64,000 bases of DNA from a virus. Where the stretch lies: positions 6,921 to 70,920 of the IMG/VR virus record IMGVR_UViG_3300042691_040117; one strand, written 5' to 3'. This document shows, in pieces, positions 1-64,000 of this stretch (the first letter of the stretch is position 1; every line of letters begins with the position of its first letter). A program made the position numbers and the translations under genes. The notes below the pieces were generated by a model. The model was not told where the DNA came from and made no database searches. It saw nothing but the letters and a program-made list of their open reading frames with translations.

Positions 1-1752
1 ATAGAGATACAAATGACTGGATATTCCAACGTTGATTGTTTTTTGAACATCCAAAGAAATCCAATCAATATCAGTTTCGGATCTAGTTACTGCCTTCGGT
101 GCAACAATTGATGTTACATATGCATTGTTATCTTTTTCAAATGCATTTTTCTTGAATCCCTCTGCTACTAATGATATTTGTCCAAAGTTTGAGTTGGAGT
201 TTGTGATTGAAGCGTCTCCACCACTTTGAACATCAAAGTGACGATTAAATCCAATTGCAAAAACAGAAACAACCTGGATAAAGGCATCATTCGATATCTT
301 AATGTGACTTGTTTCCCATCCTTTTCTGTAAATGGCATTCGAATCTAAATGATAAACTTTAGATGCATTTAACGCCGAAGAGTTTTTAGATAGATCAGTT
401 CCTGTTTGTTTAGTAATGGTAATCCCATCATAAACTCTAGAGGTTGGATCGTATTTTACAAATGATCTATCATCTTTCTGAAGTGAAACTCCAGTAAACT
501 GGGCAACAACCATACTCTTAAATCCAGTTGCCTTGTTACCGTCCGAATGCATTCCATTCATACCCCAGACAGAACGTAGGGAGCAATTGAATACGTATGG
601 TGAAGCACCAGTAACTGTATCTGTTTCTACAGTTACAGTTTGAGTGCTTGATGAGGATGGAGATGCTGGTAAGTTATCTCTAAATGCAGAAAGTAGATAG
701 GTAAATTCAGTTTCACTGATTACAGTTTGAACTTTGGTAGAAATATTATAGTCTTCAACTGCGACTCCTCTAATTTTAATCGGAGTTCCGGCATTTAAAT
801 TATGTTCTGTAGTAGTTGTAACTGTAACTATAACTGTTGGAACAAATCCATCTCCGGATTTAATAGAGCTAATGACGATTGGATCATTTGCAAATGCACC
901 AACAATCTCATATTCAGGTCTTCGTGCAGAGAATCCAAGTGGCGCATCTCCAATAGGATTATCTGGATATTTTTGATCTATATCTCTTCCTGATTCTAAA
1001 TTAAATGCATTTGATAATTTACTATAATACATGTTCAGATCACTGATCTGATATCCAGAAGGAATATTTACTCCATCAGCATATTCAAAGCAAGTTAATT
1101 TATGGTGAGAAAAAGTTGGTTTGGACTGGTTATTTGTGGAGAAGTCAATATCATCAGTATAAACAACACCAGTTTCATCTGCATCAAAGAAAGATAACTG
1201 CCAAAAATAACATGCACCAGTAATTCTGAATATTGCTGTTTTTCCTACAGCAGAATCTGTGGGATTCGGAACATATTTTGCACGTACCTTAGTCTTTCTT
1301 AAATCTAATCCTACAATTGAAGTACCTCTAGGTACAACAACTCCACCGTAGATACTATTGAATTTATAGAGAATATTATCTTCTTGCGTTATGTCAAAGT
1401 TAGATTCTAAAGTAAGAGAAAGAGTATCGACAGCAGCAGTTTCTTCTCCTGTTGGTGCTACTGCTCTTGCCTGATTTGAAACTTCTTTGATGGCATATCC
1501 TGGTCTATTATCAATAATATATTCTCCTGGGAAAAGAAGAATAGTTGTTTTTTCAGTAAGATCGTTGTCATTACCTCTTAAATAGGAAAATCTTGCCGAT
1601 TCTAACAGTGCTCTTTGAACAGTTTTAAAAGGTTTTGTTAGTGAATTGCCTTGATTAGTAATCGCATCCGTTGCATCAAGGTCATTTGGATTGACGTAAA
1701 GAATACGTCCCTCTGTATTCTTTATAAAATTCTCTAATTTATTAAGAGGCAT
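1..1752 (-). CDS. Large cyanophage virion structural protein, N-terminal part (runs off the left edge)
   Basis: ATG at 1752 reads MPLNKLENFIKNTEGRILYVNPNDLDATDAITNQGNSLTKPFKTVQRALLESARFSY, an N-terminus I recognise from T4-like cyanophage structural proteins. Not in the ORF track because its stop lies outside the window. Late promoter CATAAATA lies upstream. Confidence 0.8.
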   Translation of the reverse strand, partial: MPLNKLENFIKNTEGRILYVNPNDLDATDAITNQGNSLTKPFKTVQRALLESARFSYLRGNDNDLTEKTTILLFPGEYIIDNRPGYAIKEVSNQARAVAPTGEETAAVDTLSLTLESNFDITQEDNILYKFNSIYGGVVVPRGTSIVGLDLRKTKVRAKYVPNPTDSAVGKTAIFRITGACYFWQLSFFDADETGVVYTDDIDFSTNNQSKPTFSHHKLTCFEYADGVNIPSGYQISDLNMYYSKLSNAFNLESGRDIDQKYPDNPIGDAPLGFSARRPEYEIVGAFANDPIVISSIKSGDGFVPTVIVTVTTTTEHNLNAGTPIKIRGVAVEDYNISTKVQTVISETEFTYLLSAFRDNLPASPSSSSTQTVTVETDTVTGASPYVFNCSLRSVWGMNGMHSDGNKATGFKSMVVAQFTGVSLQKDDRSFVKYDPTSRVYDGITITKQTGTDLSKNSSALNASKVYHLDSNAIYRKGWETSHIKISNDAFIQVVSVFAIGFNRHFDVQSGGDASITNSNSNFGQISLVAEGFKKNAFEKDNNAYVTSIVAPKAVTRSETDIDWISLDVQKTINVGISSHLYLY

Positions 1753-1784
1753 TTGACTATATTTTCAGAAATATTCCTATGGTT

Positions 1785-1792
1785 TATTTATG
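1785..1792 (-). promoter_or_regulatory. T4-type late promoter (CATAAATA)
   Basis: NATAAATA motif ~33 nt upstream of the ATG at 1752. Confidence 0.6.
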
Positions 1793-2114
1793 ATGTCAAA
1801 TCTTCGCCACCATAGTCAAATTCTAATTCATCAGGTAAATCTTCAGGGTTTTCTAACTCAACTGGAAAGAAACAAGGATGCGCTTCCTCATCTATAAGAT
1901 AGAAAGAATTTTTATATAAATCTTCTGGATCAAATGTTCTATACTTATCCGCTTCTTTACAAAGATCTATATCATATAAGTGTCCATCAGGCAGTTCATC
2001 AAAAGTGAAGGGTATTTCATTAATAAAATACATCTTCACAATCATACTGCCATTATTGTACCAGCAGTATGCGTGAGTGATTTTGTATTTAAAAGACATA
2101 GGAGAAATTCCCAT
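1788..2114 (-). CDS. Conserved cyanophage hypothetical protein (acidic C-terminus)
   Basis: 108-aa ORF (alternative start at 2099); AATAAATA late motif at 2122-2129. Confidence 0.7.
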   Translation of the reverse strand: MGISPMSFKYKITHAYCWYNNGSMIVKMYFINEIPFTFDELPDGHLYDIDLCKEADKYRTFDPEDLYKNSFYLIDEEAHPCFFPVELENPEDLPDELEFDYGGEDLTS

Positions 2115-2134
2115 ATCTTTTTATTTATTTTAAG

Positions 2135-2218
2135 TAGGAGATGGGAGACTTGAACTCCCACGGGCATACGCCCAACAGATTTTAAGTCTGGTGTGTCTAC
2201 CGATTCCACCAATCTCCC
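2135..2218 (-). tRNA. tRNA-Leu(TAA)
   Basis: Reverse complement GGGAGATTGGTGGAATCGGTAGACACACCAGACTTAAAATCTGTTGGGCGTATGCCCGTGGGAGTTCAAGTCTCCCATCTCCTA: cloverleaf, long variable arm, anticodon loop CTTAAAA. Confidence 0.95.
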
Positions 2219-2230
2219 TTGTATAGGACC

Positions 2231-2259
2231 ATTATAACTCAAAGAGTTGTATTGGTCAA
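2231..2259 (-). promoter_or_regulatory. sigma70-type early promoter for tRNA-Leu
   Basis: TTGACC-17 nt-TATAAT. Confidence 0.8.
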
Positions 2260-2260
2260 G

Positions 2261-2333
2261 TGCTCCTTGCGTGGATCGAACACGCCTCAGGCGAATTATG
2301 AGTTCGCTGCATTCACCAGATTGCTAAAGGAGC
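2261..2333 (-). tRNA. tRNA with CAT anticodon (elongator Met or Ile2)
   Basis: Reverse complement GCTCCTTTAGCAATCTGGTGAATGCAGCGAACTCATAATTCGCCTGAGGCGTGTTCGATCCACGCAAGGAGCA; G1-C72 paired, so not initiator type. Confidence 0.9.
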
Positions 2334-2335
2334 AA

Positions 2336-2425
2336 CGGAAGTGGTTGGATTCGAACCAACGGATGCCCTTAAAGAACATCGGCGGATTAGCAATCCACTG
2401 CATTAGACCTCTCTGCCACACTTCC
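2336..2425 (-). tRNA. tRNA-Ser(GCT)
   Basis: Reverse complement GGAAGTGTGGCAGAGAGGTCTAATGCAGTGGATTGCTAATCCGCCGATGTTCTTTAAGGGCATCCGTTGGTTCGAATCCAACCACTTCCG; long variable arm, G discriminator. Confidence 0.93.
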
Positions 2426-2428
2426 ATA

Positions 2429-2500
2429 TAGGAGTACTGGGAGTTGAACCCAGACTAACCCGTTATAAGCAGGCCGCTCTGACCATTAAGCTATACTCCC
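2429..2500 (-). tRNA. tRNA-Ile(TAT)
   Basis: Reverse complement GGGAGTATAGCTTAATGGTCAGAGCGGCCTGCTTATAACGGGTTAGTCTGGGTTCAACTCCCAGTACTCCTA; anticodon loop CTTATAA. Confidence 0.9.
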
Positions 2501-2514
2501 ATAAAGCCAAATCT

Positions 2515-2543
2515 ATTATAGAGGATTTGGAACTCTTTGTCAA
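2515..2543 (-). promoter_or_regulatory. sigma70-type early promoter for the tRNA cluster
   Basis: Perfect TTGACA-17 nt-TATAAT. Confidence 0.85.
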
Positions 2544-2713
2544 GGTGCTTCGTTGTTAAACTCGGTGTGTATTCGTATAAGATCGTCGTCTGCAGGAATC
2601 ATTACTGCCGCTCTTCCGTCTTCACCGACAATTCCTATGTGCTCACCATTTTCGACTCTTTCAAGGAGTTCGTCAAATTGTTGTTGAAATTGTTCCACGG
2701 TAAAAACTTCCAT
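2540..2713 (-). CDS. Small Phd/YefM antitoxin-like protein (57 aa, not in ORF track)
   Basis: MEVFTVEQFQQQFDELLERVENGEHIGIVGEDGRAAVMIPADDDLIRIHTEFNNEAP*; matches the Phd pattern (F.ELL.RVE.GE.I.I...G..AV.IP). Confidence 0.65.
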   Translation of the reverse strand: MEVFTVEQFQQQFDELLERVENGEHIGIVGEDGRAAVMIPADDDLIRIHTEFNNEAP

Positions 2714-2734
2714 TTTTGTCTTGTATTTAGTTTA

Positions 2735-2920
2735 TCAAAAGGGTTTGGAATACACCAGAGTATCTTCATCAAGTTTAGAACGAACAACTTCAAGAACGTT
2801 CATAAACTGATTTACACTTTCACATTCCACAACTCGCTCTCCACCTTGATCAGAGTACAGGTAGAACTTACGTGCCAGTGTGTCAACAACACAGCGGGTT
2901 AGTACTTCTTCGGCAGGCAT
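2735..2920 (-). CDS. Small conserved cyanophage hypothetical protein
   Basis: 61-aa ORF directly downstream of an early promoter. Confidence 0.7.
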   Translation of the reverse strand: MPAEEVLTRCVVDTLARKFYLYSDQGGERVVECESVNQFMNVLEVVRSKLDEDTLVYSKPF

Positions 2921-2946
2921 CAGGCGTTTCGTTTGATTACCTAGGT

Positions 2947-2975
2947 ATTATAGGGCATCTGGACCGGCGTGTCAA
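2947..2975 (-). promoter_or_regulatory. sigma70-type early promoter
   Basis: Perfect TTGACA-17 nt-TATAAT. Confidence 0.85.
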
Positions 2976-2981
2976 GGGGTT

Positions 2982-3866
2982 TTATCCAAGGGAGTTGATT
3001 GAATTTATTGATGCAGATATTGTGGATTGCCTTTGTGATATAGATCCATCACGACAATTAAATCCCCATCTTCTTACCTCATGTGATGATTTTTCAGTCT
3101 TAACAGAATTTAAATCTGTAAAATTAATCGTATCCCTTTGCGTTCGAAGTGCGTCTATTTCATTGACCAGTGTTGTTATTGTATTGTAATATGTGGTACA
3201 AATGGGTGGAGTTGACAATCCTACATCAATTTCCTTATAAGATGAAGATACTGTAGATCCATTATTGTTAGAAACAGTAGTCTGATATCCATTTCCCACA
3301 TTTGAGTTTGATAAAGTCTGGTTTACTATTGGGAGAAATGAATTTGCTGAATAATTCTCTACATTCGAATATACACTAATAGTTGCAGTATCTTGCCTTA
3401 CTGTTAATCCTGCCCCAATTGCAATCCCAGTGCCATTTACATCAGCAGCATTAACTATTAAAGGAAATACAAGTGGATCAAGTGGATTAAATCCAAATTG
3501 AATCATTGAACATCCAGCAGAAACCGCAGATGCTATTGTAGAAACAATAAGACTTTTTTTAGAATCAATTTGATCATTAAGATCTTTTATTTGTTGATCT
3601 AACGGTATAGCTACATTTTTCAATTGAGATATTAATAGATCTCTATTAGAAGATTCTGTTTCTATAATCGTGCTCGGCAACTCATTTGGATTTTTACTTT
3701 CATATTCAACTTTAGTCCAAGTTGAATCATCATTTTGAGTAAATTGTGCATTGGTTATATTTTCATCAGGTGTAATTAAATTATCTGGATCTGAATTATA
3801 CTTTGAAATGTAGTCATATTCAGACGTCAACAGTTTAATTGCACCTTGCCCAGAATTATCAGCCAT
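2982..3866 (-). CDS. Hypothetical, probably baseplate-associated virion protein (coiled-coil segments)
   Basis: 294-aa ORF; GATAAATA late motif at 3889-3896; lies at the end of the baseplate operon. Confidence 0.6.
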   Translation of the reverse strand: MADNSGQGAIKLLTSEYDYISKYNSDPDNLITPDENITNAQFTQNDDSTWTKVEYESKNPNELPSTIIETESSNRDLLISQLKNVAIPLDQQIKDLNDQIDSKKSLIVSTIASAVSAGCSMIQFGFNPLDPLVFPLIVNAADVNGTGIAIGAGLTVRQDTATISVYSNVENYSANSFLPIVNQTLSNSNVGNGYQTTVSNNNGSTVSSSYKEIDVGLSTPPICTTYYNTITTLVNEIDALRTQRDTINFTDLNSVKTEKSSHEVRRWGFNCRDGSISQRQSTISASINSINSLG

Positions 3867-3895
3867 AATATTTTAATCTTTGTTGGAATATTTAT

Positions 3896-4573
3896 CTACA
3901 GTTCCAACCATTGAGATGGGTGAGTTGATCCTTGATGATAGTTTGGATGATCTTCTTTTAGAGTTATGCGAATATCTCCAGGTATTACAATACGCTCATC
4001 TCTTCTTTCAGTAAATTTTTGAGTAAAGTGATAAGTATTACTTGGAAACAGAATAACTGTTCCTTCAGTTGGAGTGATAGTATAATAATTACAATTATAT
4101 CGATTAAATCCTAATAGAGTATTTCTTTTTTCTGCGGTTTCGAACAGTCCACCGGCAACTTCATTTCTATTTGCTCTTTGACTAATACAAAATTTATCTG
4201 AAGTCTCATTAGTTTTCAAATAATAAACAAAACTAATATTAGATTCATTATGATAATGTGGAGTAATAGAAGGTGTAGTATCGTCTAAATGACACCCAAC
4301 CCATGCCTTAATAATATGATAACTTAATAAAGTATGGTCAACATTCAAATGCTCCATATATTCGTCGAGATTCTTTTTCAATGAATTGAAAAAAGGTTTA
4401 TATCTTTTTTGATGATGAACGAATATTTTTCCAGAAAACTCTGGACTTTCATTTTCATAACCATTAAACCAATAATCTCGTAAAGAATCTAAATTGTTTC
4501 TTTTAAATTCTTCATGCCCTTCTAAGGCACCTTGATAGACTACAAGGGGAAATATTTCATGAACTTTATTCAC
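3896..4573 (-). CDS. Putative 2OG-Fe(II) oxygenase (TIGR02466-like)
   Basis: PHYHNESNISFVYYL, P.EG.VILFPS...H and R..I motifs. Confidence 0.8.
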   Translation of the reverse strand: MNKVHEIFPLVVYQGALEGHEEFKRNNLDSLRDYWFNGYENESPEFSGKIFVHHQKRYKPFFNSLKKNLDEYMEHLNVDHTLLSYHIIKAWVGCHLDDTTPSITPHYHNESNISFVYYLKTNETSDKFCISQRANRNEVAGGLFETAEKRNTLLGFNRYNCNYYTITPTEGTVILFPSNTYHFTQKFTERRDERIVIPGDIRITLKEDHPNYHQGSTHPSQWLEL

Positions 4574-5436
4574 GTAAAGCTTTTGCCATTAATTACATAT
4601 TCTCTATTATCGCCCGGATAGTCCGCTGGTGTCAAGCCCTTATATTCTGGAATATTTTTAGAAGTATCTTTTCTCTCTGCAAATACCATATAATTACAAT
4701 TAATTGCGGCACCAGAATTATTTTTAATAATAATCTTAGTACCCCATTCAATTTTTTCTACAAATAATTCCTGATAATATCCGACTGGAGTTAAAGATAC
4801 TCCAATTGTTTCAACATCAACTAAATTTCTCCAATATTCCGGAAGTTCAATTACATTACCATCTTTTAATTTTCCTCTCAGATATACTTCTGCAGATGGA
4901 CCTTCTACACAAATATATCTGAGACGGTGATCTGCTTTTGAAGGATGAGGAATATCAAATCCTTTTTTAGAATCCCAGAATGCTGCAGCAACATCCCAAT
5001 TTCTTCCGTTTAAATTTAAAGCCAGAGCAGAAGTAATATTTACGTTAAGACCAGTTACATTAAAACTACCTGCTGCAGTTGCATATAAGTTAGAACCAGA
5101 AGTTAATGTGATACTACCAGAAGTAATATCTGTGGTTGCAGTTCCACAATAAAAATTAGTTCCTGTTAAGTTTGTAGATCCAATGACATTATGCACTCCT
5201 ACAGTTGTCCATATCCCAATAGCAGTACTATTTCCATCTGCTCTAAATGCAAAAGGATACAGACCCTGTCCTGCTGCTAAAGATGCCTGCCCAAAAGCAA
5301 CAATTGACCCAGCTCCATAATGACCCATATGAGAAGATATTGTTCCTGGTATCCAAAATCCTTTAGGTATATTCAGTCCCTCACCCAAAATACTCGTAAC
5401 TGCAAGACCAAAAAAGTCCATTGGTGAATTTGCCAT
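4570..5436 (-). CDS. Baseplate/spike-associated structural protein
   Basis: Gly/Thr-rich beta repeats plus C-terminal KGFDIPHPSK..HRLRYICVEGP.AEVYLRGKL domain seen in T4-like cyanophage virion proteins. Confidence 0.6.
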   Translation of the reverse strand: MANSPMDFFGLAVTSILGEGLNIPKGFWIPGTISSHMGHYGAGSIVAFGQASLAAGQGLYPFAFRADGNSTAIGIWTTVGVHNVIGSTNLTGTNFYCGTATTDITSGSITLTSGSNLYATAAGSFNVTGLNVNITSALALNLNGRNWDVAAAFWDSKKGFDIPHPSKADHRLRYICVEGPSAEVYLRGKLKDGNVIELPEYWRNLVDVETIGVSLTPVGYYQELFVEKIEWGTKIIIKNNSGAAINCNYMVFAERKDTSKNIPEYKGLTPADYPGDNREYVINGKSFT

Positions 5437-5438
5437 AA

Positions 5439-6008
5439 TTACTTACACGATTCTAAAATACCTTGAATTAAATCTGAAACTGGACCAGGTAGAAATGGAA
5501 GGCTACTTAAAGGAGATCCATAACTCATTTCACCTAACATTTTAATCATATGATTGGAAGCAATATCAACTCCAGCCTGACCACTTAAACATAATTTTGT
5601 TCCGGAAATAACAATATTATCACCGGTTGCTAATGTAATTTGACCATTTGCAGAAACCTGAAAAGTTCCATTATTTTTTGGTCCATTTGTCTCTATGAAA
5701 ATATTTTTTGCCTTTAATTTAATATTTCCATTCACAGAAGTTATACAAATATCTCCGTTTCTTGCAACTATGGACTTTGCAATATTTTCCTTTTGTGATC
5801 CATCTAGTTGATCTCCACATATTTCATCAAATCTTTGTGGGACGCGAATTGTGGTATTTCCATTCTCATTGGAATGCTCAATGTATCCACCCTTGGTCAC
5901 TAAAGTAAATTCAGAACCTTCATCAGGTTTGTTATTTGCTCCACCTGGACCAAAAAACATTACTCCATGTGGATTATTAGTAACTGTATATTCTGGTACT
6001 CTACTCAT
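5439..6008 (-). CDS. gp5-associated baseplate spike protein (beta-helix-like)
   Basis: IVARNGDICITSVNGNIKLKAKNIFIE repeats; directly follows the gp5-like genes. Confidence 0.6.
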   Translation of the reverse strand: MSRVPEYTVTNNPHGVMFFGPGGANNKPDEGSEFTLVTKGGYIEHSNENGNTTIRVPQRFDEICGDQLDGSQKENIAKSIVARNGDICITSVNGNIKLKAKNIFIETNGPKNNGTFQVSANGQITLATGDNIVISGTKLCLSGQAGVDIASNHMIKMLGEMSYGSPLSSLPFLPGPVSDLIQGILESCK

Positions 6009-7672
6009 TTTTTAACACAATCAATTACACGAATTAAGTTTTCAGATTTAAAGTTTCTGGCAGATTGAGAGTTAAATTGTTCGACCTTATTAACTCTGGT
6101 GAAGTTTAAAATTGGACGTATCCTTGCACCGGATCCTGTATTACTATTTATGGTAATTTCTGGAATCTGATTTAAATCGCATGGAATATTACTTATATCA
6201 ATTGCAACAATCTGCCCCTGGGAAGTTAATTTTATACTAGCTTCGAGATTTGGTACATCAGGATTAATTGTAACCGTATCGTTAATAGTATACCCAATTC
6301 CTGTACCTATAATCTCAAATTTGGTTAAGCATCCTACATACTCTCGAACTTCAACTTTTACAGGTTCCTCTGGAGTTACTTCTCCATCACCACCACCGTC
6401 AGCGCCACCGTCAGCGCCTCCAGCGCCAGTATCATTTATAGTTGGATTTCCATACTCATCAAGTCCATCCGGAGAAGTTAAATAACCACCACCAGGATTT
6501 ACAATTACAATGCTTTCAACTTGTCCAGACTCATTAATAACCGAATATGCAGAGGCATAATTTCCATTATCACAACTATCAGAAAATGTAACAAATGGTG
6601 GTGAAGTGTACCCCTCTCCACCATAAATTAGGTCAACCCCAACAACTTGCCCAATACTATTCACAATTGCATTTCCTACGGCACCTATACCTCCACCACC
6701 AAATATTTCCACATTTGGAAGACCACATGCATAAGGATCTGTATTACAATTTAGTGGACCTGCATAAGTGTTAGAATCCTCGCCAAAAAATTGTGCAAGG
6801 GCATCGTCAGCCCCCTGAACAATAGAACTGGAATTTGGAACAGATGCAAAATTATTAAAATTATCTATTTCTGATCGAGTAGGACCTCCCCATGGTCCTT
6901 GCTTAAAGGATTTAACCTCTGGACAATTTGGTTTTTGGCATAGAAAAGCTTCAAATCCTAAAATAAAATCAATTGCCTCAAAAATTGATCCTGCAATTTG
7001 AGCTACTCCTCCCAGAACATCATTAATACTATCTAAAACCGGTTGAATTTCATTATCTATTACTGTTGCAATATTGTTGATAAGAGCATTCGTAAACCCT
7101 TCTACTGCACAAAAAACTGGATTTAAAATTTCTTGAACAAATGCATAAAGAAAATCAACAACTAAATCAACTAACCCATCAATAATTTTATCAAATGCAC
7201 ATAAAATTTGCTTTATAACTTCATCAATAACTAGATCTTTGAAAACTTTAGCTATTGTTGGGAGAAGATATTCTATAACTATTTGAATTAATTCTCTAAT
7301 CTTCTTCATTAACCAATTTCTAGCTCTTTGAATTAGTATTTTTAAAATTGATGCAATAATATCGGCAGTTTGACTGATTAAATTAGTAATATTTTGAATT
7401 TTATTAATAGTTCCGAATACATATAATTCACCATATTTTTGAATTCCTTTAAGTGCAGTAAAGAAATTCAAAAGAGCCGTATCAATTTGAGCTAGAGTAC
7501 CTTTTCCACAAGTATCAGGTAAATCTATTTTTAAATCTGTTAGGTATGATAGAGTGGCAAATGCTTCCGTACCAAGAAATGTCTCAGAATCTGGAGCATT
7601 GGAAAAATTCCAAGATATATCAGATTGTTGATTGGTGCCATCAAATGGAATTACTGGAATTTTTGTTGCCAT
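6005..7672 (-). CDS. Baseplate hub gp5-like protein, central/C-terminal part
   Basis: Helical N-half followed by GGGGIGAVGNAIVNSIGQVVGV..GGEGYTSPPFV repeats and a terminal VIDCV, as in cyanophage gp5. Confidence 0.7.
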   Translation of the reverse strand: MATKIPVIPFDGTNQQSDISWNFSNAPDSETFLGTEAFATLSYLTDLKIDLPDTCGKGTLAQIDTALLNFFTALKGIQKYGELYVFGTINKIQNITNLISQTADIIASILKILIQRARNWLMKKIRELIQIVIEYLLPTIAKVFKDLVIDEVIKQILCAFDKIIDGLVDLVVDFLYAFVQEILNPVFCAVEGFTNALINNIATVIDNEIQPVLDSINDVLGGVAQIAGSIFEAIDFILGFEAFLCQKPNCPEVKSFKQGPWGGPTRSEIDNFNNFASVPNSSSIVQGADDALAQFFGEDSNTYAGPLNCNTDPYACGLPNVEIFGGGGIGAVGNAIVNSIGQVVGVDLIYGGEGYTSPPFVTFSDSCDNGNYASAYSVINESGQVESIVIVNPGGGYLTSPDGLDEYGNPTINDTGAGGADGGADGGGDGEVTPEEPVKVEVREYVGCLTKFEIIGTGIGYTINDTVTINPDVPNLEASIKLTSQGQIVAIDISNIPCDLNQIPEITINSNTGSGARIRPILNFTRVNKVEQFNSQSARNFKSENLIRVIDCVKK

Positions 7673-7687
7673 TTTTTAATAATATTA

Positions 7688-8206
7688 TTAACTGTTATTT
7701 ATATTGAGCTTTATACCCTTGGCTGCTTCCCAATCTCCTATAGGAATTTCAGATCCAACAGAACTAGTTGGTTTTGCTCCAGATTTTGTTTGATGAAATG
7801 CAGCTTCTACTCCAGAAGTATATTTGCTAACAGTTTTGAAATATGTACTTCCGTCTTTACTTTCGTTTAATCCACGTTCATCAGTATTTCTTGAAAGAAC
7901 ATGAGTAATGACTGGAACTTGATTTCCTTCATCTAAAAAAAATCCTATCACCCATTCTCCTGCATATATGCCAGTGGACCCTCCACTATAATTTCCTTGA
8001 CTCGTTGGTTTTGCAATAATTGCCCATGGTAAATTTTCATCAGTAACCTCACCAACATCATGAATTCCTGGAATTCTAACTTTAACTCTACTAGACCATG
8101 CCTCTTTTATCCAATCTGCATTTTTAGAATGCTCATTTTGATCTGGAGGAACCTGACCAATGAACCATCGATATGAAAGACCAGCAAATCCTACATTTGC
8201 AGACAT
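7688..8206 (-). CDS. Baseplate hub gp5 N-terminal OB-fold domain
   Basis: WFIGQV...RVKVRIPGIH...LPWA...GEWVIGFFLDEGNQVPVI motif of Gp5_OB. Confidence 0.85.
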   Translation of the reverse strand: MSANVGFAGLSYRWFIGQVPPDQNEHSKNADWIKEAWSSRVKVRIPGIHDVGEVTDENLPWAIIAKPTSQGNYSGGSTGIYAGEWVIGFFLDEGNQVPVITHVLSRNTDERGLNESKDGSTYFKTVSKYTSGVEAAFHQTKSGAKPTSSVGSEIPIGDWEAAKGIKLNINNS

Positions 8207-8212
8207 TATTGA

Positions 8213-9490
8213 TTAACCTGCTTTACTAGTATATAGACCATATGTATCACGAACAAGAGTTAATGAAGTGAACGATCTTTTGGGTGTAAAATCGTGACAT
8301 AAATTCAATATTAAGTAGTTTCCACTTTGAGTTGGATCTGCATATCCTTGTTCTTTTGATCCTTGGGTTATCATTTCAAACTCACAACGAATGACATCTC
8401 CAGCACGAAGATTAGGATTGCATGGAACAGTTATAGAAATAATTTGAGTAAATAAAAGATTATATCTTGTACTTGATGTTGCTTGATATTCTTTTGGATC
8501 ATTATTAATTTCACCTGCAGCAGTTTTTTCCAAAGTTCCAATATCCACAATATGATAATGAGTTCTTGTGAAACTATTTTCTGTCGGAATATCTACATCC
8601 TTTCCTAGAGAACTTTTTAGACCATCTTTACCCAATTCAGTTATAATTTCAGCATACTCTAAAGTCCGTGGATCAAAAAAGAGATTTCTGCTAAGATAAA
8701 CTCCAGATTTAAGAGCATTAATTACATTTTGATTTTTTTGAATTGAAACTGAAGCCATTTTATAATCATTAGAATCATTATCTATTGAAGATTCGAGACC
8801 ATCATTACGGTAGTAAACAGATTTTGGTGCCGTCGAGATTAATTTATCGATTGCTTTGTATTTAAATCCATCTTGTGTTTCATAAAAGAAGAATCCTGAC
8901 AATCCTTCGGATGGGATTGTTTTTGGTCCAAGAGAGCATATAATTTCAAATGGATTACGACTGTTTCCTATAAAATTATAAGAATTTTTAACTTCATCTA
9001 CATCAACTTTATCTGAAGAAACTTCTAGATAATCCGATAAAATTTTCTTTACAGTATTTCCAATATTTCCTCTATACTTTGCAAAAACAGTTGCTTCTTG
9101 ATTTTTAATGGCAGATTCGGAAACTAAATCTAAAGTTACAATTTGCCTAGTTCCTTGATCTGCACCTGGAGGAGATACTCCATTTACCAGTAAAGGATTT
9201 GTTGTAAAATCTAACGTTCCTAATTTTGATTGTATTTTAAATTTTATCTTTTCTGCCCCTGTGATGGGTAATCCATTATATACTGTCGTAATTCTCTCCT
9301 GGGGATCATATTTTGAATCAGCCTTTATTGATCCTCCAGTATCAACAAACGACATCGATGCTGTAATATTCGGAGACAGTAAACTTTCATAATAAGAAAA
9401 CTTAACCGTTGCTGGTCTCAAATCAACAGTTTTCCCATCTTTGTCGATGGTCATTATTTCGTAAATAGAGGGTGAAGATGCATTTGCCAT
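8213..9490 (-). CDS. Baseplate hub protein (gp27-like)
   Basis: YESLLSP..., GFFFYETQDGFKYKAID, VPCNPNLRAGDVI, SGNYLI..LCH...TSLTLVRDTYG. Confidence 0.75.
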   Translation of the reverse strand: MANASSPSIYEIMTIDKDGKTVDLRPATVKFSYYESLLSPNITASMSFVDTGGSIKADSKYDPQERITTVYNGLPITGAEKIKFKIQSKLGTLDFTTNPLLVNGVSPPGADQGTRQIVTLDLVSESAIKNQEATVFAKYRGNIGNTVKKILSDYLEVSSDKVDVDEVKNSYNFIGNSRNPFEIICSLGPKTIPSEGLSGFFFYETQDGFKYKAIDKLISTAPKSVYYRNDGLESSIDNDSNDYKMASVSIQKNQNVINALKSGVYLSRNLFFDPRTLEYAEIITELGKDGLKSSLGKDVDIPTENSFTRTHYHIVDIGTLEKTAAGEINNDPKEYQATSSTRYNLLFTQIISITVPCNPNLRAGDVIRCEFEMITQGSKEQGYADPTQSGNYLILNLCHDFTPKRSFTSLTLVRDTYGLYTSKAG

Positions 9491-9495
9491 TTAAT

Positions 9496-11520
9496 TTATA
9501 CTCTCCAAAGTTCAGATAATGAAGGTGATGATGGTGCTTGTACTATAGTTTTTTGTGGGACGGGAAATTGCATTGGAAAAGGAACGGCAACTTCTTCCTT
9601 TTGATTTATCATATAAACTACAGTCCTAGTATCTTGACCACCATCAGGTATATTTAATGAAGTTTTTTGTGGCGGCGGAGGTAATACTGGTGTCGGTGGT
9701 GGTTTTGCTGGTTGTTGCCCAGATTTAACAACCTCAATTTTGGCAGAACCGGAAGGAATAACACCAGTCCCCTTCATTCCAAGTGCTTCAGCAGCAGCAT
9801 TACTTAAATCAACAACCCTACCTGATATGTATGGACCACGATCCTTAACTGGAACAACGATTGACTTTCCTTTCCAAGTAATTCTTAATAGGGTTCCAAA
9901 TGGTAATGATTTATGTGCAGCCAAGAAGCTTTCTGGAGTATATTTTGTTCCATCGGCAGTTTTGTTTCCATAAAATCCAGGTCCGTACCAACTGATTTCT
10001 CCACTTAAAGATCCTGTAGGAGTAACTTTTGAGGGATCAATTTTAGCAGTTGGTTTAGTTTTTGCATCTTTTTCTTTTTGTTTTTTCTCCAACTCTTTCA
10101 TTTTTTCTGGATTTGCTGGACCAGCACTTAAATGCCCAAGCAAATATGAATTATTTTGAGAATCTTTTATGATTACAACATTTCCATAACCAGCATTTTC
10201 ACCAGAATCATAAGTAGAGAATTTTAATCCACCTGTTAATTGAATTGGAGTTCCTGATGGAATTTCATAATCAAATCCTCTATGGTCTCTCCCAGCACCT
10301 ATTCCATCTCCCATTTTCCATTTATTTAATGATTTTCCACCAACGATGATATTGCTTAAAACTTCAGTTGGTATAGATCCACCAGCACCCCCATATCCAT
10401 TACCAGTTTCAATATGAATATGTGGACCAGTGGATCTTCCAGTACTTCCAACAAAACCAATTATTTCCTTCCCCGGTATAAATGAACTACTATAGTCATC
10501 ACCAAAATCTCCAGGACTTTGGGGTGATCTAGTAATCTGTTTTTTATCATCATCTTTATCATCAAATAAAGATGGCATAGACTTGATATTAATTGCTAAT
10601 TCTTCAAATTTTTTATTATTTTCTTCATCTATTTTTGAAATGGCATCAAAATTATCGGTGGTTGTTTTAAAGACTTCAAAATAATTGACTGATTGCCTTG
10701 CTGCCTTTGCCCTTCCAGTTTCACCTTGAGTGAAAGTTTGTGATTTTATTTTTGCGGAAGATACTTTTCCACTTTGTACTTGAGTTCCTCTAGTAACCTC
10801 CCCACCTTTGGCATATCCTTTTGGTTTAGGAGCTTGTGGATTAGAAAATGTAGGTGATTGCGGTTTTACTTGAGTTGCCGGATTAGCATATCTTCCATAT
10901 CCAGAAGTATTTTGAAAATTTGTTTGTGATGGTGTAGATCTAGGTTGTGAATTTTGTTGACTTGGTTTTTTACCAAGATCCGACATAAAACCAAGTAATG
11001 ATACGTCCATTGACCCTACCATTACATTTAAATTTTGAATTTCTCTTGTAATATTATCTCTTTGTTTAATTATTTGTTGTTGAGTTGCTCCGGCAAATGC
11101 TGAAAATCCGTTTACTAAATTAATAATACCAAATATTCCATCACCTATAACTTTAAATAAAAATTTAACCCCGTCAATTATCCATTTATTGTCGGAGAAA
11201 AACTTTTGCAATCTTTCGATAATTGTTGGTAGATTGTTTATCAAAATACCCAATAATATCGTTCCGGCAAAATTCATTATCTTATCAAAAAGACTCATTG
11301 GTCCTGATAAAATACTTGATGTAATTTTATTAATTCCCGTTCTTATTGCCGATGTTTCTATTTTTTTCTCTTTTTGTTTGGATTCTTCCTGTTTCTGTTG
11401 ATTGAATATTATCCTTCTTTTTTGCAATCGCAAAGATCTAGATTCAGAGTTCTTTCTGATAAGAAAACTGTTAATATTACTAACGTTTAATTTTAATTGC
11501 TTCGTTTGTGCTACAATCAT
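9496..11520 (-). CDS. Tail/baseplate hub protein with permuted M23 peptidase and RlpA-like DPBB lytic transglycosylase domains
   Basis: GSTGRSTGPHIHIE, HRGFDYEIPSGTPI..GYGNVVII..GHLS (M23); ISWYGPGFYGNKTADG..AAHKSLPFGT..DRGPY..RVVDLS (RlpA). Confidence 0.85.
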   Translation of the reverse strand: MIVAQTKQLKLNVSNINSFLIRKNSESRSLRLQKRRIIFNQQKQEESKQKEKKIETSAIRTGINKITSSILSGPMSLFDKIMNFAGTILLGILINNLPTIIERLQKFFSDNKWIIDGVKFLFKVIGDGIFGIINLVNGFSAFAGATQQQIIKQRDNITREIQNLNVMVGSMDVSLLGFMSDLGKKPSQQNSQPRSTPSQTNFQNTSGYGRYANPATQVKPQSPTFSNPQAPKPKGYAKGGEVTRGTQVQSGKVSSAKIKSQTFTQGETGRAKAARQSVNYFEVFKTTTDNFDAISKIDEENNKKFEELAINIKSMPSLFDDKDDDKKQITRSPQSPGDFGDDYSSSFIPGKEIIGFVGSTGRSTGPHIHIETGNGYGGAGGSIPTEVLSNIIVGGKSLNKWKMGDGIGAGRDHRGFDYEIPSGTPIQLTGGLKFSTYDSGENAGYGNVVIIKDSQNNSYLLGHLSAGPANPEKMKELEKKQKEKDAKTKPTAKIDPSKVTPTGSLSGEISWYGPGFYGNKTADGTKYTPESFLAAHKSLPFGTLLRITWKGKSIVVPVKDRGPYISGRVVDLSNAAAEALGMKGTGVIPSGSAKIEVVKSGQQPAKPPPTPVLPPPPQKTSLNIPDGGQDTRTVVYMINQKEEVAVPFPMQFPVPQKTIVQAPSSPSLSELWRV

Positions 11521-11523
11521 TTC

Positions 11524-13404
11524 TTATACAAAAATTCCGTATAAAGATGGTGTTAGTATCATGTAAGGATTTGATGAATTTGATGATGGTATTGATGGAA
11601 CGTATGATGCTGGTGCTTGTGGTATGTTAATTTTTGGTATTGCTGCCTTTTTAGTTGGAAGATTTATTGGTACTATTACTGGAGATGAATTTGATGATGA
11701 TTTAGTAATTTGCTGTATAGAAGACGATCTAATTGGAAGTGGTACTATATTTACATTATTTTGAACGGGACTTATATTTACGTTGGGGATTTTTTGAATT
11801 ATATTATCATACATTTGACCACCTTTTTGACGACCAACCTGTCCACCTACCCATCCACCCCCAGGAATTCCGGTTGATTTGCCTTGTTGAGTTCCAATAA
11901 CTTGACCTGCCGCTTCAAATAATGGTCTTCCAAATCCACCACCAGACGCAGATTTCTTTAAATTTTTCTTTTGTTTTTTCTGCTCAAATGTCTTATTCAA
12001 ATCTTCAAGAATAGTCGAAAATCTTTCAGAATTGCTTTGCTGTAAGGATGTGACTTCCAATAATTTTGTTACAGCCTCTCTAAAGTAATTCCACAATCTC
12101 CCAGCATTCTCATTAATATCACTTAAAAGCGGTCTAAACAATTTAGATGCTGCTGTACGAATAACATACTCGCCAGGAGCAAGCATTGCAGGAACACTAT
12201 CAACTGTTCCACTACCAGATCCACCGACACTTCCACCTTGAGAAAATGAGGGAATAATAGAACATTTGGAGCATTTTTTAGGTGATATATCATTAATTAA
12301 TCCACCTCTAGATGCTTTTTTAACTTGAGGATAATTTGGTAAAGTTTGCCCAAGAGCTGGTGAAGACACCATGGGCAATACTATTTGTCGAATTGCTTCA
12401 ATAATAGCCCCCCAGATTGCTGGAGAAAGACCTGGGGGATTGGGTTGATACTGTGGTTGTGGATTTAAATTTGGTGACGTCGGTGCCGGTGCTGGAGTAG
12501 TTTTAGGTACTGCAGGAATATTGAGAGGTGCTCCGGCCGGACCAACTAAAGGAGGTAATGGTAATGGAACTACACCTTTGGCAATACCTTCTATAGTACC
12601 ATAAACTTTTGGATTGGACCTCATATAATATGAGAGAACATTCGCAAATTCAGGTGCATTCTTTAAGCATTTTAAGATTGCGGAGCAATCCATTGGTCCT
12701 GCACCACCAGAAAGCTTTCCTTTTCCTTTTAATAAATCAATAGCACCTTTAATTCTTTTAACAACACCAATTACACCAAGCAATCCCCCCAATAATTTTC
12801 CAGCTATTAATGTTCCTACTATCCACTTCCAATGATCTGCTAAAAATTGAAAAAATACCTTTACTTTTTCCTGGTTTTCTTTTTTAGATAACCAATTTAA
12901 GGCAGTATTGACAGCCAGTCCGGTTAGAATTGTTTTAAAAAATTCAATAATCTTTTGAAACAAACTTTTAGCTGGAGTTAAAACCTTATCTACTTGTCTG
13001 AAAAGACCTTTCCCTATACTCTGAACACTTTCTAGTGCTGCTTCTTTATTATAGGCAGCCTTTCTAAATTTTTGTTTCTTTACTTCTCCTATTTGCCTTC
13101 TATCTTCTGCAATTCTTGTCGAAAAATCAATCGCCAATTGGTTCTGTATTTCTACAAGAACTCTATTTGTTTCTATTAGTGATTCATTTAAACTTTTAAT
13201 TACGCCTAAAGATAAATTATCAGCATTCAATTGCTCAGAAATTATATTCGGAGATTGAATATTCTGTTTTCTAAATCCGAATGTAGATTTTTTTACTTGT
13301 AAAGGCTTAGAAAAAGAAGTCCTCCCCGCTAATGGGGAAGATATATTTTTTCTACTTAATTTTGGTACTGATGGTGCCCTATAGATTGGATAATTATAAT
13401 CCAC
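11524..13404 (-). CDS. Tail hub / tape-measure-like protein
   Basis: Long helical protein with DSVPAMLAPGEYVI motif common in phage tape-measure proteins; baseplate context. Confidence 0.65.
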   Translation of the reverse strand: MDYNYPIYRAPSVPKLSRKNISSPLAGRTSFSKPLQVKKSTFGFRKQNIQSPNIISEQLNADNLSLGVIKSLNESLIETNRVLVEIQNQLAIDFSTRIAEDRRQIGEVKKQKFRKAAYNKEAALESVQSIGKGLFRQVDKVLTPAKSLFQKIIEFFKTILTGLAVNTALNWLSKKENQEKVKVFFQFLADHWKWIVGTLIAGKLLGGLLGVIGVVKRIKGAIDLLKGKGKLSGGAGPMDCSAILKCLKNAPEFANVLSYYMRSNPKVYGTIEGIAKGVVPLPLPPLVGPAGAPLNIPAVPKTTPAPAPTSPNLNPQPQYQPNPPGLSPAIWGAIIEAIRQIVLPMVSSPALGQTLPNYPQVKKASRGGLINDISPKKCSKCSIIPSFSQGGSVGGSGSGTVDSVPAMLAPGEYVIRTAASKLFRPLLSDINENAGRLWNYFREAVTKLLEVTSLQQSNSERFSTILEDLNKTFEQKKQKKNLKKSASGGGFGRPLFEAAGQVIGTQQGKSTGIPGGGWVGGQVGRQKGGQMYDNIIQKIPNVNISPVQNNVNIVPLPIRSSSIQQITKSSSNSSPVIVPINLPTKKAAIPKINIPQAPASYVPSIPSSNSSNPYMILTPSLYGIFV

Positions 13405-13570
13405 GAGGTTGTTGCTTTAGGTTCTCTTCTTCGATATAATTTTTCAATAAACCAATATACACTTCCCTTTCCCAAGGAATCATATTTTCAAGCTCAGTCA
13501 AAGAATATTTATGATGCTGAATTAACTGAAAATTAGTTTGATAGTATGACTCAAGGTTAGTATGAGCCAT
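13394..13570 (-). CDS. gp51: Baseplate hub assembly catalyst gp51 (58 aa, not in ORF track)
   Basis: MAHTNLESYYQTNFQLIQHHKYSLTELENMIPWEREVYIGLLKNYIEEENLKQQPRGL*. Confidence 0.85.
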   Translation of the reverse strand: MAHTNLESYYQTNFQLIQHHKYSLTELENMIPWEREVYIGLLKNYIEEENLKQQPRGL

Positions 13571-13572
13571 AC

Positions 13573-14295
13573 CTAACTGAAAAAACTTGCAAGACCCTCC
13601 AGAACAACTTCACTTTGGACATCAGTCTTTGGATTTTTTACCTTTACAGTATGGGAAAGTTTGGGCATTGTTGTAAAGAAATTTTCAATTTCTTTAAATT
13701 GCTTTGTATTTAATTGTTCGATAAATTCATCAAGTTCTTTTTTGGTACAGTCCGAAGCACTCCAAGATTCTTCCTGATCATATATTGTATCAATACATGA
13801 AGTGATCATTGACAATGATTTATTAACATCATTATTAGTTTCATTAACTTCAAAATTACTTTCTACAAATTCGTTTAGTGACGGATATTTCAATTTCATG
13901 GACAAATTATCATCCAACTTTATGACATTTTTATGTTCTTCTGATCTTTGAACTTTGATATCGTCAATATTAATTTCAACGCTGACAATTGTCTCTTCAT
14001 CATCTGGGCAAGTAACATTTACTTCTATTGTTTCCCCGACAGATTTAGATCTAACATTTAAAAACAAATATTCAATATCAAAAGTTGATAATTCAGCGAC
14101 ATTAACTCCTTTTGATAAAATACAATCATTTAAAATTTGGACAACGGCACCAGAAATATCTTTGATATTCTCGGATTCGAGTGCCATAATCAGAATTTTT
14201 TCTTCTCTAACTAAAAATGGACGATATTTAATTTTTTTCCCTGTTGAAGGCAATTCCAACTCATAAGTCGGTGTAGAAATCTTTGGTAAAGGCAT
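13573..14295 (-). CDS. gp26: Baseplate hub subunit gp26
   Basis: MPLPKISTPTYELELPSTGKKIKYRPFLVREEKIL...FDIEYLFLNVRSKSVGE...LEGLASFF. Confidence 0.92.
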   Translation of the reverse strand: MPLPKISTPTYELELPSTGKKIKYRPFLVREEKILIMALESENIKDISGAVVQILNDCILSKGVNVAELSTFDIEYLFLNVRSKSVGETIEVNVTCPDDEETIVSVEINIDDIKVQRSEEHKNVIKLDDNLSMKLKYPSLNEFVESNFEVNETNNDVNKSLSMITSCIDTIYDQEESWSASDCTKKELDEFIEQLNTKQFKEIENFFTTMPKLSHTVKVKNPKTDVQSEVVLEGLASFFS

Positions 14296-14328
14296 AATGA
14301 CCTATAGAAACTTCAGTGCTATTATTTA

Positions 14329-15129
14329 TTAGACCACATTGGGGTATAGAACACCATTTAATCCAGGTATTCCTGTTCCAAATGGAAGAGTTTGTCCTTC
14401 TATATCTTGTATTACTGGAAGATCCGATACGGGAGAAGGAGATGGCGATTTCTTTACTATATCCAGACCCGCAACTGTATTATTCTTAACAACGTATCTG
14501 TCATAATTAAAGGTCACAGTGATTTTTAATAAATCTGCAGGTCCATAGGAAACTGGAATAGATGTAATTCCTTTGGGAAATGCATTAACAAACTGATAAT
14601 CTAATGTAAATGATTCCTCTATACTTCCTAAAGTTCTTTCAAATTTAGTAATAGATAAATTATTAATTTTATAACTATCTGGATATTGAAATCTTCTAAA
14701 ATATCCTTTATTAAAACCACCATTTTCTACTTGTGCTGCCCCGGCCCCAGAAATAAAATCCATCCACCCCTCAAAAAATCTTAAAATTTTATAATCAGTA
14801 TCAACATAAAAAGTAAAATCTATATCAGTAAATAGGCGACTGTGTGCAAATTCTTGTGGAACTCCTATAAAATTATCCTTCACTTCTGCCGTTGCAAAAG
14901 TACTACTTGGTAAATTTGCATCAGCACATAAAATTCCAACATTACGACTAATCCAATCCTCTGTAAGAGTTGAATCTGCATATTTTAACAAATGATCCAT
15001 TAAGTCAGAATCACCATCCACTGTTCCCATTCCATTAAATCCGACAAGATAATAATTTGTTAGTGACAGTTCTCCAAAATAAGTTTTGGCAACCTCCATA
15101 CTAATGGGTTGTGGTGTTGTAACTGACAT
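14329..15129 (-). CDS. Tail-tube-fold baseplate/tail tube initiator (gp54-like)
   Basis: LCADANLPS, FTFYVD..Y..FFEGWMDFI, Y.FVNAFP..I.S.PVSY...LLKITVTFNYDRY. Confidence 0.75.
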   Translation of the reverse strand: MSVTTPQPISMEVAKTYFGELSLTNYYLVGFNGMGTVDGDSDLMDHLLKYADSTLTEDWISRNVGILCADANLPSSTFATAEVKDNFIGVPQEFAHSRLFTDIDFTFYVDTDYKILRFFEGWMDFISGAGAAQVENGGFNKGYFRRFQYPDSYKINNLSITKFERTLGSIEESFTLDYQFVNAFPKGITSIPVSYGPADLLKITVTFNYDRYVVKNNTVAGLDIVKKSPSPSPVSDLPVIQDIEGQTLPFGTGIPGLNGVLYPNVV

Positions 15130-15153
15130 CTAAATATTTTAGGATATTTGTGG

Positions 15154-15168
15154 TATTTAGTATAAATA
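15154..15168. promoter_or_regulatory. Back-to-back T4-type late promoters
   Basis: Plus-strand TATAAATA at 15161-15168 and minus-strand CTAAATA at 15154-15160, between divergent late operons. Confidence 0.7.
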
Positions 15169-15197
15169 CTTTGGGAATGTAACTTTATGGTGAGATT

Positions 15198-15626
15198 ATG
15201 AAATATGACACAACAAGAATAAGTAAAATTTTAAACATAGGTAATATTGGAATAATTGATATTAATTTAAGTGAAGATGAAAAGTGGGACTGTTATAGTG
15301 ATGATGTTACTGATAGAAGAAAAAATGCGGTCTCTTTATATTGGAAAAATTTAAAGAATGATGAAAAAGTTGAAAGATTAAAAAATCATGGAATGACTGG
15401 GAAAAAACATAAACCCCAAACCATTGAAAAAATGCATAAATCATCTATTAATACACAAAAACCCCATTTGCATAAAGGTGGAATATTAATAAACGAAAAG
15501 GGAAATATTATTCAATTTTCATGTTTAAGTCATTTTTGTAAAGAACATAAATTAAGTAGTGGACATGTTTGTGAACTTCTCCAAGGTAAAAGAAAATCTG
15601 TAAAAGGTTGGAAAAATGTCATATAA
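15198..15626 (+). CDS. Homing-endonuclease-derived DNA-binding protein (NUMOD3 plus C-terminal HTH), no evident nuclease domain
   Basis: HGMTGKKHKPQTIEKM (NUMOD3) and FSCLSHFCKEHKLSSGHVCELLQGKRKSVKGWK (NUMOD1/IENR-type HTH). Confidence 0.65.
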   Translation: MKYDTTRISKILNIGNIGIIDINLSEDEKWDCYSDDVTDRRKNAVSLYWKNLKNDEKVERLKNHGMTGKKHKPQTIEKMHKSSINTQKPHLHKGGILINEKGNIIQFSCLSHFCKEHKLSSGHVCELLQGKRKSVKGWKNVI

Positions 15627-16053
15627 AGGAAGATATCAACCAAAAAATCCACAAAAATATAGGGGTGATGTAAATAATATAATCTATAGATCTTTATGGG
15701 AAAGAAAATTTCTAGTTTATTGTGACACTAATGAAAATGTTCTTGAATATGCTAGTGAGGAAATAGCATTACCATATCGCTCACCAATAGATAACCGTAT
15801 TCATAGGTACTTTCCAGATTTTTATATCAAAGTCAAAGAGCAAACAGGTCAAATTAAAAAATACATTATTGAAATTAAACCTAAAAAACAAACAATAGAA
15901 CCCAAAGTTCAAAAAAGAAAAACAAAGTCATACATCTATGAAGTAGTCGAATATGCCAAAAATCAGGCAAAGTGGAAGGCAGCGGAAGAATTTTGTAAAG
16001 ATAGGATGTGGGAGTTTAAAGTTCTAACAGAAGACGAATTAGGTATTAAGTAA
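15616..16053 (+). CDS. gp4: Head completion protein gp4
   Basis: MSYKGRYQPKNPQKYRGD..IIYRSLWERKF..SEEI..PY.SP.D.R.HRYFPDF..EIKPK.Q..N.AKW.AA. Confidence 0.93.
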   Translation: MSYKGRYQPKNPQKYRGDVNNIIYRSLWERKFLVYCDTNENVLEYASEEIALPYRSPIDNRIHRYFPDFYIKVKEQTGQIKKYIIEIKPKKQTIEPKVQKRKTKSYIYEVVEYAKNQAKWKAAEEFCKDRMWEFKVLTEDELGIK

Positions 16054-16448
16054 TGCCAAGAAAAACCATCAGAGATAGGAGCAATCCCACTGATACAAAT
16101 AGAAGACTAAATCGTGTTCGTCATATTGTAGATAATATAATTGGAACCGAAGATCCGGACGATATAATGCAGTCCATTCTAGAATCCTTAAAAGACACTG
16201 TATTAATTCCTGATGTAGGTAAGTATTATACATTCGTATATGCTCCCAAAACTTCAAGTATTACTTATGATGCTCACCCTCTTGTTGGAGTCACAAATAT
16301 ATACTCATGGGGATTTAAAGGTGTAAATTTTCACTGGAATCGAGTACGTCAATATAGTTGGGAAGAAATAGTAGGATCATTACATATAGTTAATTCTTCC
16401 GAACTTAAAGATCTAAAAGCACTACCTTTTGCTAAAATAATAAAATGA
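16053..16448 (+). CDS. gp2: DNA end protector protein gp2-like
   Basis: GKYYTFVYAPKT..YDAHPLV...GFKGVNFHW; adjacent to gp4. Confidence 0.75.
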   Translation: MPRKTIRDRSNPTDTNRRLNRVRHIVDNIIGTEDPDDIMQSILESLKDTVLIPDVGKYYTFVYAPKTSSITYDAHPLVGVTNIYSWGFKGVNFHWNRVRQYSWEEIVGSLHIVNSSELKDLKALPFAKIIK

Positions 16449-17119
16449 ATAAAATGAATCGTTTTTTCACTCTTGATGAAATTAATCCAAATCTAAAACT
16501 TTTAGAGGAAAGATTTGATGAAATACATGAAGAATTTATGGCAAATAAAAATAATTTATTTGCCATAACCTGGGGAGCAGAAGTTGGATATTATGTTCAA
16601 AATGCGGCAGAGCGTGTTGGTAAACAAAGTTCCTCTGTATATAAAGGTTGGCAGGTTGCTCCTCTATATGGAACTATGAATGATATACTTTCAATAAATT
16701 CTGATATGAATCATTACAAACATCTGATTCAGGTTGATGATGATTTGCTAAAGGTTAAACATAATGTATCGATGTTGCCAATTCTCACAAAAACTTTGTT
16801 AGAAGCAGGAGTAAGAAAAAGAGTTGGAATTACTATTCTTGAAGCAAAAAAAGAAATTGCATGGCACTCCGACCCAGATCCAGAAAAACCGGGATTAGCA
16901 ATTATTAGAGGTTTATGGGGGTTAGATGTTCCGGAAGAGGAAGGAAAGGAGTCTTTTATATATTTAAATAATAATACCCAAAAAGTAAAATTTAAAAACA
17001 ATGAGTATGTTTTATTTTGGGGGAGAACAAACCATAGAGTAAAAAATAATTTATCAAGTTCTAGATATATGATATGTTTTGACCATGAGGTTCCTTATAA
17101 AAAGCTTCTAAATACTTAG
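16445..17119 (+). CDS. Aspartyl/asparaginyl beta-hydroxylase-like 2OG-Fe(II) oxygenase
   Basis: L.LLEE.FDEI.EEF, GWQVAPLYG, I.WHSD, H.V.N...SR..ICFD. Confidence 0.75.
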   Translation: MNKMNRFFTLDEINPNLKLLEERFDEIHEEFMANKNNLFAITWGAEVGYYVQNAAERVGKQSSSVYKGWQVAPLYGTMNDILSINSDMNHYKHLIQVDDDLLKVKHNVSMLPILTKTLLEAGVRKRVGITILEAKKEIAWHSDPDPEKPGLAIIRGLWGLDVPEEEGKESFIYLNNNTQKVKFKNNEYVLFWGRTNHRVKNNLSSSRYMICFDHEVPYKKLLNT

Positions 17120-17129
17120 AAAAGGATAA

Positions 17130-18059
17130 ATGGCAAACGATACTTCATATGAAATATTAAGATATCCATATGAGATTATTGGAGACAAGACTGATTATTT
17201 ACAAATAGCAGTTGTTGATTTAAAGCCTAATGGACTAGTTAATGAAGGAGCATCTCAAAGAAATGCGGTTGTTTCTACTGCGTTTAGTGCAGGAACAAAT
17301 CTTAGTCCAAAAACTGCCTATACAAATCCACAATTTATAATACTCCCAATGCCATCAAACATTCAAGATGGTAATAGTGTTGGGTATTCTGATGATAGTT
17401 TGAATGGATTTGCTGCTGCTGCATTGGGTACAATAACAAGAGGACTTGATGAAAGTGCTCAAGGAGCGGATATTACTTCAGCCTTAGGTGATTTCTTTTC
17501 TAAAGGAAATAAAGCTCTAAATGATGTTGTCACAGATCCTAGGGCAAGACAAGCAATAAATCGGTATTTTGCATCAGAAGCAGTAAATATATTTGGCGCA
17601 AATGTCACCCCACAGCAATTATTATCAAGAGAAACCGGTCAAATATTTAACCCAAATATGGAACTTCTCTTTAATAATGTAACATTAAGAAATTTCAAAT
17701 TTTCTTTTAAAATGACTCCAAGAAATTCAACAGAAGCAGAAGAAATCAAACAAATAATTAGAGTCTTTAAGAGAAATATGGCACCCAATTATCAAGATAG
17801 TAAATTTTTAAAACCACCCAAGAGCTTTGAATTGGCATTTAAAACTGGGGGAGGTAATCATAAATTTTTAAATCGCTTCAAGCAATGCTTCCTGACGGAT
17901 ATGGCAGTTAATTATACTGCAGAAAACGTTTATGCTACATACAAAGATGGAACTCCAGTATCCATGATCATGGATTTATCATTTAAAGAGATTGAACCAG
18001 TGTATCAGCAGGATTATGCTGATACAAATGAAGAAGGAAAACTAGGAGTAGGATTCTAA
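17130..18059 (+). CDS. gp48: Baseplate tail tube cap gp48
   Basis: LRYPY, IILPMPSNIQDGNSV, NPNMELLF..VTLRNFKFSFKMTPRN..EA..IK.IIR.FK, LSFKEIEP. Confidence 0.9.
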   Translation: MANDTSYEILRYPYEIIGDKTDYLQIAVVDLKPNGLVNEGASQRNAVVSTAFSAGTNLSPKTAYTNPQFIILPMPSNIQDGNSVGYSDDSLNGFAAAALGTITRGLDESAQGADITSALGDFFSKGNKALNDVVTDPRARQAINRYFASEAVNIFGANVTPQQLLSRETGQIFNPNMELLFNNVTLRNFKFSFKMTPRNSTEAEEIKQIIRVFKRNMAPNYQDSKFLKPPKSFELAFKTGGGNHKFLNRFKQCFLTDMAVNYTAENVYATYKDGTPVSMIMDLSFKEIEPVYQQDYADTNEEGKLGVGF

Positions 18060-18060
18060 A

Positions 18061-18720
18061 ATGGGATACTTCAGAGAACTTCCTAACGTAGAATATCAAT
18101 CATTTTTATCAGATAAATCTTCTTCTCAAGATTATCTGCTAGTAAAGAATCTTTTTAGAAGAGCGAAAATTCGTGATGATCTTCAAAATATTTTTACACT
18201 TTTTAACAAGTACGAGATTCAAGAAGGTGCAAGACCAGAACTTGTAGCAGAAGAATTGTATGGTGATGCTAATTTAGATTGGGTTGTTTTAATATCTGCA
18301 GGAATTACAAATGTTCGCAATGAATGGCCATTATCAAACGCGGATCTTTACAGATATGTCCAAAGTAAGTACGGGGACGAAGTTCTAAATTCAGTGAGAT
18401 TTTATGAAAGTGAAGAGGTACGAGATTCTAAAAACAATTTAATTTTTCCAGCAGGAGAAATTGTAGATGAAGATTTTGAAGTTTCATATTTTGACGAGAA
18501 TTTAAATAACGTTATTACAAAAACTCCCGGAATTGCAATTACTAATTACGAATATGAAACTAGATTAAATAGTGAAAAAAGTTTAATTTATATTTTAAGA
18601 AATGAATATATTCAACAATTCCTGAATGATAGTCGAGAAATTATGCTTTACACTAAATCTTCTCAATATATTAATGATCGATTAATTAAAACAGAAAATA
18701 CAAATTCAACTCTGGCATAA
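18061..18720 (+). CDS. gp53: Baseplate wedge subunit gp53
   Basis: MGYFRELPNVEY, KNLFRRAKIRDDL, GARPELVAEELYGD..LDWVVL, TNYEYE..LN. Confidence 0.92.
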   Translation: MGYFRELPNVEYQSFLSDKSSSQDYLLVKNLFRRAKIRDDLQNIFTLFNKYEIQEGARPELVAEELYGDANLDWVVLISAGITNVRNEWPLSNADLYRYVQSKYGDEVLNSVRFYESEEVRDSKNNLIFPAGEIVDEDFEVSYFDENLNNVITKTPGIAITNYEYETRLNSEKSLIYILRNEYIQQFLNDSREIMLYTKSSQYINDRLIKTENTNSTLA

Positions 18721-18742
18721 TTTTACAGATTAGAGTTTTGCC

Positions 18743-18766
18743 AGAAAGCCGCCGAAGCAGCTTTCT
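18743..18766 (-). terminator. C(UUCG)G hairpin between convergent gp53 and gp32
   Basis: Minus strand AGAAAGCTGC-TTCG-GCGGCTTTCT; U-tract weak. Confidence 0.6.
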
Positions 18767-18784
18767 ATAACGGCGTTTATTTAA

Positions 18785-19705
18785 TCACTCTTCAGCAAGA
18801 CGGGCAAAGTAAGAGAGTGTATCATCTTCATCTTCATCATCAGAAGAAACAGATTTTGAAGGTTTGAGATTATTGAGTTCGCTACGCAGGTCTTCAGTCA
18901 GAGAAGGGGCAGTTCCACGATAATCATCTTCATCTTCAACTTCAGCGTCCTGAACCTTAGAAGAACCTTTCAGACCAAGAGTATAATCAAGGCGCTTTTT
19001 GAGATCTTCATAGGACTTATATTCGGCAGGACTCATAAACTCCTGGAGAGAATACTGCTTCTTCCAGATTGCTTCCATTGCATCATCATCGTCCAGTAGA
19101 GCACTCTGAGAGGCAAATTCACTGGAATCATAGTTACGATAACCAGCAACGTTCTTTGCCTTCAGTTTGAAATTAGCACCTTTCCAGAAGTCAAACGGAT
19201 CGATAGGAGTCTCATCTTCAAACTCGGGTTGCATTGCTTCGGTGAGTTTGTCAAAAATTTTCTTACCATACTTGAAGAGGAAAACCTTACCCTCATTCTC
19301 AGGGTTAGTAGGGTCCTTTACAACATAGATATTGCTCATATAAGTCAGTTTGCGCTTTTGCTTACGTGCAACTTCCTTATTAGCATCGATGCCAGAGTTC
19401 CAAAGACCGGAGTTGTGCTCACACACAGGACACTTTTGATTCAGTGTAGTCAGGCAGTTATCAATCAACCAACCACCAGGACCCTGGAAAGCGTGAGAAT
19501 AGACTTTAACGAATGGCAGGTCTTCACCATCAGGAGCAGGCAGGAAACGAATGACGGCATACCCATTGCCACTTTTATCAACGTCAAGTTTCCAAAGACG
19601 GTCATCAGAAGAATTACCAGAATTATTCATTTTTTCGACTTCTTTCACCAGTTTATCGGTGAGAGAGCCAAGTTTAGATTGTTTTTTAAGGTCGGCAAAA
19701 CCCAT
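18785..19705 (-). CDS. gp32: Single-stranded DNA-binding protein gp32
   Basis: DDRLWKLDVDKSGNGYAVIRFLPAP, HAFQGPGGW.I.NC.TT...CPVCE, FKYGKKIFDK, acidic tail LSYFARLAEE. Confidence 0.97.
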   Translation of the reverse strand: MGFADLKKQSKLGSLTDKLVKEVEKMNNSGNSSDDRLWKLDVDKSGNGYAVIRFLPAPDGEDLPFVKVYSHAFQGPGGWLIDNCLTTLNQKCPVCEHNSGLWNSGIDANKEVARKQKRKLTYMSNIYVVKDPTNPENEGKVFLFKYGKKIFDKLTEAMQPEFEDETPIDPFDFWKGANFKLKAKNVAGYRNYDSSEFASQSALLDDDDAMEAIWKKQYSLQEFMSPAEYKSYEDLKKRLDYTLGLKGSSKVQDAEVEDEDDYRGTAPSLTEDLRSELNNLKPSKSVSSDDEDEDDTLSYFARLAEE

Positions 19706-19748
19706 TTTAGATACCTCGGATAGTTTGGATTCGTGTGATTACTTGGAT

Positions 19749-19777
19749 ATTATAGCAAAAAAGCACTCATCAGTCAA
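19749..19777 (-). promoter_or_regulatory. sigma70-type promoter of gp32
   Basis: TTGACT-17 nt-TATAAT with TG extension. Confidence 0.8.
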
Positions 19778-20099
19778 GATACTTTTTGAGCGACTCAATG
19801 GTTTTTGTCATACTACTGAAAAGAATGCTCATATCAGTCTCTGGGGGAAATCCCATCAGAGCAACGGACTTTCTCAAATTCTCTTTCATTTCAACCGCTT
19901 GTGGGTCGTTTGAAAGAGAAAGTCTGGTGTACATAATACGCTGCTTTTCGAGCAATTCACTCAGTTTATCAATATGTTCCAGCTTCTCTTCACGGGGCAT
20001 CAAACCAAAAGACAAAATACTTCCGTAGATGTCTTCTTGCAATTGATTAATTTCTTTTAGTTCATCCTGAATAATATCAGAATCAAAAAAACTACTCAT
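19770..20099 (-). CDS. DUF1825-like cyanophage/cyanobacterial protein
   Basis: FFDSDIIQDELKEI...LLEKQRIMYTRLSLSNDP.A. Confidence 0.75.
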   Translation of the reverse strand: MSSFFDSDIIQDELKEINQLQEDIYGSILSFGLMPREEKLEHIDKLSELLEKQRIMYTRLSLSNDPQAVEMKENLRKSVALMGFPPETDMSILFSSMTKTIESLKKYLD

Positions 20100-20679
20100 T
20101 TATAATGTCCCGTAAAAGTTTTTTGTACTGGAATATATCAATATGTATAAAAGGTTTATATTTCTTTATTTTCATACTTACGGTTTCCCACACCGGGTCC
20201 AGAAGTTTTTTATCAAACTCACTAATATATGAGAATATTGTATCATAAATTACCATTATTTCAGGTGCCAATTCACTTTTTAGAAATGTTTTGAGAAGAA
20301 TTGGATGACCTTTCGAGCAGTCGAAGACATTCTCTAATTTTGTCCGAGAGAACAATTCTGTTGATTGCTCCTTGAATAAGTAAGTCAGACTCTGCTGCCT
20401 TTTCATCCATTCTTGGTAGTTTCTTTCGCCAGAATTGATAATTTCGCCAATCCATAAATTACTCGTATTGTCTGCTGCCACGAAGTTTGATACAAGGAAG
20501 TCTACTATTTCTTTGTCATCATACTTTCTTGAAGATTTCTCGAACCAATATTTGTCTTTTCTTTTATTAAATGATGTGAGTGTTGCTCTTGTCTTTTTAT
20601 ATTTAAAGTAATCATATTTGGGATTAGAAAAGTGGTTCTTAATACCCAAATATGCCTGATAAGTTTCAAAGGGTGACAT
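20092..20679 (-). CDS. gp59: Helicase loader gp59
   Basis: FETYQAYLGIKNHFS..KYDYFKY..SFNKRKDKYWFEK..., HP.LLK, KIKKYKPF. Confidence 0.9.
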   Translation of the reverse strand: MSPFETYQAYLGIKNHFSNPKYDYFKYKKTRATLTSFNKRKDKYWFEKSSRKYDDKEIVDFLVSNFVAADNTSNLWIGEIINSGERNYQEWMKRQQSLTYLFKEQSTELFSRTKLENVFDCSKGHPILLKTFLKSELAPEIMVIYDTIFSYISEFDKKLLDPVWETVSMKIKKYKPFIHIDIFQYKKLLRDIINE

Positions 20680-20939
20680 CAGATAGGCAATTTAGCTTTA
20701 GAGGTTCTCTTCATAAAGTTAAGATTAATCGCATCATACTTTAATCTTTCTTTAAGAGGTTTAGAAACTAGTTTGGTGATAGACTCAACATCAATACCAT
20801 TAATTTCACAATAATGACAAATGGCATCAATATAGTTACAGTTTTCTTCCGTAACTATTTTTTCTATTTCTATGGCAAACTTGGAGGGTGTAAGAAACTT
20901 ATTCTCGATTGCCTGCTCTAATTCTTTATTTGGTTCCAT
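20679..20939 (-). CDS. gp33: Late promoter transcription accessory protein gp33
   Basis: KFAIEIEKIV...NYIDAICHYCE.N.ID.ES..KLVSKPLKERLKYDA..LNFMK; likely start MEPNK at 20939. Confidence 0.9.
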   Translation of the reverse strand: MEPNKELEQAIENKFLTPSKFAIEIEKIVTEENCNYIDAICHYCEINGIDVESITKLVSKPLKERLKYDAINLNFMKRTSKAKLPI

Positions 20940-21606
20940 AGAGTTCAAGTTTATCTCTAACAAATTTTCTAATATACTCTGTGAGGAGTTTGATGTACTT
21001 TGATTTTTCATATTCTTCATAAATAACGGTTTCTCCATTTTCACAAGACATAATAATTACTAATTTTTTAACTGAAATACCAGTTAATTCATATAACATA
21101 CAACCATATGCCATACACTGAACAAAATAATGTTCAATCCATTCTCTTGGTTTTGGTTTTTTAGAAGTCTTAAAATCGATTATTGCTAATTCGCCATCAA
21201 ATTCGGCAATACAATCTACGGTTCCAGCAATTCCTAGTTGTTTGCTATAAAGAGAACCTTCAAGCGCATGAATATTATTTATACGCTTTAGATCTTTCTT
21301 CGCAATTTTAAAAAGAAAATCCGCAATCGGCGTAACTGGCGGTAGATCTTGATTTTTAAGATAGTTCTCCACAAGAGAGTGCATATCTGTGCCACGAGAA
21401 GTAGCTGCCTTAGTAATCTTCTCAGCTTCCGCCTCACCAACCTTTTTTCGCCAGTTGATAAAAATTTCACGATTAATATGACTAGTAACTGAAGTAATAG
21501 AAACTAACTTTAAAAGATCTTCCTCGTCCGGAACTTTATAATATCGAACACCATCTATAGTTTCTCTCTCAAGTTGAGGGAGATTCAAATCAATATGATT
21601 AAACAT
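20926..21606 (-). CDS. PD-(D/E)XK exonuclease (Cas4-like, cyanophage core)
   Basis: SITSV, RGTDMH, GIAGTVDCIAEFDGELAIIDFKTS, YFVQ..AY. Confidence 0.88.
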   Translation of the reverse strand: MFNHIDLNLPQLERETIDGVRYYKVPDEEDLLKLVSITSVTSHINREIFINWRKKVGEAEAEKITKAATSRGTDMHSLVENYLKNQDLPPVTPIADFLFKIAKKDLKRINNIHALEGSLYSKQLGIAGTVDCIAEFDGELAIIDFKTSKKPKPREWIEHYFVQCMAYGCMLYELTGISVKKLVIIMSCENGETVIYEEYEKSKYIKLLTEYIRKFVRDKLELYGTK

Positions 21607-22358
21607 TAAAAACCCGCGTCCATTTTTGCAATGATGTATTCTTTAACTAATCCAGATCGAACAATATCTTCGACACCAAATTCAATTATATCAAAAGATG
21701 GCATTTTACGCAATACGGTCATAAAATCAACAATACCATTACGCTCATTTGTTTTCTGAAGGTCACTCTGAGACGCATCTCCACAGAACATAATCTTTGA
21801 GTTCTCACCAACACGAGTGATAATAGAATCTAGTTCGTGATATGACATATTTTGGAACTCATCCACAATAATAATAGAATTATCAAGTGTGGTTCCTCTT
21901 AAGAATGAGGTGCTCCAGAACTTAATGGTTTCTTGAGACTTAAGATTTCCATAGAGCATCTCAAATTCAACATCATTTGAAAGTTGGAACATATACTTTA
22001 CCATATTCTTATAAGGAATCTGGTAAATATCAGACTTATCATCATAAGAACCGGGAAGAAATCCAATTTCTCTTGTGGCAACTAATGACCTAACAAGATA
22101 GATTTTTTCAAAAGGTGTTTTTTCATCTAAGACTTCACGAAGAGCATTATAAAGAGTGATAAAAGTTTTGCCAGTACCGGCACACCCGTAGGCAACTAAA
22201 TGTTTTTGAGCGGCATAAGAATCAAAAAGTTTCTTTTGATTCTCTGTAAGTGGGTCAATATCTACAAGATATTCACCACTTAAAGGTTTTTTACGCTTTG
22301 CTTGACGAGTGGTAATACCAACACCGATTGGTTGTTCTGCTCTTTTTCTTCTTGCCAT
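21606..22358 (-). CDS. phoH: PhoH family ATPase
   Basis: GCAGTGKTF P-loop, REIGFLPG, FLRGTTLDNSIIIVDEFQN, GDASQSDL, DIVRSGLV; likely start MARRK at 22358. Confidence 0.95.
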   Translation of the reverse strand: MARRKRAEQPIGVGITTRQAKRKKPLSGEYLVDIDPLTENQKKLFDSYAAQKHLVAYGCAGTGKTFITLYNALREVLDEKTPFEKIYLVRSLVATREIGFLPGSYDDKSDIYQIPYKNMVKYMFQLSNDVEFEMLYGNLKSQETIKFWSTSFLRGTTLDNSIIIVDEFQNMSYHELDSIITRVGENSKIMFCGDASQSDLQKTNERNGIVDFMTVLRKMPSFDIIEFGVEDIVRSGLVKEYIIAKMDAGF

Positions 22359-22359
22359 T

Positions 22360-22602
22360 TTAGATTTTTTTAATGTTTGAACCGGGCATTTTGGCAGCAC
22401 GACCTAATACGTCGTTCCATCCTGGATTTCTACTGATAAGTTTGTCTTTCCATTCACCAACCTCCCCAGGAGAAGCAGATCCTTGTGACCAATCTCTTTT
22501 CCATTCTGGATTATCATTGTACCATTGAGTAATATCATGAACACTCATTTCAAGTACTTTAGTTTCACCAGTTTCTTTATGAATAATTGGATAAATCGCC
22601 AT
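22360..22602 (-). CDS. Conserved cyanophage hypothetical protein upstream of phoH
   Basis: MAIYPIIHKETGE...W..DNPEW.RDWSQG...GW.DVL.RA.K.PGS. Confidence 0.75.
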   Translation of the reverse strand: MAIYPIIHKETGETKVLEMSVHDITQWYNDNPEWKRDWSQGSASPGEVGEWKDKLISRNPGWNDVLGRAAKMPGSNIKKI

Positions 22603-22627
22603 AAGTTACAAATTCAAGATATTTTAT

Positions 22628-23263
22628 TTAGACCCACTCCAGAGCCTGTGAGACTGAAGGAAATTGTTCTTTAAAGACCTCCTTACATGCAAGTGCAACA
22701 TCCATGTGCTCCTTTTGAGTCCCGTTTGCAGAACGAAGGTTGATGTAGTGTACCCAACTACGGCAAGAACCCGTCATATAGATGCGTGTAGGCGTTGCCA
22801 AGGGCAGTACAAACCTTGCACACTCCTTTGCCACCCCTGCCTCTAGAAGGCGCTTGTAGAGGGCATTGGCGGCAATGAAATGCTCGGAGATTTCACCCTG
22901 CAATTTGAGTTTTACATAATCAGAAATGTCATCAATCGAATTCTGACGATTTTTCGTATCTTGGCGGCGAAGTTCAGGAATGGGAATATGTTCTACCAAT
23001 AGGTTGGCATCAGCATAACGCTGCGAAAACTCTTGAAAGGTAAAAGATCTATGCCTCAAAATTTGAGCTGCTATACCACGGTTAGTCTCAACTTCAAGAG
23101 TCATGTGAGCCTGCTCAAACACAGACCAGTGATTATGTTTAATACAATACTTCAGAAGACCAGAATAATTGTCATTTTCTTGATTGTTTGGATTAGAAAC
23201 TCTGGCAACATATGCCATTGTTTTTTCTGCATCCGGAGTTACGCTAATAAGTTTTACTGTCAT
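22628..23263 (-). CDS. thyX: FAD-dependent thymidylate synthase
   Basis: HWSVFEQ, QILRHRSFTFQEFSQRYA, GVAKECARFVLP. Confidence 0.97.
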   Translation of the reverse strand: MTVKLISVTPDAEKTMAYVARVSNPNNQENDNYSGLLKYCIKHNHWSVFEQAHMTLEVETNRGIAAQILRHRSFTFQEFSQRYADANLLVEHIPIPELRRQDTKNRQNSIDDISDYVKLKLQGEISEHFIAANALYKRLLEAGVAKECARFVLPLATPTRIYMTGSCRSWVHYINLRSANGTQKEHMDVALACKEVFKEQFPSVSQALEWV

Positions 23264-23430
23264 TTTGTTCCAAATCCTTTTGATGTTTTTGCTTCTAGTT
23301 CTGCGAGTTCTTGCTTAACAACTCGCAATTGTTCTTTCATCTCTTTTAATTTTTCATCTGAATATAGATGTTCTTGTTTAATCAATCTATTCAGCAATTT
23401 AACAAGTTGTCTTGCTCTAGTAGTTCTCAT
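23260..23430 (-). CDS. Small coiled-coil hypothetical protein (56 aa, not in ORF track)
   Basis: MRTTRARQLVKLLNRLIKQEHLYSDEKLKEMKEQLRVVKQELAELEAKTSKGFGTK*; 4-bp ATGA overlaps on both sides. Confidence 0.75.
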   Translation of the reverse strand: MRTTRARQLVKLLNRLIKQEHLYSDEKLKEMKEQLRVVKQELAELEAKTSKGFGTK

Positions 23431-24062
23431 TTTAAGTATTGATCCATTCTGGTTAAAACATCATCCCAAAGAAGCCTATTTCCACATTTATCAAATAATC
23501 CTATCGTAACGACAAATCTTTTCTCATTAGTAGGATTATAGGAACTATGAAGAGGACCTGTGTTTGCTAAACTTGCTTGTCCAATTTCTGCTTCATAAAC
23601 CATTGTAGCATCTTTTTCAAAAGACATTAGTACCTTTTGACTATAATGACAATCTATATCGTCTCCCAAAACATCTTTTCCGGGAACTCCCTTTACCTCT
23701 TCCATATTTTCCATAATATAGTTCTCCATTCCTGGAACCAATTGAAAAGAATTTTCAGAAGTCCACCATCTCATGGTGCTTCCTTTGGCACCGAATTGGT
23801 AAATAATCTTTGCCCAGTCATCACCCAAACCATTATCAGAGTGAATAATTCCAGAACTATTTGGAGGAGTGTAGAATACTTCTATCCAATCACTACTCAT
23901 GCCTAAACGATCTAGAAATCTGGCAATTTTAAGATTGCCAAGGTCATCCAAAGATAAATTTTTATGAAATTCATGCCATTGAAATCCATCAGTTTTCCAC
24001 TGTGAAAAATCTATTCTTGGAATATAATTTGGAATATTTAAATACCTATGAAATTTATTCAT
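23427..24062 (-). CDS. Cupin/2OG-oxygenase-like hypothetical protein (paralog A)
   Basis: MNKFHRYLNIP..EVFYTPP...IIHSD...LANTGPLHSSYNP...R; likely start at 24062. Confidence 0.6.
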   Translation of the reverse strand: MNKFHRYLNIPNYIPRIDFSQWKTDGFQWHEFHKNLSLDDLGNLKIARFLDRLGMSSDWIEVFYTPPNSSGIIHSDNGLGDDWAKIIYQFGAKGSTMRWWTSENSFQLVPGMENYIMENMEEVKGVPGKDVLGDDIDCHYSQKVLMSFEKDATMVYEAEIGQASLANTGPLHSSYNPTNEKRFVVTIGLFDKCGNRLLWDDVLTRMDQYLK

Positions 24063-24642
24063 TGACAATATAATCTTTAAAAATTTGCATTCCTTCGTTC
24101 CAATGAACCATACCAGATGTATTTCTATCTCTTGATGATTTCCTTGGATTCCATGGAACGAAGCATAATGTCCACCTTGGATATGGAGTTGGATTATTAG
24201 TACCGTGAAGAATACCAACATTCACTAAACTAGGAACATTTGTATTTGCTTCATATAAAAGTGTACAGTCCTCTTCCTTTGCCCATAAATTGTGATGATA
24301 TGCATCAGTATTTTTAATGCCACCATCGATGACTTTCTCTTCAACAATGTCTGATTTCCACCATTGAATTACACCCTCTTCTGGACCCCAAGTTACGTTA
24401 AGTTTAACGTGATTAGTATAAGTTCCATGATCGGTATGAATTGGAACTTTTCCATATGGAGGAGTATAAAAACACTCTTTACGAGCACAAATTAACCCAA
24501 ATTGACCAAAAAACTTATCAATATCAGGATACTTTAATTCATTTAAAATATGATGTTTGACAATTTCTCCATGTTCTTCAAACATTTTTGGAGGTTCAAT
24601 TTGAAAGGGTAAATTGAGATATCTATGATATGTATTATCCAT
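24055..24642 (-). CDS. Cupin/2OG-oxygenase-like hypothetical protein (paralog B)
   Basis: YHRYLNLP..ECFYTPP...PIHTD...LVNVGILHGTNNP...RW. Confidence 0.6.
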   Translation of the reverse strand: MDNTYHRYLNLPFQIEPPKMFEEHGEIVKHHILNELKYPDIDKFFGQFGLICARKECFYTPPYGKVPIHTDHGTYTNHVKLNVTWGPEEGVIQWWKSDIVEEKVIDGGIKNTDAYHHNLWAKEEDCTLLYEANTNVPSLVNVGILHGTNNPTPYPRWTLCFVPWNPRKSSRDRNTSGMVHWNEGMQIFKDYIVNE

Positions 24643-24784
24643 AGAAAACCTCATCATAATCCATATCTTCTGGTTTTATTTCAGAAATCTTATGGGGTAG
24701 ATCATCGGACAAAACTTCTACCTTTAAGCTGTCTAAAAGCAATTCCATATTTCTGATAATTAATTTTATTTTTTCTTTGTCCAT
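24635..24784 (-). CDS. Small hypothetical protein (49 aa, not in ORF track)
   Basis: MDKEKIKLIIRNMELLLDSLKVEVLSDDLPHKISEIKPEDMDYDEVFYG*. Confidence 0.7.
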   Translation of the reverse strand: MDKEKIKLIIRNMELLLDSLKVEVLSDDLPHKISEIKPEDMDYDEVFYG

Positions 24785-24805
24785 ACTCAAAATAAAGTTA
24801 CTAAT

Positions 24806-24842
24806 ATTTTATACAAAAAAAGGGGGGAAGTCAATCCCCCCT
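24806..24842 (-). terminator. Intrinsic terminator overlapping a sigma70 promoter
   Basis: AGGGGGGA-TTGACT-TCCCCCCT-TTTTTT hairpin with U-tract; the same bases form TTGACT-17 nt-TAAAAT. Confidence 0.8.
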
Positions 24843-24850
24843 AAGTTCAT

Positions 24851-24937
24851 TTACTTATAAAGCCACTGAATGTACATTGATAAAAGAATAGTCAATAGAG
24901 CGATTCCGGCACTCGTTGTGACTATGAACTGTGCCAT
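24851..24937 (-). CDS. 28-aa single-TM micropeptide
   Basis: MAQFIVTTSAGIALLTILLSMYIQWLYK*; TAATG coupling to the upstream peptide. Confidence 0.55.
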   Translation of the reverse strand: MAQFIVTTSAGIALLTILLSMYIQWLYK

Positions 24938-25050
24938 TACTTTGCTCCGATTAGTTGCGCTAATTGTGCCTGATGACGACGTTCTTCTTTTTGTTTTTGT
25001 TCTTTAATTAGTTGCAGAAAATTAAGTTTTTTCATTGCTACTTGTGACAT
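24937..25050 (-). CDS. 37-aa basic helical micropeptide downstream of the riboswitch
   Basis: MSQVAMKKLNFLQLIKEQKQKEERRHQAQLAQLIGAK*; strong SD AAGGAGG before the ATG. Confidence 0.7.
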   Translation of the reverse strand: MSQVAMKKLNFLQLIKEQKQKEERRHQAQLAQLIGAK

Positions 25051-25081
25051 TAGGTTCCTCCTTAATGGTTTAGGTTAAAGA

Positions 25082-25180
25082 GCGTTCCTTCAGTCGGCTT
25101 TTGCGTTCTCTATTCGCAAATAGAGAATGAACGATCCGTTCCGAGTCGGCTTACTTCCGTCTGGATACTCCAGATGAACG
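25082..25180 (-). ncRNA. Tandem glnA-motif (glutamine) riboswitch aptamers
   Basis: CGTTCATCTGGAGTATCCAGACGGAAGTAAGCCGACTCGGAACG followed by ATCGTTCATTCTCTATTTGCGAATAGAGAACGCAAAAGCCGACTGAAGGAACGC: CGTTC/GGAACG P1, P2 hairpin and GGAAGTAAG E-loop-like element as in the glnA RNA. Confidence 0.75.
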
Positions 25181-25190
25181 TTAGAGATAT

Positions 25191-25219
25191 ATTATATCCC
25201 TTTCATCTTATATAGTCAA
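25191..25219 (-). promoter_or_regulatory. sigma70 promoter driving the riboswitch leader
   Basis: TTGACT-17 nt-TATAAT, ~10 nt upstream of aptamer 1. Confidence 0.8.
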
Positions 25220-25263
25220 GTTTTTTTGTATAAAATGTTACAATTTTTAAAGCCTTAAGAGAC

Positions 25264-25295
25264 AAAAAAATACCCGGAAATTTTTCCGGGTATTT
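25264..25295 (-). terminator. Intrinsic terminator
   Basis: AAATACCCGGAAA-AA-TTTCCGGGTATTT-TTTT just after the stop at 25302. Confidence 0.85.
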
Positions 25296-25301
25296 GGGTA
25301 A

Positions 25302-25691
25302 TCACTTTCTCTTTTTAGTTTTAGGTGCCTGAATTCCCCAAATCCTAGGGTTTATTCTTCCGTAACCAAAATCAATACTCCTAATTACTAGTCCAAGATT
25401 ATCATAGTACATATCAAAAATATTAACTCTCTTCGATGCTCTAGTTAAATCATAGCAAACTTTATCATTATAAAAATAAGTTACAATATAAGCGTCATTG
25501 GGAACTTGGATGTCCTTTGCCTCTTCTAAAGTACAATTTTGTTTTAAAATCTCGCATCCATAACGAGATTTAAAAGTTTCTTTTTCTTGTGGTGACCAAG
25601 TTTCTAAACTTTTTTCTCTATCGGACGCCTTTTCATTTTCCATTGGCATCTTTTCTTTTATTAATTTATTTTCCAAAATTACATTCTCCAA
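25302..25691 (-). CDS. Conserved cyanophage hypothetical protein
   Basis: P.DAYIV.Y...YDL.R..K.VNIFDMYYD...IDFGYG..NP..WG. Confidence 0.7.
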   Translation of the reverse strand: MENVILENKLIKEKMPMENEKASDREKSLETWSPQEKETFKSRYGCEILKQNCTLEEAKDIQVPNDAYIVTYFYNDKVCYDLTRASKRVNIFDMYYDNLGLVIRSIDFGYGRINPRIWGIQAPKTKKRK

Positions 25692-25701
25692 TAATAATCA
25701 A

Positions 25702-26283
25702 TTAACTTCTATTACCCCAGTTAATATCAGGATAAGCACTACTCACAAGATCTTTTGTAATTTTATATTTTGATTGCAGATTCTTATCCTTAACAAGGCA
25801 AAGAATTTCGGCTTCAAGTGGATGAAGTCCTTGAAGAACATTAATAAACATTGTTTCTCTACGAAGAGAACTCAATCCATCATTACCACCCTTTACAAAG
25901 TTATAAAATCTTTGATATTCTTTTCTAATAGAAGACTTTCCCTGATCAGATGCTCCTAAAGAAGAAGAATTTAATTCTGTCATCTTATTTACAGCATCAC
26001 TAATTTTTCCACTTATGGTTCCACTGAAAGAATTTTGTTCACCTACGCTGGCATAGGGAACTTCACCTTCGGGAAGCATCGAAATTACAGATTCATCAAA
26101 ATTCCAAATAAAAAGGGATTTTAATGATGGATGCTCAAACTTTTTCAATGCCTCAATTTTTCTGGCATTTGTCCTTTGTTTAGATACCACTGCCAAAACT
26201 TCAAAAGTAAATGGATTTGTTGGTAAATCTTCAATAGGAGATTCAGTTTTTTTAGTCTTCGTCTTCGCTGTCGTCGTAGTCAT
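25702..26283 (-). CDS. Conserved T4-like phage hypothetical protein
   Basis: LFIWNFDESVISMLPEGEVPY...RRETMFINVLQGLHPLEAEILCLVKDK; likely start MTTTT at 26283. Confidence 0.75.
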   Translation of the reverse strand: MTTTTAKTKTKKTESPIEDLPTNPFTFEVLAVVSKQRTNARKIEALKKFEHPSLKSLFIWNFDESVISMLPEGEVPYASVGEQNSFSGTISGKISDAVNKMTELNSSSLGASDQGKSSIRKEYQRFYNFVKGGNDGLSSLRRETMFINVLQGLHPLEAEILCLVKDKNLQSKYKITKDLVSSAYPDINWGNRS

Positions 26284-26476
26284 AATCGTTTTCAAACCTA
26301 AATGCAATTACTTCGTCAGGAATAACATTCCCATTTGTATCAAAAAATTCAGGATGTAGCTGAGGACCTTCCTGATAGTTCATCATGTATTCTCTAGCAA
26401 CCCAACCTCCCATTATTCCTACTATAAAAAAAAGAAAAACTAATATTGAGCCAAAAACTAAACTAGTTGCTAACAT
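26252..26476 (-). CDS. Small membrane protein
   Basis: N-terminal TM helix followed by HPEFFD.NGN..PDE. Confidence 0.7.
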   Translation of the reverse strand: MLATSLVFGSILVFLFFIVGIMGGWVAREYMMNYQEGPQLHPEFFDTNGNVIPDEVIAFRFENDYDYDDSEDED

Positions 26477-26669
26477 TTTTTTCTCCTGGAGAATAACTTT
26501 TTTTCCTAAACGTTAAGGAAAATTCAAAATAAATGGTTACTTCCCTTTGAAGAAAGATGACCAGTTTTTCATAAATAATGTGAAAATTTTTAGGTTGCCT
26601 TTTTTTTCCTCCATTAAGAAAAATTTCAACACCACGATTAACGTGATTACTTTTATTTATGCTGCTCAT
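26463..26669 (-). CDS. Hypothetical protein
   Basis: 68-aa ORF coupled to both neighbours. Confidence 0.6.
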   Translation of the reverse strand: MSSINKSNHVNRGVEIFLNGGKKRQPKNFHIIYEKLVIFLQREVTIYFEFSLTFRKKSYSPGEKNVSN

Positions 26670-26905
26670 TAAACAATATTATTTTCTTTAAGATACTTGA
26701 TCGTATCCGTACACCCTCCCAACTTTTTATCATCACAAATAACTTGTGGAAAAGTTGAATTATTACCAAATTCAGAATAAAATTCTTCTTTCGTAAAATG
26801 AGTATCTAAAGTATACACTATAAATCTCAAATTTGTCAACTCGAAAACTTTTTTAATCTTTTCGCAGTAAGGGCATCCCTCTTTAGAATAAATTGTAAAA
26901 TTCAT
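26669..26905 (-). CDS. nrdC: Glutaredoxin
   Basis: CPYC active site, TFPQV, GGCTD. Confidence 0.92.
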   Translation of the reverse strand: MNFTIYSKEGCPYCEKIKKVFELTNLRFIVYTLDTHFTKEEFYSEFGNNSTFPQVICDDKKLGGCTDTIKYLKENNIV

Positions 26906-26909
26906 AGTT

Positions 26910-27716
26910 TTAAAATCCTAAATGTTTATCTCTAACAAAATTTAAATCATAAAAAGTATAACTTAAAGGAAGATCCTTTAGAGCTTGATTATTAAATGGA
27001 ATATCATAAGTAACTGTTTCTCTATTAGGACCCCAAGATCCCGCAGTATCGTGCCAATTTGATCCCCATTTGTGGTACATGTAGTATTCATTTTGAAGTC
27101 GACTGTGATCCAATTTTTCTCGCAATGAAGGGTCAATTCTCCAAGTTTGAGATCCTGTTGTATCGTAAGTGTTTTCTCCTTCTCCATGAAAATAAGAAAG
27201 ACCTGCGCTGATTGTTTTAATATCAGCATTACTACATCGAATATAATAATCAACGTCTTCAACATAAGCTGGATAACAATTCTCATCAAACAGTCCAACT
27301 TTTTGAACAACCCAATCTTTCAATAAAAAAAGATCATAAGACATCGATGAATTTGCAAAAACAATTCCAGTTTCCGGATCTTCGGCATTCTCAATAAAAC
27401 TTTTTAAAAATCCAGAAGTAAAAGAAACATCATTATTTACAATCATCCAATAAGGAGCATTCATGTAGCATTTAATTATTAAATTCCATGCTCCAGAAAC
27501 TCCTATATTTGCAGGAAGATGACAAACTTTAATATTTTTAATATAGTAATAGTTTATCTTGCAAAGATTATCTAATTCTTCTGTTAGTTCTCCCCTACCA
27601 TTATTATTAATGATGATTAAATTATCAACTGGATAATCAATACTAGAAACTAATCTCTGTATCCATTTGAATCCATTAACAATAGGAACTCCAATTACAG
27701 GTATAGAATCTAACAT
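26910..27716 (-). CDS. Glycosyltransferase family 2-like
   Basis: IIINNN, NIGVSGAWN, IVNNDV, VGLFDENCYPAYVEDVDY. Confidence 0.85.
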   Translation of the reverse strand: MLDSIPVIGVPIVNGFKWIQRLVSSIDYPVDNLIIINNNGRGELTEELDNLCKINYYYIKNIKVCHLPANIGVSGAWNLIIKCYMNAPYWMIVNNDVSFTSGFLKSFIENAEDPETGIVFANSSMSYDLFLLKDWVVQKVGLFDENCYPAYVEDVDYYIRCSNADIKTISAGLSYFHGEGENTYDTTGSQTWRIDPSLREKLDHSRLQNEYYMYHKWGSNWHDTAGSWGPNRETVTYDIPFNNQALKDLPLSYTFYDLNFVRDKHLGF

Positions 27717-30700
27717 TTTTGGTCGTTCTTCTTAATTCTGTCTAGATTATCCTTAACTGATTTTCTATAATCTTCAGTCATCTCATAATTATCTAGAAGA
27801 TCTTTAAAAATTGCTCTAGTCTGGTCTCCTTTACCCCACCAGTATCCAGATATGGCCTTCTCGAATAACAATCCACACTTACCAGGATATTCAACTTCAC
27901 TTATCAAAGGTTGAACATCGAAATCACAGATGTCAAGTGCCAAAGAAGCATACTTATAGGAATCATTCCACTGCTGTCTTCTTTCATGAAATCTTGCAAG
28001 TAAAAAGTATGCTTCCGGACGTTTCGGCATTAGGCACAATGCTTGCTGTAGGAGAGAAACTGCAGTGCCATCACGAGTTCCTTGTCTATCATATGAATGA
28101 TGAGATTTTATCAGTGCTTCATATGCAAGATTATCATCCTCTGCTCTTTCTGCACACCTTAAAAAGTATGTAAGTGAAGGTGCAGTATGTCCTTCTTTTT
28201 CATACCATAAACCAAGATCAAAATTTCTTTCCGGATTTTCAGTATCAAGAGAGAACTTTGTTAGAAGTTCTTCTATGTCAGTTTGATTAATTTCCTGATC
28301 TTTTTTCTTTGGATTGGGAACTCTTGGAATTAAAGTTTTTGGAATCTTTTTAGAAACTTCAGATCCAACGGGCAATAAAAACTTCTTAACTTTAGGAAGA
28401 TCAAAAATAGCCTGAGGTAAATCTTCTAGAGGATATGGTTTCATAATATAATCATTCATGCCCGATGGGCAAATTTGACCCTCAACATGCTCATAATTAA
28501 GCATAAAATCTTTCATTTCATCACTGGAATAGTTCTTGTGATTGAGGAAATCAAAATTCCAATCAGCATGGCAGAATGATTTTGCTTTATTTAATCTATT
28601 TTCATTCGACCCCATCCAACTAAAGTGCCATCCAAGATCAGTCATTCTTCTTCCATGCTCATATGATCCTCCAGGAGTCCATCCACCTTCACTATAAGGC
28701 CATACAATGGGGAAGGGATTAAATTCATCAGCGCGGATGTATGTGAATCCTATTTTTTCTGCTTGTTTCTTCATACAAACAAACAAAGAGTACCTCCATT
28801 CTCTGGGTTCGCCAGTTTCTATGTGGTATGATCTCATATCAGCACGACCTTCAAGATGTACCAAATCAACCTTATAGATGTTGTTTGGATGTGTCCTTGC
28901 CAGTTCATGTAACATAGAAATATGTTGAGGATCTAGTATTTCGTCGCAATCGGATACAATAAACATTGTATCGTCATCGAAATCATTAGTCTTTAAACAT
29001 CTTGCAAGAGCATTTCTATGAACCTTCTCTCTAGATTGTTTTGTTGCTTCTTGACTCCACTTCTTTTCATATGGAGTAGCTCCACCCAATGCAGACTCAG
29101 AAAGATCAACTTCAATGACCTCGATAATATCTTCAGGAAGTCCCAATTCCTTTATAGTATTCTTAAGAGTGTATTCTTTTGGTATTCCACTATGAGTATA
29201 GTTTGCATCCGCAATAACAAACTTATCAACATAATCCTTAAGGATGTTAATCCTTAATTCTAATAGTTCTTTCTCGTTGAAGTAAATAAAACAATCTACT
29301 ACATTTTTTTTAGAATTTTCTAATACTTCCGTTACTTGACCAGACATAAGTTCTTCTATAGTTACATGTTTACCATTGTTTTTCCACCAATTATGTACAT
29401 ACTCGGAAGCATAAACATGATTCGGTTTTTGCCCATCTTCTAATTCAAGATCATTCACATCTGTGGTTGGAACTTCCACATTTTCAACAAACATAGGAAA
29501 TGTATACACCCTACCCACGCCAGTGAATAAAATGTTTTCTCCAATCGGCATTACATCCTGGTCCTTAAGTTCAAGATGGAATGTATCACCAATACAATAA
29601 CTATCGATTAGTTTTTTGGCATACTCACGGGTCATTATGTAAGCAGTTTCAGACCAGTCATCCCACTTTCGATCTCTGAAATAGACTCCATCAAAGTCAC
29701 CACGAATTGCCATTAACTGAACACATTCACAATCTTCTGGAAGTCTTTCAATAAACTCTTCCCACTTAAAGTTCCAATAATCTACAGTCTTAAGACTTAA
29801 ATCATCCTCACAGAAGAATGCATAATCAGAACTACTTGTTTCATACCAGTGCTTAATTGCTTTCAGGTGCGAAACAATACAACCCTGTGTTGGACCAGTG
29901 AGTTGATAAAGATACTTTCCAGTAACTTTATCATTAGAATCAGCATAGCGTTTGGAAATCATGGCAGTAGGAGTAATTCCATACCTACCAAACTCATCTT
30001 CGATTAACTTCTGCCTATCAACACAGTCTTCTAGAGTTACATAGTAAACTGGAGGAAAATTTTCTAAATTATTCATTTCAGTAGCAATATACTTTTGTGG
30101 GGTTAGTTGTTTAATATTCCATTTAGTTTTTTGTTGAACATAATATTCAGTAACTTTAGAAAAATACTTTTTATTATGTTGGATGTGATACTGTGCTATT
30201 GCATATTCTAATTGATATTTTAAAGTATCACCACTATATTGGGATGAAAGATTTCTTTCATATTGGGAGAACATATCTTCATTTTCTCCCCTAAAGTGCT
30301 CAAATCTTTTAGAATCTGGATGAGGTATATGAATTAAATTGTGGTCGTATACAAGTTTATTATGCTTTAATCCCATCAACTCCAAACGCATCTGGAGTTC
30401 TTCATCTTCATATCCATAAAACTCACCTAAATCTTCATTATATCCTCCAACCTTTTCAAAGTTTTCCCGTGTAATATGAAGAAGACCAATCAAAGATTTG
30501 AAGTATGCATTATGAACATTGGCATACATCATAATATCATCAAAATTCATCTCATAGACATTATCATTTAGATATTCTATTTTACGAGCACCAGATTGAA
30601 AACAAGTTTCATCTATCTTATATGATTCAAAGAAATTATAATATGGATTAATGATATAGTCAATATCAAACTTCATGATCGAGTCTCCAGTTGCAAGACT

Positions 30701-30922
30701 CGCAGCCAAATTTAAAGGTTGTGGTTGATTAAAAAATGTTTTATTAGGAACTGTTACTACCTTAATTCTAGAGTCGAGTTCTGTTAAATAATCTAATGAT
30801 TCATCAGAACTCCAATCGACAATAATAATTTCTTTGATCTCATCAAAATTCAACCAGGATTGAAGAGATACTTTTAGAGTTTTATTTCTGTTTTTACATG
30901 CACAAATTAATGAAACGTTCAT
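27710..30922 (-). CDS. Multidomain glycosyltransferase: GT7/GT2-like + GT25-like + GT17-like + TPR
   Basis: VGGYNE...YGYEDEEL (GT7 C-terminus); GCIVSHLKAI..FCEDDL (GT25); DCFIYFNEKELLELRI..SDCDEI..GWHFSW (GT17); P.RPEAYFLLAR (TPR). Confidence 0.8.
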   Translation of the reverse strand: MNVSLICACKNRNKTLKVSLQSWLNFDEIKEIIIVDWSSDESLDYLTELDSRIKVVTVPNKTFFNQPQPLNLAASLATGDSIMKFDIDYIINPYYNFFESYKIDETCFQSGARKIEYLNDNVYEMNFDDIMMYANVHNAYFKSLIGLLHITRENFEKVGGYNEDLGEFYGYEDEELQMRLELMGLKHNKLVYDHNLIHIPHPDSKRFEHFRGENEDMFSQYERNLSSQYSGDTLKYQLEYAIAQYHIQHNKKYFSKVTEYYVQQKTKWNIKQLTPQKYIATEMNNLENFPPVYYVTLEDCVDRQKLIEDEFGRYGITPTAMISKRYADSNDKVTGKYLYQLTGPTQGCIVSHLKAIKHWYETSSSDYAFFCEDDLSLKTVDYWNFKWEEFIERLPEDCECVQLMAIRGDFDGVYFRDRKWDDWSETAYIMTREYAKKLIDSYCIGDTFHLELKDQDVMPIGENILFTGVGRVYTFPMFVENVEVPTTDVNDLELEDGQKPNHVYASEYVHNWWKNNGKHVTIEELMSGQVTEVLENSKKNVVDCFIYFNEKELLELRINILKDYVDKFVIADANYTHSGIPKEYTLKNTIKELGLPEDIIEVIEVDLSESALGGATPYEKKWSQEATKQSREKVHRNALARCLKTNDFDDDTMFIVSDCDEILDPQHISMLHELARTHPNNIYKVDLVHLEGRADMRSYHIETGEPREWRYSLFVCMKKQAEKIGFTYIRADEFNPFPIVWPYSEGGWTPGGSYEHGRRMTDLGWHFSWMGSNENRLNKAKSFCHADWNFDFLNHKNYSSDEMKDFMLNYEHVEGQICPSGMNDYIMKPYPLEDLPQAIFDLPKVKKFLLPVGSEVSKKIPKTLIPRVPNPKKKDQEINQTDIEELLTKFSLDTENPERNFDLGLWYEKEGHTAPSLTYFLRCAERAEDDNLAYEALIKSHHSYDRQGTRDGTAVSLLQQALCLMPKRPEAYFLLARFHERRQQWNDSYKYASLALDICDFDVQPLISEVEYPGKCGLLFEKAISGYWWGKGDQTRAIFKDLLDNYEMTEDYRKSVKDNLDRIKKNDQKC

Positions 30923-31383
30923 TTGATCCTCCCAACATAATCACTACAGATTCCAAAACAGTTATAAACTTTTAGATCTGATAAAGTATCTATATCCATA
31001 TTCCACTCGGGCATTACAATTACAGATCTGGGTGTATAAGATTTTCCAGGATAAGTCCAAATATATTTTTTACTAGTTAAAGTATAATCGTCTTCTTGAT
31101 GCCAAAAGTAATTAAACCCACTAGTACCATAAGAAAATTCATAAAGAGCTTCAATATTCTTACAATGAATCCAAAGAAAATCTTTGTATTTTGACAACCA
31201 AAACCAATCAATAACATATTGAGGTTCATCATGTCCAAGATATAATTTTTTATCAAAAGTATCATACCTAATATCAATTTCAACATTAAATCCCTCCAAC
31301 ATTGCCTTTTCAATGTATTCAGGTCTGTTCTCTTCTAATGGATTCGAACCGTCAATATTACCCCGGTGTGAAATCAGTTTCAT
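30919..31383 (-). CDS. Glycerophosphodiester phosphodiesterase-like protein
   Basis: ISHRGN...EN...GFNVEIDI...LGHD...WIHCKN...GICSDY. Confidence 0.75.
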   Translation of the reverse strand: MKLISHRGNIDGSNPLEENRPEYIEKAMLEGFNVEIDIRYDTFDKKLYLGHDEPQYVIDWFWLSKYKDFLWIHCKNIEALYEFSYGTSGFNYFWHQEDDYTLTSKKYIWTYPGKSYTPRSVIVMPEWNMDIDTLSDLKVYNCFGICSDYVGRIK

Positions 31384-32017
31384 TTTCAATTACCCAAAAA
31401 CGACGAGCATGACCATCTGCAACTTTACTGTCCCTATCTTCCCAATCATAGTGATGAGCACCACCATTCAATCTACTATTACAATGTTTTACAAATTTAC
31501 AGTTGCTTTCTTTTAAAATATTTTCAACATAAGATGTTGATGGGGCACCACCCTTATTCGATAAAGATTGATCATTCCCCGATTCAGATCTAAAAAATAT
31601 TTCAGATTCGAAAGAGTCATGAACAACAGTTTCAAAGAACATAAGATTGCAATTATTAATACAATTAATGAGATGCTCCTTATGATAATTTTCAAGATGA
31701 TAGTACAAACCAAAGTTAATTATTACATCATACTTTCCAAAAATCCACTCTGGAGTGTCCAAATCACGACATTCAACTTTCAATAAAGGATAGTCATTTT
31801 TAATTATAGATACATTTTCAGATCTTCCTTCAATAGAAGTTACATCAGATTCTAAAACTTCTGCAAAGTAGTTACCAATGTATCCATTAAATGATCCTAA
31901 CTCAAGAATCTTTTTACCTTTAAAAAAGTCTGGAGAATGTAAACTTAATATAAATTCTATCCGATTGTGCTGCCATTCGGAATGATAAGTCGATGGCTTT
32001 GAATTAGTTTCTTTCAT
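31358..32017 (-). CDS. Class I SAM-dependent methyltransferase
   Basis: KILELGSFNG, IEGR, YDVIINFGLYYHL. Confidence 0.85.
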   Translation of the reverse strand: MKETNSKPSTYHSEWQHNRIEFILSLHSPDFFKGKKILELGSFNGYIGNYFAEVLESDVTSIEGRSENVSIIKNDYPLLKVECRDLDTPEWIFGKYDVIINFGLYYHLENYHKEHLINCINNCNLMFFETVVHDSFESEIFFRSESGNDQSLSNKGGAPSTSYVENILKESNCKFVKHCNSRLNGGAHHYDWEDRDSKVADGHARRFWVIENETDFTPG

Positions 32018-33377
32018 AGTTACTTAAGAAGTATTTTAAATCTTCGGGAGTTCCAAGACCCCACATTTTTTGAATTTCTTTTACCCTAATCTTCTTTCCG
32101 GATTGAATTGCCTCATTAAAAACAGGGCAAACATAGAACTCATTATTAGTCCTAATATCCTTTTCAATCATCTGCTCTGCATATTTAACATAGTCAGATC
32201 CTTTCTTCCAGAAATAGATTCCGACAGTTGCATTATCACTGATTGGTTTCTTCTCTGCCACCTCTGAAACAAATCCATCATCACCAATCTTTGCATAAGA
32301 CCATTTAGGATGTGTTGCCTTAAAGGTGACAATACCACCATCAATACCGTCAGCATTGAATGCATAGAGGCATTCATTACTGTTCCACTCTACAAACTGG
32401 TCAGAGTTTGCCATTATCAATGGTGCATCATTATTAATGAACTCCTTGGCAAGGAGGGTTGTACAGGCAGCACCTTCAGTTATTCCATCAACCTGAACAA
32501 TATTGCAATTAGGCGCAATCAGATTTAGTAGGTATTGAAGACTATATTTTTCGTAGTGTTCTTTTTGAACAATAAAAGTATAGTTTGCTTCAATGTTCAA
32601 ATTTTCAACCACAACTTGAATCATTGGTTTACCATCAACTTCAATCAATGGTTTAGGAAATGTGTATCCAGCACTGGCAAATCTACTGCCAGCACCTGCC
32701 ATAGGAATAAGGACATTCATTTTATCAGATTTCCAAGGAACAATAGTTAATTTTTTAGCGGCAAAGATTTTAAAAGTCTTATTGATTTTTTCTTGAGTTA
32801 GGTCATGTCTATTTTCAATTGCAATTAGGTGAGCACAACTATCGATTGCACCTTGCCTGCCGATATGACTATCTTCAAAGATGACAGTATCTTTTGGAAG
32901 TGCATTACAAGCAGTCATACATTTCCAATACATTTCTGGAAATGGTTTATTTCTTACAACATCTTCATTACTTACATAGTAATCAACAAATTCCAATACT
33001 CCTAATTTGAGTAAAACTAATTTAACAGTATTGCGAATACTGTTACTTGCAACTGCAACTTGATATCCTCTCTGCTTTAGTTGCTGAAAATAGTGCATCA
33101 ACTCATAATCATTTTCTAGATCAGAAAAAATTTCAAGAGTTGCTTTCTGTTTATCCTGCCAGATTTGTTGATGCTTTTCTACAGGTAGACTCTTCTTTTC
33201 AGTAAGTATAGCAAGCTTTCTTGAAGTGGGAAGACCGTCATAAACGCTTAGATGTTCTTCAATACCAATTACATATTCATTTCCAACGTTTCTTAATGCA
33301 GTATTCAGTGCATCATAATGCATCTCCCTACTATCAATAAGAACTCCATCAAGATCAAAAATTACTAATTTATTCAC
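32004..33377 (-). CDS. HAD phosphatase fused to a sugar-phosphate nucleotidyltransferase-like domain
   Basis: IFDLDGVL, KPFPE, FEDS..G (HAD); IPMAGAGSRF...PKPLI, EKKPISDNATVG, NNEFYV, LGTPEDL. Confidence 0.9.
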   Translation of the reverse strand: MNKLVIFDLDGVLIDSREMHYDALNTALRNVGNEYVIGIEEHLSVYDGLPTSRKLAILTEKKSLPVEKHQQIWQDKQKATLEIFSDLENDYELMHYFQQLKQRGYQVAVASNSIRNTVKLVLLKLGVLEFVDYYVSNEDVVRNKPFPEMYWKCMTACNALPKDTVIFEDSHIGRQGAIDSCAHLIAIENRHDLTQEKINKTFKIFAAKKLTIVPWKSDKMNVLIPMAGAGSRFASAGYTFPKPLIEVDGKPMIQVVVENLNIEANYTFIVQKEHYEKYSLQYLLNLIAPNCNIVQVDGITEGAACTTLLAKEFINNDAPLIMANSDQFVEWNSNECLYAFNADGIDGGIVTFKATHPKWSYAKIGDDGFVSEVAEKKPISDNATVGIYFWKKGSDYVKYAEQMIEKDIRTNNEFYVCPVFNEAIQSGKKIRVKEIQKMWGLGTPEDLKYFLSNYERN

Positions 33378-33404
33378 GTTTTAAATTCCTCTCATTTATG
33401 TATG

Positions 33405-34307
33405 CTAAAAAAATCTGCTCACTAATTTTTTAGTTGTTAAATTCTTTTTAGTATAAGAAAACAGATATTCATTATAGTCTTCATAATCAGAGGGAATTTG
33501 CCCTTTCCATGAATATTTGTTTGTTTCTAGTACCATATACTTGGGAAAATCTGTAAGAATTGTTCCGGGACAATTTTCTAGATCATAAAAATATGGAATG
33601 GTTCTGTTTGCAAGAATCTCATAGTGCCTCATACAATCCCATCCCATTTTCTTACATGTAAATCCATAAAAAGCACTGGCATACGCATCATAATATTCTT
33701 TCTCATTATCAAATGTATATTTTTTTGGATCACTATGAAAACCTGGAATTGGACTTTTGATTTTTGATGGAAAAATTTCTTCTTTTTTTGTCGAAGTTGT
33801 TCTTAATATACCTTCAGGTATGGCAAAAGAGATTGGATTCCCATACACATAATCAGTTAATTCTCTTTTCCAAACAATACCATACTGATCTAGATTATAT
33901 TCTTGTGAAAAATGAGTAATATCATCAGATCCATCAACGAAATGAACTTTTGATCTAGGATAATGAGATCTAACTTCATCGAGATAATCTAAACATTGCC
34001 TATCACAGATCATAAAATGCGTATAGACGCATCCATAAATGATCACATCATAAAATTTTGATCTTATCTTATCAATTATAACATGAGGAGGATCAATCTG
34101 AGGTTTGTGATTCATTCTCCCATAAAGAGTAAATCCCCTACCATATAGACCGCGAAGTTCTTGTCCGGATTGTTCCTCATAATCACTCATCATGTATCCA
34201 GGATAATGAGTTTCATATACATCAACGCCCGAATCAATTAATCCATGATAAATGCAGTCGGCAAGGTATTCATTATATGAAAATGAAAAAACAAATAGTA
34301 CTTTCAC
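33405..34307 (-). CDS. GT-B-like glycosyltransferase
   Basis: YLAD..YHG, FVDGSD, KREL, PISFAIP, T.KK.GWDCMRHYEILAN..IPYF. Confidence 0.65.
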   Translation of the reverse strand: MKVLFVFSFSYNEYLADCIYHGLIDSGVDVYETHYPGYMMSDYEEQSGQELRGLYGRGFTLYGRMNHKPQIDPPHVIIDKIRSKFYDVIIYGCVYTHFMICDRQCLDYLDEVRSHYPRSKVHFVDGSDDITHFSQEYNLDQYGIVWKRELTDYVYGNPISFAIPEGILRTTSTKKEEIFPSKIKSPIPGFHSDPKKYTFDNEKEYYDAYASAFYGFTCKKMGWDCMRHYEILANRTIPYFYDLENCPGTILTDFPKYMVLETNKYSWKGQIPSDYEDYNEYLFSYTKKNLTTKKLVSRFF

Positions 34308-34978
34308 AAATCTCCCCCATTAATATAGATTTGAAATTCAAATCTTTGAGTAGAAACACCATTCCTAGATAGATAATCTCTTAAAAATCTTTCTGGGTTG
34401 TAAGATCCATCTTGCAATTTATCAATCTTATTAAAAAGATTTGAATAGATGTTCATCTGTTTGGAAGGGCCGATTGCAAATTGATCGTTTACCCCAGCCC
34501 AATCTTTTCCCAATGGAATTTGAACCTCATTTATATTTTCATCGAGGATTAAATCTTTATCACGGAAATCACTATCAAATCTCATACGAATAACTTTATC
34601 AAATAAAATTTTATTTTTTCTCTCATACTTACGTTTGAGTTGATTGGATTTAAAAATAGAATAGTACATACTCATAACACCAATATCAGCTCTACCTTCA
34701 AATGAAAATTCTAAATTTTCATACATAAATTTAAATTTTTTTCTTTTAATGTTATAGTTTTCTATTAAGATATCATCTGCATTATACTCTGAAAGAATAT
34801 TTAAGTCAACTAGACCAGAACTTCCACTAAAACTATCTGAATGATAGTCCACATTACTTTTGATTTTCCAAGTATGAATAAAAACTTTTAGATAATCATT
34901 GGGATAAATTCTTTTAAGGCTTTCTAAAGATTTTTCAGGATGTTTAATTGCTCCAGATAAACAAACTGCTACTTTCAT
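34304..34978 (-). CDS. Putative glycosyltransferase (MKVAVCLSG family), paralog 1
   Basis: VAVCLSG, VFIHTW, MYYSI, DKVIRMRFD, NDQFAIG, NPE. Confidence 0.6.
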   Translation of the reverse strand: MKVAVCLSGAIKHPEKSLESLKRIYPNDYLKVFIHTWKIKSNVDYHSDSFSGSSGLVDLNILSEYNADDILIENYNIKRKKFKFMYENLEFSFEGRADIGVMSMYYSIFKSNQLKRKYERKNKILFDKVIRMRFDSDFRDKDLILDENINEVQIPLGKDWAGVNDQFAIGPSKQMNIYSNLFNKIDKLQDGSYNPERFLRDYLSRNGVSTQRFEFQIYINGGDL

Positions 34979-34993
34979 TACCTAAAACTTTTA

Positions 34994-35671
34994 TTATCCA
35001 TTATTTATTGCAACGTCAAAATCAAACCTATGCACTCCTTTGTTTTTAAGAGGATTTCTATCAAAGTAGGTTATCAATAATCTTTCTGGATTATATTCCA
35101 TATCTTTAAGATCCTCAAGTTTATTGAAAACATTACAGTAATGATCCATATCTTCCGAAGGACCCACAGCGAACTGATCATTAATTCCGGCATAATCATT
35201 TCCGGATGGGATCTGAATGCAGTCTGGACTTTCATTTAATATTAAATCTTTATCTTTAAAATCACTATCGAATCTCATACGAACAACTCTATCAAAAATC
35301 ATATTGTTTTTGATTTCATATGAAATTTTTAATTGATTACTTTTAAAGAGTGTATAATACATACTGATAAGTCCAACATCTTTTCTATGAGATTCTTTAA
35401 ACTGTAAAGTATCAAACATATCCTGAAAGATATGTCTCTTTTCAGTGTAATTTTCTATTAAAATATCTTCATATTGATACTCTGATAAGACATCGATTCC
35501 AGAAAGACCCATTTTTCCACTGAAACTATCTCTACCATATTCTTTAATGTTTTCAATTTCCCAAGTGTGAATAAAGACTTTTATAAAATCATTAGGATAA
35601 ATCTTTTTAATACTTGCCAAAGATTTTTCAGGATATTTAATTGCTCCAGATAAACAAACTGCTATTTTCAT
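34994..35671 (-). CDS. Putative glycosyltransferase (MKIAVCLSG family), paralog 2
   Basis: Same motifs as the neighbouring gene. Confidence 0.6.
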   Translation of the reverse strand: MKIAVCLSGAIKYPEKSLASIKKIYPNDFIKVFIHTWEIENIKEYGRDSFSGKMGLSGIDVLSEYQYEDILIENYTEKRHIFQDMFDTLQFKESHRKDVGLISMYYTLFKSNQLKISYEIKNNMIFDRVVRMRFDSDFKDKDLILNESPDCIQIPSGNDYAGINDQFAVGPSEDMDHYCNVFNKLEDLKDMEYNPERLLITYFDRNPLKNKGVHRFDFDVAINNG

Positions 35672-36282
35672 TATCGTGAGAATATAACGTTTACTTCATT
35701 ATCAAAACTATCATTACTTTGAACTTCATTAATTTGAAATCCATTGGTCTTCAAAAAATCAACCACAGAATCTAAATCATTATCAACATCTTTGTATAAA
35801 CTATTCTGTTTTACGCATTCTATTTTACCAGAATTTAAAAATCCAATGTATTCACCAAAAGATTTTAAAACTTTCAAATCATTTCCTTGAGTATCACAAT
35901 GAAGATAATCAATTTTAGCAATGTGCGCTTCCTTTATAAAGGTATCCATTCTGATTATATCAACATCTATCTTTTGAGTTACTTCAAAATCTTGTCTACC
36001 AGGCCAAGTTTGATCTAGATTATCAGAAAACTCATAAAGAGAACTACATCCAAACAATGAACCATCTGTCAAAGATGGGTCTTGTTTGGCAATATTAAAA
36101 GATGCAGTTCCATCAAAATCAGAAACTGCCTTTTGGATTATAAAATAATTTATTGATTGTAAAGGCAACAAATAAGTCTCAACCAATTGTGGGATTGGTT
36201 CAAATGCATATATTATATTTGTTTCCGAAATATATTCTTTGGTAGATTCTCCAGTATTTGCACCAACATCAAAAATTATCAT
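35671..36282 (-). CDS. FkbM-family methyltransferase
   Basis: IFDVGANTG, YAFEP, KAVSD, IDYLHCDTQGNDL.VL. Confidence 0.9.
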   Translation of the reverse strand: MIIFDVGANTGESTKEYISETNIIYAFEPIPQLVETYLLPLQSINYFIIQKAVSDFDGTASFNIAKQDPSLTDGSLFGCSSLYEFSDNLDQTWPGRQDFEVTQKIDVDIIRMDTFIKEAHIAKIDYLHCDTQGNDLKVLKSFGEYIGFLNSGKIECVKQNSLYKDVDNDLDSVVDFLKTNGFQINEVQSNDSFDNEVNVIFSR

Positions 36283-37268
36283 GGTTCAAAAATAAATCTT
36301 TTAACAAATTCTTGCGGTACTCGAAGAAGAAAAGCAGCATTGTCCTGATAACCAAACGTAATTAGATAATCATCTTTATATGCAGTCATTCCAACTGCGA
36401 ATTCTATCTCACCATTTAAGAAAGAAAACTGCTTGGAAACTTTAACAATATCCCAATCATCATCCCAAACAACAAATCGGTGACGATATACTCCATCCTT
36501 TCTATCTTGCTCACTTCTAGTCAAATACGTTTCATGATTAAGACAAAATCTATGCTCATCATCTAAAGGAATAACTTGAGATCCTCCACGAAGATCTATG
36601 CAATTAAGATTTCTCCATCCTGTTAATTTATATTGTTCTGTTGTGCCATCATTAATATTAAACTTAACGATTTCTGTCCCATTAGTCCACTTGATAAAAT
36701 GGAATGGCATGTCAACAATAGGCATCCAATTCTTTTCACAATAGGATCCTCCATTAACATCATGACCTGGAATAGGAATTCGATATTGACTAATTTCTTT
36801 TACGCCATCTTCTGTAATTTCAATTTCAGACAGTTCCATTCTTCCAGTACCGATAGTGTCCAGATCTCTACGGACACCACAGATATATAATTTACCATCC
36901 CAACGAACAATCCTACAGTCCTCTAGACCAACAAACTCCCAAAGCTCTTTGTCAGGGAATTTTGAAGTATCAATATGATGATATCTCTTAATTCTCATAT
37001 TTTCATCCATTTCGCACATAATATTTTTAGTGCGAAGACGACAATCGTTCTCTGGGTGAATATAAACTAGGGGACCCCAGTGATGTTCAAACTTCTTCTT
37101 TTCGGAATGATATAGAGTATAGTTAATATTTCTGAGATTGACCAAGATCTTGTCACCATCCAGATATATCGATGGATTAGTTAGAGCAGGACCTTTCAAC
37201 TCTTTTGATGGAATGACTAATGGATGAATACTACCACCATTTTCTATGGCAAGCTTTACAAAATTCAT
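36279..37268 (-). CDS. Five-bladed beta-propeller glycosidase/transglycosylase-like (GH130-like) protein
   Basis: NPSI, GLEDCRI, EKNWMP, LRGGS, YRHRFV, IEFAVG, ITFGYQD. Confidence 0.7.
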   Translation of the reverse strand: MNFVKLAIENGGSIHPLVIPSKELKGPALTNPSIYLDGDKILVNLRNINYTLYHSEKKKFEHHWGPLVYIHPENDCRLRTKNIMCEMDENMRIKRYHHIDTSKFPDKELWEFVGLEDCRIVRWDGKLYICGVRRDLDTIGTGRMELSEIEITEDGVKEISQYRIPIPGHDVNGGSYCEKNWMPIVDMPFHFIKWTNGTEIVKFNINDGTTEQYKLTGWRNLNCIDLRGGSQVIPLDDEHRFCLNHETYLTRSEQDRKDGVYRHRFVVWDDDWDIVKVSKQFSFLNGEIEFAVGMTAYKDDYLITFGYQDNAAFLLRVPQEFVKRFIFEP

Positions 37269-37330
37269 ATGAATTATTAAAAAGGTTTCATTGTGGATAT
37301 TTATTAGTTATATTATAGCATGTTTTTTAA

Positions 37331-37699
37331 TCAATCAGAAGTCGCATAACATTTGATTTCTTTATAATCGGAGTTAGTTAACTCATTTATTTTTCTTTTT
37401 ATTTCAGACCTTTCATCATTGGTAATATAAACACTACGAGCAAGTTCAATAAACTCTTCGTCAAATCTTTGTTCTTTCTCCAATTTTCTCAACCTGTCTT
37501 CTATTTTCCAAAGTTTCTCATTCACCACTTTTAATCTCACTTCATATTCTAAAGTATATTGAGTAAGAGTACTTTTAATTAAATTTAACTCTTCCAATTC
37601 TTTTTGAACATATTCATCATCGGTAAAAAGAGATTTGATTTGGAGAATAGAAATTTTATCTAATAACTCTCCCACAGAAACCGGTATTACAATTTTCAT
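37331..37699 (-). CDS. DUF6165-like protein
   Basis: PVSVGELLDKISILQIK...VN..LW.IED..R...FIELARSVYITNDER..IK. Confidence 0.8.
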   Translation of the reverse strand: MKIVIPVSVGELLDKISILQIKSLFTDDEYVQKELEELNLIKSTLTQYTLEYEVRLKVVNEKLWKIEDRLRKLEKEQRFDEEFIELARSVYITNDERSEIKRKINELTNSDYKEIKCYATSD

Positions 37700-38466
37700 A
37701 ATACTTCTAGTACTTTGCTTTTAATTTTTTGAATTCTATTTTCCCACCAATTTAAGATTGATGTATTGTTCATACCATATTCTAACATGGATTGACACTT
37801 TTTCACTGCCTCGCCCCAAGTTTCCGCAAATACCCAAGGAGGATTTTCTTCGTACATAAAGGTGCATTCTATTTCTTCCTTTGAACCAACTACAACAGGA
37901 ATGGCACCATTCATAGATGCCTCATAAAGGCGAAAGCAATCTAATGAAGAGTTACCACGACCACAAGGAACAAAGATAGACTTGGAATATATCTTACACA
38001 TCAAATCTTTTGGTGCGGATCTTCCAACAAAGTTTTTTGAAATTTTATGAAACTCATTTAACATTTCTTGTCTATCATTTTTAATTTCTCCAAGAAAAGA
38101 CCAATTCAAAACCTTACTTTCATTAAAAACTTTACACCCATTCGTACATCCAAGAGGAATATGAATTGTATTCGAAGTATAAGTATACTGTGGATGATGA
38201 TATTGTCTCAAGAATAAATCACAATAATTACCTAACTGATTAAATTGTTGTAGGTCTTCTACAATCAACTCATCAGAAAGGCAAATTATAATCCTTGGTT
38301 TTAATTTTTCAACTATTGATAAAATCTCATTAAATGAATGTGCTCTAGAGGCAAAGATTAAAACCTCACCACGTTCATTTAAGTTATGGGAAACTTCTCC
38401 TTTTGGTAAAATTTCTTTCAGTAAAAAATCAGATTCCCATAAACCTTTTTCAAGGGCAATCCTCAT
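37696..38466 (-). CDS. Exostosin/GT47-like glycosyltransferase
   Basis: SIFVPCGRGN..LDCFRLYEA...GAIPVV. Confidence 0.7.
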   Translation of the reverse strand: MRIALEKGLWESDFLLKEILPKGEVSHNLNERGEVLIFASRAHSFNEILSIVEKLKPRIIICLSDELIVEDLQQFNQLGNYCDLFLRQYHHPQYTYTSNTIHIPLGCTNGCKVFNESKVLNWSFLGEIKNDRQEMLNEFHKISKNFVGRSAPKDLMCKIYSKSIFVPCGRGNSSLDCFRLYEASMNGAIPVVVGSKEEIECTFMYEENPPWVFAETWGEAVKKCQSMLEYGMNNTSILNWWENRIQKIKSKVLEVL

Positions 38467-41150
38467 AGATTAAATGTATTTTTGATCATCTCAATTAGTT
38501 TCTCATTTTTAGAAACAACACCCAGACCATAGCAGTGTGTAAAAGTACATTTGGGAAGATCAATTTCATCAAAGAATTTCTTCACACCATACTCATTACC
38601 ATTTAAATTTTCAATACAAGTATCATGAAGTAGAATAACTCCATCATCATTTAAAAACTTAGTCCAGGTTTCAAAATCTTTCTTTACATCCTCATAATGA
38701 TGACTACCATCAATGTGAAGAATATCAATTTGTTTATCCCAAGTTTTTGCCACTTCGTTGAAGTCACCATTAATGAACTCCAAATTATCTTGAAGATGTA
38801 ACTTCTCTCTCTTCATGGATACAAATGGATATGCCTCCTTCTGTCCAACAAAATCATCCCCACTAAAGTTATCGATACCATAAACCTTTCCGATTCTAGG
38901 AATGGCAAAGGAGAAGGTAGAAAATCCATAATCAACACCAAGATCAACAATTACTTCGGGGTTAAGATACTTAACAATCCATTCGGCAAATTGACGATGC
39001 CCAATCCATGCTGTTGCTGGAGTATCATCAAGATTGGTAAGGAATAACTTATCAATTGCATCGGTTCTTTCTTTTAAATTTAAAGTTTCTTGAGCAAAAG
39101 CAGAAGCAAACACTATGATGTTTGGATTTTGTGTAAGTTTTCCAACCTCTAGTAGATGAATAAATGCTTTACCCATAACTTCACCTCCAATATTCATTGC
39201 CTCACTTACGGCATGGAATGCATAGTTTGCGGCTTTCTGAATTTCTTGGGCATTAATCATAGCAATACTAGTCATAATGAATACATCAATTCTTGTCGGA
39301 TCAAAATATGGTTTTGAAATATTCAGGTATTCTTTTCCAAGTTCAATAGTTTTTTTGAAATTCTTAACTTCAAAATAATGTTTAAAAATAAACCAAAGAA
39401 AATAAGTATTGGAAGGATCTTTTTTAAATTCTCTTTCACAAATTGAAAGATAAAACAATTGCTTATCTATATTATGTGATTCTACTTCCTTGGTGATTTT
39501 AATTGTTGTCTCAACAGAAACTTCATTTAAATATTTTTCCGTTGGTATAAACATTGGTGTTTCGTGAATTGCATTTGCCCAGGTATAATTTTTAGTTCTA
39601 TGGAACCTAACATGTGCATTTTGTCCAGGTTTTGCTTCTTCACCTTCAGTCTTATCATACCTCTCATGTTTAAAGGCAGTAAATTCTTCAGCAATCACTT
39701 CAAGACCATCAACAAATAATTCTGAAATATCCTCATTAAAATCTATAGAGAATGCCCAATCAGTTTCAACATAAGAAAGTGCTTGATTTCTTGCGACAGA
39801 AAAATCAAACTCATCTCTTGTCTGTGGATGTTCATGTACAGTAATACCAGCATCTTTCAAAAGTTGAACTGTATTATCAGTACTTCCAGTATCAACTACT
39901 ACAGTATGTGAGAACTTTTTAGAGTTCTCAATAAATTTTTCTACATTTTTTTCTTCGTTTTTACAAATTGCATAAAGAGTTACGTCCATTTTTTTACCTC
40001 CAGTTGATTGTTTAGTATGACACCAGTGCCAAATTTTTTGTGAATATGTATATTCTAAATTTCCATTTAGAAAAAATACGGTTTTATTTTTAAAGTATTC
40101 GTTAACTGCTTGAATGACACCACCCCAACAGGGAGCATAATCATCTCCGGCAATTAATCCACCCGGTTTAAGTTTGGGATACCAAGCAATGATGTCCGCT
40201 AAAACATTTTCATAGTCATGTGAAGCATCGATAAAGATAAAATCAATACTCTCATCTTTAAATTTAGATGCCACATCTAAACTTGCTCCCTGAATGGGAG
40301 TCACAATATTTGATACTCCACACAATGAAGTATATGTCTTAAAAAGTTTTAGTAAAGAAGATGAATGATCTTCGATATCTTTGATAAGTTCTGTGTGTTC
40401 TTCACTACCTTCAAATGTATCGACCGCATAAACCTTTATACTCTTCTGGGACTCTTTAATCAGTTGCCCCAAACAAGAAGCAGATTTTCCCATCCAAGAA
40501 CCTATCTCAACAAAGACAGATCCTTCGGGAAAAGTATTTACCGCTAATTTATATGCTAAATCTGAATCAAAAAATCCAGGTACATCTTTCCAATTCATAT
40601 GAGTTTTAAAATTTGTGTAATTTTTAGAAGATCTTATTCCATAAAAATATAAATCAAAACTATTGCTATCATATTCAAAATGATATTCTGAAAAATAATC
40701 TTGAAAATTTATTTTTGAAGTGAAATCTATTTCATTTAAATTTTTATAATAATCCAAAGTTAATAATGATGCTCCAGGATCATTATTATGAGTTCCATGC
40801 TCTGGTCTTCCTTCAGATGCACAAGTAAAAAAAACTAATCCATCAGTTTTACACAATCTTATCATGTTTTGAAATATGTCAACCCATTTAGGAGTATGTT
40901 CAAAACATTCTGTAGAGCAAACTACATCATAAGATTGATCGGGAGCATTATAACTTTCCCCCGAACAAATAATATCTACACAAGGTCCCTTAATAATATC
41001 CAAACCAACATAGGTACATTTATTAAAAAAATCTCTAATTGTTCCGTTAAGATACAAACTACCTATTTCTAATACTATTTTAGTAGTAAAAAAATCTGGA
41101 AACTTTGTTTTTATTTTTTTTATAAAATTTCTTTGTTCTAAATGTGCCAC
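38463..41150 (-). CDS. Multidomain protein: methyltransferase + methyltransferase + GT2 + TPR + methyltransferase
   Basis: VLEIGS/STECFEH; FVEIGSWMGKS..FIDASHDY; YAICKNE..VVDTGSTD..FDFSVARN; IVDLGVDYG..HIDGSHHY; probable GTG start MAHLEQ at 41150 (track start 41168). Confidence 0.85.
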   Translation of the reverse strand: MAHLEQRNFIKKIKTKFPDFFTTKIVLEIGSLYLNGTIRDFFNKCTYVGLDIIKGPCVDIICSGESYNAPDQSYDVVCSTECFEHTPKWVDIFQNMIRLCKTDGLVFFTCASEGRPEHGTHNNDPGASLLTLDYYKNLNEIDFTSKINFQDYFSEYHFEYDSNSFDLYFYGIRSSKNYTNFKTHMNWKDVPGFFDSDLAYKLAVNTFPEGSVFVEIGSWMGKSASCLGQLIKESQKSIKVYAVDTFEGSEEHTELIKDIEDHSSSLLKLFKTYTSLCGVSNIVTPIQGASLDVASKFKDESIDFIFIDASHDYENVLADIIAWYPKLKPGGLIAGDDYAPCWGGVIQAVNEYFKNKTVFFLNGNLEYTYSQKIWHWCHTKQSTGGKKMDVTLYAICKNEEKNVEKFIENSKKFSHTVVVDTGSTDNTVQLLKDAGITVHEHPQTRDEFDFSVARNQALSYVETDWAFSIDFNEDISELFVDGLEVIAEEFTAFKHERYDKTEGEEAKPGQNAHVRFHRTKNYTWANAIHETPMFIPTEKYLNEVSVETTIKITKEVESHNIDKQLFYLSICEREFKKDPSNTYFLWFIFKHYFEVKNFKKTIELGKEYLNISKPYFDPTRIDVFIMTSIAMINAQEIQKAANYAFHAVSEAMNIGGEVMGKAFIHLLEVGKLTQNPNIIVFASAFAQETLNLKERTDAIDKLFLTNLDDTPATAWIGHRQFAEWIVKYLNPEVIVDLGVDYGFSTFSFAIPRIGKVYGIDNFSGDDFVGQKEAYPFVSMKREKLHLQDNLEFINGDFNEVAKTWDKQIDILHIDGSHHYEDVKKDFETWTKFLNDDGVILLHDTCIENLNGNEYGVKKFFDEIDLPKCTFTHCYGLGVVSKNEKLIEMIKNTFNL

Positions 41151-41848
41151 TATAGGTACGATTTCCAATCAATGCAGGGTGATAATAAATTTGATTCGCA
41201 GTGTGTTGAATACCCAGGAATACAAGATATTAAATTTCTTCCATTACTATGTAGTTCCAAAAATTTACCATGATCATATGATGGTTCATAATTTATTGAG
41301 TATTTGATATGAGTCGTTTTGTCTTCTTTTAAAAATTTAAATTTAGTTGCAAAGGTATTAGTTGTGGATGGAACCGGCATCCAATGAGATAATTCAGTAT
41401 GAAGAACCTTGGTCATAAAATCCTTATACATCTCCTGATACTTATCACCATGATCATAAAGAGTTACATACTCAACTGGTAAGGTAAATCCATCCAAAAG
41501 AATTTTATCCCAACCAGAACGATGGACATAATCGTCTTCTACAAAATAAATTACAGTTTCGTCATCAAAGTTTTGGGAAAGAATATGATTTACTGTTTTA
41601 ATAAAACTTTGAGATTCTTTTCCACAATCGACCTCATAAACATTGGATTCATTCTTTAGGAATGTATCTTGCCTTTCTCCATAATGCTCATCATATACGA
41701 TTGTATAATCTGTCGTTTCTGGATTCAGGGTGTTCTTAAAATTCTGAAATACTTTTTCTTTATCCCACCATTTTGGTCTTTGTTTTCCGGGACTTTCTTG
41801 AATTTTGGAATAATAACAATGCCTTAAAAATACTTGAATTTTTTTCAT
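41150..41848 (-). CDS. GT-A-like glycosyltransferase
   Basis: IYFVEDDYVH, TLYDHGDKY, STTNTF. Confidence 0.65.
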   Translation of the reverse strand: MKKIQVFLRHCYYSKIQESPGKQRPKWWDKEKVFQNFKNTLNPETTDYTIVYDEHYGERQDTFLKNESNVYEVDCGKESQSFIKTVNHILSQNFDDETVIYFVEDDYVHRSGWDKILLDGFTLPVEYVTLYDHGDKYQEMYKDFMTKVLHTELSHWMPVPSTTNTFATKFKFLKEDKTTHIKYSINYEPSYDHGKFLELHSNGRNLISCIPGYSTHCESNLLSPCIDWKSYL

Positions 41849-42450
41849 ACTAAATTACCGGAGATAGAAATTCTAAAATCATCACTTGTAGTGAATGGAT
41901 AAACGCAATGTGATAAGTGTGCCGGGAATAACACTATTCTTCTTTCCCAATCATGATCAACATATAAGGTTTCAAGAGTTAAATTTCCAAGAATATTTGG
42001 ATATAAAAATTGAAACGCTGATGCCGCTTTATTTTTTGACTCTTTTACATGAGGAGCATTTAATTCATTCTCCACTTTGTATGGAACCTTCAACCAACAA
42101 ACAAAACTGAATGTTCCTCCATGATGATGAACCGGATTAAACTCATTCTTTTTTTGAAAATTGACCCAAAGATTTCCAGATTCAAAATGAAAATCTCCAG
42201 TCTTTCTTAAAAAGTTCCAATGTTCACCATAAGACTTACACATCAAATTCATAAATGGTTCAAGATATGGAAGAGACTTTGGAAGACCAAATTGCTTTTC
42301 TATATTTCCGGCAAGTCCATCATTCCATTTTTCATGATTTTTCCAATCAGATTGAATTTCTTCAATCTCATTCATAAGAATATCGTAAAGTTCTTCAGGA
42401 AGAATACCTGATGTTACACCAGGATTTGGTAGTGGTATGTGATTAAACAT
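41845..42450 (-). CDS. 2OG-Fe(II) oxygenase
   Basis: LWVNFQKKNEFNPVHHH.G.FSFV, LFPA.L.H.VYPF....RISISGN. Confidence 0.85.
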   Translation of the reverse strand: MFNHIPLPNPGVTSGILPEELYDILMNEIEEIQSDWKNHEKWNDGLAGNIEKQFGLPKSLPYLEPFMNLMCKSYGEHWNFLRKTGDFHFESGNLWVNFQKKNEFNPVHHHGGTFSFVCWLKVPYKVENELNAPHVKESKNKAASAFQFLYPNILGNLTLETLYVDHDWERRIVLFPAHLSHCVYPFTTSDDFRISISGNLV

Positions 42451-43246
42451 AATTTTCTAACTTATCTAAACTGTATTCATTCCACCAAGATTTCCAATCA
42501 ATAAAGAAATCCTTATCCCATTCTGTCTGCATGTGAAGAACTAATGATGGAATAGGTGTAAAGCAGTAATATCCTTTCTCATAATAAATCTTACAAACAC
42601 TGTCCAATTCCATTGTTTCTGATACTTCGCTTGTTCCCATTTTATAAAACAAATCCCAATGTTTTTTTATAATATCAATATGTGTCATTAATGTGAATGC
42701 TGGATGAATGTTTGTTCTCCAGTATCTATCTTTTGACACTACAATTTGGCAAGGAACTGCAGTATTTTCTGCCTGGTGATACTCTGCAGGTTTATTAAAA
42801 GGAAACACACTTGCAGGAGCACTCAGGTTGCAACTGAACTGATTAATTGCATGTATCATTAGTTCAATTGAATTTTGTTGATGTAGAAAATCATCCTGAA
42901 CAAAATACACCCAGTCACTTCCATAGTCTCTTCCGTGCTCATAACAACGAAGTATAGAAGGCATTATACCATAAGTTTCAAGATGTGTTAAGTTAATTTT
43001 AAATTTTGCAGTATCAATAAGTCTCTGAAGAATATCTAGGAACTCTTGATCCGAATGATCATCAAAGATTTGTAATTCTATTTCATAATTTGGATATTGT
43101 TCTTGTGCATAATTTAAACTATCAATCAAGGAATATACACATCGAGAACAGACTTCTATTTTTGGAGCATTACAATATCTTACTTGAGAGTCGTCTCTAT
43201 TTCCTTTTGAATGTGTTTGAAGAACTACTAATAAATGAGATTTCAT
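42443..43246 (-). CDS. GT2-like glycosyltransferase
   Basis: IFDDHSD, VYFVQDDFLH, PIPSL.LH. Confidence 0.7.
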   Translation of the reverse strand: MKSHLLVVLQTHSKGNRDDSQVRYCNAPKIEVCSRCVYSLIDSLNYAQEQYPNYEIELQIFDDHSDQEFLDILQRLIDTAKFKINLTHLETYGIMPSILRCYEHGRDYGSDWVYFVQDDFLHQQNSIELMIHAINQFSCNLSAPASVFPFNKPAEYHQAENTAVPCQIVVSKDRYWRTNIHPAFTLMTHIDIIKKHWDLFYKMGTSEVSETMELDSVCKIYYEKGYYCFTPIPSLVLHMQTEWDKDFFIDWKSWWNEYSLDKLENYV

Positions 43247-44025
43247 AAATCAAATTTAGAATAAATTTTTACATTTTCCTCTCCTATGACATCAATAGGA
43301 TTTTGAGAAATTTTAGAAAGATTTGGTCTTATATCGTGAAGACCAAGAAGACCCCACTGATCATCTTTCTGTTCTCCGCAGGCATTTTCAATATTGTTAA
43401 ATGTATTTGTATGAGAAGGAACTTCTAAAAACTCATAGATTTTATTGAGTTCTTCTTCTGGATTTTCTACAAGACTATTATATTCAACCAAATGGACCCA
43501 ATCTGGATATTTATTGAGTCCATAAATCATACTCTCATAAGAAGGAGAAACATAATATCTCCAAATATATTCGGCACGATTATTATTTGTGATTGGTAAA
43601 TTATCTTTTCTTAAATGATTATCAATAAAATTTTCTTTATGATCTGTTCTTTCAATCAATGAAATATAAGATGTGAGAACTTCTGGAATAGAACGATATG
43701 TTGCTACAATCTTTGGTTTATTGGAAAGAAATATCTGAACTGTATCAAGGTTCTTTCCCCAAAATCTATGTTTATCTAGGATTGTTGATTTTGGAATATG
43801 ATTATAAAAGTTAGCAAGAACTGCTTTATAAACATTATAAGAGATTTTCTTGCGATCAAAAGTAAATTGAATATCAAGTCTATTGAATGATTTTTCAATA
43901 TCAGTTACAACATCACCCAAAGGAGAAGTTGGTGATACATAAATGTCTGGATGTTGATTTAAAAGTGATCCAAGTAAAGTAGATCCACTTCTCGGAAGAC
44001 CTCCAAGAAAATACAATGTTCTCAT
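43243..44025 (-). CDS. Sulfotransferase
   Basis: GLPRSGSTLLGSLLNQHP (5'-PSB loop), DK.R.W, R...EVL.S, Y..LV..P. Confidence 0.9.
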   Translation of the reverse strand: MRTLYFLGGLPRSGSTLLGSLLNQHPDIYVSPTSPLGDVVTDIEKSFNRLDIQFTFDRKKISYNVYKAVLANFYNHIPKSTILDKHRFWGKNLDTVQIFLSNKPKIVATYRSIPEVLTSYISLIERTDHKENFIDNHLRKDNLPITNNNRAEYIWRYYVSPSYESMIYGLNKYPDWVHLVEYNSLVENPEEELNKIYEFLEVPSHTNTFNNIENACGEQKDDQWGLLGLHDIRPNLSKISQNPIDVIGEENVKIYSKFDL

Positions 44026-44066
44026 ATTTTATTGCTTTTTATTATATATTATAGCACAAATTGTGA

Positions 44067-47000
44067 TTAATTTTTTGCAATTGCTGCTACAAGGCGACTT
44101 CCAGAACTGACTTGTTCCCAGTTAGTACCTCCGGCAAATGTTGTAACTGGAGTTGATCTATTAGTAGTAGTAGCATTTCCAAGTTGTAAAAAGGCATTAT
44201 CTCCCCAAGTCCATAGAGTTCCATCAGTCTTAATTGCTGCTGTACTATTTCTATTAGCACTGACTTGTCTCCAATTAGTTCCTCCGGCAAATGTAGTTAC
44301 TGGGGTGTAACTATTACTATTGATCGTACCATTAGTTCCAAGTTGCCCCTCACTTTCATAACCCCAGGTCCATAAAGTTCCATCGGTCTTGGTTGCTGCT
44401 GAATGTAAATCTCCAGCACTGACATATCTCCAATTAGTTCCTCCAGCAAATGTGGTGACCGGAGTTGATATAGTTACATTAAACCCAGAAGAAACACTAC
44501 CGTAAACAAATCCCCAAGTCCATAAAGTTCCATCGGTCTTGATTGCAGTTGTATGATCACCTCCAACACTGACTTGTTTCCAATTGGTTCCTCCGGTAAA
44601 TGTTGTGACTGGAGTAGATACGCTACCTGATATAGTTGCATTTCCAAGTTTTCCAAAATCTCTCGGACCCCAAATCCACAGAGTTCCATCAGTCTTAATT
44701 GCTGCAGTATGAGCATTTTTAGCACTCACTTGCTTCCAGTTAGTTCCACCAGCAAAGGTGGTAACTGGAGTAGATCTAATACCTGTCGTAATTCCATTTC
44801 CAAGAACCCCAGATTGTCCATTACCCCAAGTCCATAAAGTTCCATCGGTTTTTATCGCTGCTATGTGAGATAAATTTCCAACACTAACTTGCTTCCAATT
44901 AGTTCCTCCAGCAAATGTAGTTACTGGAGTTGATCTATTAATCGTATCTCTAGTTCCAAGAACTCCATTAAATCCTCTTCCCCAAGTCCATAGAGTTCCA
45001 TCTATCTTGATTGCTGCTACATGTTCTCTCCCAGAACTTATTTGTCTCCAATTAGATCCTCCAGCAAATGTGGTGACTGGAGTGGATCTATCACCCGATA
45101 CATCATTATTTCCAAGTTGTCCAAGTTGCCCATAACCCCAAGTAAATAAACTAAACAAATCCGGTAGATTATAAGTAGGATCAACGCTTTCTATGGCACA
45201 AACACGATATCCTCCAGAAGAACCAACGGACTTCCAATTACTTCCACCCAAAAATGTTGTAACCGGAGTGGATGCATAAGTAATGCCTGCTTGAGCAAAT
45301 TGATATCCAGTGCCCAATTGGTCTTGTGTATCACTTCCCCAAGTCCAAAGAGTTCCGTTGGTTTTAACTGCTGCCATGTGATATCCACCACAACTCACTT
45401 GTTTCCAAGTTGCTCCTCCGGCAAAGGTGGTGATCGGAGTGGATACATAAAGTTCAATATCGGGAGCACTAGAAAGAGGTGCCTTTGCATTTCCAAGTAT
45501 TCCATAATACCCATTACCCCAAGTCCATAGGGTTCCATCATTTTTAATTGCTGCCATCATATTTACGGTGTAATATCCACCAGCACTGACTTGTTTCCAG
45601 TCTGTTCCTCCGGCAAAGGTGGTGATTGGTTCGGCACTACTCTGATATAATTTAGAAGTTCCAAGTTGAGCTTGCCCATTAGCTCCCCAAGTCCATAAAG
45701 TTCCATCGGTTTTGACTGCTGCAGAGGAATGATATGAGCAAGATACTTGTTTCCAGTTAGTGTCTCCTCCTACTTTTCTCGGAATATCATTAATTTGAAC
45801 ATAAAATGTATCTCCAAGTTGACCATATCGAGCATATCCCCAAGTATACAATTGATTATTATTGTTCAAAGCTGTCGTATGAGAATTTCCAGCAATGACT
45901 TGTGTCCAGTTGTTACCACCGGCAAATGTTGTGATTGGAGTGGATGCGGAAAAATACTCGGTAGGGGTGTCAAAATCTAGAAATCCATTAGCATTTCCAA
46001 GTTCTCCTGTTTCACCAATGCCCCAAGTCCATAGAGTACCATCGGTTTTGATTGCCGCAGTATGTCTATTTCCGGCACTCACTTGTTTCCAATTGGTTCC
46101 ACCAGCAAAGGTGGTGACTGGAGTGGAACTATTACCCCCATCAGTATTTCCAAGGGTTCCAATTGGACCACCACCCCAAATCCAAAGAGTTCCGTCAGTT
46201 TTAATTGCTGCTGTATGATAACCACCAGAACTCACTTGTTTCCAATTGGTTCCACCAGCAAAGGTGGTGACTGGAGTGGAACTATTTGCTACTGCTGCAT
46301 TTCCGAGTCCTCCAAATAAACTACGACCCCAAGCCCATAAGGTTCCATCAGTTTTGATTGCTGTGGTATGAGCACCACCAGTACTTACTTGCTTCCAATT
46401 AGTTCCTCCTGCAAATGTGGTGATTGGAGTTGATATATTACCTGTTGTTACTCCATTTCCAAGTCGCCCATTAGTTCCATTACCCCAAGTCCATAAGGTT
46501 CCGTCAGTTTTGATTGCTGCCATAGTCGAACCTCCACCACTTACCTGTTTCCAGTTGGTTCCTCCGGCAAATGTTGTAATAGGAGTTGATATACTAATTG
46601 TTGTAACTGCATTTCCAAGTTGACCAGAACTTCCAAAACCCCAAGTCCATAAGGTTCCATCGGTTTTAATTGCTGCCTTATAATCTCCACTACCACTTAC
46701 TTGTTTCCAATTGGTCCCTCCAGCAAAGGTGGTGATTGGAGTGGTTACAAAATTTTGCCCAGAAGTTGCTGTAGCACCATTTCCAAGTTTTCCTACATTT
46801 GCTTCACCCCAAGTCCATAGGGTTCCATCAGTCTTGATTGCTGCCGTATGATTATTTCCAGCACTTAAGGTATAAAGATCTTCAGGATTAGTTGTTGGAG
46901 TATCTGCCCAGTTAGTTCCTCCGGCAAATGTTGTCTGTGGGGTGGATCTAATAGGTGTATAAGTTGGTCCTGTACCTAATTGACCAAAATAAGCATACCC

Positions 47001-47564
47001 CCAAGACCACAAAGTTCCATCGGTTTTAATTGCCGAAGAATACGAATATCCGGCAGCAATTGACTTCCAATTAGTTCCTCCAACAAAAGTAGTGATTGGA
47101 GTAGATGAATTAACCCTACCATATACTCCAAGTTGTCCCTGATCATTTTGCCCCCAGGTCCATAAAGTCCCATCAATTTTAATAGCTACTGTATGAGTGC
47201 ATCCACCTTCTACTTGTTTCCAATCAGTTCCTCCAGAAAATGTAGTTACTGGAGTATCTCTAATGGTTGTTGATGCATTTCCAAGTTGCCCATCACGATT
47301 ATATCCCCAAGTCCATAGGGTTCCATCGGTTTTGACTGCTACTGTATGAAGACCTCCGGTACTTACTTGTTTCCAATTACTACCACCAACAAATGTAGTA
47401 GTCGGAGTACTTACAAAAGAAGGACCAGTATAATTTCCAAGAGCTCCTGCTACGCCCCTACCCCAGTTCCACAAATTTCCTTGACGAAACGGATCTGCCT
47501 TAACAAAAACATCATCAAAACTATATCTAAGACCGTCTTGTGTAAAGTTATAAAATGTTGGCAT
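44067..47564 (-). CDS. RCC1-repeat beta-propeller protein (1165 aa; 3 propellers, one nested)
   Basis: ~52-aa repeats [34 protein letters not shown]. Confidence 0.9.
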
Positions 47565-47580
47565 TGGAGTGGGAATATTT

Positions 47581-47940
47581 TTACTTGGAAATAACTATTG
47601 GAGTATTCATTTTCTCACTCCAATTTTTTAACCATTCTACCATTTCGTTACTTATTTCTTTATTATTTATCGGAAGAACCTTTAGATACTGACCATTTTC
47701 ATTTTGTTCTACGGAAATTAATACATTGCACTTATCAGGTCTCATTTCTTCGGGAAGTAAATATTGACTCCAGGCGCACTGATAATTTCTACAAACCTCT
47801 GGTCGTGCCTTATGAACTCCACACTTACCTTCTTCTAAAAATTTACATGATTTTCCACATCCAAATTCCCATCCAAAAGCATCACCAACTAACCAAGAAC
47901 AACAAGCAGTACATTCACCACAAGACCTAAATTTAGACAT
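47581..47940 (-). CDS. YkgJ-like CxxCxxCC cysteine-cluster protein
   Basis: CGECTACC...C.FL..G.C.VH..RP.VC..YQC.W. Confidence 0.8.
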
Positions 47941-48583
47941 AATCTACCTCTCTATAAAAGTATTGATATGGTTCATAATCTTCTGGTTGATATAAAGATT
48001 TCATGTTTCCATCTCCAGTCCCAATCCAGAATTCTCTATCTAATCTAAAATTAGAATTCAAAAAAGTATTGTCTAGAGTATTTACATAGGAAGCGTTTGC
48101 CCACCAAAAGTTTCCGACAAAATGCTTTGTCCCTGCCTTCTCCCAAGATTGTCTTCCATCACTCCAAGTAGTTGGTCCTAAAATCTTAAGATTACTTCCA
48201 ACGGCATCATGATTATCTAACTGCTCAACACACTCTTTCCACTTATCAATCACAAAGTATTCCATCATTAATCTCCAACTCTCACCATTCATACTTTGGT
48301 GGGTCAATCCCTTCATATGAAAATAAAGAACTTTATAGTCTGGATTTTCTTTACAAAAATCTCTTAAAGACATCAAAGTTTCAGTTTCCTCTTTCCAATT
48401 TGTATTAACTTTTACAATTGTTTTTTCCGGAACATTAAACATCTCCTGCTCACCATTCACACCAAAGTGAATATGAGATGCTTCTTTAATCAATCCCGAA
48501 GTATAAAGTCTATGAACTTGGGATTGATACATAAAAGCAGCAAACCCAATTTGAGAAATGTGATAAAAAATTGCTAGTTTCAT
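47933..48583 (-). CDS. Putative glycosyltransferase-like protein
   Basis: AIFYH, ETETL, VLYFH.KG, WR..MEYF, GNFWWA. Confidence 0.55.
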   Translation of the reverse strand: MKLAIFYHISQIGFAAFMYQSQVHRLYTSGLIKEASHIHFGVNGEQEMFNVPEKTIVKVNTNWKEETETLMSLRDFCKENPDYKVLYFHMKGLTHQSMNGESWRLMMEYFVIDKWKECVEQLDNHDAVGSNLKILGPTTWSDGRQSWEKAGTKHFVGNFWWANASYVNTLDNTFLNSNFRLDREFWIGTGDGNMKSLYQPEDYEPYQYFYREVDYV

Positions 48584-49359
48584 ATGTTATATTGAACTCC
48601 TTCCATTCCTTTAATAACACTTAATCCTAAATTAGGAATAGTTATCATGTTTTTCTTATTTAAAAATCTGTACAAAGAATGTTCTATGTCCGTTCCTGCA
48701 GTATATTGCATCATTCGTTCCAAATACAAAAATGACTTTTCAAGAGACTCTATAATTTCATTAAATAACATTCTATCAAAAGACCATAACCCGGTCACCA
48801 TCATTCCTTTAGCACCATAAAGATAGGCATAAACATTTTCTAATTCTTTCTCATCAAAATTTTCTTGCTCTTCAGTTAGATAATCATATTTTTTAATTAC
48901 ATAATAATTTTCTAAAAATTTACTTTGATAATCTTGAATATCAAAATCATCATTAAGTAAATATCTTCCGGTCAATTTAAAAACTCTTTGACTATCATTA
49001 AATAAATTATGCTGCCGAATGAAGTAAAGAGTATTCAATAATCCTCTTGTTTCCAATAAGGATTTTCCATAAGTAATGTACTTTGAGTCTTTTTGAATAT
49101 TCGCATAAAGTGCTTTCAGACCTGGTTCATCATAAAACTCTAGAAACAAATCACACTCCTTTCTTAAGATTTCTTTGTGCCTTTCTTCTATAGATGTAGA
49201 AGAACACTCAAACAAAATAATATAAGAGTTGGGTACTTTTTCTCTAACTGACTTAATTGTTTCCAGTGTTTGTTCAAATCTTTGCTCTTCACTATAAGCA
49301 CTAAACTTATCCTCTTGAAAATGCTTAAGTGCAGAACCGACTAAAAATAAAAACTTCAT
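48580..49359 (-). CDS. Putative glycosyltransferase-like protein
   Basis: RFEQTLETI.S.R, FKLTGRY.L...F, DIEH; likely start MKFLF at 49359. Confidence 0.55.
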   Translation of the reverse strand: MKFLFLVGSALKHFQEDKFSAYSEEQRFEQTLETIKSVREKVPNSYIILFECSSTSIEERHKEILRKECDLFLEFYDEPGLKALYANIQKDSKYITYGKSLLETRGLLNTLYFIRQHNLFNDSQRVFKLTGRYLLNDDFDIQDYQSKFLENYYVIKKYDYLTEEQENFDEKELENVYAYLYGAKGMMVTGLWSFDRMLFNEIIESLEKSFLYLERMMQYTAGTDIEHSLYRFLNKKNMITIPNLGLSVIKGMEGVQYNI

Positions 49360-50078
49360 AGCATACCTCTCTTCCAAGCCCATAGTTGTTCATCTATTTG
49401 TTGTTCTTCACGATAAGAACCCCTTTCAATCTTATCTATCCACATATGAAGAAGGTTGATTTTATCTTCTTCGGAAATACAAAAATCGTGATTAAACCAA
49501 TAGTTCATTTTTCCATCTTTCGGTATTAACTGATGGAATGTTTCTACCTTTAATCCATACTTTGCAATATTACGACTTACCAAATAATCATCAAGAATAT
49601 GACCAGGAGTATAACCAAAGTTCTTTTCTAAATCCATTGGATTGATCTGATCTACAAACTGCTCCGGGTCCTCATGAGGTTTCCATGCATGTCGAGTCCA
49701 ATCACTGAATACACATACCCAAGTTGTTGCAGCAATATTTCTATTATCTCTTCTTGCATAGTTATTATGCTTAAATCTAAAAGGATAATAGTCATATCGA
49801 TTGAAGATTACACAATCCTTATCAAAGATTTCAGTCAAATCTGGACAGTTTGGATGAACCAGAGCATCAGCATCCAGAAAAATAGTCCAATCATAGTTTG
49901 CTCCAATTTCATATAACTGGAACTTTTCCATATTCGGAGAAAGATGTGGAAACTTTCTCTCATTCATAATCACAAAATCAGCACCAATCTTTTCTGCATA
50001 TTTCCTCATATAAGGATATGTAAGATTGGTAATGTCTTTATTGTAATTAATGTCCAGTGTAACGAGTGCTTTCTTCAT
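49356..50078 (-). CDS. GT-A glycosyltransferase (GT8/GT34-like)
   Basis: YAEKIGADF, EKFQL, IFLDADAL (DxD). Confidence 0.7.
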   Translation of the reverse strand: MKKALVTLDINYNKDITNLTYPYMRKYAEKIGADFVIMNERKFPHLSPNMEKFQLYEIGANYDWTIFLDADALVHPNCPDLTEIFDKDCVIFNRYDYYPFRFKHNNYARRDNRNIAATTWVCVFSDWTRHAWKPHEDPEQFVDQINPMDLEKNFGYTPGHILDDYLVSRNIAKYGLKVETFHQLIPKDGKMNYWFNHDFCISEEDKINLLHMWIDKIERGSYREEQQIDEQLWAWKRGML

Positions 50079-50553
50079 AATCTGTATTGAAACTAATAAC
50101 TATTCTTTGCTCTTTTTCTTCTTCTGTATAATGAACCAAATCACTTGAAAAGATGACCAGTAATCCAGAATAAGGTTTAATTGAAGTATCTATATCGGGA
50201 AACAATAGCGGAACTGAATTTTCACCAACAGAGACATAAAATGCTCCGCTTAAAATACTTTCTTCACCACCACTATGATTATGTGGTTTTAACTTACTTC
50301 CAGGTTCCGTAATATTAAACCAACTATTAATAAATTTAAGTTTTGTAATTTTATGCTTTTCACAATATATTCTAACATACTTTTTGATAATTTTATTTAA
50401 ACTTTGCAGTTCAGAGTACATTAAAATTGGCATTCCAAAATTAAAACTGGACTTACCTTTAGTAATTAATCCATGTTCATTTGTTTGAGTTGAATATAAA
50501 AAATTTTGAATACTTTTAAGATTTAAATAAGAAAGGTCATACTGCTCTATCAT
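50047..50553 (-). CDS. 2OG-Fe(II) oxygenase (TIGR02466-like)
   Basis: SWFN...PHNH...LSGAFYV, P..G.LVIF.S.L.H, RIVISFN. Confidence 0.85.
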   Translation of the reverse strand: MIEQYDLSYLNLKSIQNFLYSTQTNEHGLITKGKSSFNFGMPILMYSELQSLNKIIKKYVRIYCEKHKITKLKFINSWFNITEPGSKLKPHNHSGGEESILSGAFYVSVGENSVPLLFPDIDTSIKPYSGLLVIFSSDLVHYTEEEKEQRIVISFNTDYEESTRYTGH

Positions 50554-51883
50554 TTAAAAACTTCTCCAAATCTTTCAAAGGTTTATCCCATTTTCTTGTT
50601 TGCTGTTGTTTGAACATATGAACATTATCTCCGTACCACCAAGATTTATCAGTAGAACTTGTCCAGACATAGTACTCCATAATCGGCACAAAGACACAAA
50701 CTTCTTTTCCTTGTGCTGCTGCAATATGAGCAATAGAAGTACAGGAAGTAATCACCAAATCCATTTGAGATACAAGTGAAAATGTATCCTCAAAATTACG
50801 ATCTGGAATATCAAAGGTCTTTACTTGATCTCGATATTGTTCTGGAGGCAATTCATCCGGAAGTTGCAAAGAATATAAAGATGCATTTGTTTTGGCGAGA
50901 ACATCAAACAATCCATCTGCATCTACAGATCGGAAATGTGCCTGCTCAAATCCAGAACCAGAATTCCAGAATGTACCTATCTTATAATTTTTATCTTCCT
51001 GTAGATATTCATATTGCTTTTCTTTTTCTGGCAGTGGTTGAATATACACACCTCTTCCCAAATCTTCTGCCTTGAGATTAAGATAATAAGGAAGAGCAAG
51101 AGCATAAACCCATTGAGCATCTTTCGGAAACTCTGGTTTATCCCAAACACATACAGTCTCAAAACCATTATAATTGAAGAGTTTTTGTATGTCTCTTCTT
51201 GTGGTTGTCCAGATCGGGTTCATTCCAAGTTCTTTCAGATGCCTCATAAAACGAACGTGCATAATCTCATCACCGGCACCACACTGACTATCAATTACAA
51301 TAGTTTGTCCTGGAGTAATTGTTCCATCCCACTTTGGAAATGGTGGTAGTTCTCTGTTCTTATATGCCTCTACTTCTCCTGCCTTGAGGAAGTGCTGAAG
51401 TCCTGTGTGAATGTCATCCTTGCGGAAATAGTGTCCTGATAAGTTATGATATGCCTTTCTTTCAATCTCTTCTGGTAATTTATATTTAATAAGATTGAAT
51501 AGAAGTTTCTCTGCCTTATCTTTTTGGTTAATTGCAGAGTATGAAAAAGTTTCTTCAAGAAGAAGTTCTGTATCTTGAGGATTACTTAATTTAATTTTTG
51601 AAATTTGTGTTAGTGCCTTATCGGGAAAATTGTTCTGATTATAAGCATTAATCAAATTTTTTGCAATTGTATATTTTTCTTGTGGAGATTGTGCAAGTTT
51701 CAGTGCTTTTTCTGCATAGAAAATAGCATTTGAGAACTCTTTAATCTCAAAGAAAATCTTTGCAACATCATCATATTGTGAAAAAGTTTCCGCTCTTTTT
51801 CCAAATGCCTGAAGAAGTTGAATTGTGAGTTCCTTTTCTTCAAACGAATATAAGGTCTTTGCTACCAACTCAAGTGGGTTCAT
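50537..51883 (-). CDS. TPR protein with C-terminal GT9-like (GT-B) domain
   Basis: N-terminal TPR helices; WDG, Q.G.GD.I..VRF, DLVITSCTSIAHIAAAQGK, SWWY. Confidence 0.8.
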   Translation of the reverse strand: MNPLELVAKTLYSFEEKELTIQLLQAFGKRAETFSQYDDVAKIFFEIKEFSNAIFYAEKALKLAQSPQEKYTIAKNLINAYNQNNFPDKALTQISKIKLSNPQDTELLLEETFSYSAINQKDKAEKLLFNLIKYKLPEEIERKAYHNLSGHYFRKDDIHTGLQHFLKAGEVEAYKNRELPPFPKWDGTITPGQTIVIDSQCGAGDEIMHVRFMRHLKELGMNPIWTTTRRDIQKLFNYNGFETVCVWDKPEFPKDAQWVYALALPYYLNLKAEDLGRGVYIQPLPEKEKQYEYLQEDKNYKIGTFWNSGSGFEQAHFRSVDADGLFDVLAKTNASLYSLQLPDELPPEQYRDQVKTFDIPDRNFEDTFSLVSQMDLVITSCTSIAHIAAAQGKEVCVFVPIMEYYVWTSSTDKSWWYGDNVHMFKQQQTRKWDKPLKDLEKFLNDRAV

Positions 51884-51931
51884 AAAGAATATATTTTATA
51901 TGTTTTAAATATTTATTGGTACATTATAACA

Positions 51932-54900
51932 CTAAAATTCTTCAGATTTTAGTGCTAGAGTATTACCTGACTCACTAACCATTACTTGTTTCCAATTGGT
52001 TCCTCCGGCAAAGGTGGTGACTGGAGTATACCTTGTTGAAAAAATATCATTTAATCCAAGTTCAGGACCACCATAACCCCAAGTCCAAAGAGTTCCGTCG
52101 GTTTTGATTGCTGCCGTATAATCATATCCATTACTCACTTGTTTCCAGTTAGTTCCACCGACAAATGTAGTTTTGGGTATGGCATTTTCATATATCATAA
52201 TTTTAGAATATGCGGTTTCCGAAAAACCCCAAATCCAAAGAGTTCCATCTGTCTTGAGTGCTATACTACTACTATTGATAATTTTAGTCTGCGACCAATT
52301 ATTTCCTGCAAATGTAGTTGTTGGAATACTTATTGGATTGCCCCAACTCCATAGAGTTCCATCTGTTTTTATCGCAGATTTATAGTTTATGGATTTCCAA
52401 TCAGTTCCACCAGCAAATGTAGTGAGTGGTATGTTTCTTTCATCAATAAAAAGTCCCAATTGAGTATTTGCATTACTACCAAATAACCATAATTGTTTGT
52501 TTACACCATCGTCTTTCAGTGCTACAGTATGATTAGTTCCTCCATCTACTTGCTTCCAATTAGTTCCTCCGGCAAAGGTGGTGACTGGAGTAGATCTGGT
52601 GGTTGTATCATTAGTACCAAGTTGTCCTGAAGTTCCAGTACCCCAAGTCCATAGAGTACCATCGGTCTTGACTGCTGCTGTATGACCTCTTGAAGCACTT
52701 ACTTGTTTCCAGTTAGTTCCACCGGCAAAGGTGGTGACTGGAGTGGATCTATCAGTAGTATCATTAGTTCCTAATTTCCCTTGAATACTTCCATAAACTT
52801 GATTTCTACCCCAAGTCCATAAAGTTCCATCGGTCTTGATTGCTGCCGTATAATCATATCCAGCACTTACTTGTCTCCAGTCGGTTCCTCCTGCAAATGT
52901 TGTGACTGGAGATATTACACTAGTATTAGATGTTATTGCATTTCCAAGTCTTCCTCCAATCCCAGTACCCCAAGTCCATAAAGTTCCATCGGTCTTGATT
53001 GCTACAGTATGAGCACCTCCAGCACTTACTTGTTTCCAGTTAATTCCCCCAGCAAATGTGGTGACTGGAGTAGATCTAAAACCGAAAGATGCAAAGTTTC
53101 CAAGCCTTCCATTGTATGCCGAACCCCAGGTCCATAAGGTTCCATCAGTTTTGATTGCTGCAGTATGTTGATTTCCAGAACTTACTTGCTTCCAGTCGGT
53201 TCCTCCTGCAAATGTTGTGACTGGAGTTGATTTACTGGTTACATTATTATCATTAGTTCCAAGTTGTCCAGCATTATTGCTTCCCCATGTCCATAATGTT
53301 CCATCGGTTTTGATTGCTGTCATATAATCAAGGTTACCTATAGCACCACTGACTTGTTTCCAATTGGTTCCTCCGGCAAAGGTGGTGACTGGAGTGCTTA
53401 TGCCAGGTATGGTGTTTGATGTTGCCGCAGTTCCAAGACCAAATTGCCCATTACCCCAAACCCATAAAGTTCCATCGGTCTTGATTGCTGAACACATGTT
53501 CGAAGATGCTGCTATTGTATAAAGATCTTCTGGATTTGTTGTAGGAGTATCTGCCCAGTTATTTCCTCCGGCAAATGTAGTAACCGGAGTAGGTCTATAG
53601 TCAAGATAAGACCTTGCCAGATCTACGGATGTCTGTCTACCCCAAGTCCACAAGGTTCCATCAGTCTTGAGTGCAATACCAACTTCAGTATATTTCCAAT
53701 TGGTCCCACCGGCAAATGTTGTGACTGGAGTGCTTCTATTGGTTCTATCACCAGTTCCAAGCTGTCCACGAGCATTAGACCCCCAAGTCCATAAGGTTCC
53801 ATCAGTTTTGATTGCAGATCCACCACTATCCATATAAACTTGTTTCCAATTTATTCCTCCTGCAAATGTAGTAGCTGGAGTATGATTATTACCCAACTGC
53901 ACACCCAATGAACCACTACCAAATACATACAACTGTTTATTCACACCATCATCTCTTAAAGCAAGTGTATGAGATCCACCAGCACTTACTTGTTTCCAGT
54001 TAATTCCCCCAGCAAATGTGGTGACTGGAGTGGATACATTGCTAATAGTATTAGTATTTCCAAGTTGTCCTTTAATTCCATTACCCCACACCCATAAGGT
54101 TCCATCGGTTTTAACTGCTCCAACATGTCTATCACCAACACTTACTTGTTTCCAGTTGGTTCCTCCGGCAAATGTTGTAATGGGCGTTAATTTATATGAC
54201 TGAAGTGTTGGAGAAAATATTTCACCAGTTCCAAGTTGTCCCTCATTTGTTTGTCCCCATAACCACAAAGTTCCGTCAGTTTTGACTGCTGCCATACAAT
54301 TGTACCCAGAACTCACCTGTTTCCAATCGGTTCCTCCTGCAAAGGTGGTGACTGGAGTGGATCTAATTGGAGATGCTCCAGTATCATTAGTTCCAAGTCT
54401 TCCAAAATTTGCAGTACCCCATCCCCATAAAGTTCCATCAGTTTTGATTGCTGCAGTATTATCCTTCCCACAAGTAACTTGTTTCCAATCTGTCCCACCA
54501 GCAAAGGTGGTAATTGGAGTGCTTATCTCATAACCGAAAGTCAACAGTACAGCATTTCCTAATTGCCCAGATCTGCTATTTCCCCAAGTCCATAAGGTTC
54601 CATCGGTCTTGATTGCTGCTGTATGATTATTTCCTGCACTTACTTGTTTCCAATTGGTTCCTCCGGCAAATGTTGTGATAGGAGTAGATTTAAAGTAGAG
54701 TGTTCTTCCTCCAGTTCCACCACTTCTAACAGAAGGAGCATTTCCAAGTTTTCCATAATAAGTATCACCCCAAACCCATAATGTTCCATCGGTTTTGATT
54801 GCTGCTGTATGACTATCACCAGCACTGACTTGTTTCCAATTTATTCCTCCGGCAAAAGTGGTTGTTGGAATTGATATGTAATTTGCCGTTTCTTCACTCC

Positions 54901-57900
54901 CAACATCTAAAATTTTATTTTGATTTTCTCCGATTTGAATATCAATTTGATTAGGAACATTTTCATAAAAAGTAATCTCATAAACCATATTGGGATTATC
55001 AAGATCATCTGATATCATATAAGTTCCTTCACACCTTATTCTATAGGTTCTATTAGGTGCCGTCCCTTCTGGTCCATAACATAATCTATGTACGCTTCCA
55101 TCAGTAGCAGTTATCATTATTTTGGGAAGTGATGGATTTCCAACACTTAAGCTTAATCCTTGATGACCTTCTCCAAAAGTTATGAAATGATTTGTTGTTG
55201 GACAAACTCTTCTATAAGTCTTTCCATTAAAAGAAATATTAAATGGCAATTCTAAAACCCAAAATCCATCATCATATCCACCATAAGGCGGTTGCAGAGT
55301 CTCATCTATTGTTAAAGATGCTGGTCCTAATAAATTATTTGCGATAGGAGTTACTGTACCACTGCCACTTGTCGTGGTAATTCTTTTCCCAGTATAAGGA
55401 TCGGAATTAAAGCTGAGAGTTCCTGGCAATCTTCCATTTTCATCACATATTCCATCAACTCCAAGTTGATTATAATTTTTATTGATGTATCTTAGTAGTG
55501 GGTGTATTTTAGCATAAGAATATCCCCAGGTCCATAAGGTTCCATCGGTCTTGATTGCCACACTATTTGGTCCTGAATAATAACTACCAAAAGATCCCCC
55601 AGCAGACAGTGTATAAAGATCTTCGGCATTTGTTGTAGGAGTATCTGCCCAGTTATTTCCTCCGGCAAATGTTGTGATTGGTGTTGATACAATTGCATCA
55701 AAATAATTAATAGAATATCTACCAAGTGTCCCATTTAAACTATCACTATTACCCCAAGTCCATAGTGTTCCATCAGTTTTGACTGCTCCCATAACACCAT
55801 ATCCAACCGAAACTTGTTTCCAGTTGGTTCCACCAGCAAAAGTGGTAACCGGAGTAGATCTAGTTCCAAGACTATTAATTCCAAGTTCACCATGATAATT
55901 TTTACCCCAAACCCATAGAGTTCCATCAGTTTTGACTGCTGCAGAAGTGGCATATGAGGTACTTATTTGCTTCCAATTGGTTCCCCCGGCAAATGTAGTA
56001 GCTGGAGTATTTGCTTGAGCTTCAAGACGCAAAGCATTTCCAAGTTGCCCGTAATTTCCTCCTCCCCATGTCCATAGGGTTCCATTTTTTTTAATTGCGG
56101 CAAAGGAGTTACTGTCTCCATTAAAATTTGTATCTTGAACGGATATTGTATATAAATCTTCCAGATTTATTATTTGAGTATCATTCCAATTTTCTCTGGG
56201 ATTAACTTCAAGTGGAAAGTCTATATTTCCTCTAAATTGTTTACCAATTCCATCAAGTGCTCTACCAAGTTGTCCATAATTATTGTTTCCCCACATCCAT
56301 AAGGTTCCATCAGTTTTGACTGCTGATGTATGATTATATCCAACACTTACTTGTTTCCAATTAGTCCCACCGACAACGGTGGTAATCGGAGTAAATCTTG
56401 CTCTTGGATCTACGGCAATATAACCATAAGTATTATACCCAGAAGATATATTTGGATCTCCCAGTGCTTTATTACGGTTTGATCCCCAAGTCCATAAGGT
56501 TCCATCGGTTTTGACTGCGGATGCATGTATATCACCCATACTCACTTGTTTCCAATTTGTTGCATCGGATTGCAAAACAGGTACATATAAATTATTAAAC
56601 ATACCCAACTCGCTAGTAGCATTACGACCCCATGTCCACAAGGTTCCATCAGTTTTCATTGCAATTGTATATTCGGAAGCATTACTATCAAAACTACTAC
56701 TCAGAGTATATTGAGGACAAAAAACTTGACTCCAATTAGTTCCTCCGGCAAAAGTAGTAATGGGAGTGCTTACGCTTGCCTGCCCGTATCCTTGGAAAAT
56801 ACCTGATCCTAATTCTCCATATCCATTAAATCCCCATGTCCACAGAGTACCATCAGTTTTTATTGCTGCAGTATGACGAGAACCGGCAGCTACTTGTTTC
56901 CAGTTAGTTCCACCGGCAAATGTTGTGATAGGGGTGATGGCGGTGTTAAAATTAGTACCATTTCCAAGTTTTCCCGTTAAATTATTTCCCCACACCCACA
57001 GAGTTCCATCAGTCTTAATTGCTGCAGTATGATAACCCCCGGAAGAAACTTGTCTCCAATTGGTTCCCCCTGCAAATGTTGTGACTGGAGTTGATCTAAC
57101 ACCAAAGATACTATTAATTCCAAGTACTCCATAACTGGGATTACCCCAAGTCCATAAAGTTCCATCGGTTTTAATTGCTGAAACGAACTTATTACATCCA
57201 CAACTAATTTGTTTCCAGTCGGTTCCTCCGGCAAATGTGGTGACTGGAGTAGACCTATTGGATAGGGATATACCTGCATTTCCAAGTTCTCCAGCAGTAT
57301 TATTACCCCAAGTCCATAAAGTTCCATCAGTTTTGATTGCACCAGTAAATAAACTTCCTGCAGATATTTGTTTCCAATTTGTATCATTAGAAACTTTAGT
57401 AGGTGCTACTATAGTGGTAATAAAATTTCCCAATTGAGTACTGGAATTATCTCCGAATAACCATACTTGTCTATTCACACCATCATCTCTTAAGGCAAGT
57501 GTATGAGAAGCACCAGCACTTGCTTGTTTCCAGTTGGTTCCTCCAACAAAAGTGGTAATTGGAGTTGATATATTACCTGTTGCAATCGCATTTCCAAGTC
57601 TCCCACTAGCTCCAGTACCCCAAGTCCATAAGGTTCCATCAGTCTTAACTGCTGCTGTATGAGAACCACCAGAACTTACTTGTCTCCAGTTGGTCCCTCC
57701 AGTAAATGTTGTAATAGGAGTTGATATACTCCCTGTCGTAACTGCATTTCCAAGTGCTCCACTACCACCAGATCCCCATATCCATAAGGTTCCATCGGTT
57801 TTGACTGCTGCAGTAAGACCACTCCCAGAAGAAACTTGTTTCCAGTCTGTTCCTCCGGCAAAGGTGGTGACTGGAGTGGATATACTACCTGTTATAACCG

Positions 57901-59611
57901 TATTTCCAAGAGCCCCAGAAATTCCACTACCCCAAGTCCATAGAGTTCCATCAGTCTTAACCGCTGCTGTATGATTTACATTACTGGAAACTTGTTTCCA
58001 GTCGGTTCCTCCAGCAAATGTTGTGACTGGAGTGGATCTATTACCTAATATAGTTGCATTCCCAAGTCGACCAGCAGTTCCAAAACCCCACATCCATAGG
58101 GTTCCATCAGTTTTGACTGCTGACATATTACTACCCGCACCACTGGTACTTACGTGTTTCCAGTCGGTTCCTCCAGCAAAAGTAGTGACTGGAGTGGATA
58201 TACTCCCTGTTGTTACGCCATTTCCAAGTAACCCGGTTGCTGCAGTACCCCAAGTCCATAAGGTTCCATCAGTTTTGATTGCTGCCGTATAATCTCCTCC
58301 AGAACTTACTTGTTTCCAATTAGTTCCTCCAGAAAATGTAGTTATTGGAGTAGATATAGTACCTAATACAGATTTATTTCCAAGTCGTCCAAAAGTTCCA
58401 AGACCCCAAGTCCATAGAGTTCCATCGGTCTTGATTGCTGCAGAAAAACTTGTCCCTCCGCTCAAGGTATAAAGGTCTTCGGCATTTGTTGTAGGAGTAT
58501 CTGCCCAGTTATTTCCTCCGGCAAATGTAGTTATTGGAGTTGAAATATAATTTGTCGGAAATCCAAGTTGCCCACTATTATTTTGACCCCAAGCCCATAA
58601 TGTCCCATCGGTTTTGATTGCTGTTGTATAAAATTCTGTAGAATGTGAATTAGAAGAGACTTGTCTCCAGTTAGTTCCTCCGGCAAAGGTAGTTGATGGA
58701 GTACTGCCAGGAGATGATAATACCAATTCTACCTTATTATTTCCCAACTGACCAGTAGTATTATTTCCCCAGGTCCATAGAGTTCCGTCAGTTTTAATTG
58801 CAGCAGCATGAAAGCGACTTCCGGTGATTGTATAAAGATTTTCCTCTTCAGGACTAGGTACACTAGGTACATTTAACCAATTAGTTCCTCCGGAAAATGT
58901 AGTTATTGGAGTTGAAATAGTATGAATAATTTTTTCATGACCAAGAATTGCTTTATCAGATACCTCTCCAAATCCTGTAGGTCCCCATGTCCACAGAGTT
59001 CCATCAGTCTTAATTGCTGCAGTACCATATCTTGCCGCAGAAACTTGTCTCCAGTTTGTTCCTCCAACAAAAGTGGTAACTGGAGTAGATATATTAGTAA
59101 CAACGGTGTTATTGGGATCAGTATTAGATCCTATCCCATTACCAAGAAGGTAAACAGAACCCCAAACCCATAGAGTTCCATCGGTTTTGATTGCTGTAGC
59201 ATGATCCTTTCCACATGCAACAGATTTCCAGTTAGTTCCTCCGGTAAAGGTTGTGACTGGAGTGGATCTTGAAGTTATGTCTGCATTTCCAAGTTGTCCA
59301 GTATTTCCAACACCCCAAACCCATAAAGTTCCATCTGTCTTGATTGCTGCCGTATAAAAATCTCCAGAACTGACTTGTTTCCATCTAAATCCTCCAGCAA
59401 ATGTAGTGACTGGAGTACTTCTTGCTAAAGTATCAGCGGTTCCAAGAATAAAATTAGGTCCATTAACACCCCAACCCCACAATTCTGGACTAATTCCAAG
59501 ATTTTCTGCAATACCTGGATAAACACTAATCAAATAATCCTTGGTAATTAATTTAGACCCTAAATCAACACCATTATTATCTTTAAAATTAGTTTGAATA
59601 TTATCTGGCAT
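51932..59611 (-). CDS. Giant RCC1-repeat protein (2559 aa; 6 nested propellers plus one non-RCC1 insert)
   Basis: 42 RCC1 blades counted from the translation. Confidence 0.9.
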   Translation of the reverse strand: MPDNIQTNFKDNNGVDLGSKLITKDYLISVYPGIAENLGISPELWGWGVNGPNFILGTADTLARSTPVTTFAGGFRWKQVSSGDFYTAAIKTDGTLWVWGVGNTGQLGNADITSRSTPVTTFTGGTNWKSVACGKDHATAIKTDGTLWVWGSVYLLGNGIGSNTDPNNTVVTNISTPVTTFVGGTNWRQVSAARYGTAAIKTDGTLWTWGPTGFGEVSDKAILGHEKIIHTISTPITTFSGGTNWLNVPSVPSPEEENLYTITGSRFHAAAIKTDGTLWTWGNNTTGQLGNNKVELVLSSPGSTPSTTFAGGTNWRQVSSNSHSTEFYTTAIKTDGTLWAWGQNNSGQLGFPTNYISTPITTFAGGNNWADTPTTNAEDLYTLSGGTSFSAAIKTDGTLWTWGLGTFGRLGNKSVLGTISTPITTFSGGTNWKQVSSGGDYTAAIKTDGTLWTWGTAATGLLGNGVTTGSISTPVTTFAGGTDWKHVSTSGAGSNMSAVKTDGTLWMWGFGTAGRLGNATILGNRSTPVTTFAGGTDWKQVSSNVNHTAAVKTDGTLWTWGSGISGALGNTVITGSISTPVTTFAGGTDWKQVSSGSGLTAAVKTDGTLWIWGSGGSGALGNAVTTGSISTPITTFTGGTNWRQVSSGGSHTAAVKTDGTLWTWGTGASGRLGNAIATGNISTPITTFVGGTNWKQASAGASHTLALRDDGVNRQVWLFGDNSSTQLGNFITTIVAPTKVSNDTNWKQISAGSLFTGAIKTDGTLWTWGNNTAGELGNAGISLSNRSTPVTTFAGGTDWKQISCGCNKFVSAIKTDGTLWTWGNPSYGVLGINSIFGVRSTPVTTFAGGTNWRQVSSGGYHTAAIKTDGTLWVWGNNLTGKLGNGTNFNTAITPITTFAGGTNWKQVAAGSRHTAAIKTDGTLWTWGFNGYGELGSGIFQGYGQASVSTPITTFAGGTNWSQVFCPQYTLSSSFDSNASEYTIAMKTDGTLWTWGRNATSELGMFNNLYVPVLQSDATNWKQVSMGDIHASAVKTDGTLWTWGSNRNKALGDPNISSGYNTYGYIAVDPRARFTPITTVVGGTNWKQVSVGYNHTSAVKTDGTLWMWGNNNYGQLGRALDGIGKQFRGNIDFPLEVNPRENWNDTQIINLEDLYTISVQDTNFNGDSNSFAAIKKNGTLWTWGGGNYGQLGNALRLEAQANTPATTFAGGTNWKQISTSYATSAAVKTDGTLWVWGKNYHGELGINSLGTRSTPVTTFAGGTNWKQVSVGYGVMGAVKTDGTLWTWGNSDSLNGTLGRYSINYFDAIVSTPITTFAGGNNWADTPTTNAEDLYTLSAGGSFGSYYSGPNSVAIKTDGTLWTWGYSYAKIHPLLRYINKNYNQLGVDGICDENGRLPGTLSFNSDPYTGKRITTTSGSGTVTPIANNLLGPASLTIDETLQPPYGGYDDGFWVLELPFNISFNGKTYRRVCPTTNHFITFGEGHQGLSLSVGNPSLPKIMITATDGSVHRLCYGPEGTAPNRTYRIRCEGTYMISDDLDNPNMVYEITFYENVPNQIDIQIGENQNKILDVGSEETANYISIPTTTFAGGINWKQVSAGDSHTAAIKTDGTLWVWGDTYYGKLGNAPSVRSGGTGGRTLYFKSTPITTFAGGTNWKQVSAGNNHTAAIKTDGTLWTWGNSRSGQLGNAVLLTFGYEISTPITTFAGGTDWKQVTCGKDNTAAIKTDGTLWGWGTANFGRLGTNDTGASPIRSTPVTTFAGGTDWKQVSSGYNCMAAVKTDGTLWLWGQTNEGQLGTGEIFSPTLQSYKLTPITTFAGGTNWKQVSVGDRHVGAVKTDGTLWVWGNGIKGQLGNTNTISNVSTPVTTFAGGINWKQVSAGGSHTLALRDDGVNKQLYVFGSGSLGVQLGNNHTPATTFAGGINWKQVYMDSGGSAIKTDGTLWTWGSNARGQLGTGDRTNRSTPVTTFAGGTNWKYTEVGIALKTDGTLWTWGRQTSVDLARSYLDYRPTPVTTFAGGNNWADTPTTNPEDLYTIAASSNMCSAIKTDGTLWVWGNGQFGLGTAATSNTIPGISTPVTTFAGGTNWKQVSGAIGNLDYMTAIKTDGTLWTWGSNNAGQLGTNDNNVTSKSTPVTTFAGGTDWKQVSSGNQHTAAIKTDGTLWTWGSAYNGRLGNFASFGFRSTPVTTFAGGINWKQVSAGGAHTVAIKTDGTLWTWGTGIGGRLGNAITSNTSVISPVTTFAGGTDWRQVSAGYDYTAAIKTDGTLWTWGRNQVYGSIQGKLGTNDTTDRSTPVTTFAGGTNWKQVSASRGHTAAVKTDGTLWTWGTGTSGQLGTNDTTTRSTPVTTFAGGTNWKQVDGGTNHTVALKDDGVNKQLWLFGSNANTQLGLFIDERNIPLTTFAGGTDWKSINYKSAIKTDGTLWSWGNPISIPTTTFAGNNWSQTKIINSSSIALKTDGTLWIWGFSETAYSKIMIYENAIPKTTFVGGTNWKQVSNGYDYTAAIKTDGTLWTWGYGGPELGLNDIFSTRYTPVTTFAGGTNWKQVMVSESGNTLALKSEEF

Positions 59612-59621
59612 AATAATTTCT

Positions 59622-60368
59622 TTAATTAGTGGGCAAATCTAAATTAGGATCTACTATATTTTCTATTTGATTTTTATTTCTAGGTCCTCTTCTTACCGAT
59701 CCTTCTTCTCTTGTATTTCTTATATTTCGTTCTTCAATTAAAACAACATTATAAACATCATCAATTGTTTGGCAAGCATCAATTTCATTCAATTTTGATA
59801 ATTCCCAGTCATATGCTTGCTGAACTACAGTATCTATTTGAGTAATAATATAGTCAAGATCCTCTGGAGTAATTGAAACCCAGGTGTTTTTAAATTTATA
59901 ATTACAAGATCCGGAAAATGATGAACGTTTTGCCGATAATAAAATTCTCTCTTCTCTTGAGGTTGTAACTTCTATATAACTTCCACCAACAAAAATTCCA
60001 GTAGAGGTATTTTCTTTTTGTTTTCTTATAGGAGCAACTTCTTTTTTGCGAAGTTCCTTAACTTCTTCCAGAGTTTTATCTACAATATTATATGTTAATT
60101 TAACATTGACTGGAACATCATTTTCCTTTATGATTTCCCATGTATAACCCTCAATATTATGATATTTCAAATCATGCGATGGAATATCTTTTTCTAATGG
60201 AAGAAGATGCGTAAGACCATCTGAAAAATGGATCGGAAGATCTATGAAACTTTGCGGAGATATGCGATCTTCAAGTTCAAGATCTTCCAATTCACCATTA
60301 ATCATACGGACATTAAATCCCATAGGACCAAGTATTAGTGAATTATCATGAACTAGTGCTATTTCCAT
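59622..60368 (-). CDS. DUF4376-like tail-fibre-associated protein
   Basis: KTLEEVKELRKKEVA..R..KE..G....T..E......YKF...W.......I...I...VQQAYDWE....EIDAC. Confidence 0.65.
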   Translation of the reverse strand: MEIALVHDNSLILGPMGFNVRMINGELEDLELEDRISPQSFIDLPIHFSDGLTHLLPLEKDIPSHDLKYHNIEGYTWEIIKENDVPVNVKLTYNIVDKTLEEVKELRKKEVAPIRKQKENTSTGIFVGGSYIEVTTSREERILLSAKRSSFSGSCNYKFKNTWVSITPEDLDYIITQIDTVVQQAYDWELSKLNEIDACQTIDDVYNVVLIEERNIRNTREEGSVRRGPRNKNQIENIVDPNLDLPTN

Positions 60369-60383
60369 ATATATTTTTTTAAT

Positions 60384-60391
60384 TATTTATG
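60384..60391 (-). promoter_or_regulatory. Late promoter (CATAAATA)
   Basis: Upstream of the DUF4376-like gene; similar AATAAATA motifs at 51910-51917 and 37298-37305 in the glycan island. Confidence 0.55.
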
Positions 60392-62753
60392 AGAGTGGGT
60401 AGTCGGCATTGATACCAGATTGTACTGCTAAAGTATGATAACCAGCAGCTCTTACTTGTTTCCAATTAGTTCCCCCAGCAAATGTAGTGACCGGAGTTGA
60501 TCTTGTTAAAGCATCACCATTTCCAAGTTGTCCAGAAAAATTTTCACCCCACATCCACAAAGTTCCATCGGTCTTGATTGCCGATACATGCTCATTTCCA
60601 ATATCAACATATTTCCAATTTGTTCCTCCGGCAAAGGTTGTAATTGGAGTACTGACATATGTAAAAGAATTTACAAAATTTGCCAACATTCCTGCATTTT
60701 GACTGCCCCAGGTCCATAAAGTTCCATCGGTCTTGATTGCTGCCATGCACAAATAATTATCAAAATAACCTCCAACACTAACTTGTTTCCAATTGGTTCC
60801 TCCGGCAAATGTGGTGATTGGAGTATTTCGATTAATGGAATCACCGACTCCAATATTTCCAGCATAATTATATCCCCAAGTCCATAAGGTTCCATCGGTC
60901 TTGATTGCTGCATTATTATGATATCCAGAACTAACTTCTTTCCAATCGTTAGCATTTCCAAAAACTTGTCCTGGAGCATAATTGGTTTGTATATTAAACC
61001 CATCTCCCATTTGCCCATCACGAGCGGATCCAAATGAGAAAATTTGCAGATTTGGTGAAGTTCCTTTTAGTGCAATAACATGCCTGAAACCACCGCTCAC
61101 TTGTTTCCAATCAGTGCCTCCAGTAAAGGTGGTAACTGGGGTTGATGCAATACCATCAACTGCATTTCCAAGTTCTCCATCAGTTCCACGACCCCAAGTC
61201 CATAGAGTTCCATCAGTCTTGACTGCAACAGTCGTATTTCTTCCATTTGCGACTTGTTTCCAATTGGTTCCTCCTGCAAAAGTGGTGATTGGGGTTGATA
61301 CAGCACCAACATAACCTACTCCATTCCCAAGTGCCCCAGAAAGTCCAAAACCCCAAGTCCATAGGGTTCCATCGGTTTTGATTGCCGTAGATGTTCCGGT
61401 ATTTCCACCTTCACCCACTTGTTTCCAATTAGTTCCTCCGGCAAATGTGGTGACTGGAGTAGATCTAATACCACCTGGTCCAGTTGCATTTCCAAGTTGC
61501 CCATAACTTGTACTGCCCCAAGTCCATAGGGTTCCATCGGTTTTGATTGCCAACGTAGCACTAAATATTGCTGCAGAGTGTTTCCAGTTTATTCCTCCGG
61601 CAAATGTTGTGACTGGTGTAGATGTATTAGTTGTTACTGCGTTTCCAAGTCGCCCAGAAGTTCCAGCACCCCAAGTCCATAGGGTTCCATCAGTCTTAAT
61701 TGCTACAGTATGAGAACTTGAAACACTCACCTGTTTCCAGTTTGCTCCTCCTGCAAATGTGGTGACTGGAGTAGATATAATACCTGTGATTATTGCATTT
61801 CCAAGTATTCCAAATCTCCCATTCCCCCAAACCCATAAAGTTCCATCAGTTTTAATGCCTGCACATGAGGAATCAAAATTTCCTCCAGAACTTACTTGTC
61901 TCCAGTTAGTCCCTCCGGCAAAAGTGGTGACTGGAGTGGACCTGTTGATTGTTTGAGCATTTCCAAGTTGTCCACTATTCCCATTACCCCAAGTCCACAA
62001 GGTTCCATCGGTCTTGATTGCTGAAGAAAAAGAATATCCTGCAGATATTGTATATAAATCTTCTGAATTTGTTGTTGCAGTGTCTGCCCAACCTGTTGTG
62101 GTAATAGGAACAGGTTTAGTTTTATTTACTGAATAATCATCACCTTTACCCAACATTCCAAAATCATTAAAATAATCACCCCAAGTCCACAAGGTTCCAT
62201 CAGTCTTGATTGCCGACGCATGATAATATCCAACACTTACTTGTTTCCAGTTGGTTCCTCCTGCGAGTGTAGTAACAGGAGTGGATACAAAAGAAATTGT
62301 ATTATTTCCTATTCCAAGTTGCCCTCTACCATTATACCCCCAAGTCCATAAAGTTCCATCAGTCTTGATTGCGGCAGCAAAAAGTCCTTTCATCTCTATT
62401 TGCTTCCAGTTAGTTCCTCCAGCAAAAGTAGTGATTGGAGTGGAATTATTGAGTATGTTTGAATTGTTTCCGAGTCTTCCAGCATCACCATTTCCCCAAA
62501 CCCATAAAGTTCCATCAAGTTTTATTCCAGCACTTTGTCTTTGTCCGCCATCCACTTGTTTCCAATTGGTTCCTCCAGAACTAGTTGTAACTGGTGTGGG
62601 ATTGTAAGAATTAATACTAGCATTTCCAAGATAACCGCGAGCTCCCTCACCCCATGACCACAATTGATCTCCAATATACTGATCAATTAACCAGTACTCA
62701 TCTACAAAATAATTTTCAAGGTCTCCTTCTGGTGAAAAAAACTGATTAGGCAT
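60387..62753 (-). CDS. RCC1-repeat beta-propeller protein (788 aa; 2 propellers, one nested)
   Basis: 14 blades counted; same repeat consensus as the other two. Confidence 0.9.
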
Positions 62754-64000
62754 TCAATTTTCTCTCCAATTCTTCAATATGTATTTGCTGTTCTTTAATT
62801 GCTTCTATTAATACACCAACAATATTTCCATATGAGACTGTCTTCAATCCTTGATCATTCGTAGTTACAACTTCTGGAAGAACTCTTTCTACTTCTTGTG
62901 CGATCACACCAACTGAAGATTGACTATGCTCATCTTTCCAATCGTATTTAACACCGTTCATTTGTTTTACAAGATCAAGAGCATTTTCAATTGGTCTTAT
63001 ATTAGTCTTTTGAGTTTCATCAGATAGTGATGTGAATACTGTTGCTGATAAAGTTCCGGTAGAAGCATTAAATTGAAGTTTTGTATTAGAAACATATGCA
63101 GTGGTATAAGTACCGGTAGTAGCACTAGATAAAGTTGGATACCAGGTTGCATTTGTTGTCGTATCGTTTTGAAGCGTTGCACCACCACTAAAGTTTACCC
63201 AACTCACGCCAGCACCAGTAGAGATTAAAACACTACCGGCGACACCAACATTATTGAAGAAATCATAAAGACCATTCCTCAATCTTATATTACCAACAAT
63301 ATCAAGTTTTTGAGTTGGATTTGTAGTTCCTACTCCAATGTTTCCACCAAAAGGACCAAGTTCAATAGTCCCATTAGCATCGACATCAATAGCAGGAATT
63401 CCAGAAACATCATTAACACTGAAAATACTTCCGGAAGTAAGATTATTTGTAATACTGAATAACTGTCCAGCAGAACCTTCCCAGGATAAAGTACCGGAAT
63501 TTAAAGTATCGTAAGGAACAATATCAATTATTGTACCAATTCCAAGTGCTCCAGTCGAAGGATTGAATTGAAGTTTTGTAGAAGAAACATGTGCTGTTTT
63601 GGCAATTCCAGATGTTACGGAAAGAATGCCAACAGACCAAGTTTGATTTGTAGTTATATCATTAAAGACTGTTAATCCGCCATCGGAAGATCCTTGAAGT
63701 CCTTGAGTGCCTTGAGATCCAACTCCCTGAAGTCCTTGAAGTCCTTGAGGACCTTGAAGACCCTGACGACCTTGAGTGCCTTGAGATCCAACTCCTTGAA
63801 GACCTTGAAGTCCTTGAGCACCTTGATCACCCTTAAGACCTTGAGTACCTTGAGATCCAACTCCTTGAAGACCTTGAAGTCCTTGAGGACCTTGAGGACC
63901 TTGAAGTCCTTGAGTACCTTGAGATCCAACTCCCTGAAGTCCTTGAAGACCTTGAGCACTTTGAACACCTTGAGTACCTTGTGTCGTACCGGCAATACCT
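62746..64000 (-). CDS. Tail fibre C-terminal part with collagen-like repeats and an S74 intramolecular chaperone (starts beyond the right edge)
   Basis: Frame open from 63999 ([23 protein letters not shown]...); [16 protein letters not shown]; [51 protein letters not shown]. Confidence 0.9.
63690..63985 (-). repeat. Collagen-like Gly-X-Gln repeat (9-bp periodic ccttgaaga/ccttgagt units)
   Basis: Visible tandem repeat with recurring GVGSQG interruptions. Confidence 0.9.

Follow-up and report, generated by a model that had tools for sequence, protein, structure and literature searches.

A single unbroken ORF of 2,559 residues, found in the 64,000-nt stretch of freshwater cyanophage DNA that was analysed (hereafter the window), carries RCC1 repeats over nearly its whole length, and these repeats are arranged as six units of seven blades inserted within one another (Table 1). 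This sequence grammar is established, both in the giant ORF and generally across its relatives. We consider it likely that the product is a branched multi-propeller protein, probably virion-associated, which is enlarged when a complete propeller cassette is copied and pasted into a loop between blades. Somewhat less firmly, we favour a wider reading in which a propeller that carries an opener of constant length (10 residues) and a special closing blade forms a self-similar block that is pasted recursively into any blade-to-blade loop. Tail-module proteins would thus be branched trees of at least five levels, remodelled between close phages.

Repeat content and nested parse of the giant ORF

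Only RCC1 families were matched when the giant ORF was compared with Pfam, and the repeats passed the cut-offs of these profiles, which places them, at the sequence level, among the RCC1-like domains (RLDs). PF25390 reached 1115 bits (cut-off 150), PF00415 reached 693 bits in 28 stretches, and PF13540 reached 678 bits in 30 stretches. RCC1 is used here as a fold name, and Ran exchange activity is not expected in a cyanobacterial phage. Regular expressions identified 41 cores of the “AIKTDGTLW” type, along with half a blade at the N-terminus (PELWGWG) and strands at the C-terminus (NTLALKS). A blade HMM gave 43 matches, two of which represent one blade divided by an inserted domain, leaving 42 blades.

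Five linkers, with the pattern of a W, 10–13 residues and LYT, start at residues 245, 369, 1142, 1321 and 2019, and include the sequences quoted in a sequence-only reading of the same DNA. That reading had also singled out a distinctive DDGVN blade ending the three innermost modules; three such closing blades were recovered (blades 12, 29 and 38), each the seventh after its own linker. An automatic stack parse yielded bbbb[bb[bbbbbbc]bbbbb]bb[bbb[bbbbbbc]bb[bbbbbbc]bb]b, with seven blades at all six levels. At the sequence level the architecture is therefore Main[A[B],C[D,E]], with a nesting depth of 2 and 42 = 6 x 7 blades. The nesting proposed earlier from the translation was thus reproduced by the blade HMM and the parse, and its module boundaries agreed with ours within about 70 nt.

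When the half blade is counted first, the linkers follow blades 4, 6, 20, 23 and 32 of 42, and the resulting spacings of 4, 2, 14, 3, 9 and 10 blades make consecutive rings of seven impossible. A tandem layout of sequential propellers and an interpretation of the linkers as ordinary inter-propeller linkers were both rejected, because neither fits this spacing. Expansion of junk or decayed repeats was likewise rejected, given that the 7.7-kb frame is open and that the motifs are kept in relatives at 45–60% identity.

The canonical closer is absent from cassettes A and C, whose ends had been placed earlier by blade count. This placement receives modest support. Blade 17, the expected end of A, lacks the TTF motif, as do 111 of 159 closers versus 64 of 1556 other blades, and blade 40, the expected end of C, contains the rare “PKTTF”, which occurs in 5 of 159 closers and in none of the 1556 others. 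Cassettes A and B aligned in register scored 1109, with other shifts reaching at most 1010, and the sixth blade of the orthologues matches blade 41 of the giant ORF best. Blade 39 is short (38 aa) and blade 40 aberrant; the parse is least secure in segment 3 of cassette C, which these two blades form.

Table 1 Segments of the giant ORF and the two other cassette-bearing RCC1 genes, with positions in the window
Feature	Position	Strand	Content
Whole ORF	51932..59611	-	2559 aa, 42 RCC1 blades, six 7-blade units
Main segment 1 (res 1-245)	58877..59611	-	Paralogue-specific N-terminal ~42 residues, half blade 0, blades 1-3
Half blade 0 of Main (strands C and D, PELWGWG)	within 58877..59611	-	N-terminus matches single-propeller orthologues
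Cassette A, whole	56552-58876	-	Interrupted by B
Cassette A segment 1 (res 246-369)	58505..58876	-	13-residue linker L1 (LNVPSVPSPEEEN), then LYT, blades 4-5
Cassette B (res 370-746)	57374..58504	-	L2 (ADTPTTNAED, then LYT), blades 6-12, closer ALRDDGVNRQ
Cassette A segment 2 (res 747-1020)	56552..57373	-	Blades 13-17; D-strand region of blade 17 closer-like (LYVPVLQSDATNW)
Main segment 2 (res 1021-1142)	56186..56551	-	Blades 18-19; position from the parse only
Cassette C, whole	52145-56185	-	Interrupted by D and E
Cassette C segment 1 (res 1143-1321)	55649..56185	-	L3 (NDTQIINLED, then LYT), blades 20-22
Cassette D (res 1322-1922)	53846..55648	-	L4, blades 23-29, closer ALRDDGVNKQ; insert domain in first blade
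Non-RCC1 domain, ~196 aa (res 1383-1578)	54878..55465	-	After GxLG motif of blade 23; blade HMM match split
Cassette C segment 2 (res 1923-2019)	53555..53845	-	Blades 30-31
Cassette E (res 2020-2405)	52397..53554	-	L5 (10 residues, then LYT), blades 32-38, closer ALKDDGVNKQ
Cassette C segment 3 (res 2406-2489)	52145..52396	-	Blade 39 (38 aa), blade 40 (without GxLG; PKTTF)
Main segment 3 (res 2490-2559 and stop)	51932..52144	-	Blade 41, C-terminal strands (NTLALKS), which would complete half blade 0
788-aa neighbour	60387..62753	-	gp335-like host propeller with one cassette (60942-62087); M4[X7]M3
Third RCC1 gene, 1165 aa	44067..47564	-	gp344-like, M4[X7]M3; cassette 45753-46907, then tandem 7-blade propeller

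Single-propeller counterparts and cassette-bearing neighbours

Related loci were fetched through the downstream TPR gene (58–84% identical), and an upstream RCC1 ORF was present in 32 of the 34 loci inspected. Eighteen of these ORFs are ~410 aa in length, three are 1152 aa, two are 2294 aa and two are 502 aa; single cases measure 774, 1165, 309 and 1850 aa, and three are cut by the contig end. The positional orthologues are mostly single seven-bladed propellers (~410 aa), and others contain two, three or six propellers, with conserved N- and C-terminal tails throughout. The N-terminal motif of the giant ORF is common to 25 of the 29 complete ORFs. The single-propeller orthologues, having the same termini, represent the host that lacks its guest, as in domain insertion, and gp337 (405 aa) of the cultured Synechococcus phage S-SRM01 is the annotated counterpart of this kind. 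Cassettes were located after host blade 3, 4, 5 or 6 in all three paralogue groups, each of which keeps its own set of N- and C-terminal tails.

The window contains two further RCC1 genes with the same cassette, which the earlier reading had overlooked (Table 1). A sequential-ring layout is confined to the C-terminal propeller of the 1165-aa gene. At its tandem junction, a C-terminal tail leads into a further N-terminal half blade with no linker between them, indicating that the linker is specific to insertion.

Generality of the grammar across relatives

The relatives comprised 283 unique proteins, 119 of which contain at least one linker, and all counts refer to related proteins rather than to independent events. 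The number of blades is divisible by 7 in 103 of the 119 linker-bearing proteins, which, together with the orthologues of one, two, three and six propellers, agrees with the growth by whole seven-blade cassettes that had been suggested earlier. It equals 7 x (linkers + 1) in 88/119, and 87/119 have seven blades at every level of the parse, representing 29 distinct architectures. Among these 87 proteins, the maximum depth is 1 in 53, 2 in 25, 3 in 5, 4 in 3 and 5 in 1. A guest can therefore host a further guest, at depth 2 in the giant ORF and up to 5 in relatives.

Closers occupied the predicted seventh blade in 140 of 164 cassettes, compared with 9 of 1593 other blades. This was the case for 100 of the 112 uninterrupted cassettes and, when blades were counted at their own level, for 40 of the 52 interrupted ones, which bears out the proposal that seven blades belong to each linker once nested modules are skipped. 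When linkers were re-placed at random (1000 shuffles), 12.8 closers fell on predicted sites (sd 3.4, max 23) against the observed 140. The linker is exactly 10 residues long in 151/164 cases.

No automatic parse was obtained for 32 of the 119 linker-bearing proteins. Eight of these were viewed by eye: seven family members and one divergent ORF (L033). Variant linkers (in four proteins) or tandem fusions were present in six of the seven, and the remaining one had a spurious double linker match. The other unparsed proteins are distant bacterial proteins with chance matches to the regular expression, or fragments. Taken together, the single-propeller orthologues, the 87/119 parses, the closers at the seventh position and the two cassette-bearing neighbour genes demonstrate that the grammar is not numerology.

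Proposed architecture and mode of growth

In the favoured reading, one chain would fold into six seven-bladed propellers of the RCC1 type that branch like a tree instead of following one another in a row; we infer this three-dimensional nesting from the sequence. Main would correspond to the single-propeller protein of ~410 aa that related phages encode at this genome position, with its two N-terminal and two C-terminal strands completing one blade, and all non-Main sequence would be inserted in loops that normally join successive blades. A cassette would begin with the opener (10 residues, then LYT as the start of the first inner strand) and continue with seven complete blades, the last of which is usually a variant with a modified final strand, the closing blade (DDGVNK...FG). 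From there the chain would run back to the host without an extra linker. Each cassette could receive another, resulting in Main[A[B],C[D,E]]. Cassettes may be copied into new blade–blade junctions by homologous recombination or gene conversion among near-identical blades; such copying would automatically preserve seven blades per ring. The DNA of the junctions also speaks for the favoured reading: L2, L4 and L5 share 45 identical nucleotides, whereas elsewhere the same residues use the same codon only 59–64% of the time.

The same history of pasting could also have left a chain that folds as consecutive seven-blade rings or in some other packing, in which case linkers and closers would be mere surface loops and blade variants, and the grammar would record insertion but not fold. 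We regard this as improbable. Proteins with one to seven propellers retain the N-terminal half blade and the C-terminal strands; these elements need each other to form one blade, and this places both ends of the chain within a single ring. One opener and one closer per ring are obtained only in the nested partition and never in consecutive sevens; the own-level closers of interrupted cassettes and the fixed linker length point in the same direction, as does the different junction of true tandem additions. A fold in consecutive rings would be compatible with the ordinary length of the return loop from cassette to host and with the homogenisation of the blades, any of which resembles any other, yet the opener and closer features outlast the homogenisation that erases other blade differences.

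Homogenisation of the regular blades is extensive: blade-level orthology is lost, only terminal blades are recognisable, and a BLASTP alignment passes straight over a linker. Blade-by-blade orthology was consequently dropped as a means of placing blades 18, 19 and 41 in Main, or the host blades of the 788-aa protein. The persistence of openers and closers despite this process argues for selection on them.

Structure prediction gave models of low to middling confidence. For residues 1–1142 of the giant ORF, AlphaFold2 was run on a MAFFT alignment of 27 rows that combined different architectures, and the model was uninformative (pLDDT 46.9, pTM 0.38). The 788-aa neighbour reached a pLDDT of 58.4 and a pTM of 0.51, with core strands at pLDDT 70–83, and DSSP assigned to this model two N-terminal strands, 13 strand triplets and two C-terminal strands. 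An alignment of the 788-aa protein with 38 single-propeller orthologues and 14 cassettes was left unused for folding, because MAFFT piled every short sequence onto the N-terminal half of the 788-aa protein. The best Foldseek matches of the 788-aa model were the seven-bladed RCC1-like domains of UVR8 and RPGR (TMt 0.70–0.74), and the alignments, with 389–425 columns, covered one ring of ~7 contiguous blades, an outcome also expected from other topologies. A complex prediction was run on residues 1–245, 1021–1321, 1923–2019 and 2406–2559 of the giant ORF, that is, the remainder after taking out A[B], D and E; it scored 0.00, with the partner's own fold uncertain, and does not weigh on the nesting either way.

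Integrity of the assembly

Given the repeat content of the 7.7-kb ORF, mis-joining or expansion during metagenomic assembly has to be considered. The record is a 70.9-kb virus contig fragment with an estimated completeness of 30%, and unitigs from public runs break at the repeats with many alternative joints, as expected from repeats; none spans the giant ORF, so that the long-range repeat order rests on one assembly. We nevertheless judge an artefact very improbable. The cassettes are 73–76% identical in DNA and are therefore not hard to assemble, the frame is open over 7,680 nt at 38–42% G+C, and random mis-joins of blades would break the seven-per-level grammar, yet the grammar is intact and recurs in proteins of independent contigs. 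Identical pieces of 400–1350 nt, including L1–L2 and a piece across L3, were found in runs of three or four studies, one of which possibly represents the source sample, and unitigs of three runs join L1 to L2 with no differences.

Genome context and probable role

The giant ORF lies within a tail-fibre/baseplate gene block. Upstream of it is a tail-fibre gene with collagen repeats and a Peptidase_S74 chaperone, for which PHROG tail-fibre matches were obtained, and a 248-aa neighbour has a weak “tail fiber” PHROG match. The counterparts in S-SRM01 follow the baseplate wedge and long tail fibre genes and precede TPR and 2OG-oxygenase genes. From this neighbourhood and the virion proteomics of other phages, we infer a role as a virion-associated adhesin of the tail-fibre module. 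The short paralogue-specific N-terminus would anchor the protein, the propellers would offer many ligand-binding faces to the host surface, and gain or loss of cassettes would tune valency and reach. The N-terminal anchor peptides gave no match in PHROGs.

A function other than receptor binding or adhesion on the virion is less likely, though it deserves more weight than the alternatives discussed above: the protein could act inside the infected cell, or serve as a substrate or scaffold for neighbouring glycan-modifying enzymes. Genes for a sulfotransferase, a glycosyltransferase, a methyltransferase and a 2OG-Fe(II) oxygenase do adjoin the RCC1 genes; phrog_4219, which the giant ORF matches, is placed by PHROGs in nucleotide metabolism, by name only; and the main text of the S-SRM01 paper does not mention the gp335, gp337 and gp344 proteins. 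On the other hand, the RCC1 genes come directly after tail-fibre and baseplate genes, and host-recognition proteins typically change fast in length from one close relative to the next, as these proteins do. In addition, phrog_4219 RCC1 proteins (W70_237–239) were detected by mass spectrometry in virions of E. coli phage W70 (PMC11370258), and an RCC1-domain protein was identified by the same method as a virion protein of phage GAP32 (PMC5259590). The giant ORF thus shares its PHROG with W70_237–239, whereas the W70 and GAP32 proteins come from unrelated hosts and phage groups. For phage biology, the findings point to a fast-evolving set of multivalent proteins in freshwater cyanophages that probably serve in host recognition.

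Comparison with known propellers and recursive insertions

The closest counterparts are gp337, gp335 and gp344 of the freshwater cyanomyovirus S-SRM01, which share genome position, N-terminal motif, C-terminal strands and blade consensus with the giant ORF and its neighbours. Unlike the giant ORF, they are proteins of 344–405 aa that consist of one propeller and lack both linker and closing blade. The best matches in structure and in sequence are to solved single RLDs. HERC1, HERC2 and other tandem propellers similarly carry several RCC1-like seven-blade propellers per chain; the RLDs of HERC1 and HERC2 are separate, sequential domains, in contrast to the phage protein, in which the linkers delimit no consecutive sevens. 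Insertion into a propeller has precedents as well. The integrin alpha I domain is inserted between propeller blades, and UBR5 is reported to have an interrupted RLD; the propeller closes despite a whole domain in a loop. In these two cases, the guest has a different fold from the host and the insertion is non-recursive, unlike in the phage protein.

Domain insertion usually involves a small guest in a larger host. If the nested reading is true, one type of propeller, ~380 residues long, would serve as both host and guest, with up to five levels of nesting and an architecture that differs between near relatives; such growth would be unusual for a protein. Were the fold to follow the grammar, a ring-shaped repeat domain would close without a terminal “Velcro”, with both of its ends pinned to a host loop. 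Homologous recombination between repeats would then be a rule-preserving generator of new architectures, and nature would hold a generative grammar for protein architecture that acts on a large domain. For protein design, the insertion-tolerant junctions and the natural linker of defined length would offer a scaffold principle for multivalent binders.

The sequence-only reading knew of no description of such an architecture. This holds for propellers, for which no recursive insertion was found in the literature; the insertion principle itself is known from Si3 of the cyanobacterial RNA polymerase beta' subunit (RpoC2), in which eight domains are reported to be nested recursively over 6 levels and single hosts take several insertions (PMC13114784). 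Like Si3, which is built of small hybrid-motif domains, the phage proteins would consist of copies of one fold inserted recursively into one another. They differ from Si3 in that host and guest are the same ~380-aa seven-blade propeller, in that the architecture varies between close relatives, and in that the units have a dedicated opener and closer.

The domain inserted in cassette D

The first blade of cassette D contains a non-RCC1 domain of ~196 aa that the earlier reading had overlooked (Table 1). Searches of this insert against Pfam up to E = 10 found no family, including the NIDO profile (PF06119), and searches against PHROGs and PDB sequences gave no match (best PDB E-value 0.61). Language-model features placed the insert close to clusters (likeness 0.94) whose members contain NIDO in 70% or 14% of cases, and only by these features can it be described as NIDO-like.

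The giant RCC1 protein parses into six units of seven blades

The giant RCC1 protein P0001 is encoded in one open frame of 2559 codons, and its Pfam matches are to RCC1 families only. A regular expression recovered 41 'AIKTDGTLW' cores, and a blade HMM trained on the protein's own regular blades gave 43 hits; because one blade, interrupted by about 196 foreign residues, accounts for two of these hits, the protein has 42 blades. Its N-terminus consists of about 42 paralogue-specific residues and then a half blade, PELWGWG..., while its C-terminus reads ...NTLALKSEEF. Extra residues of the form 'W + 10-13 residues + LYT' occur at five junctions (linkers L1-L5, starting at residues 245, 369, 1142, 1321 and 2019), and three blades, each the seventh after a linker, carry the variant hairpin 'AL[RK]DDGVN[RK]Q..FG'.

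A sequence-only reading had proposed an outer propeller (Main) holding inserted cassettes A-E as Main[A[B],C[D,E]], with seven blades per level and a distinctive last blade in the three innermost modules. This arrangement was reproduced by an automatic stack parse, in which each linker pushes a new counter that is popped at seven blades: bbbb[bb[bbbbbbc]bbbbb]bb[bbb[bbbbbbc]bb[bbbbbbc]bb]b, with seven blades left for the outermost level. The module boundaries of the earlier reading fell within about 70 nt of the parsed ones, and the DDGVN blade was the seventh after a linker in 3/3 innermost modules.

The ends of A and C, described in that reading as unmarked and placed by blade count, indeed lack the DDGVN hairpin. 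In closers (variant last blades) elsewhere, the 'TTF.G' motif of the last strand is missing in 111/159, versus 64/1556 other blades, and 'P[KN]TTF' occurs in 5/159 versus 0/1556. Blade 17, the predicted last of A, is without TTF, and blade 40, the predicted last of C, has PKTTF and no GxLG; since blades 18 and 19 do not match that TTF pattern either, this gives modest support only. Placement by count is further backed for A by its alignment with B, which is best in register (1109; none of the six other cyclic shifts exceeds 1010), but no such signal was obtained for C. Blade 39 has only 38 residues, and of all modules C is parsed least securely.

DNA identity among the cassettes is only 73-76%, and such a repeat is not difficult to assemble. 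Logan unitigs from four runs of four studies, one run possibly being the source sample, accounted for 30/30 bins in three runs and 28/30 in the fourth. No differences were seen in several pieces of 400-1350 nt, including 58502-59019 (L1 to L2) and 55643-56513 (across L3), and no unitig in the four runs spanned the whole frame. The intact count of seven per level also argues against a mis-join between blades, which would break it.

A cassette enters and leaves at the same host loop

An RCC1 blade is usually described as four strands. The repeat runs here in the order inner strand 'KQVSxG', 'HTAAIKTDG', 'TLWTWG', GxLG and a 13-residue segment. Stand-alone propellers of this phage group begin at the third strand and stop after the second, so that the two chain ends complete one blade. 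The AlphaFold2 secondary structure predicted for the neighbouring 788-aa protein matches this exactly, with two N-terminal strands, 13 strand triplets and two C-terminal strands.

The cut point of a cassette differs from that of a stand-alone propeller. Ten residues (ADT[AP]T..PED) directly follow the host's '...GGNNW'; then come 'LYT', the start of the first inner strand, and seven complete blades, and from its '...TNW' the closer continues straight into the next 'KQVS' of the host. Entry and exit therefore lie at the same host loop, with a spacer at entry and none at exit. The spacer was exactly 10 residues in 151/164 linkers of validly parsed relatives. Geometrically, the closer's last loop would lead from the guest's rim to the middle of the host face, and the spacer from the host's centre to that of the guest.

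The N- and C-terminal tails divide the two-propeller proteins into three groups, which resemble the single-propeller proteins gp335, gp337 and gp344 of Synechococcus phage S-SRM01. In these two-propeller forms every group has examples with the cassette behind host blade 4, 5 or 6, and two groups have it behind blade 3; the host's own tails are retained. The tandem junction in the window's 1165-aa gene consists of a C-terminal tail and then a new half blade, without a linker, so the linker marks insertion rather than any domain boundary.

The rule of seven holds in most linker-bearing relatives

With the TPR gene as anchor, 34 related loci were fetched, 32 of which carry an RCC1 ORF just upstream of it. 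These ORFs are of about 410 aa (18 loci), 774 aa (1), 1165 aa (1), 1152 aa (3), 2294 aa (2), 502 aa (2), 309 aa (1) and 1850 aa (1), or are cut by the contig end (3). The longer ones follow the same seven-blade rule as P0001: M6[X7]M1 at 774 aa, M3[A3[B7]A4]M4 at 1165 aa, with closers on both B and A, M3[A7]M3[B7]M1 at 1152 aa and M4[A7][B2[C3[D7]C4]B5]M2[E7]M1 at 2294 aa (M, host blades; X or other letters, cassette blades). At the same locus, L033:4415-9961 (+) encodes an RCC1 protein of 1849 aa whose N-terminus differs and whose blades are irregular and highly degenerate; it does not follow the cassette rule.

Database searches supplied long relatives and relatives with 2-3 propellers, giving a pool of 283 unique proteins, of which 119 contained one or more linkers, with irregular blades making up less than 25%. 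Blade number was a multiple of seven in 103/119 and exactly 7 x (linkers + 1) in 88/119. As the sequence-only reading had predicted for homologues, 87/119 gave linker-bounded cassettes with seven blades at every level, in 29 architectures that comprise 2 to 7 propellers and nest to a depth of at most 5. The blade at the predicted seventh position was irregular in 100/112 uninterrupted cassettes and in 40/52 split by further cassettes, versus 9/1593 remaining blades; when linkers were re-placed at random, coincidences averaged 12.8 (never more than 23 in 1000 trials), versus 140 observed. These counts are taken over related proteins and are not independent events, and the variety of architectures argues for many separate ones.

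The automatic parse failed for 32/119 proteins. Eight such ORFs, including that of L033, were viewed by eye: of the seven family proteins, four had linker variants missed by the pattern (LYN, LHT, EKLYT, no W), three carried a further propeller in tail-to-head tandem, one of them also with a missed variant, and one had a spurious double match. Other unparsed proteins include fragments and distant bacterial proteins with chance matches.

The predicted fold and the case for nested rings

AlphaFold2 gave a poor model for P0001 residues 1-1142. The 788-aa neighbour, with an alignment of 41 two-propeller relatives, reached pLDDT 58.4 (core strands 70-83) and pTM 0.51, and its best Foldseek matches were the seven-bladed RCC1-like domains UVR8 and RPGR (RPGR: TMt 0.74, rmsd 5.0 Å over 389 columns). 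This model suggests that about seven contiguous blades close into a ring and does not distinguish how the other blades pair. It would accommodate the main rival, in which the grammar is only a record of history and the chain does not fold as nested rings, a reading we consider improbable. The case for nested rings in three dimensions is argued from the sequence: the conserved N-terminal half blade needs the conserved C-terminal strands, which would place both ends of P0001 in one ring, and only under a nested partition does each ring receive a single opener and a single closer. The length of the opener and the features of the closer are retained, while ordinary blades have been homogenised beyond recognition, and tandem additions use another junction than cassettes, which also argues for nesting.

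The earlier reading knew of no description of such an architecture, and we found none of propellers nested in propellers among the literature listed for RCC1, cyanophages, nested or inserted propellers and domain insertion. As a principle, however, recursive insertion is known: six levels of small hybrid-motif domains are reported for the Si3 region of cyanobacterial RNA polymerase (PMC13114784). The P0001 family is remarkable in the size of its unit, in having host and guest equally large, in its dedicated opener and closer, and in how rapidly it turns over between related phages.

Gene conversion could spread cassettes

Regular blades of P0001, and of the 788-aa protein compared with 26 orthologues, have lost all position-specific identity, which frequent gene conversion would be expected to cause; blade n of an orthologue aligns with similar strength to each blade of the larger protein. 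We take this as a sign of strong concerted evolution within these RCC1 genes. The 45 nt over the host-to-cassette entry junction are identical in L2, L4 and L5 (window ~58465-58510, 55610-55655 and 53515-53560, minus strand), whereas elsewhere in the cassettes only 59-64% of identical residues use the same codon, which suggests local gene conversion or a DNA-level constraint. Near-identical blade DNA flanks every junction. A donor 'blade-cassette-blade' could convert any 'blade-blade' junction, inserting exactly one linker and seven blades, and the rule of seven would thereby be preserved.

Genomic setting, predicted role and an inserted domain

The window's source record is 70.9 kb long and an estimated 30% complete, and its closest cultured relative is the freshwater cyanomyovirus S-SRM01. 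The two have a common gene order, which in S-SRM01 runs baseplate wedge, long tail fibre, RCC1 gp335 (344 aa), gp336, RCC1 gp337 (405 aa), TPR and 2OG-Fe(II) oxygenase, and further on RCC1 gp344 (393 aa), sulfotransferase and glycosyltransferases. P0001 has its N-terminal motif in common with gp337, which ends in the same kind of two strands. The main text of the S-SRM01 paper does not mention RCC1 proteins of the gp335, gp337 and gp344 types.

Features of the RCC1 region in the window (M, host blades; X, cassette blades)
Feature	Window position	Strand	Description
Tail-fibre ORF	62746-63999, open at window end	-	collagen triple-helix repeats and C-terminal Peptidase_S74 intramolecular chaperone; directly upstream of RCC1 genes
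788-aa RCC1 gene	60387-62753	-	gp335-like, M4[X7]M3; orthologue of single-propeller gp335
248-aa gene	between 788-aa and 2559-aa genes		weak tail-fibre PHROG match
2559-aa RCC1 gene (P0001)	51932-59611	-	Main[A[B],C[D,E]]
Extra domain of P0001	54878-55465	-	~196 aa, residues 1383-1578; interrupts blade 23 after GxLG motif
TPR-like gene, then oxygenase gene	next after 2559-aa gene in window order
1165-aa RCC1 gene	44067-47564	-	gp344-like, M4[X7]M3 plus tandem propeller joined tail-to-head; orthologue of gp344
Sulfotransferase, glycosyl- and methyltransferase genes	after 1165-aa gene in window order
Glycan-/protein-modifying block	27710-44025 and 49356-50553	-	interleaved with RCC1 genes

The adjoining tail-fibre genes and membership of phrog_4219 point to P0001 as a putative virion-associated host-binding protein. 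Members of phrog_4219 are reported from W70 virions by mass spectrometry (PMC11370258), and an RCC1-domain protein is listed among the virion proteins of GAP32 (PMC5259590). An adhesin role has, in our estimate, about even or slightly better chances, and cassette number would then set valency.

The modifying block comprises a sulfotransferase, several family-2 and family-17 glycosyltransferases, two 2OG-Fe(II) oxygenases and a 901-aa multi-methyltransferase/glycosyltransferase. G+C content is ~38-42% over the RCC1 genes (window 51932-62000), versus ~29-35% in most other DNA of the window; the consensus-like repeats of these genes have their own base composition.

The extra domain had no match in Pfam or PHROG and no significant one in PDB. 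It is a real family, with 478 cluster representatives at E <= 1e-3 and 205 at E <= 1e-10, and relatives carry it at comparable sites. A subtilase domain accompanies it in 4/10 relatives scanned; in one of those four it sits within the Peptidase_S8 match. It has the look of a domain that is habitually inserted; a likeness to NIDO (nidogen-like) domains, scored at 0.94 by language-model features only, is a lead rather than membership. The domain is sometimes present in many copies, with 13 stretches in the 4359-aa protein P0359.
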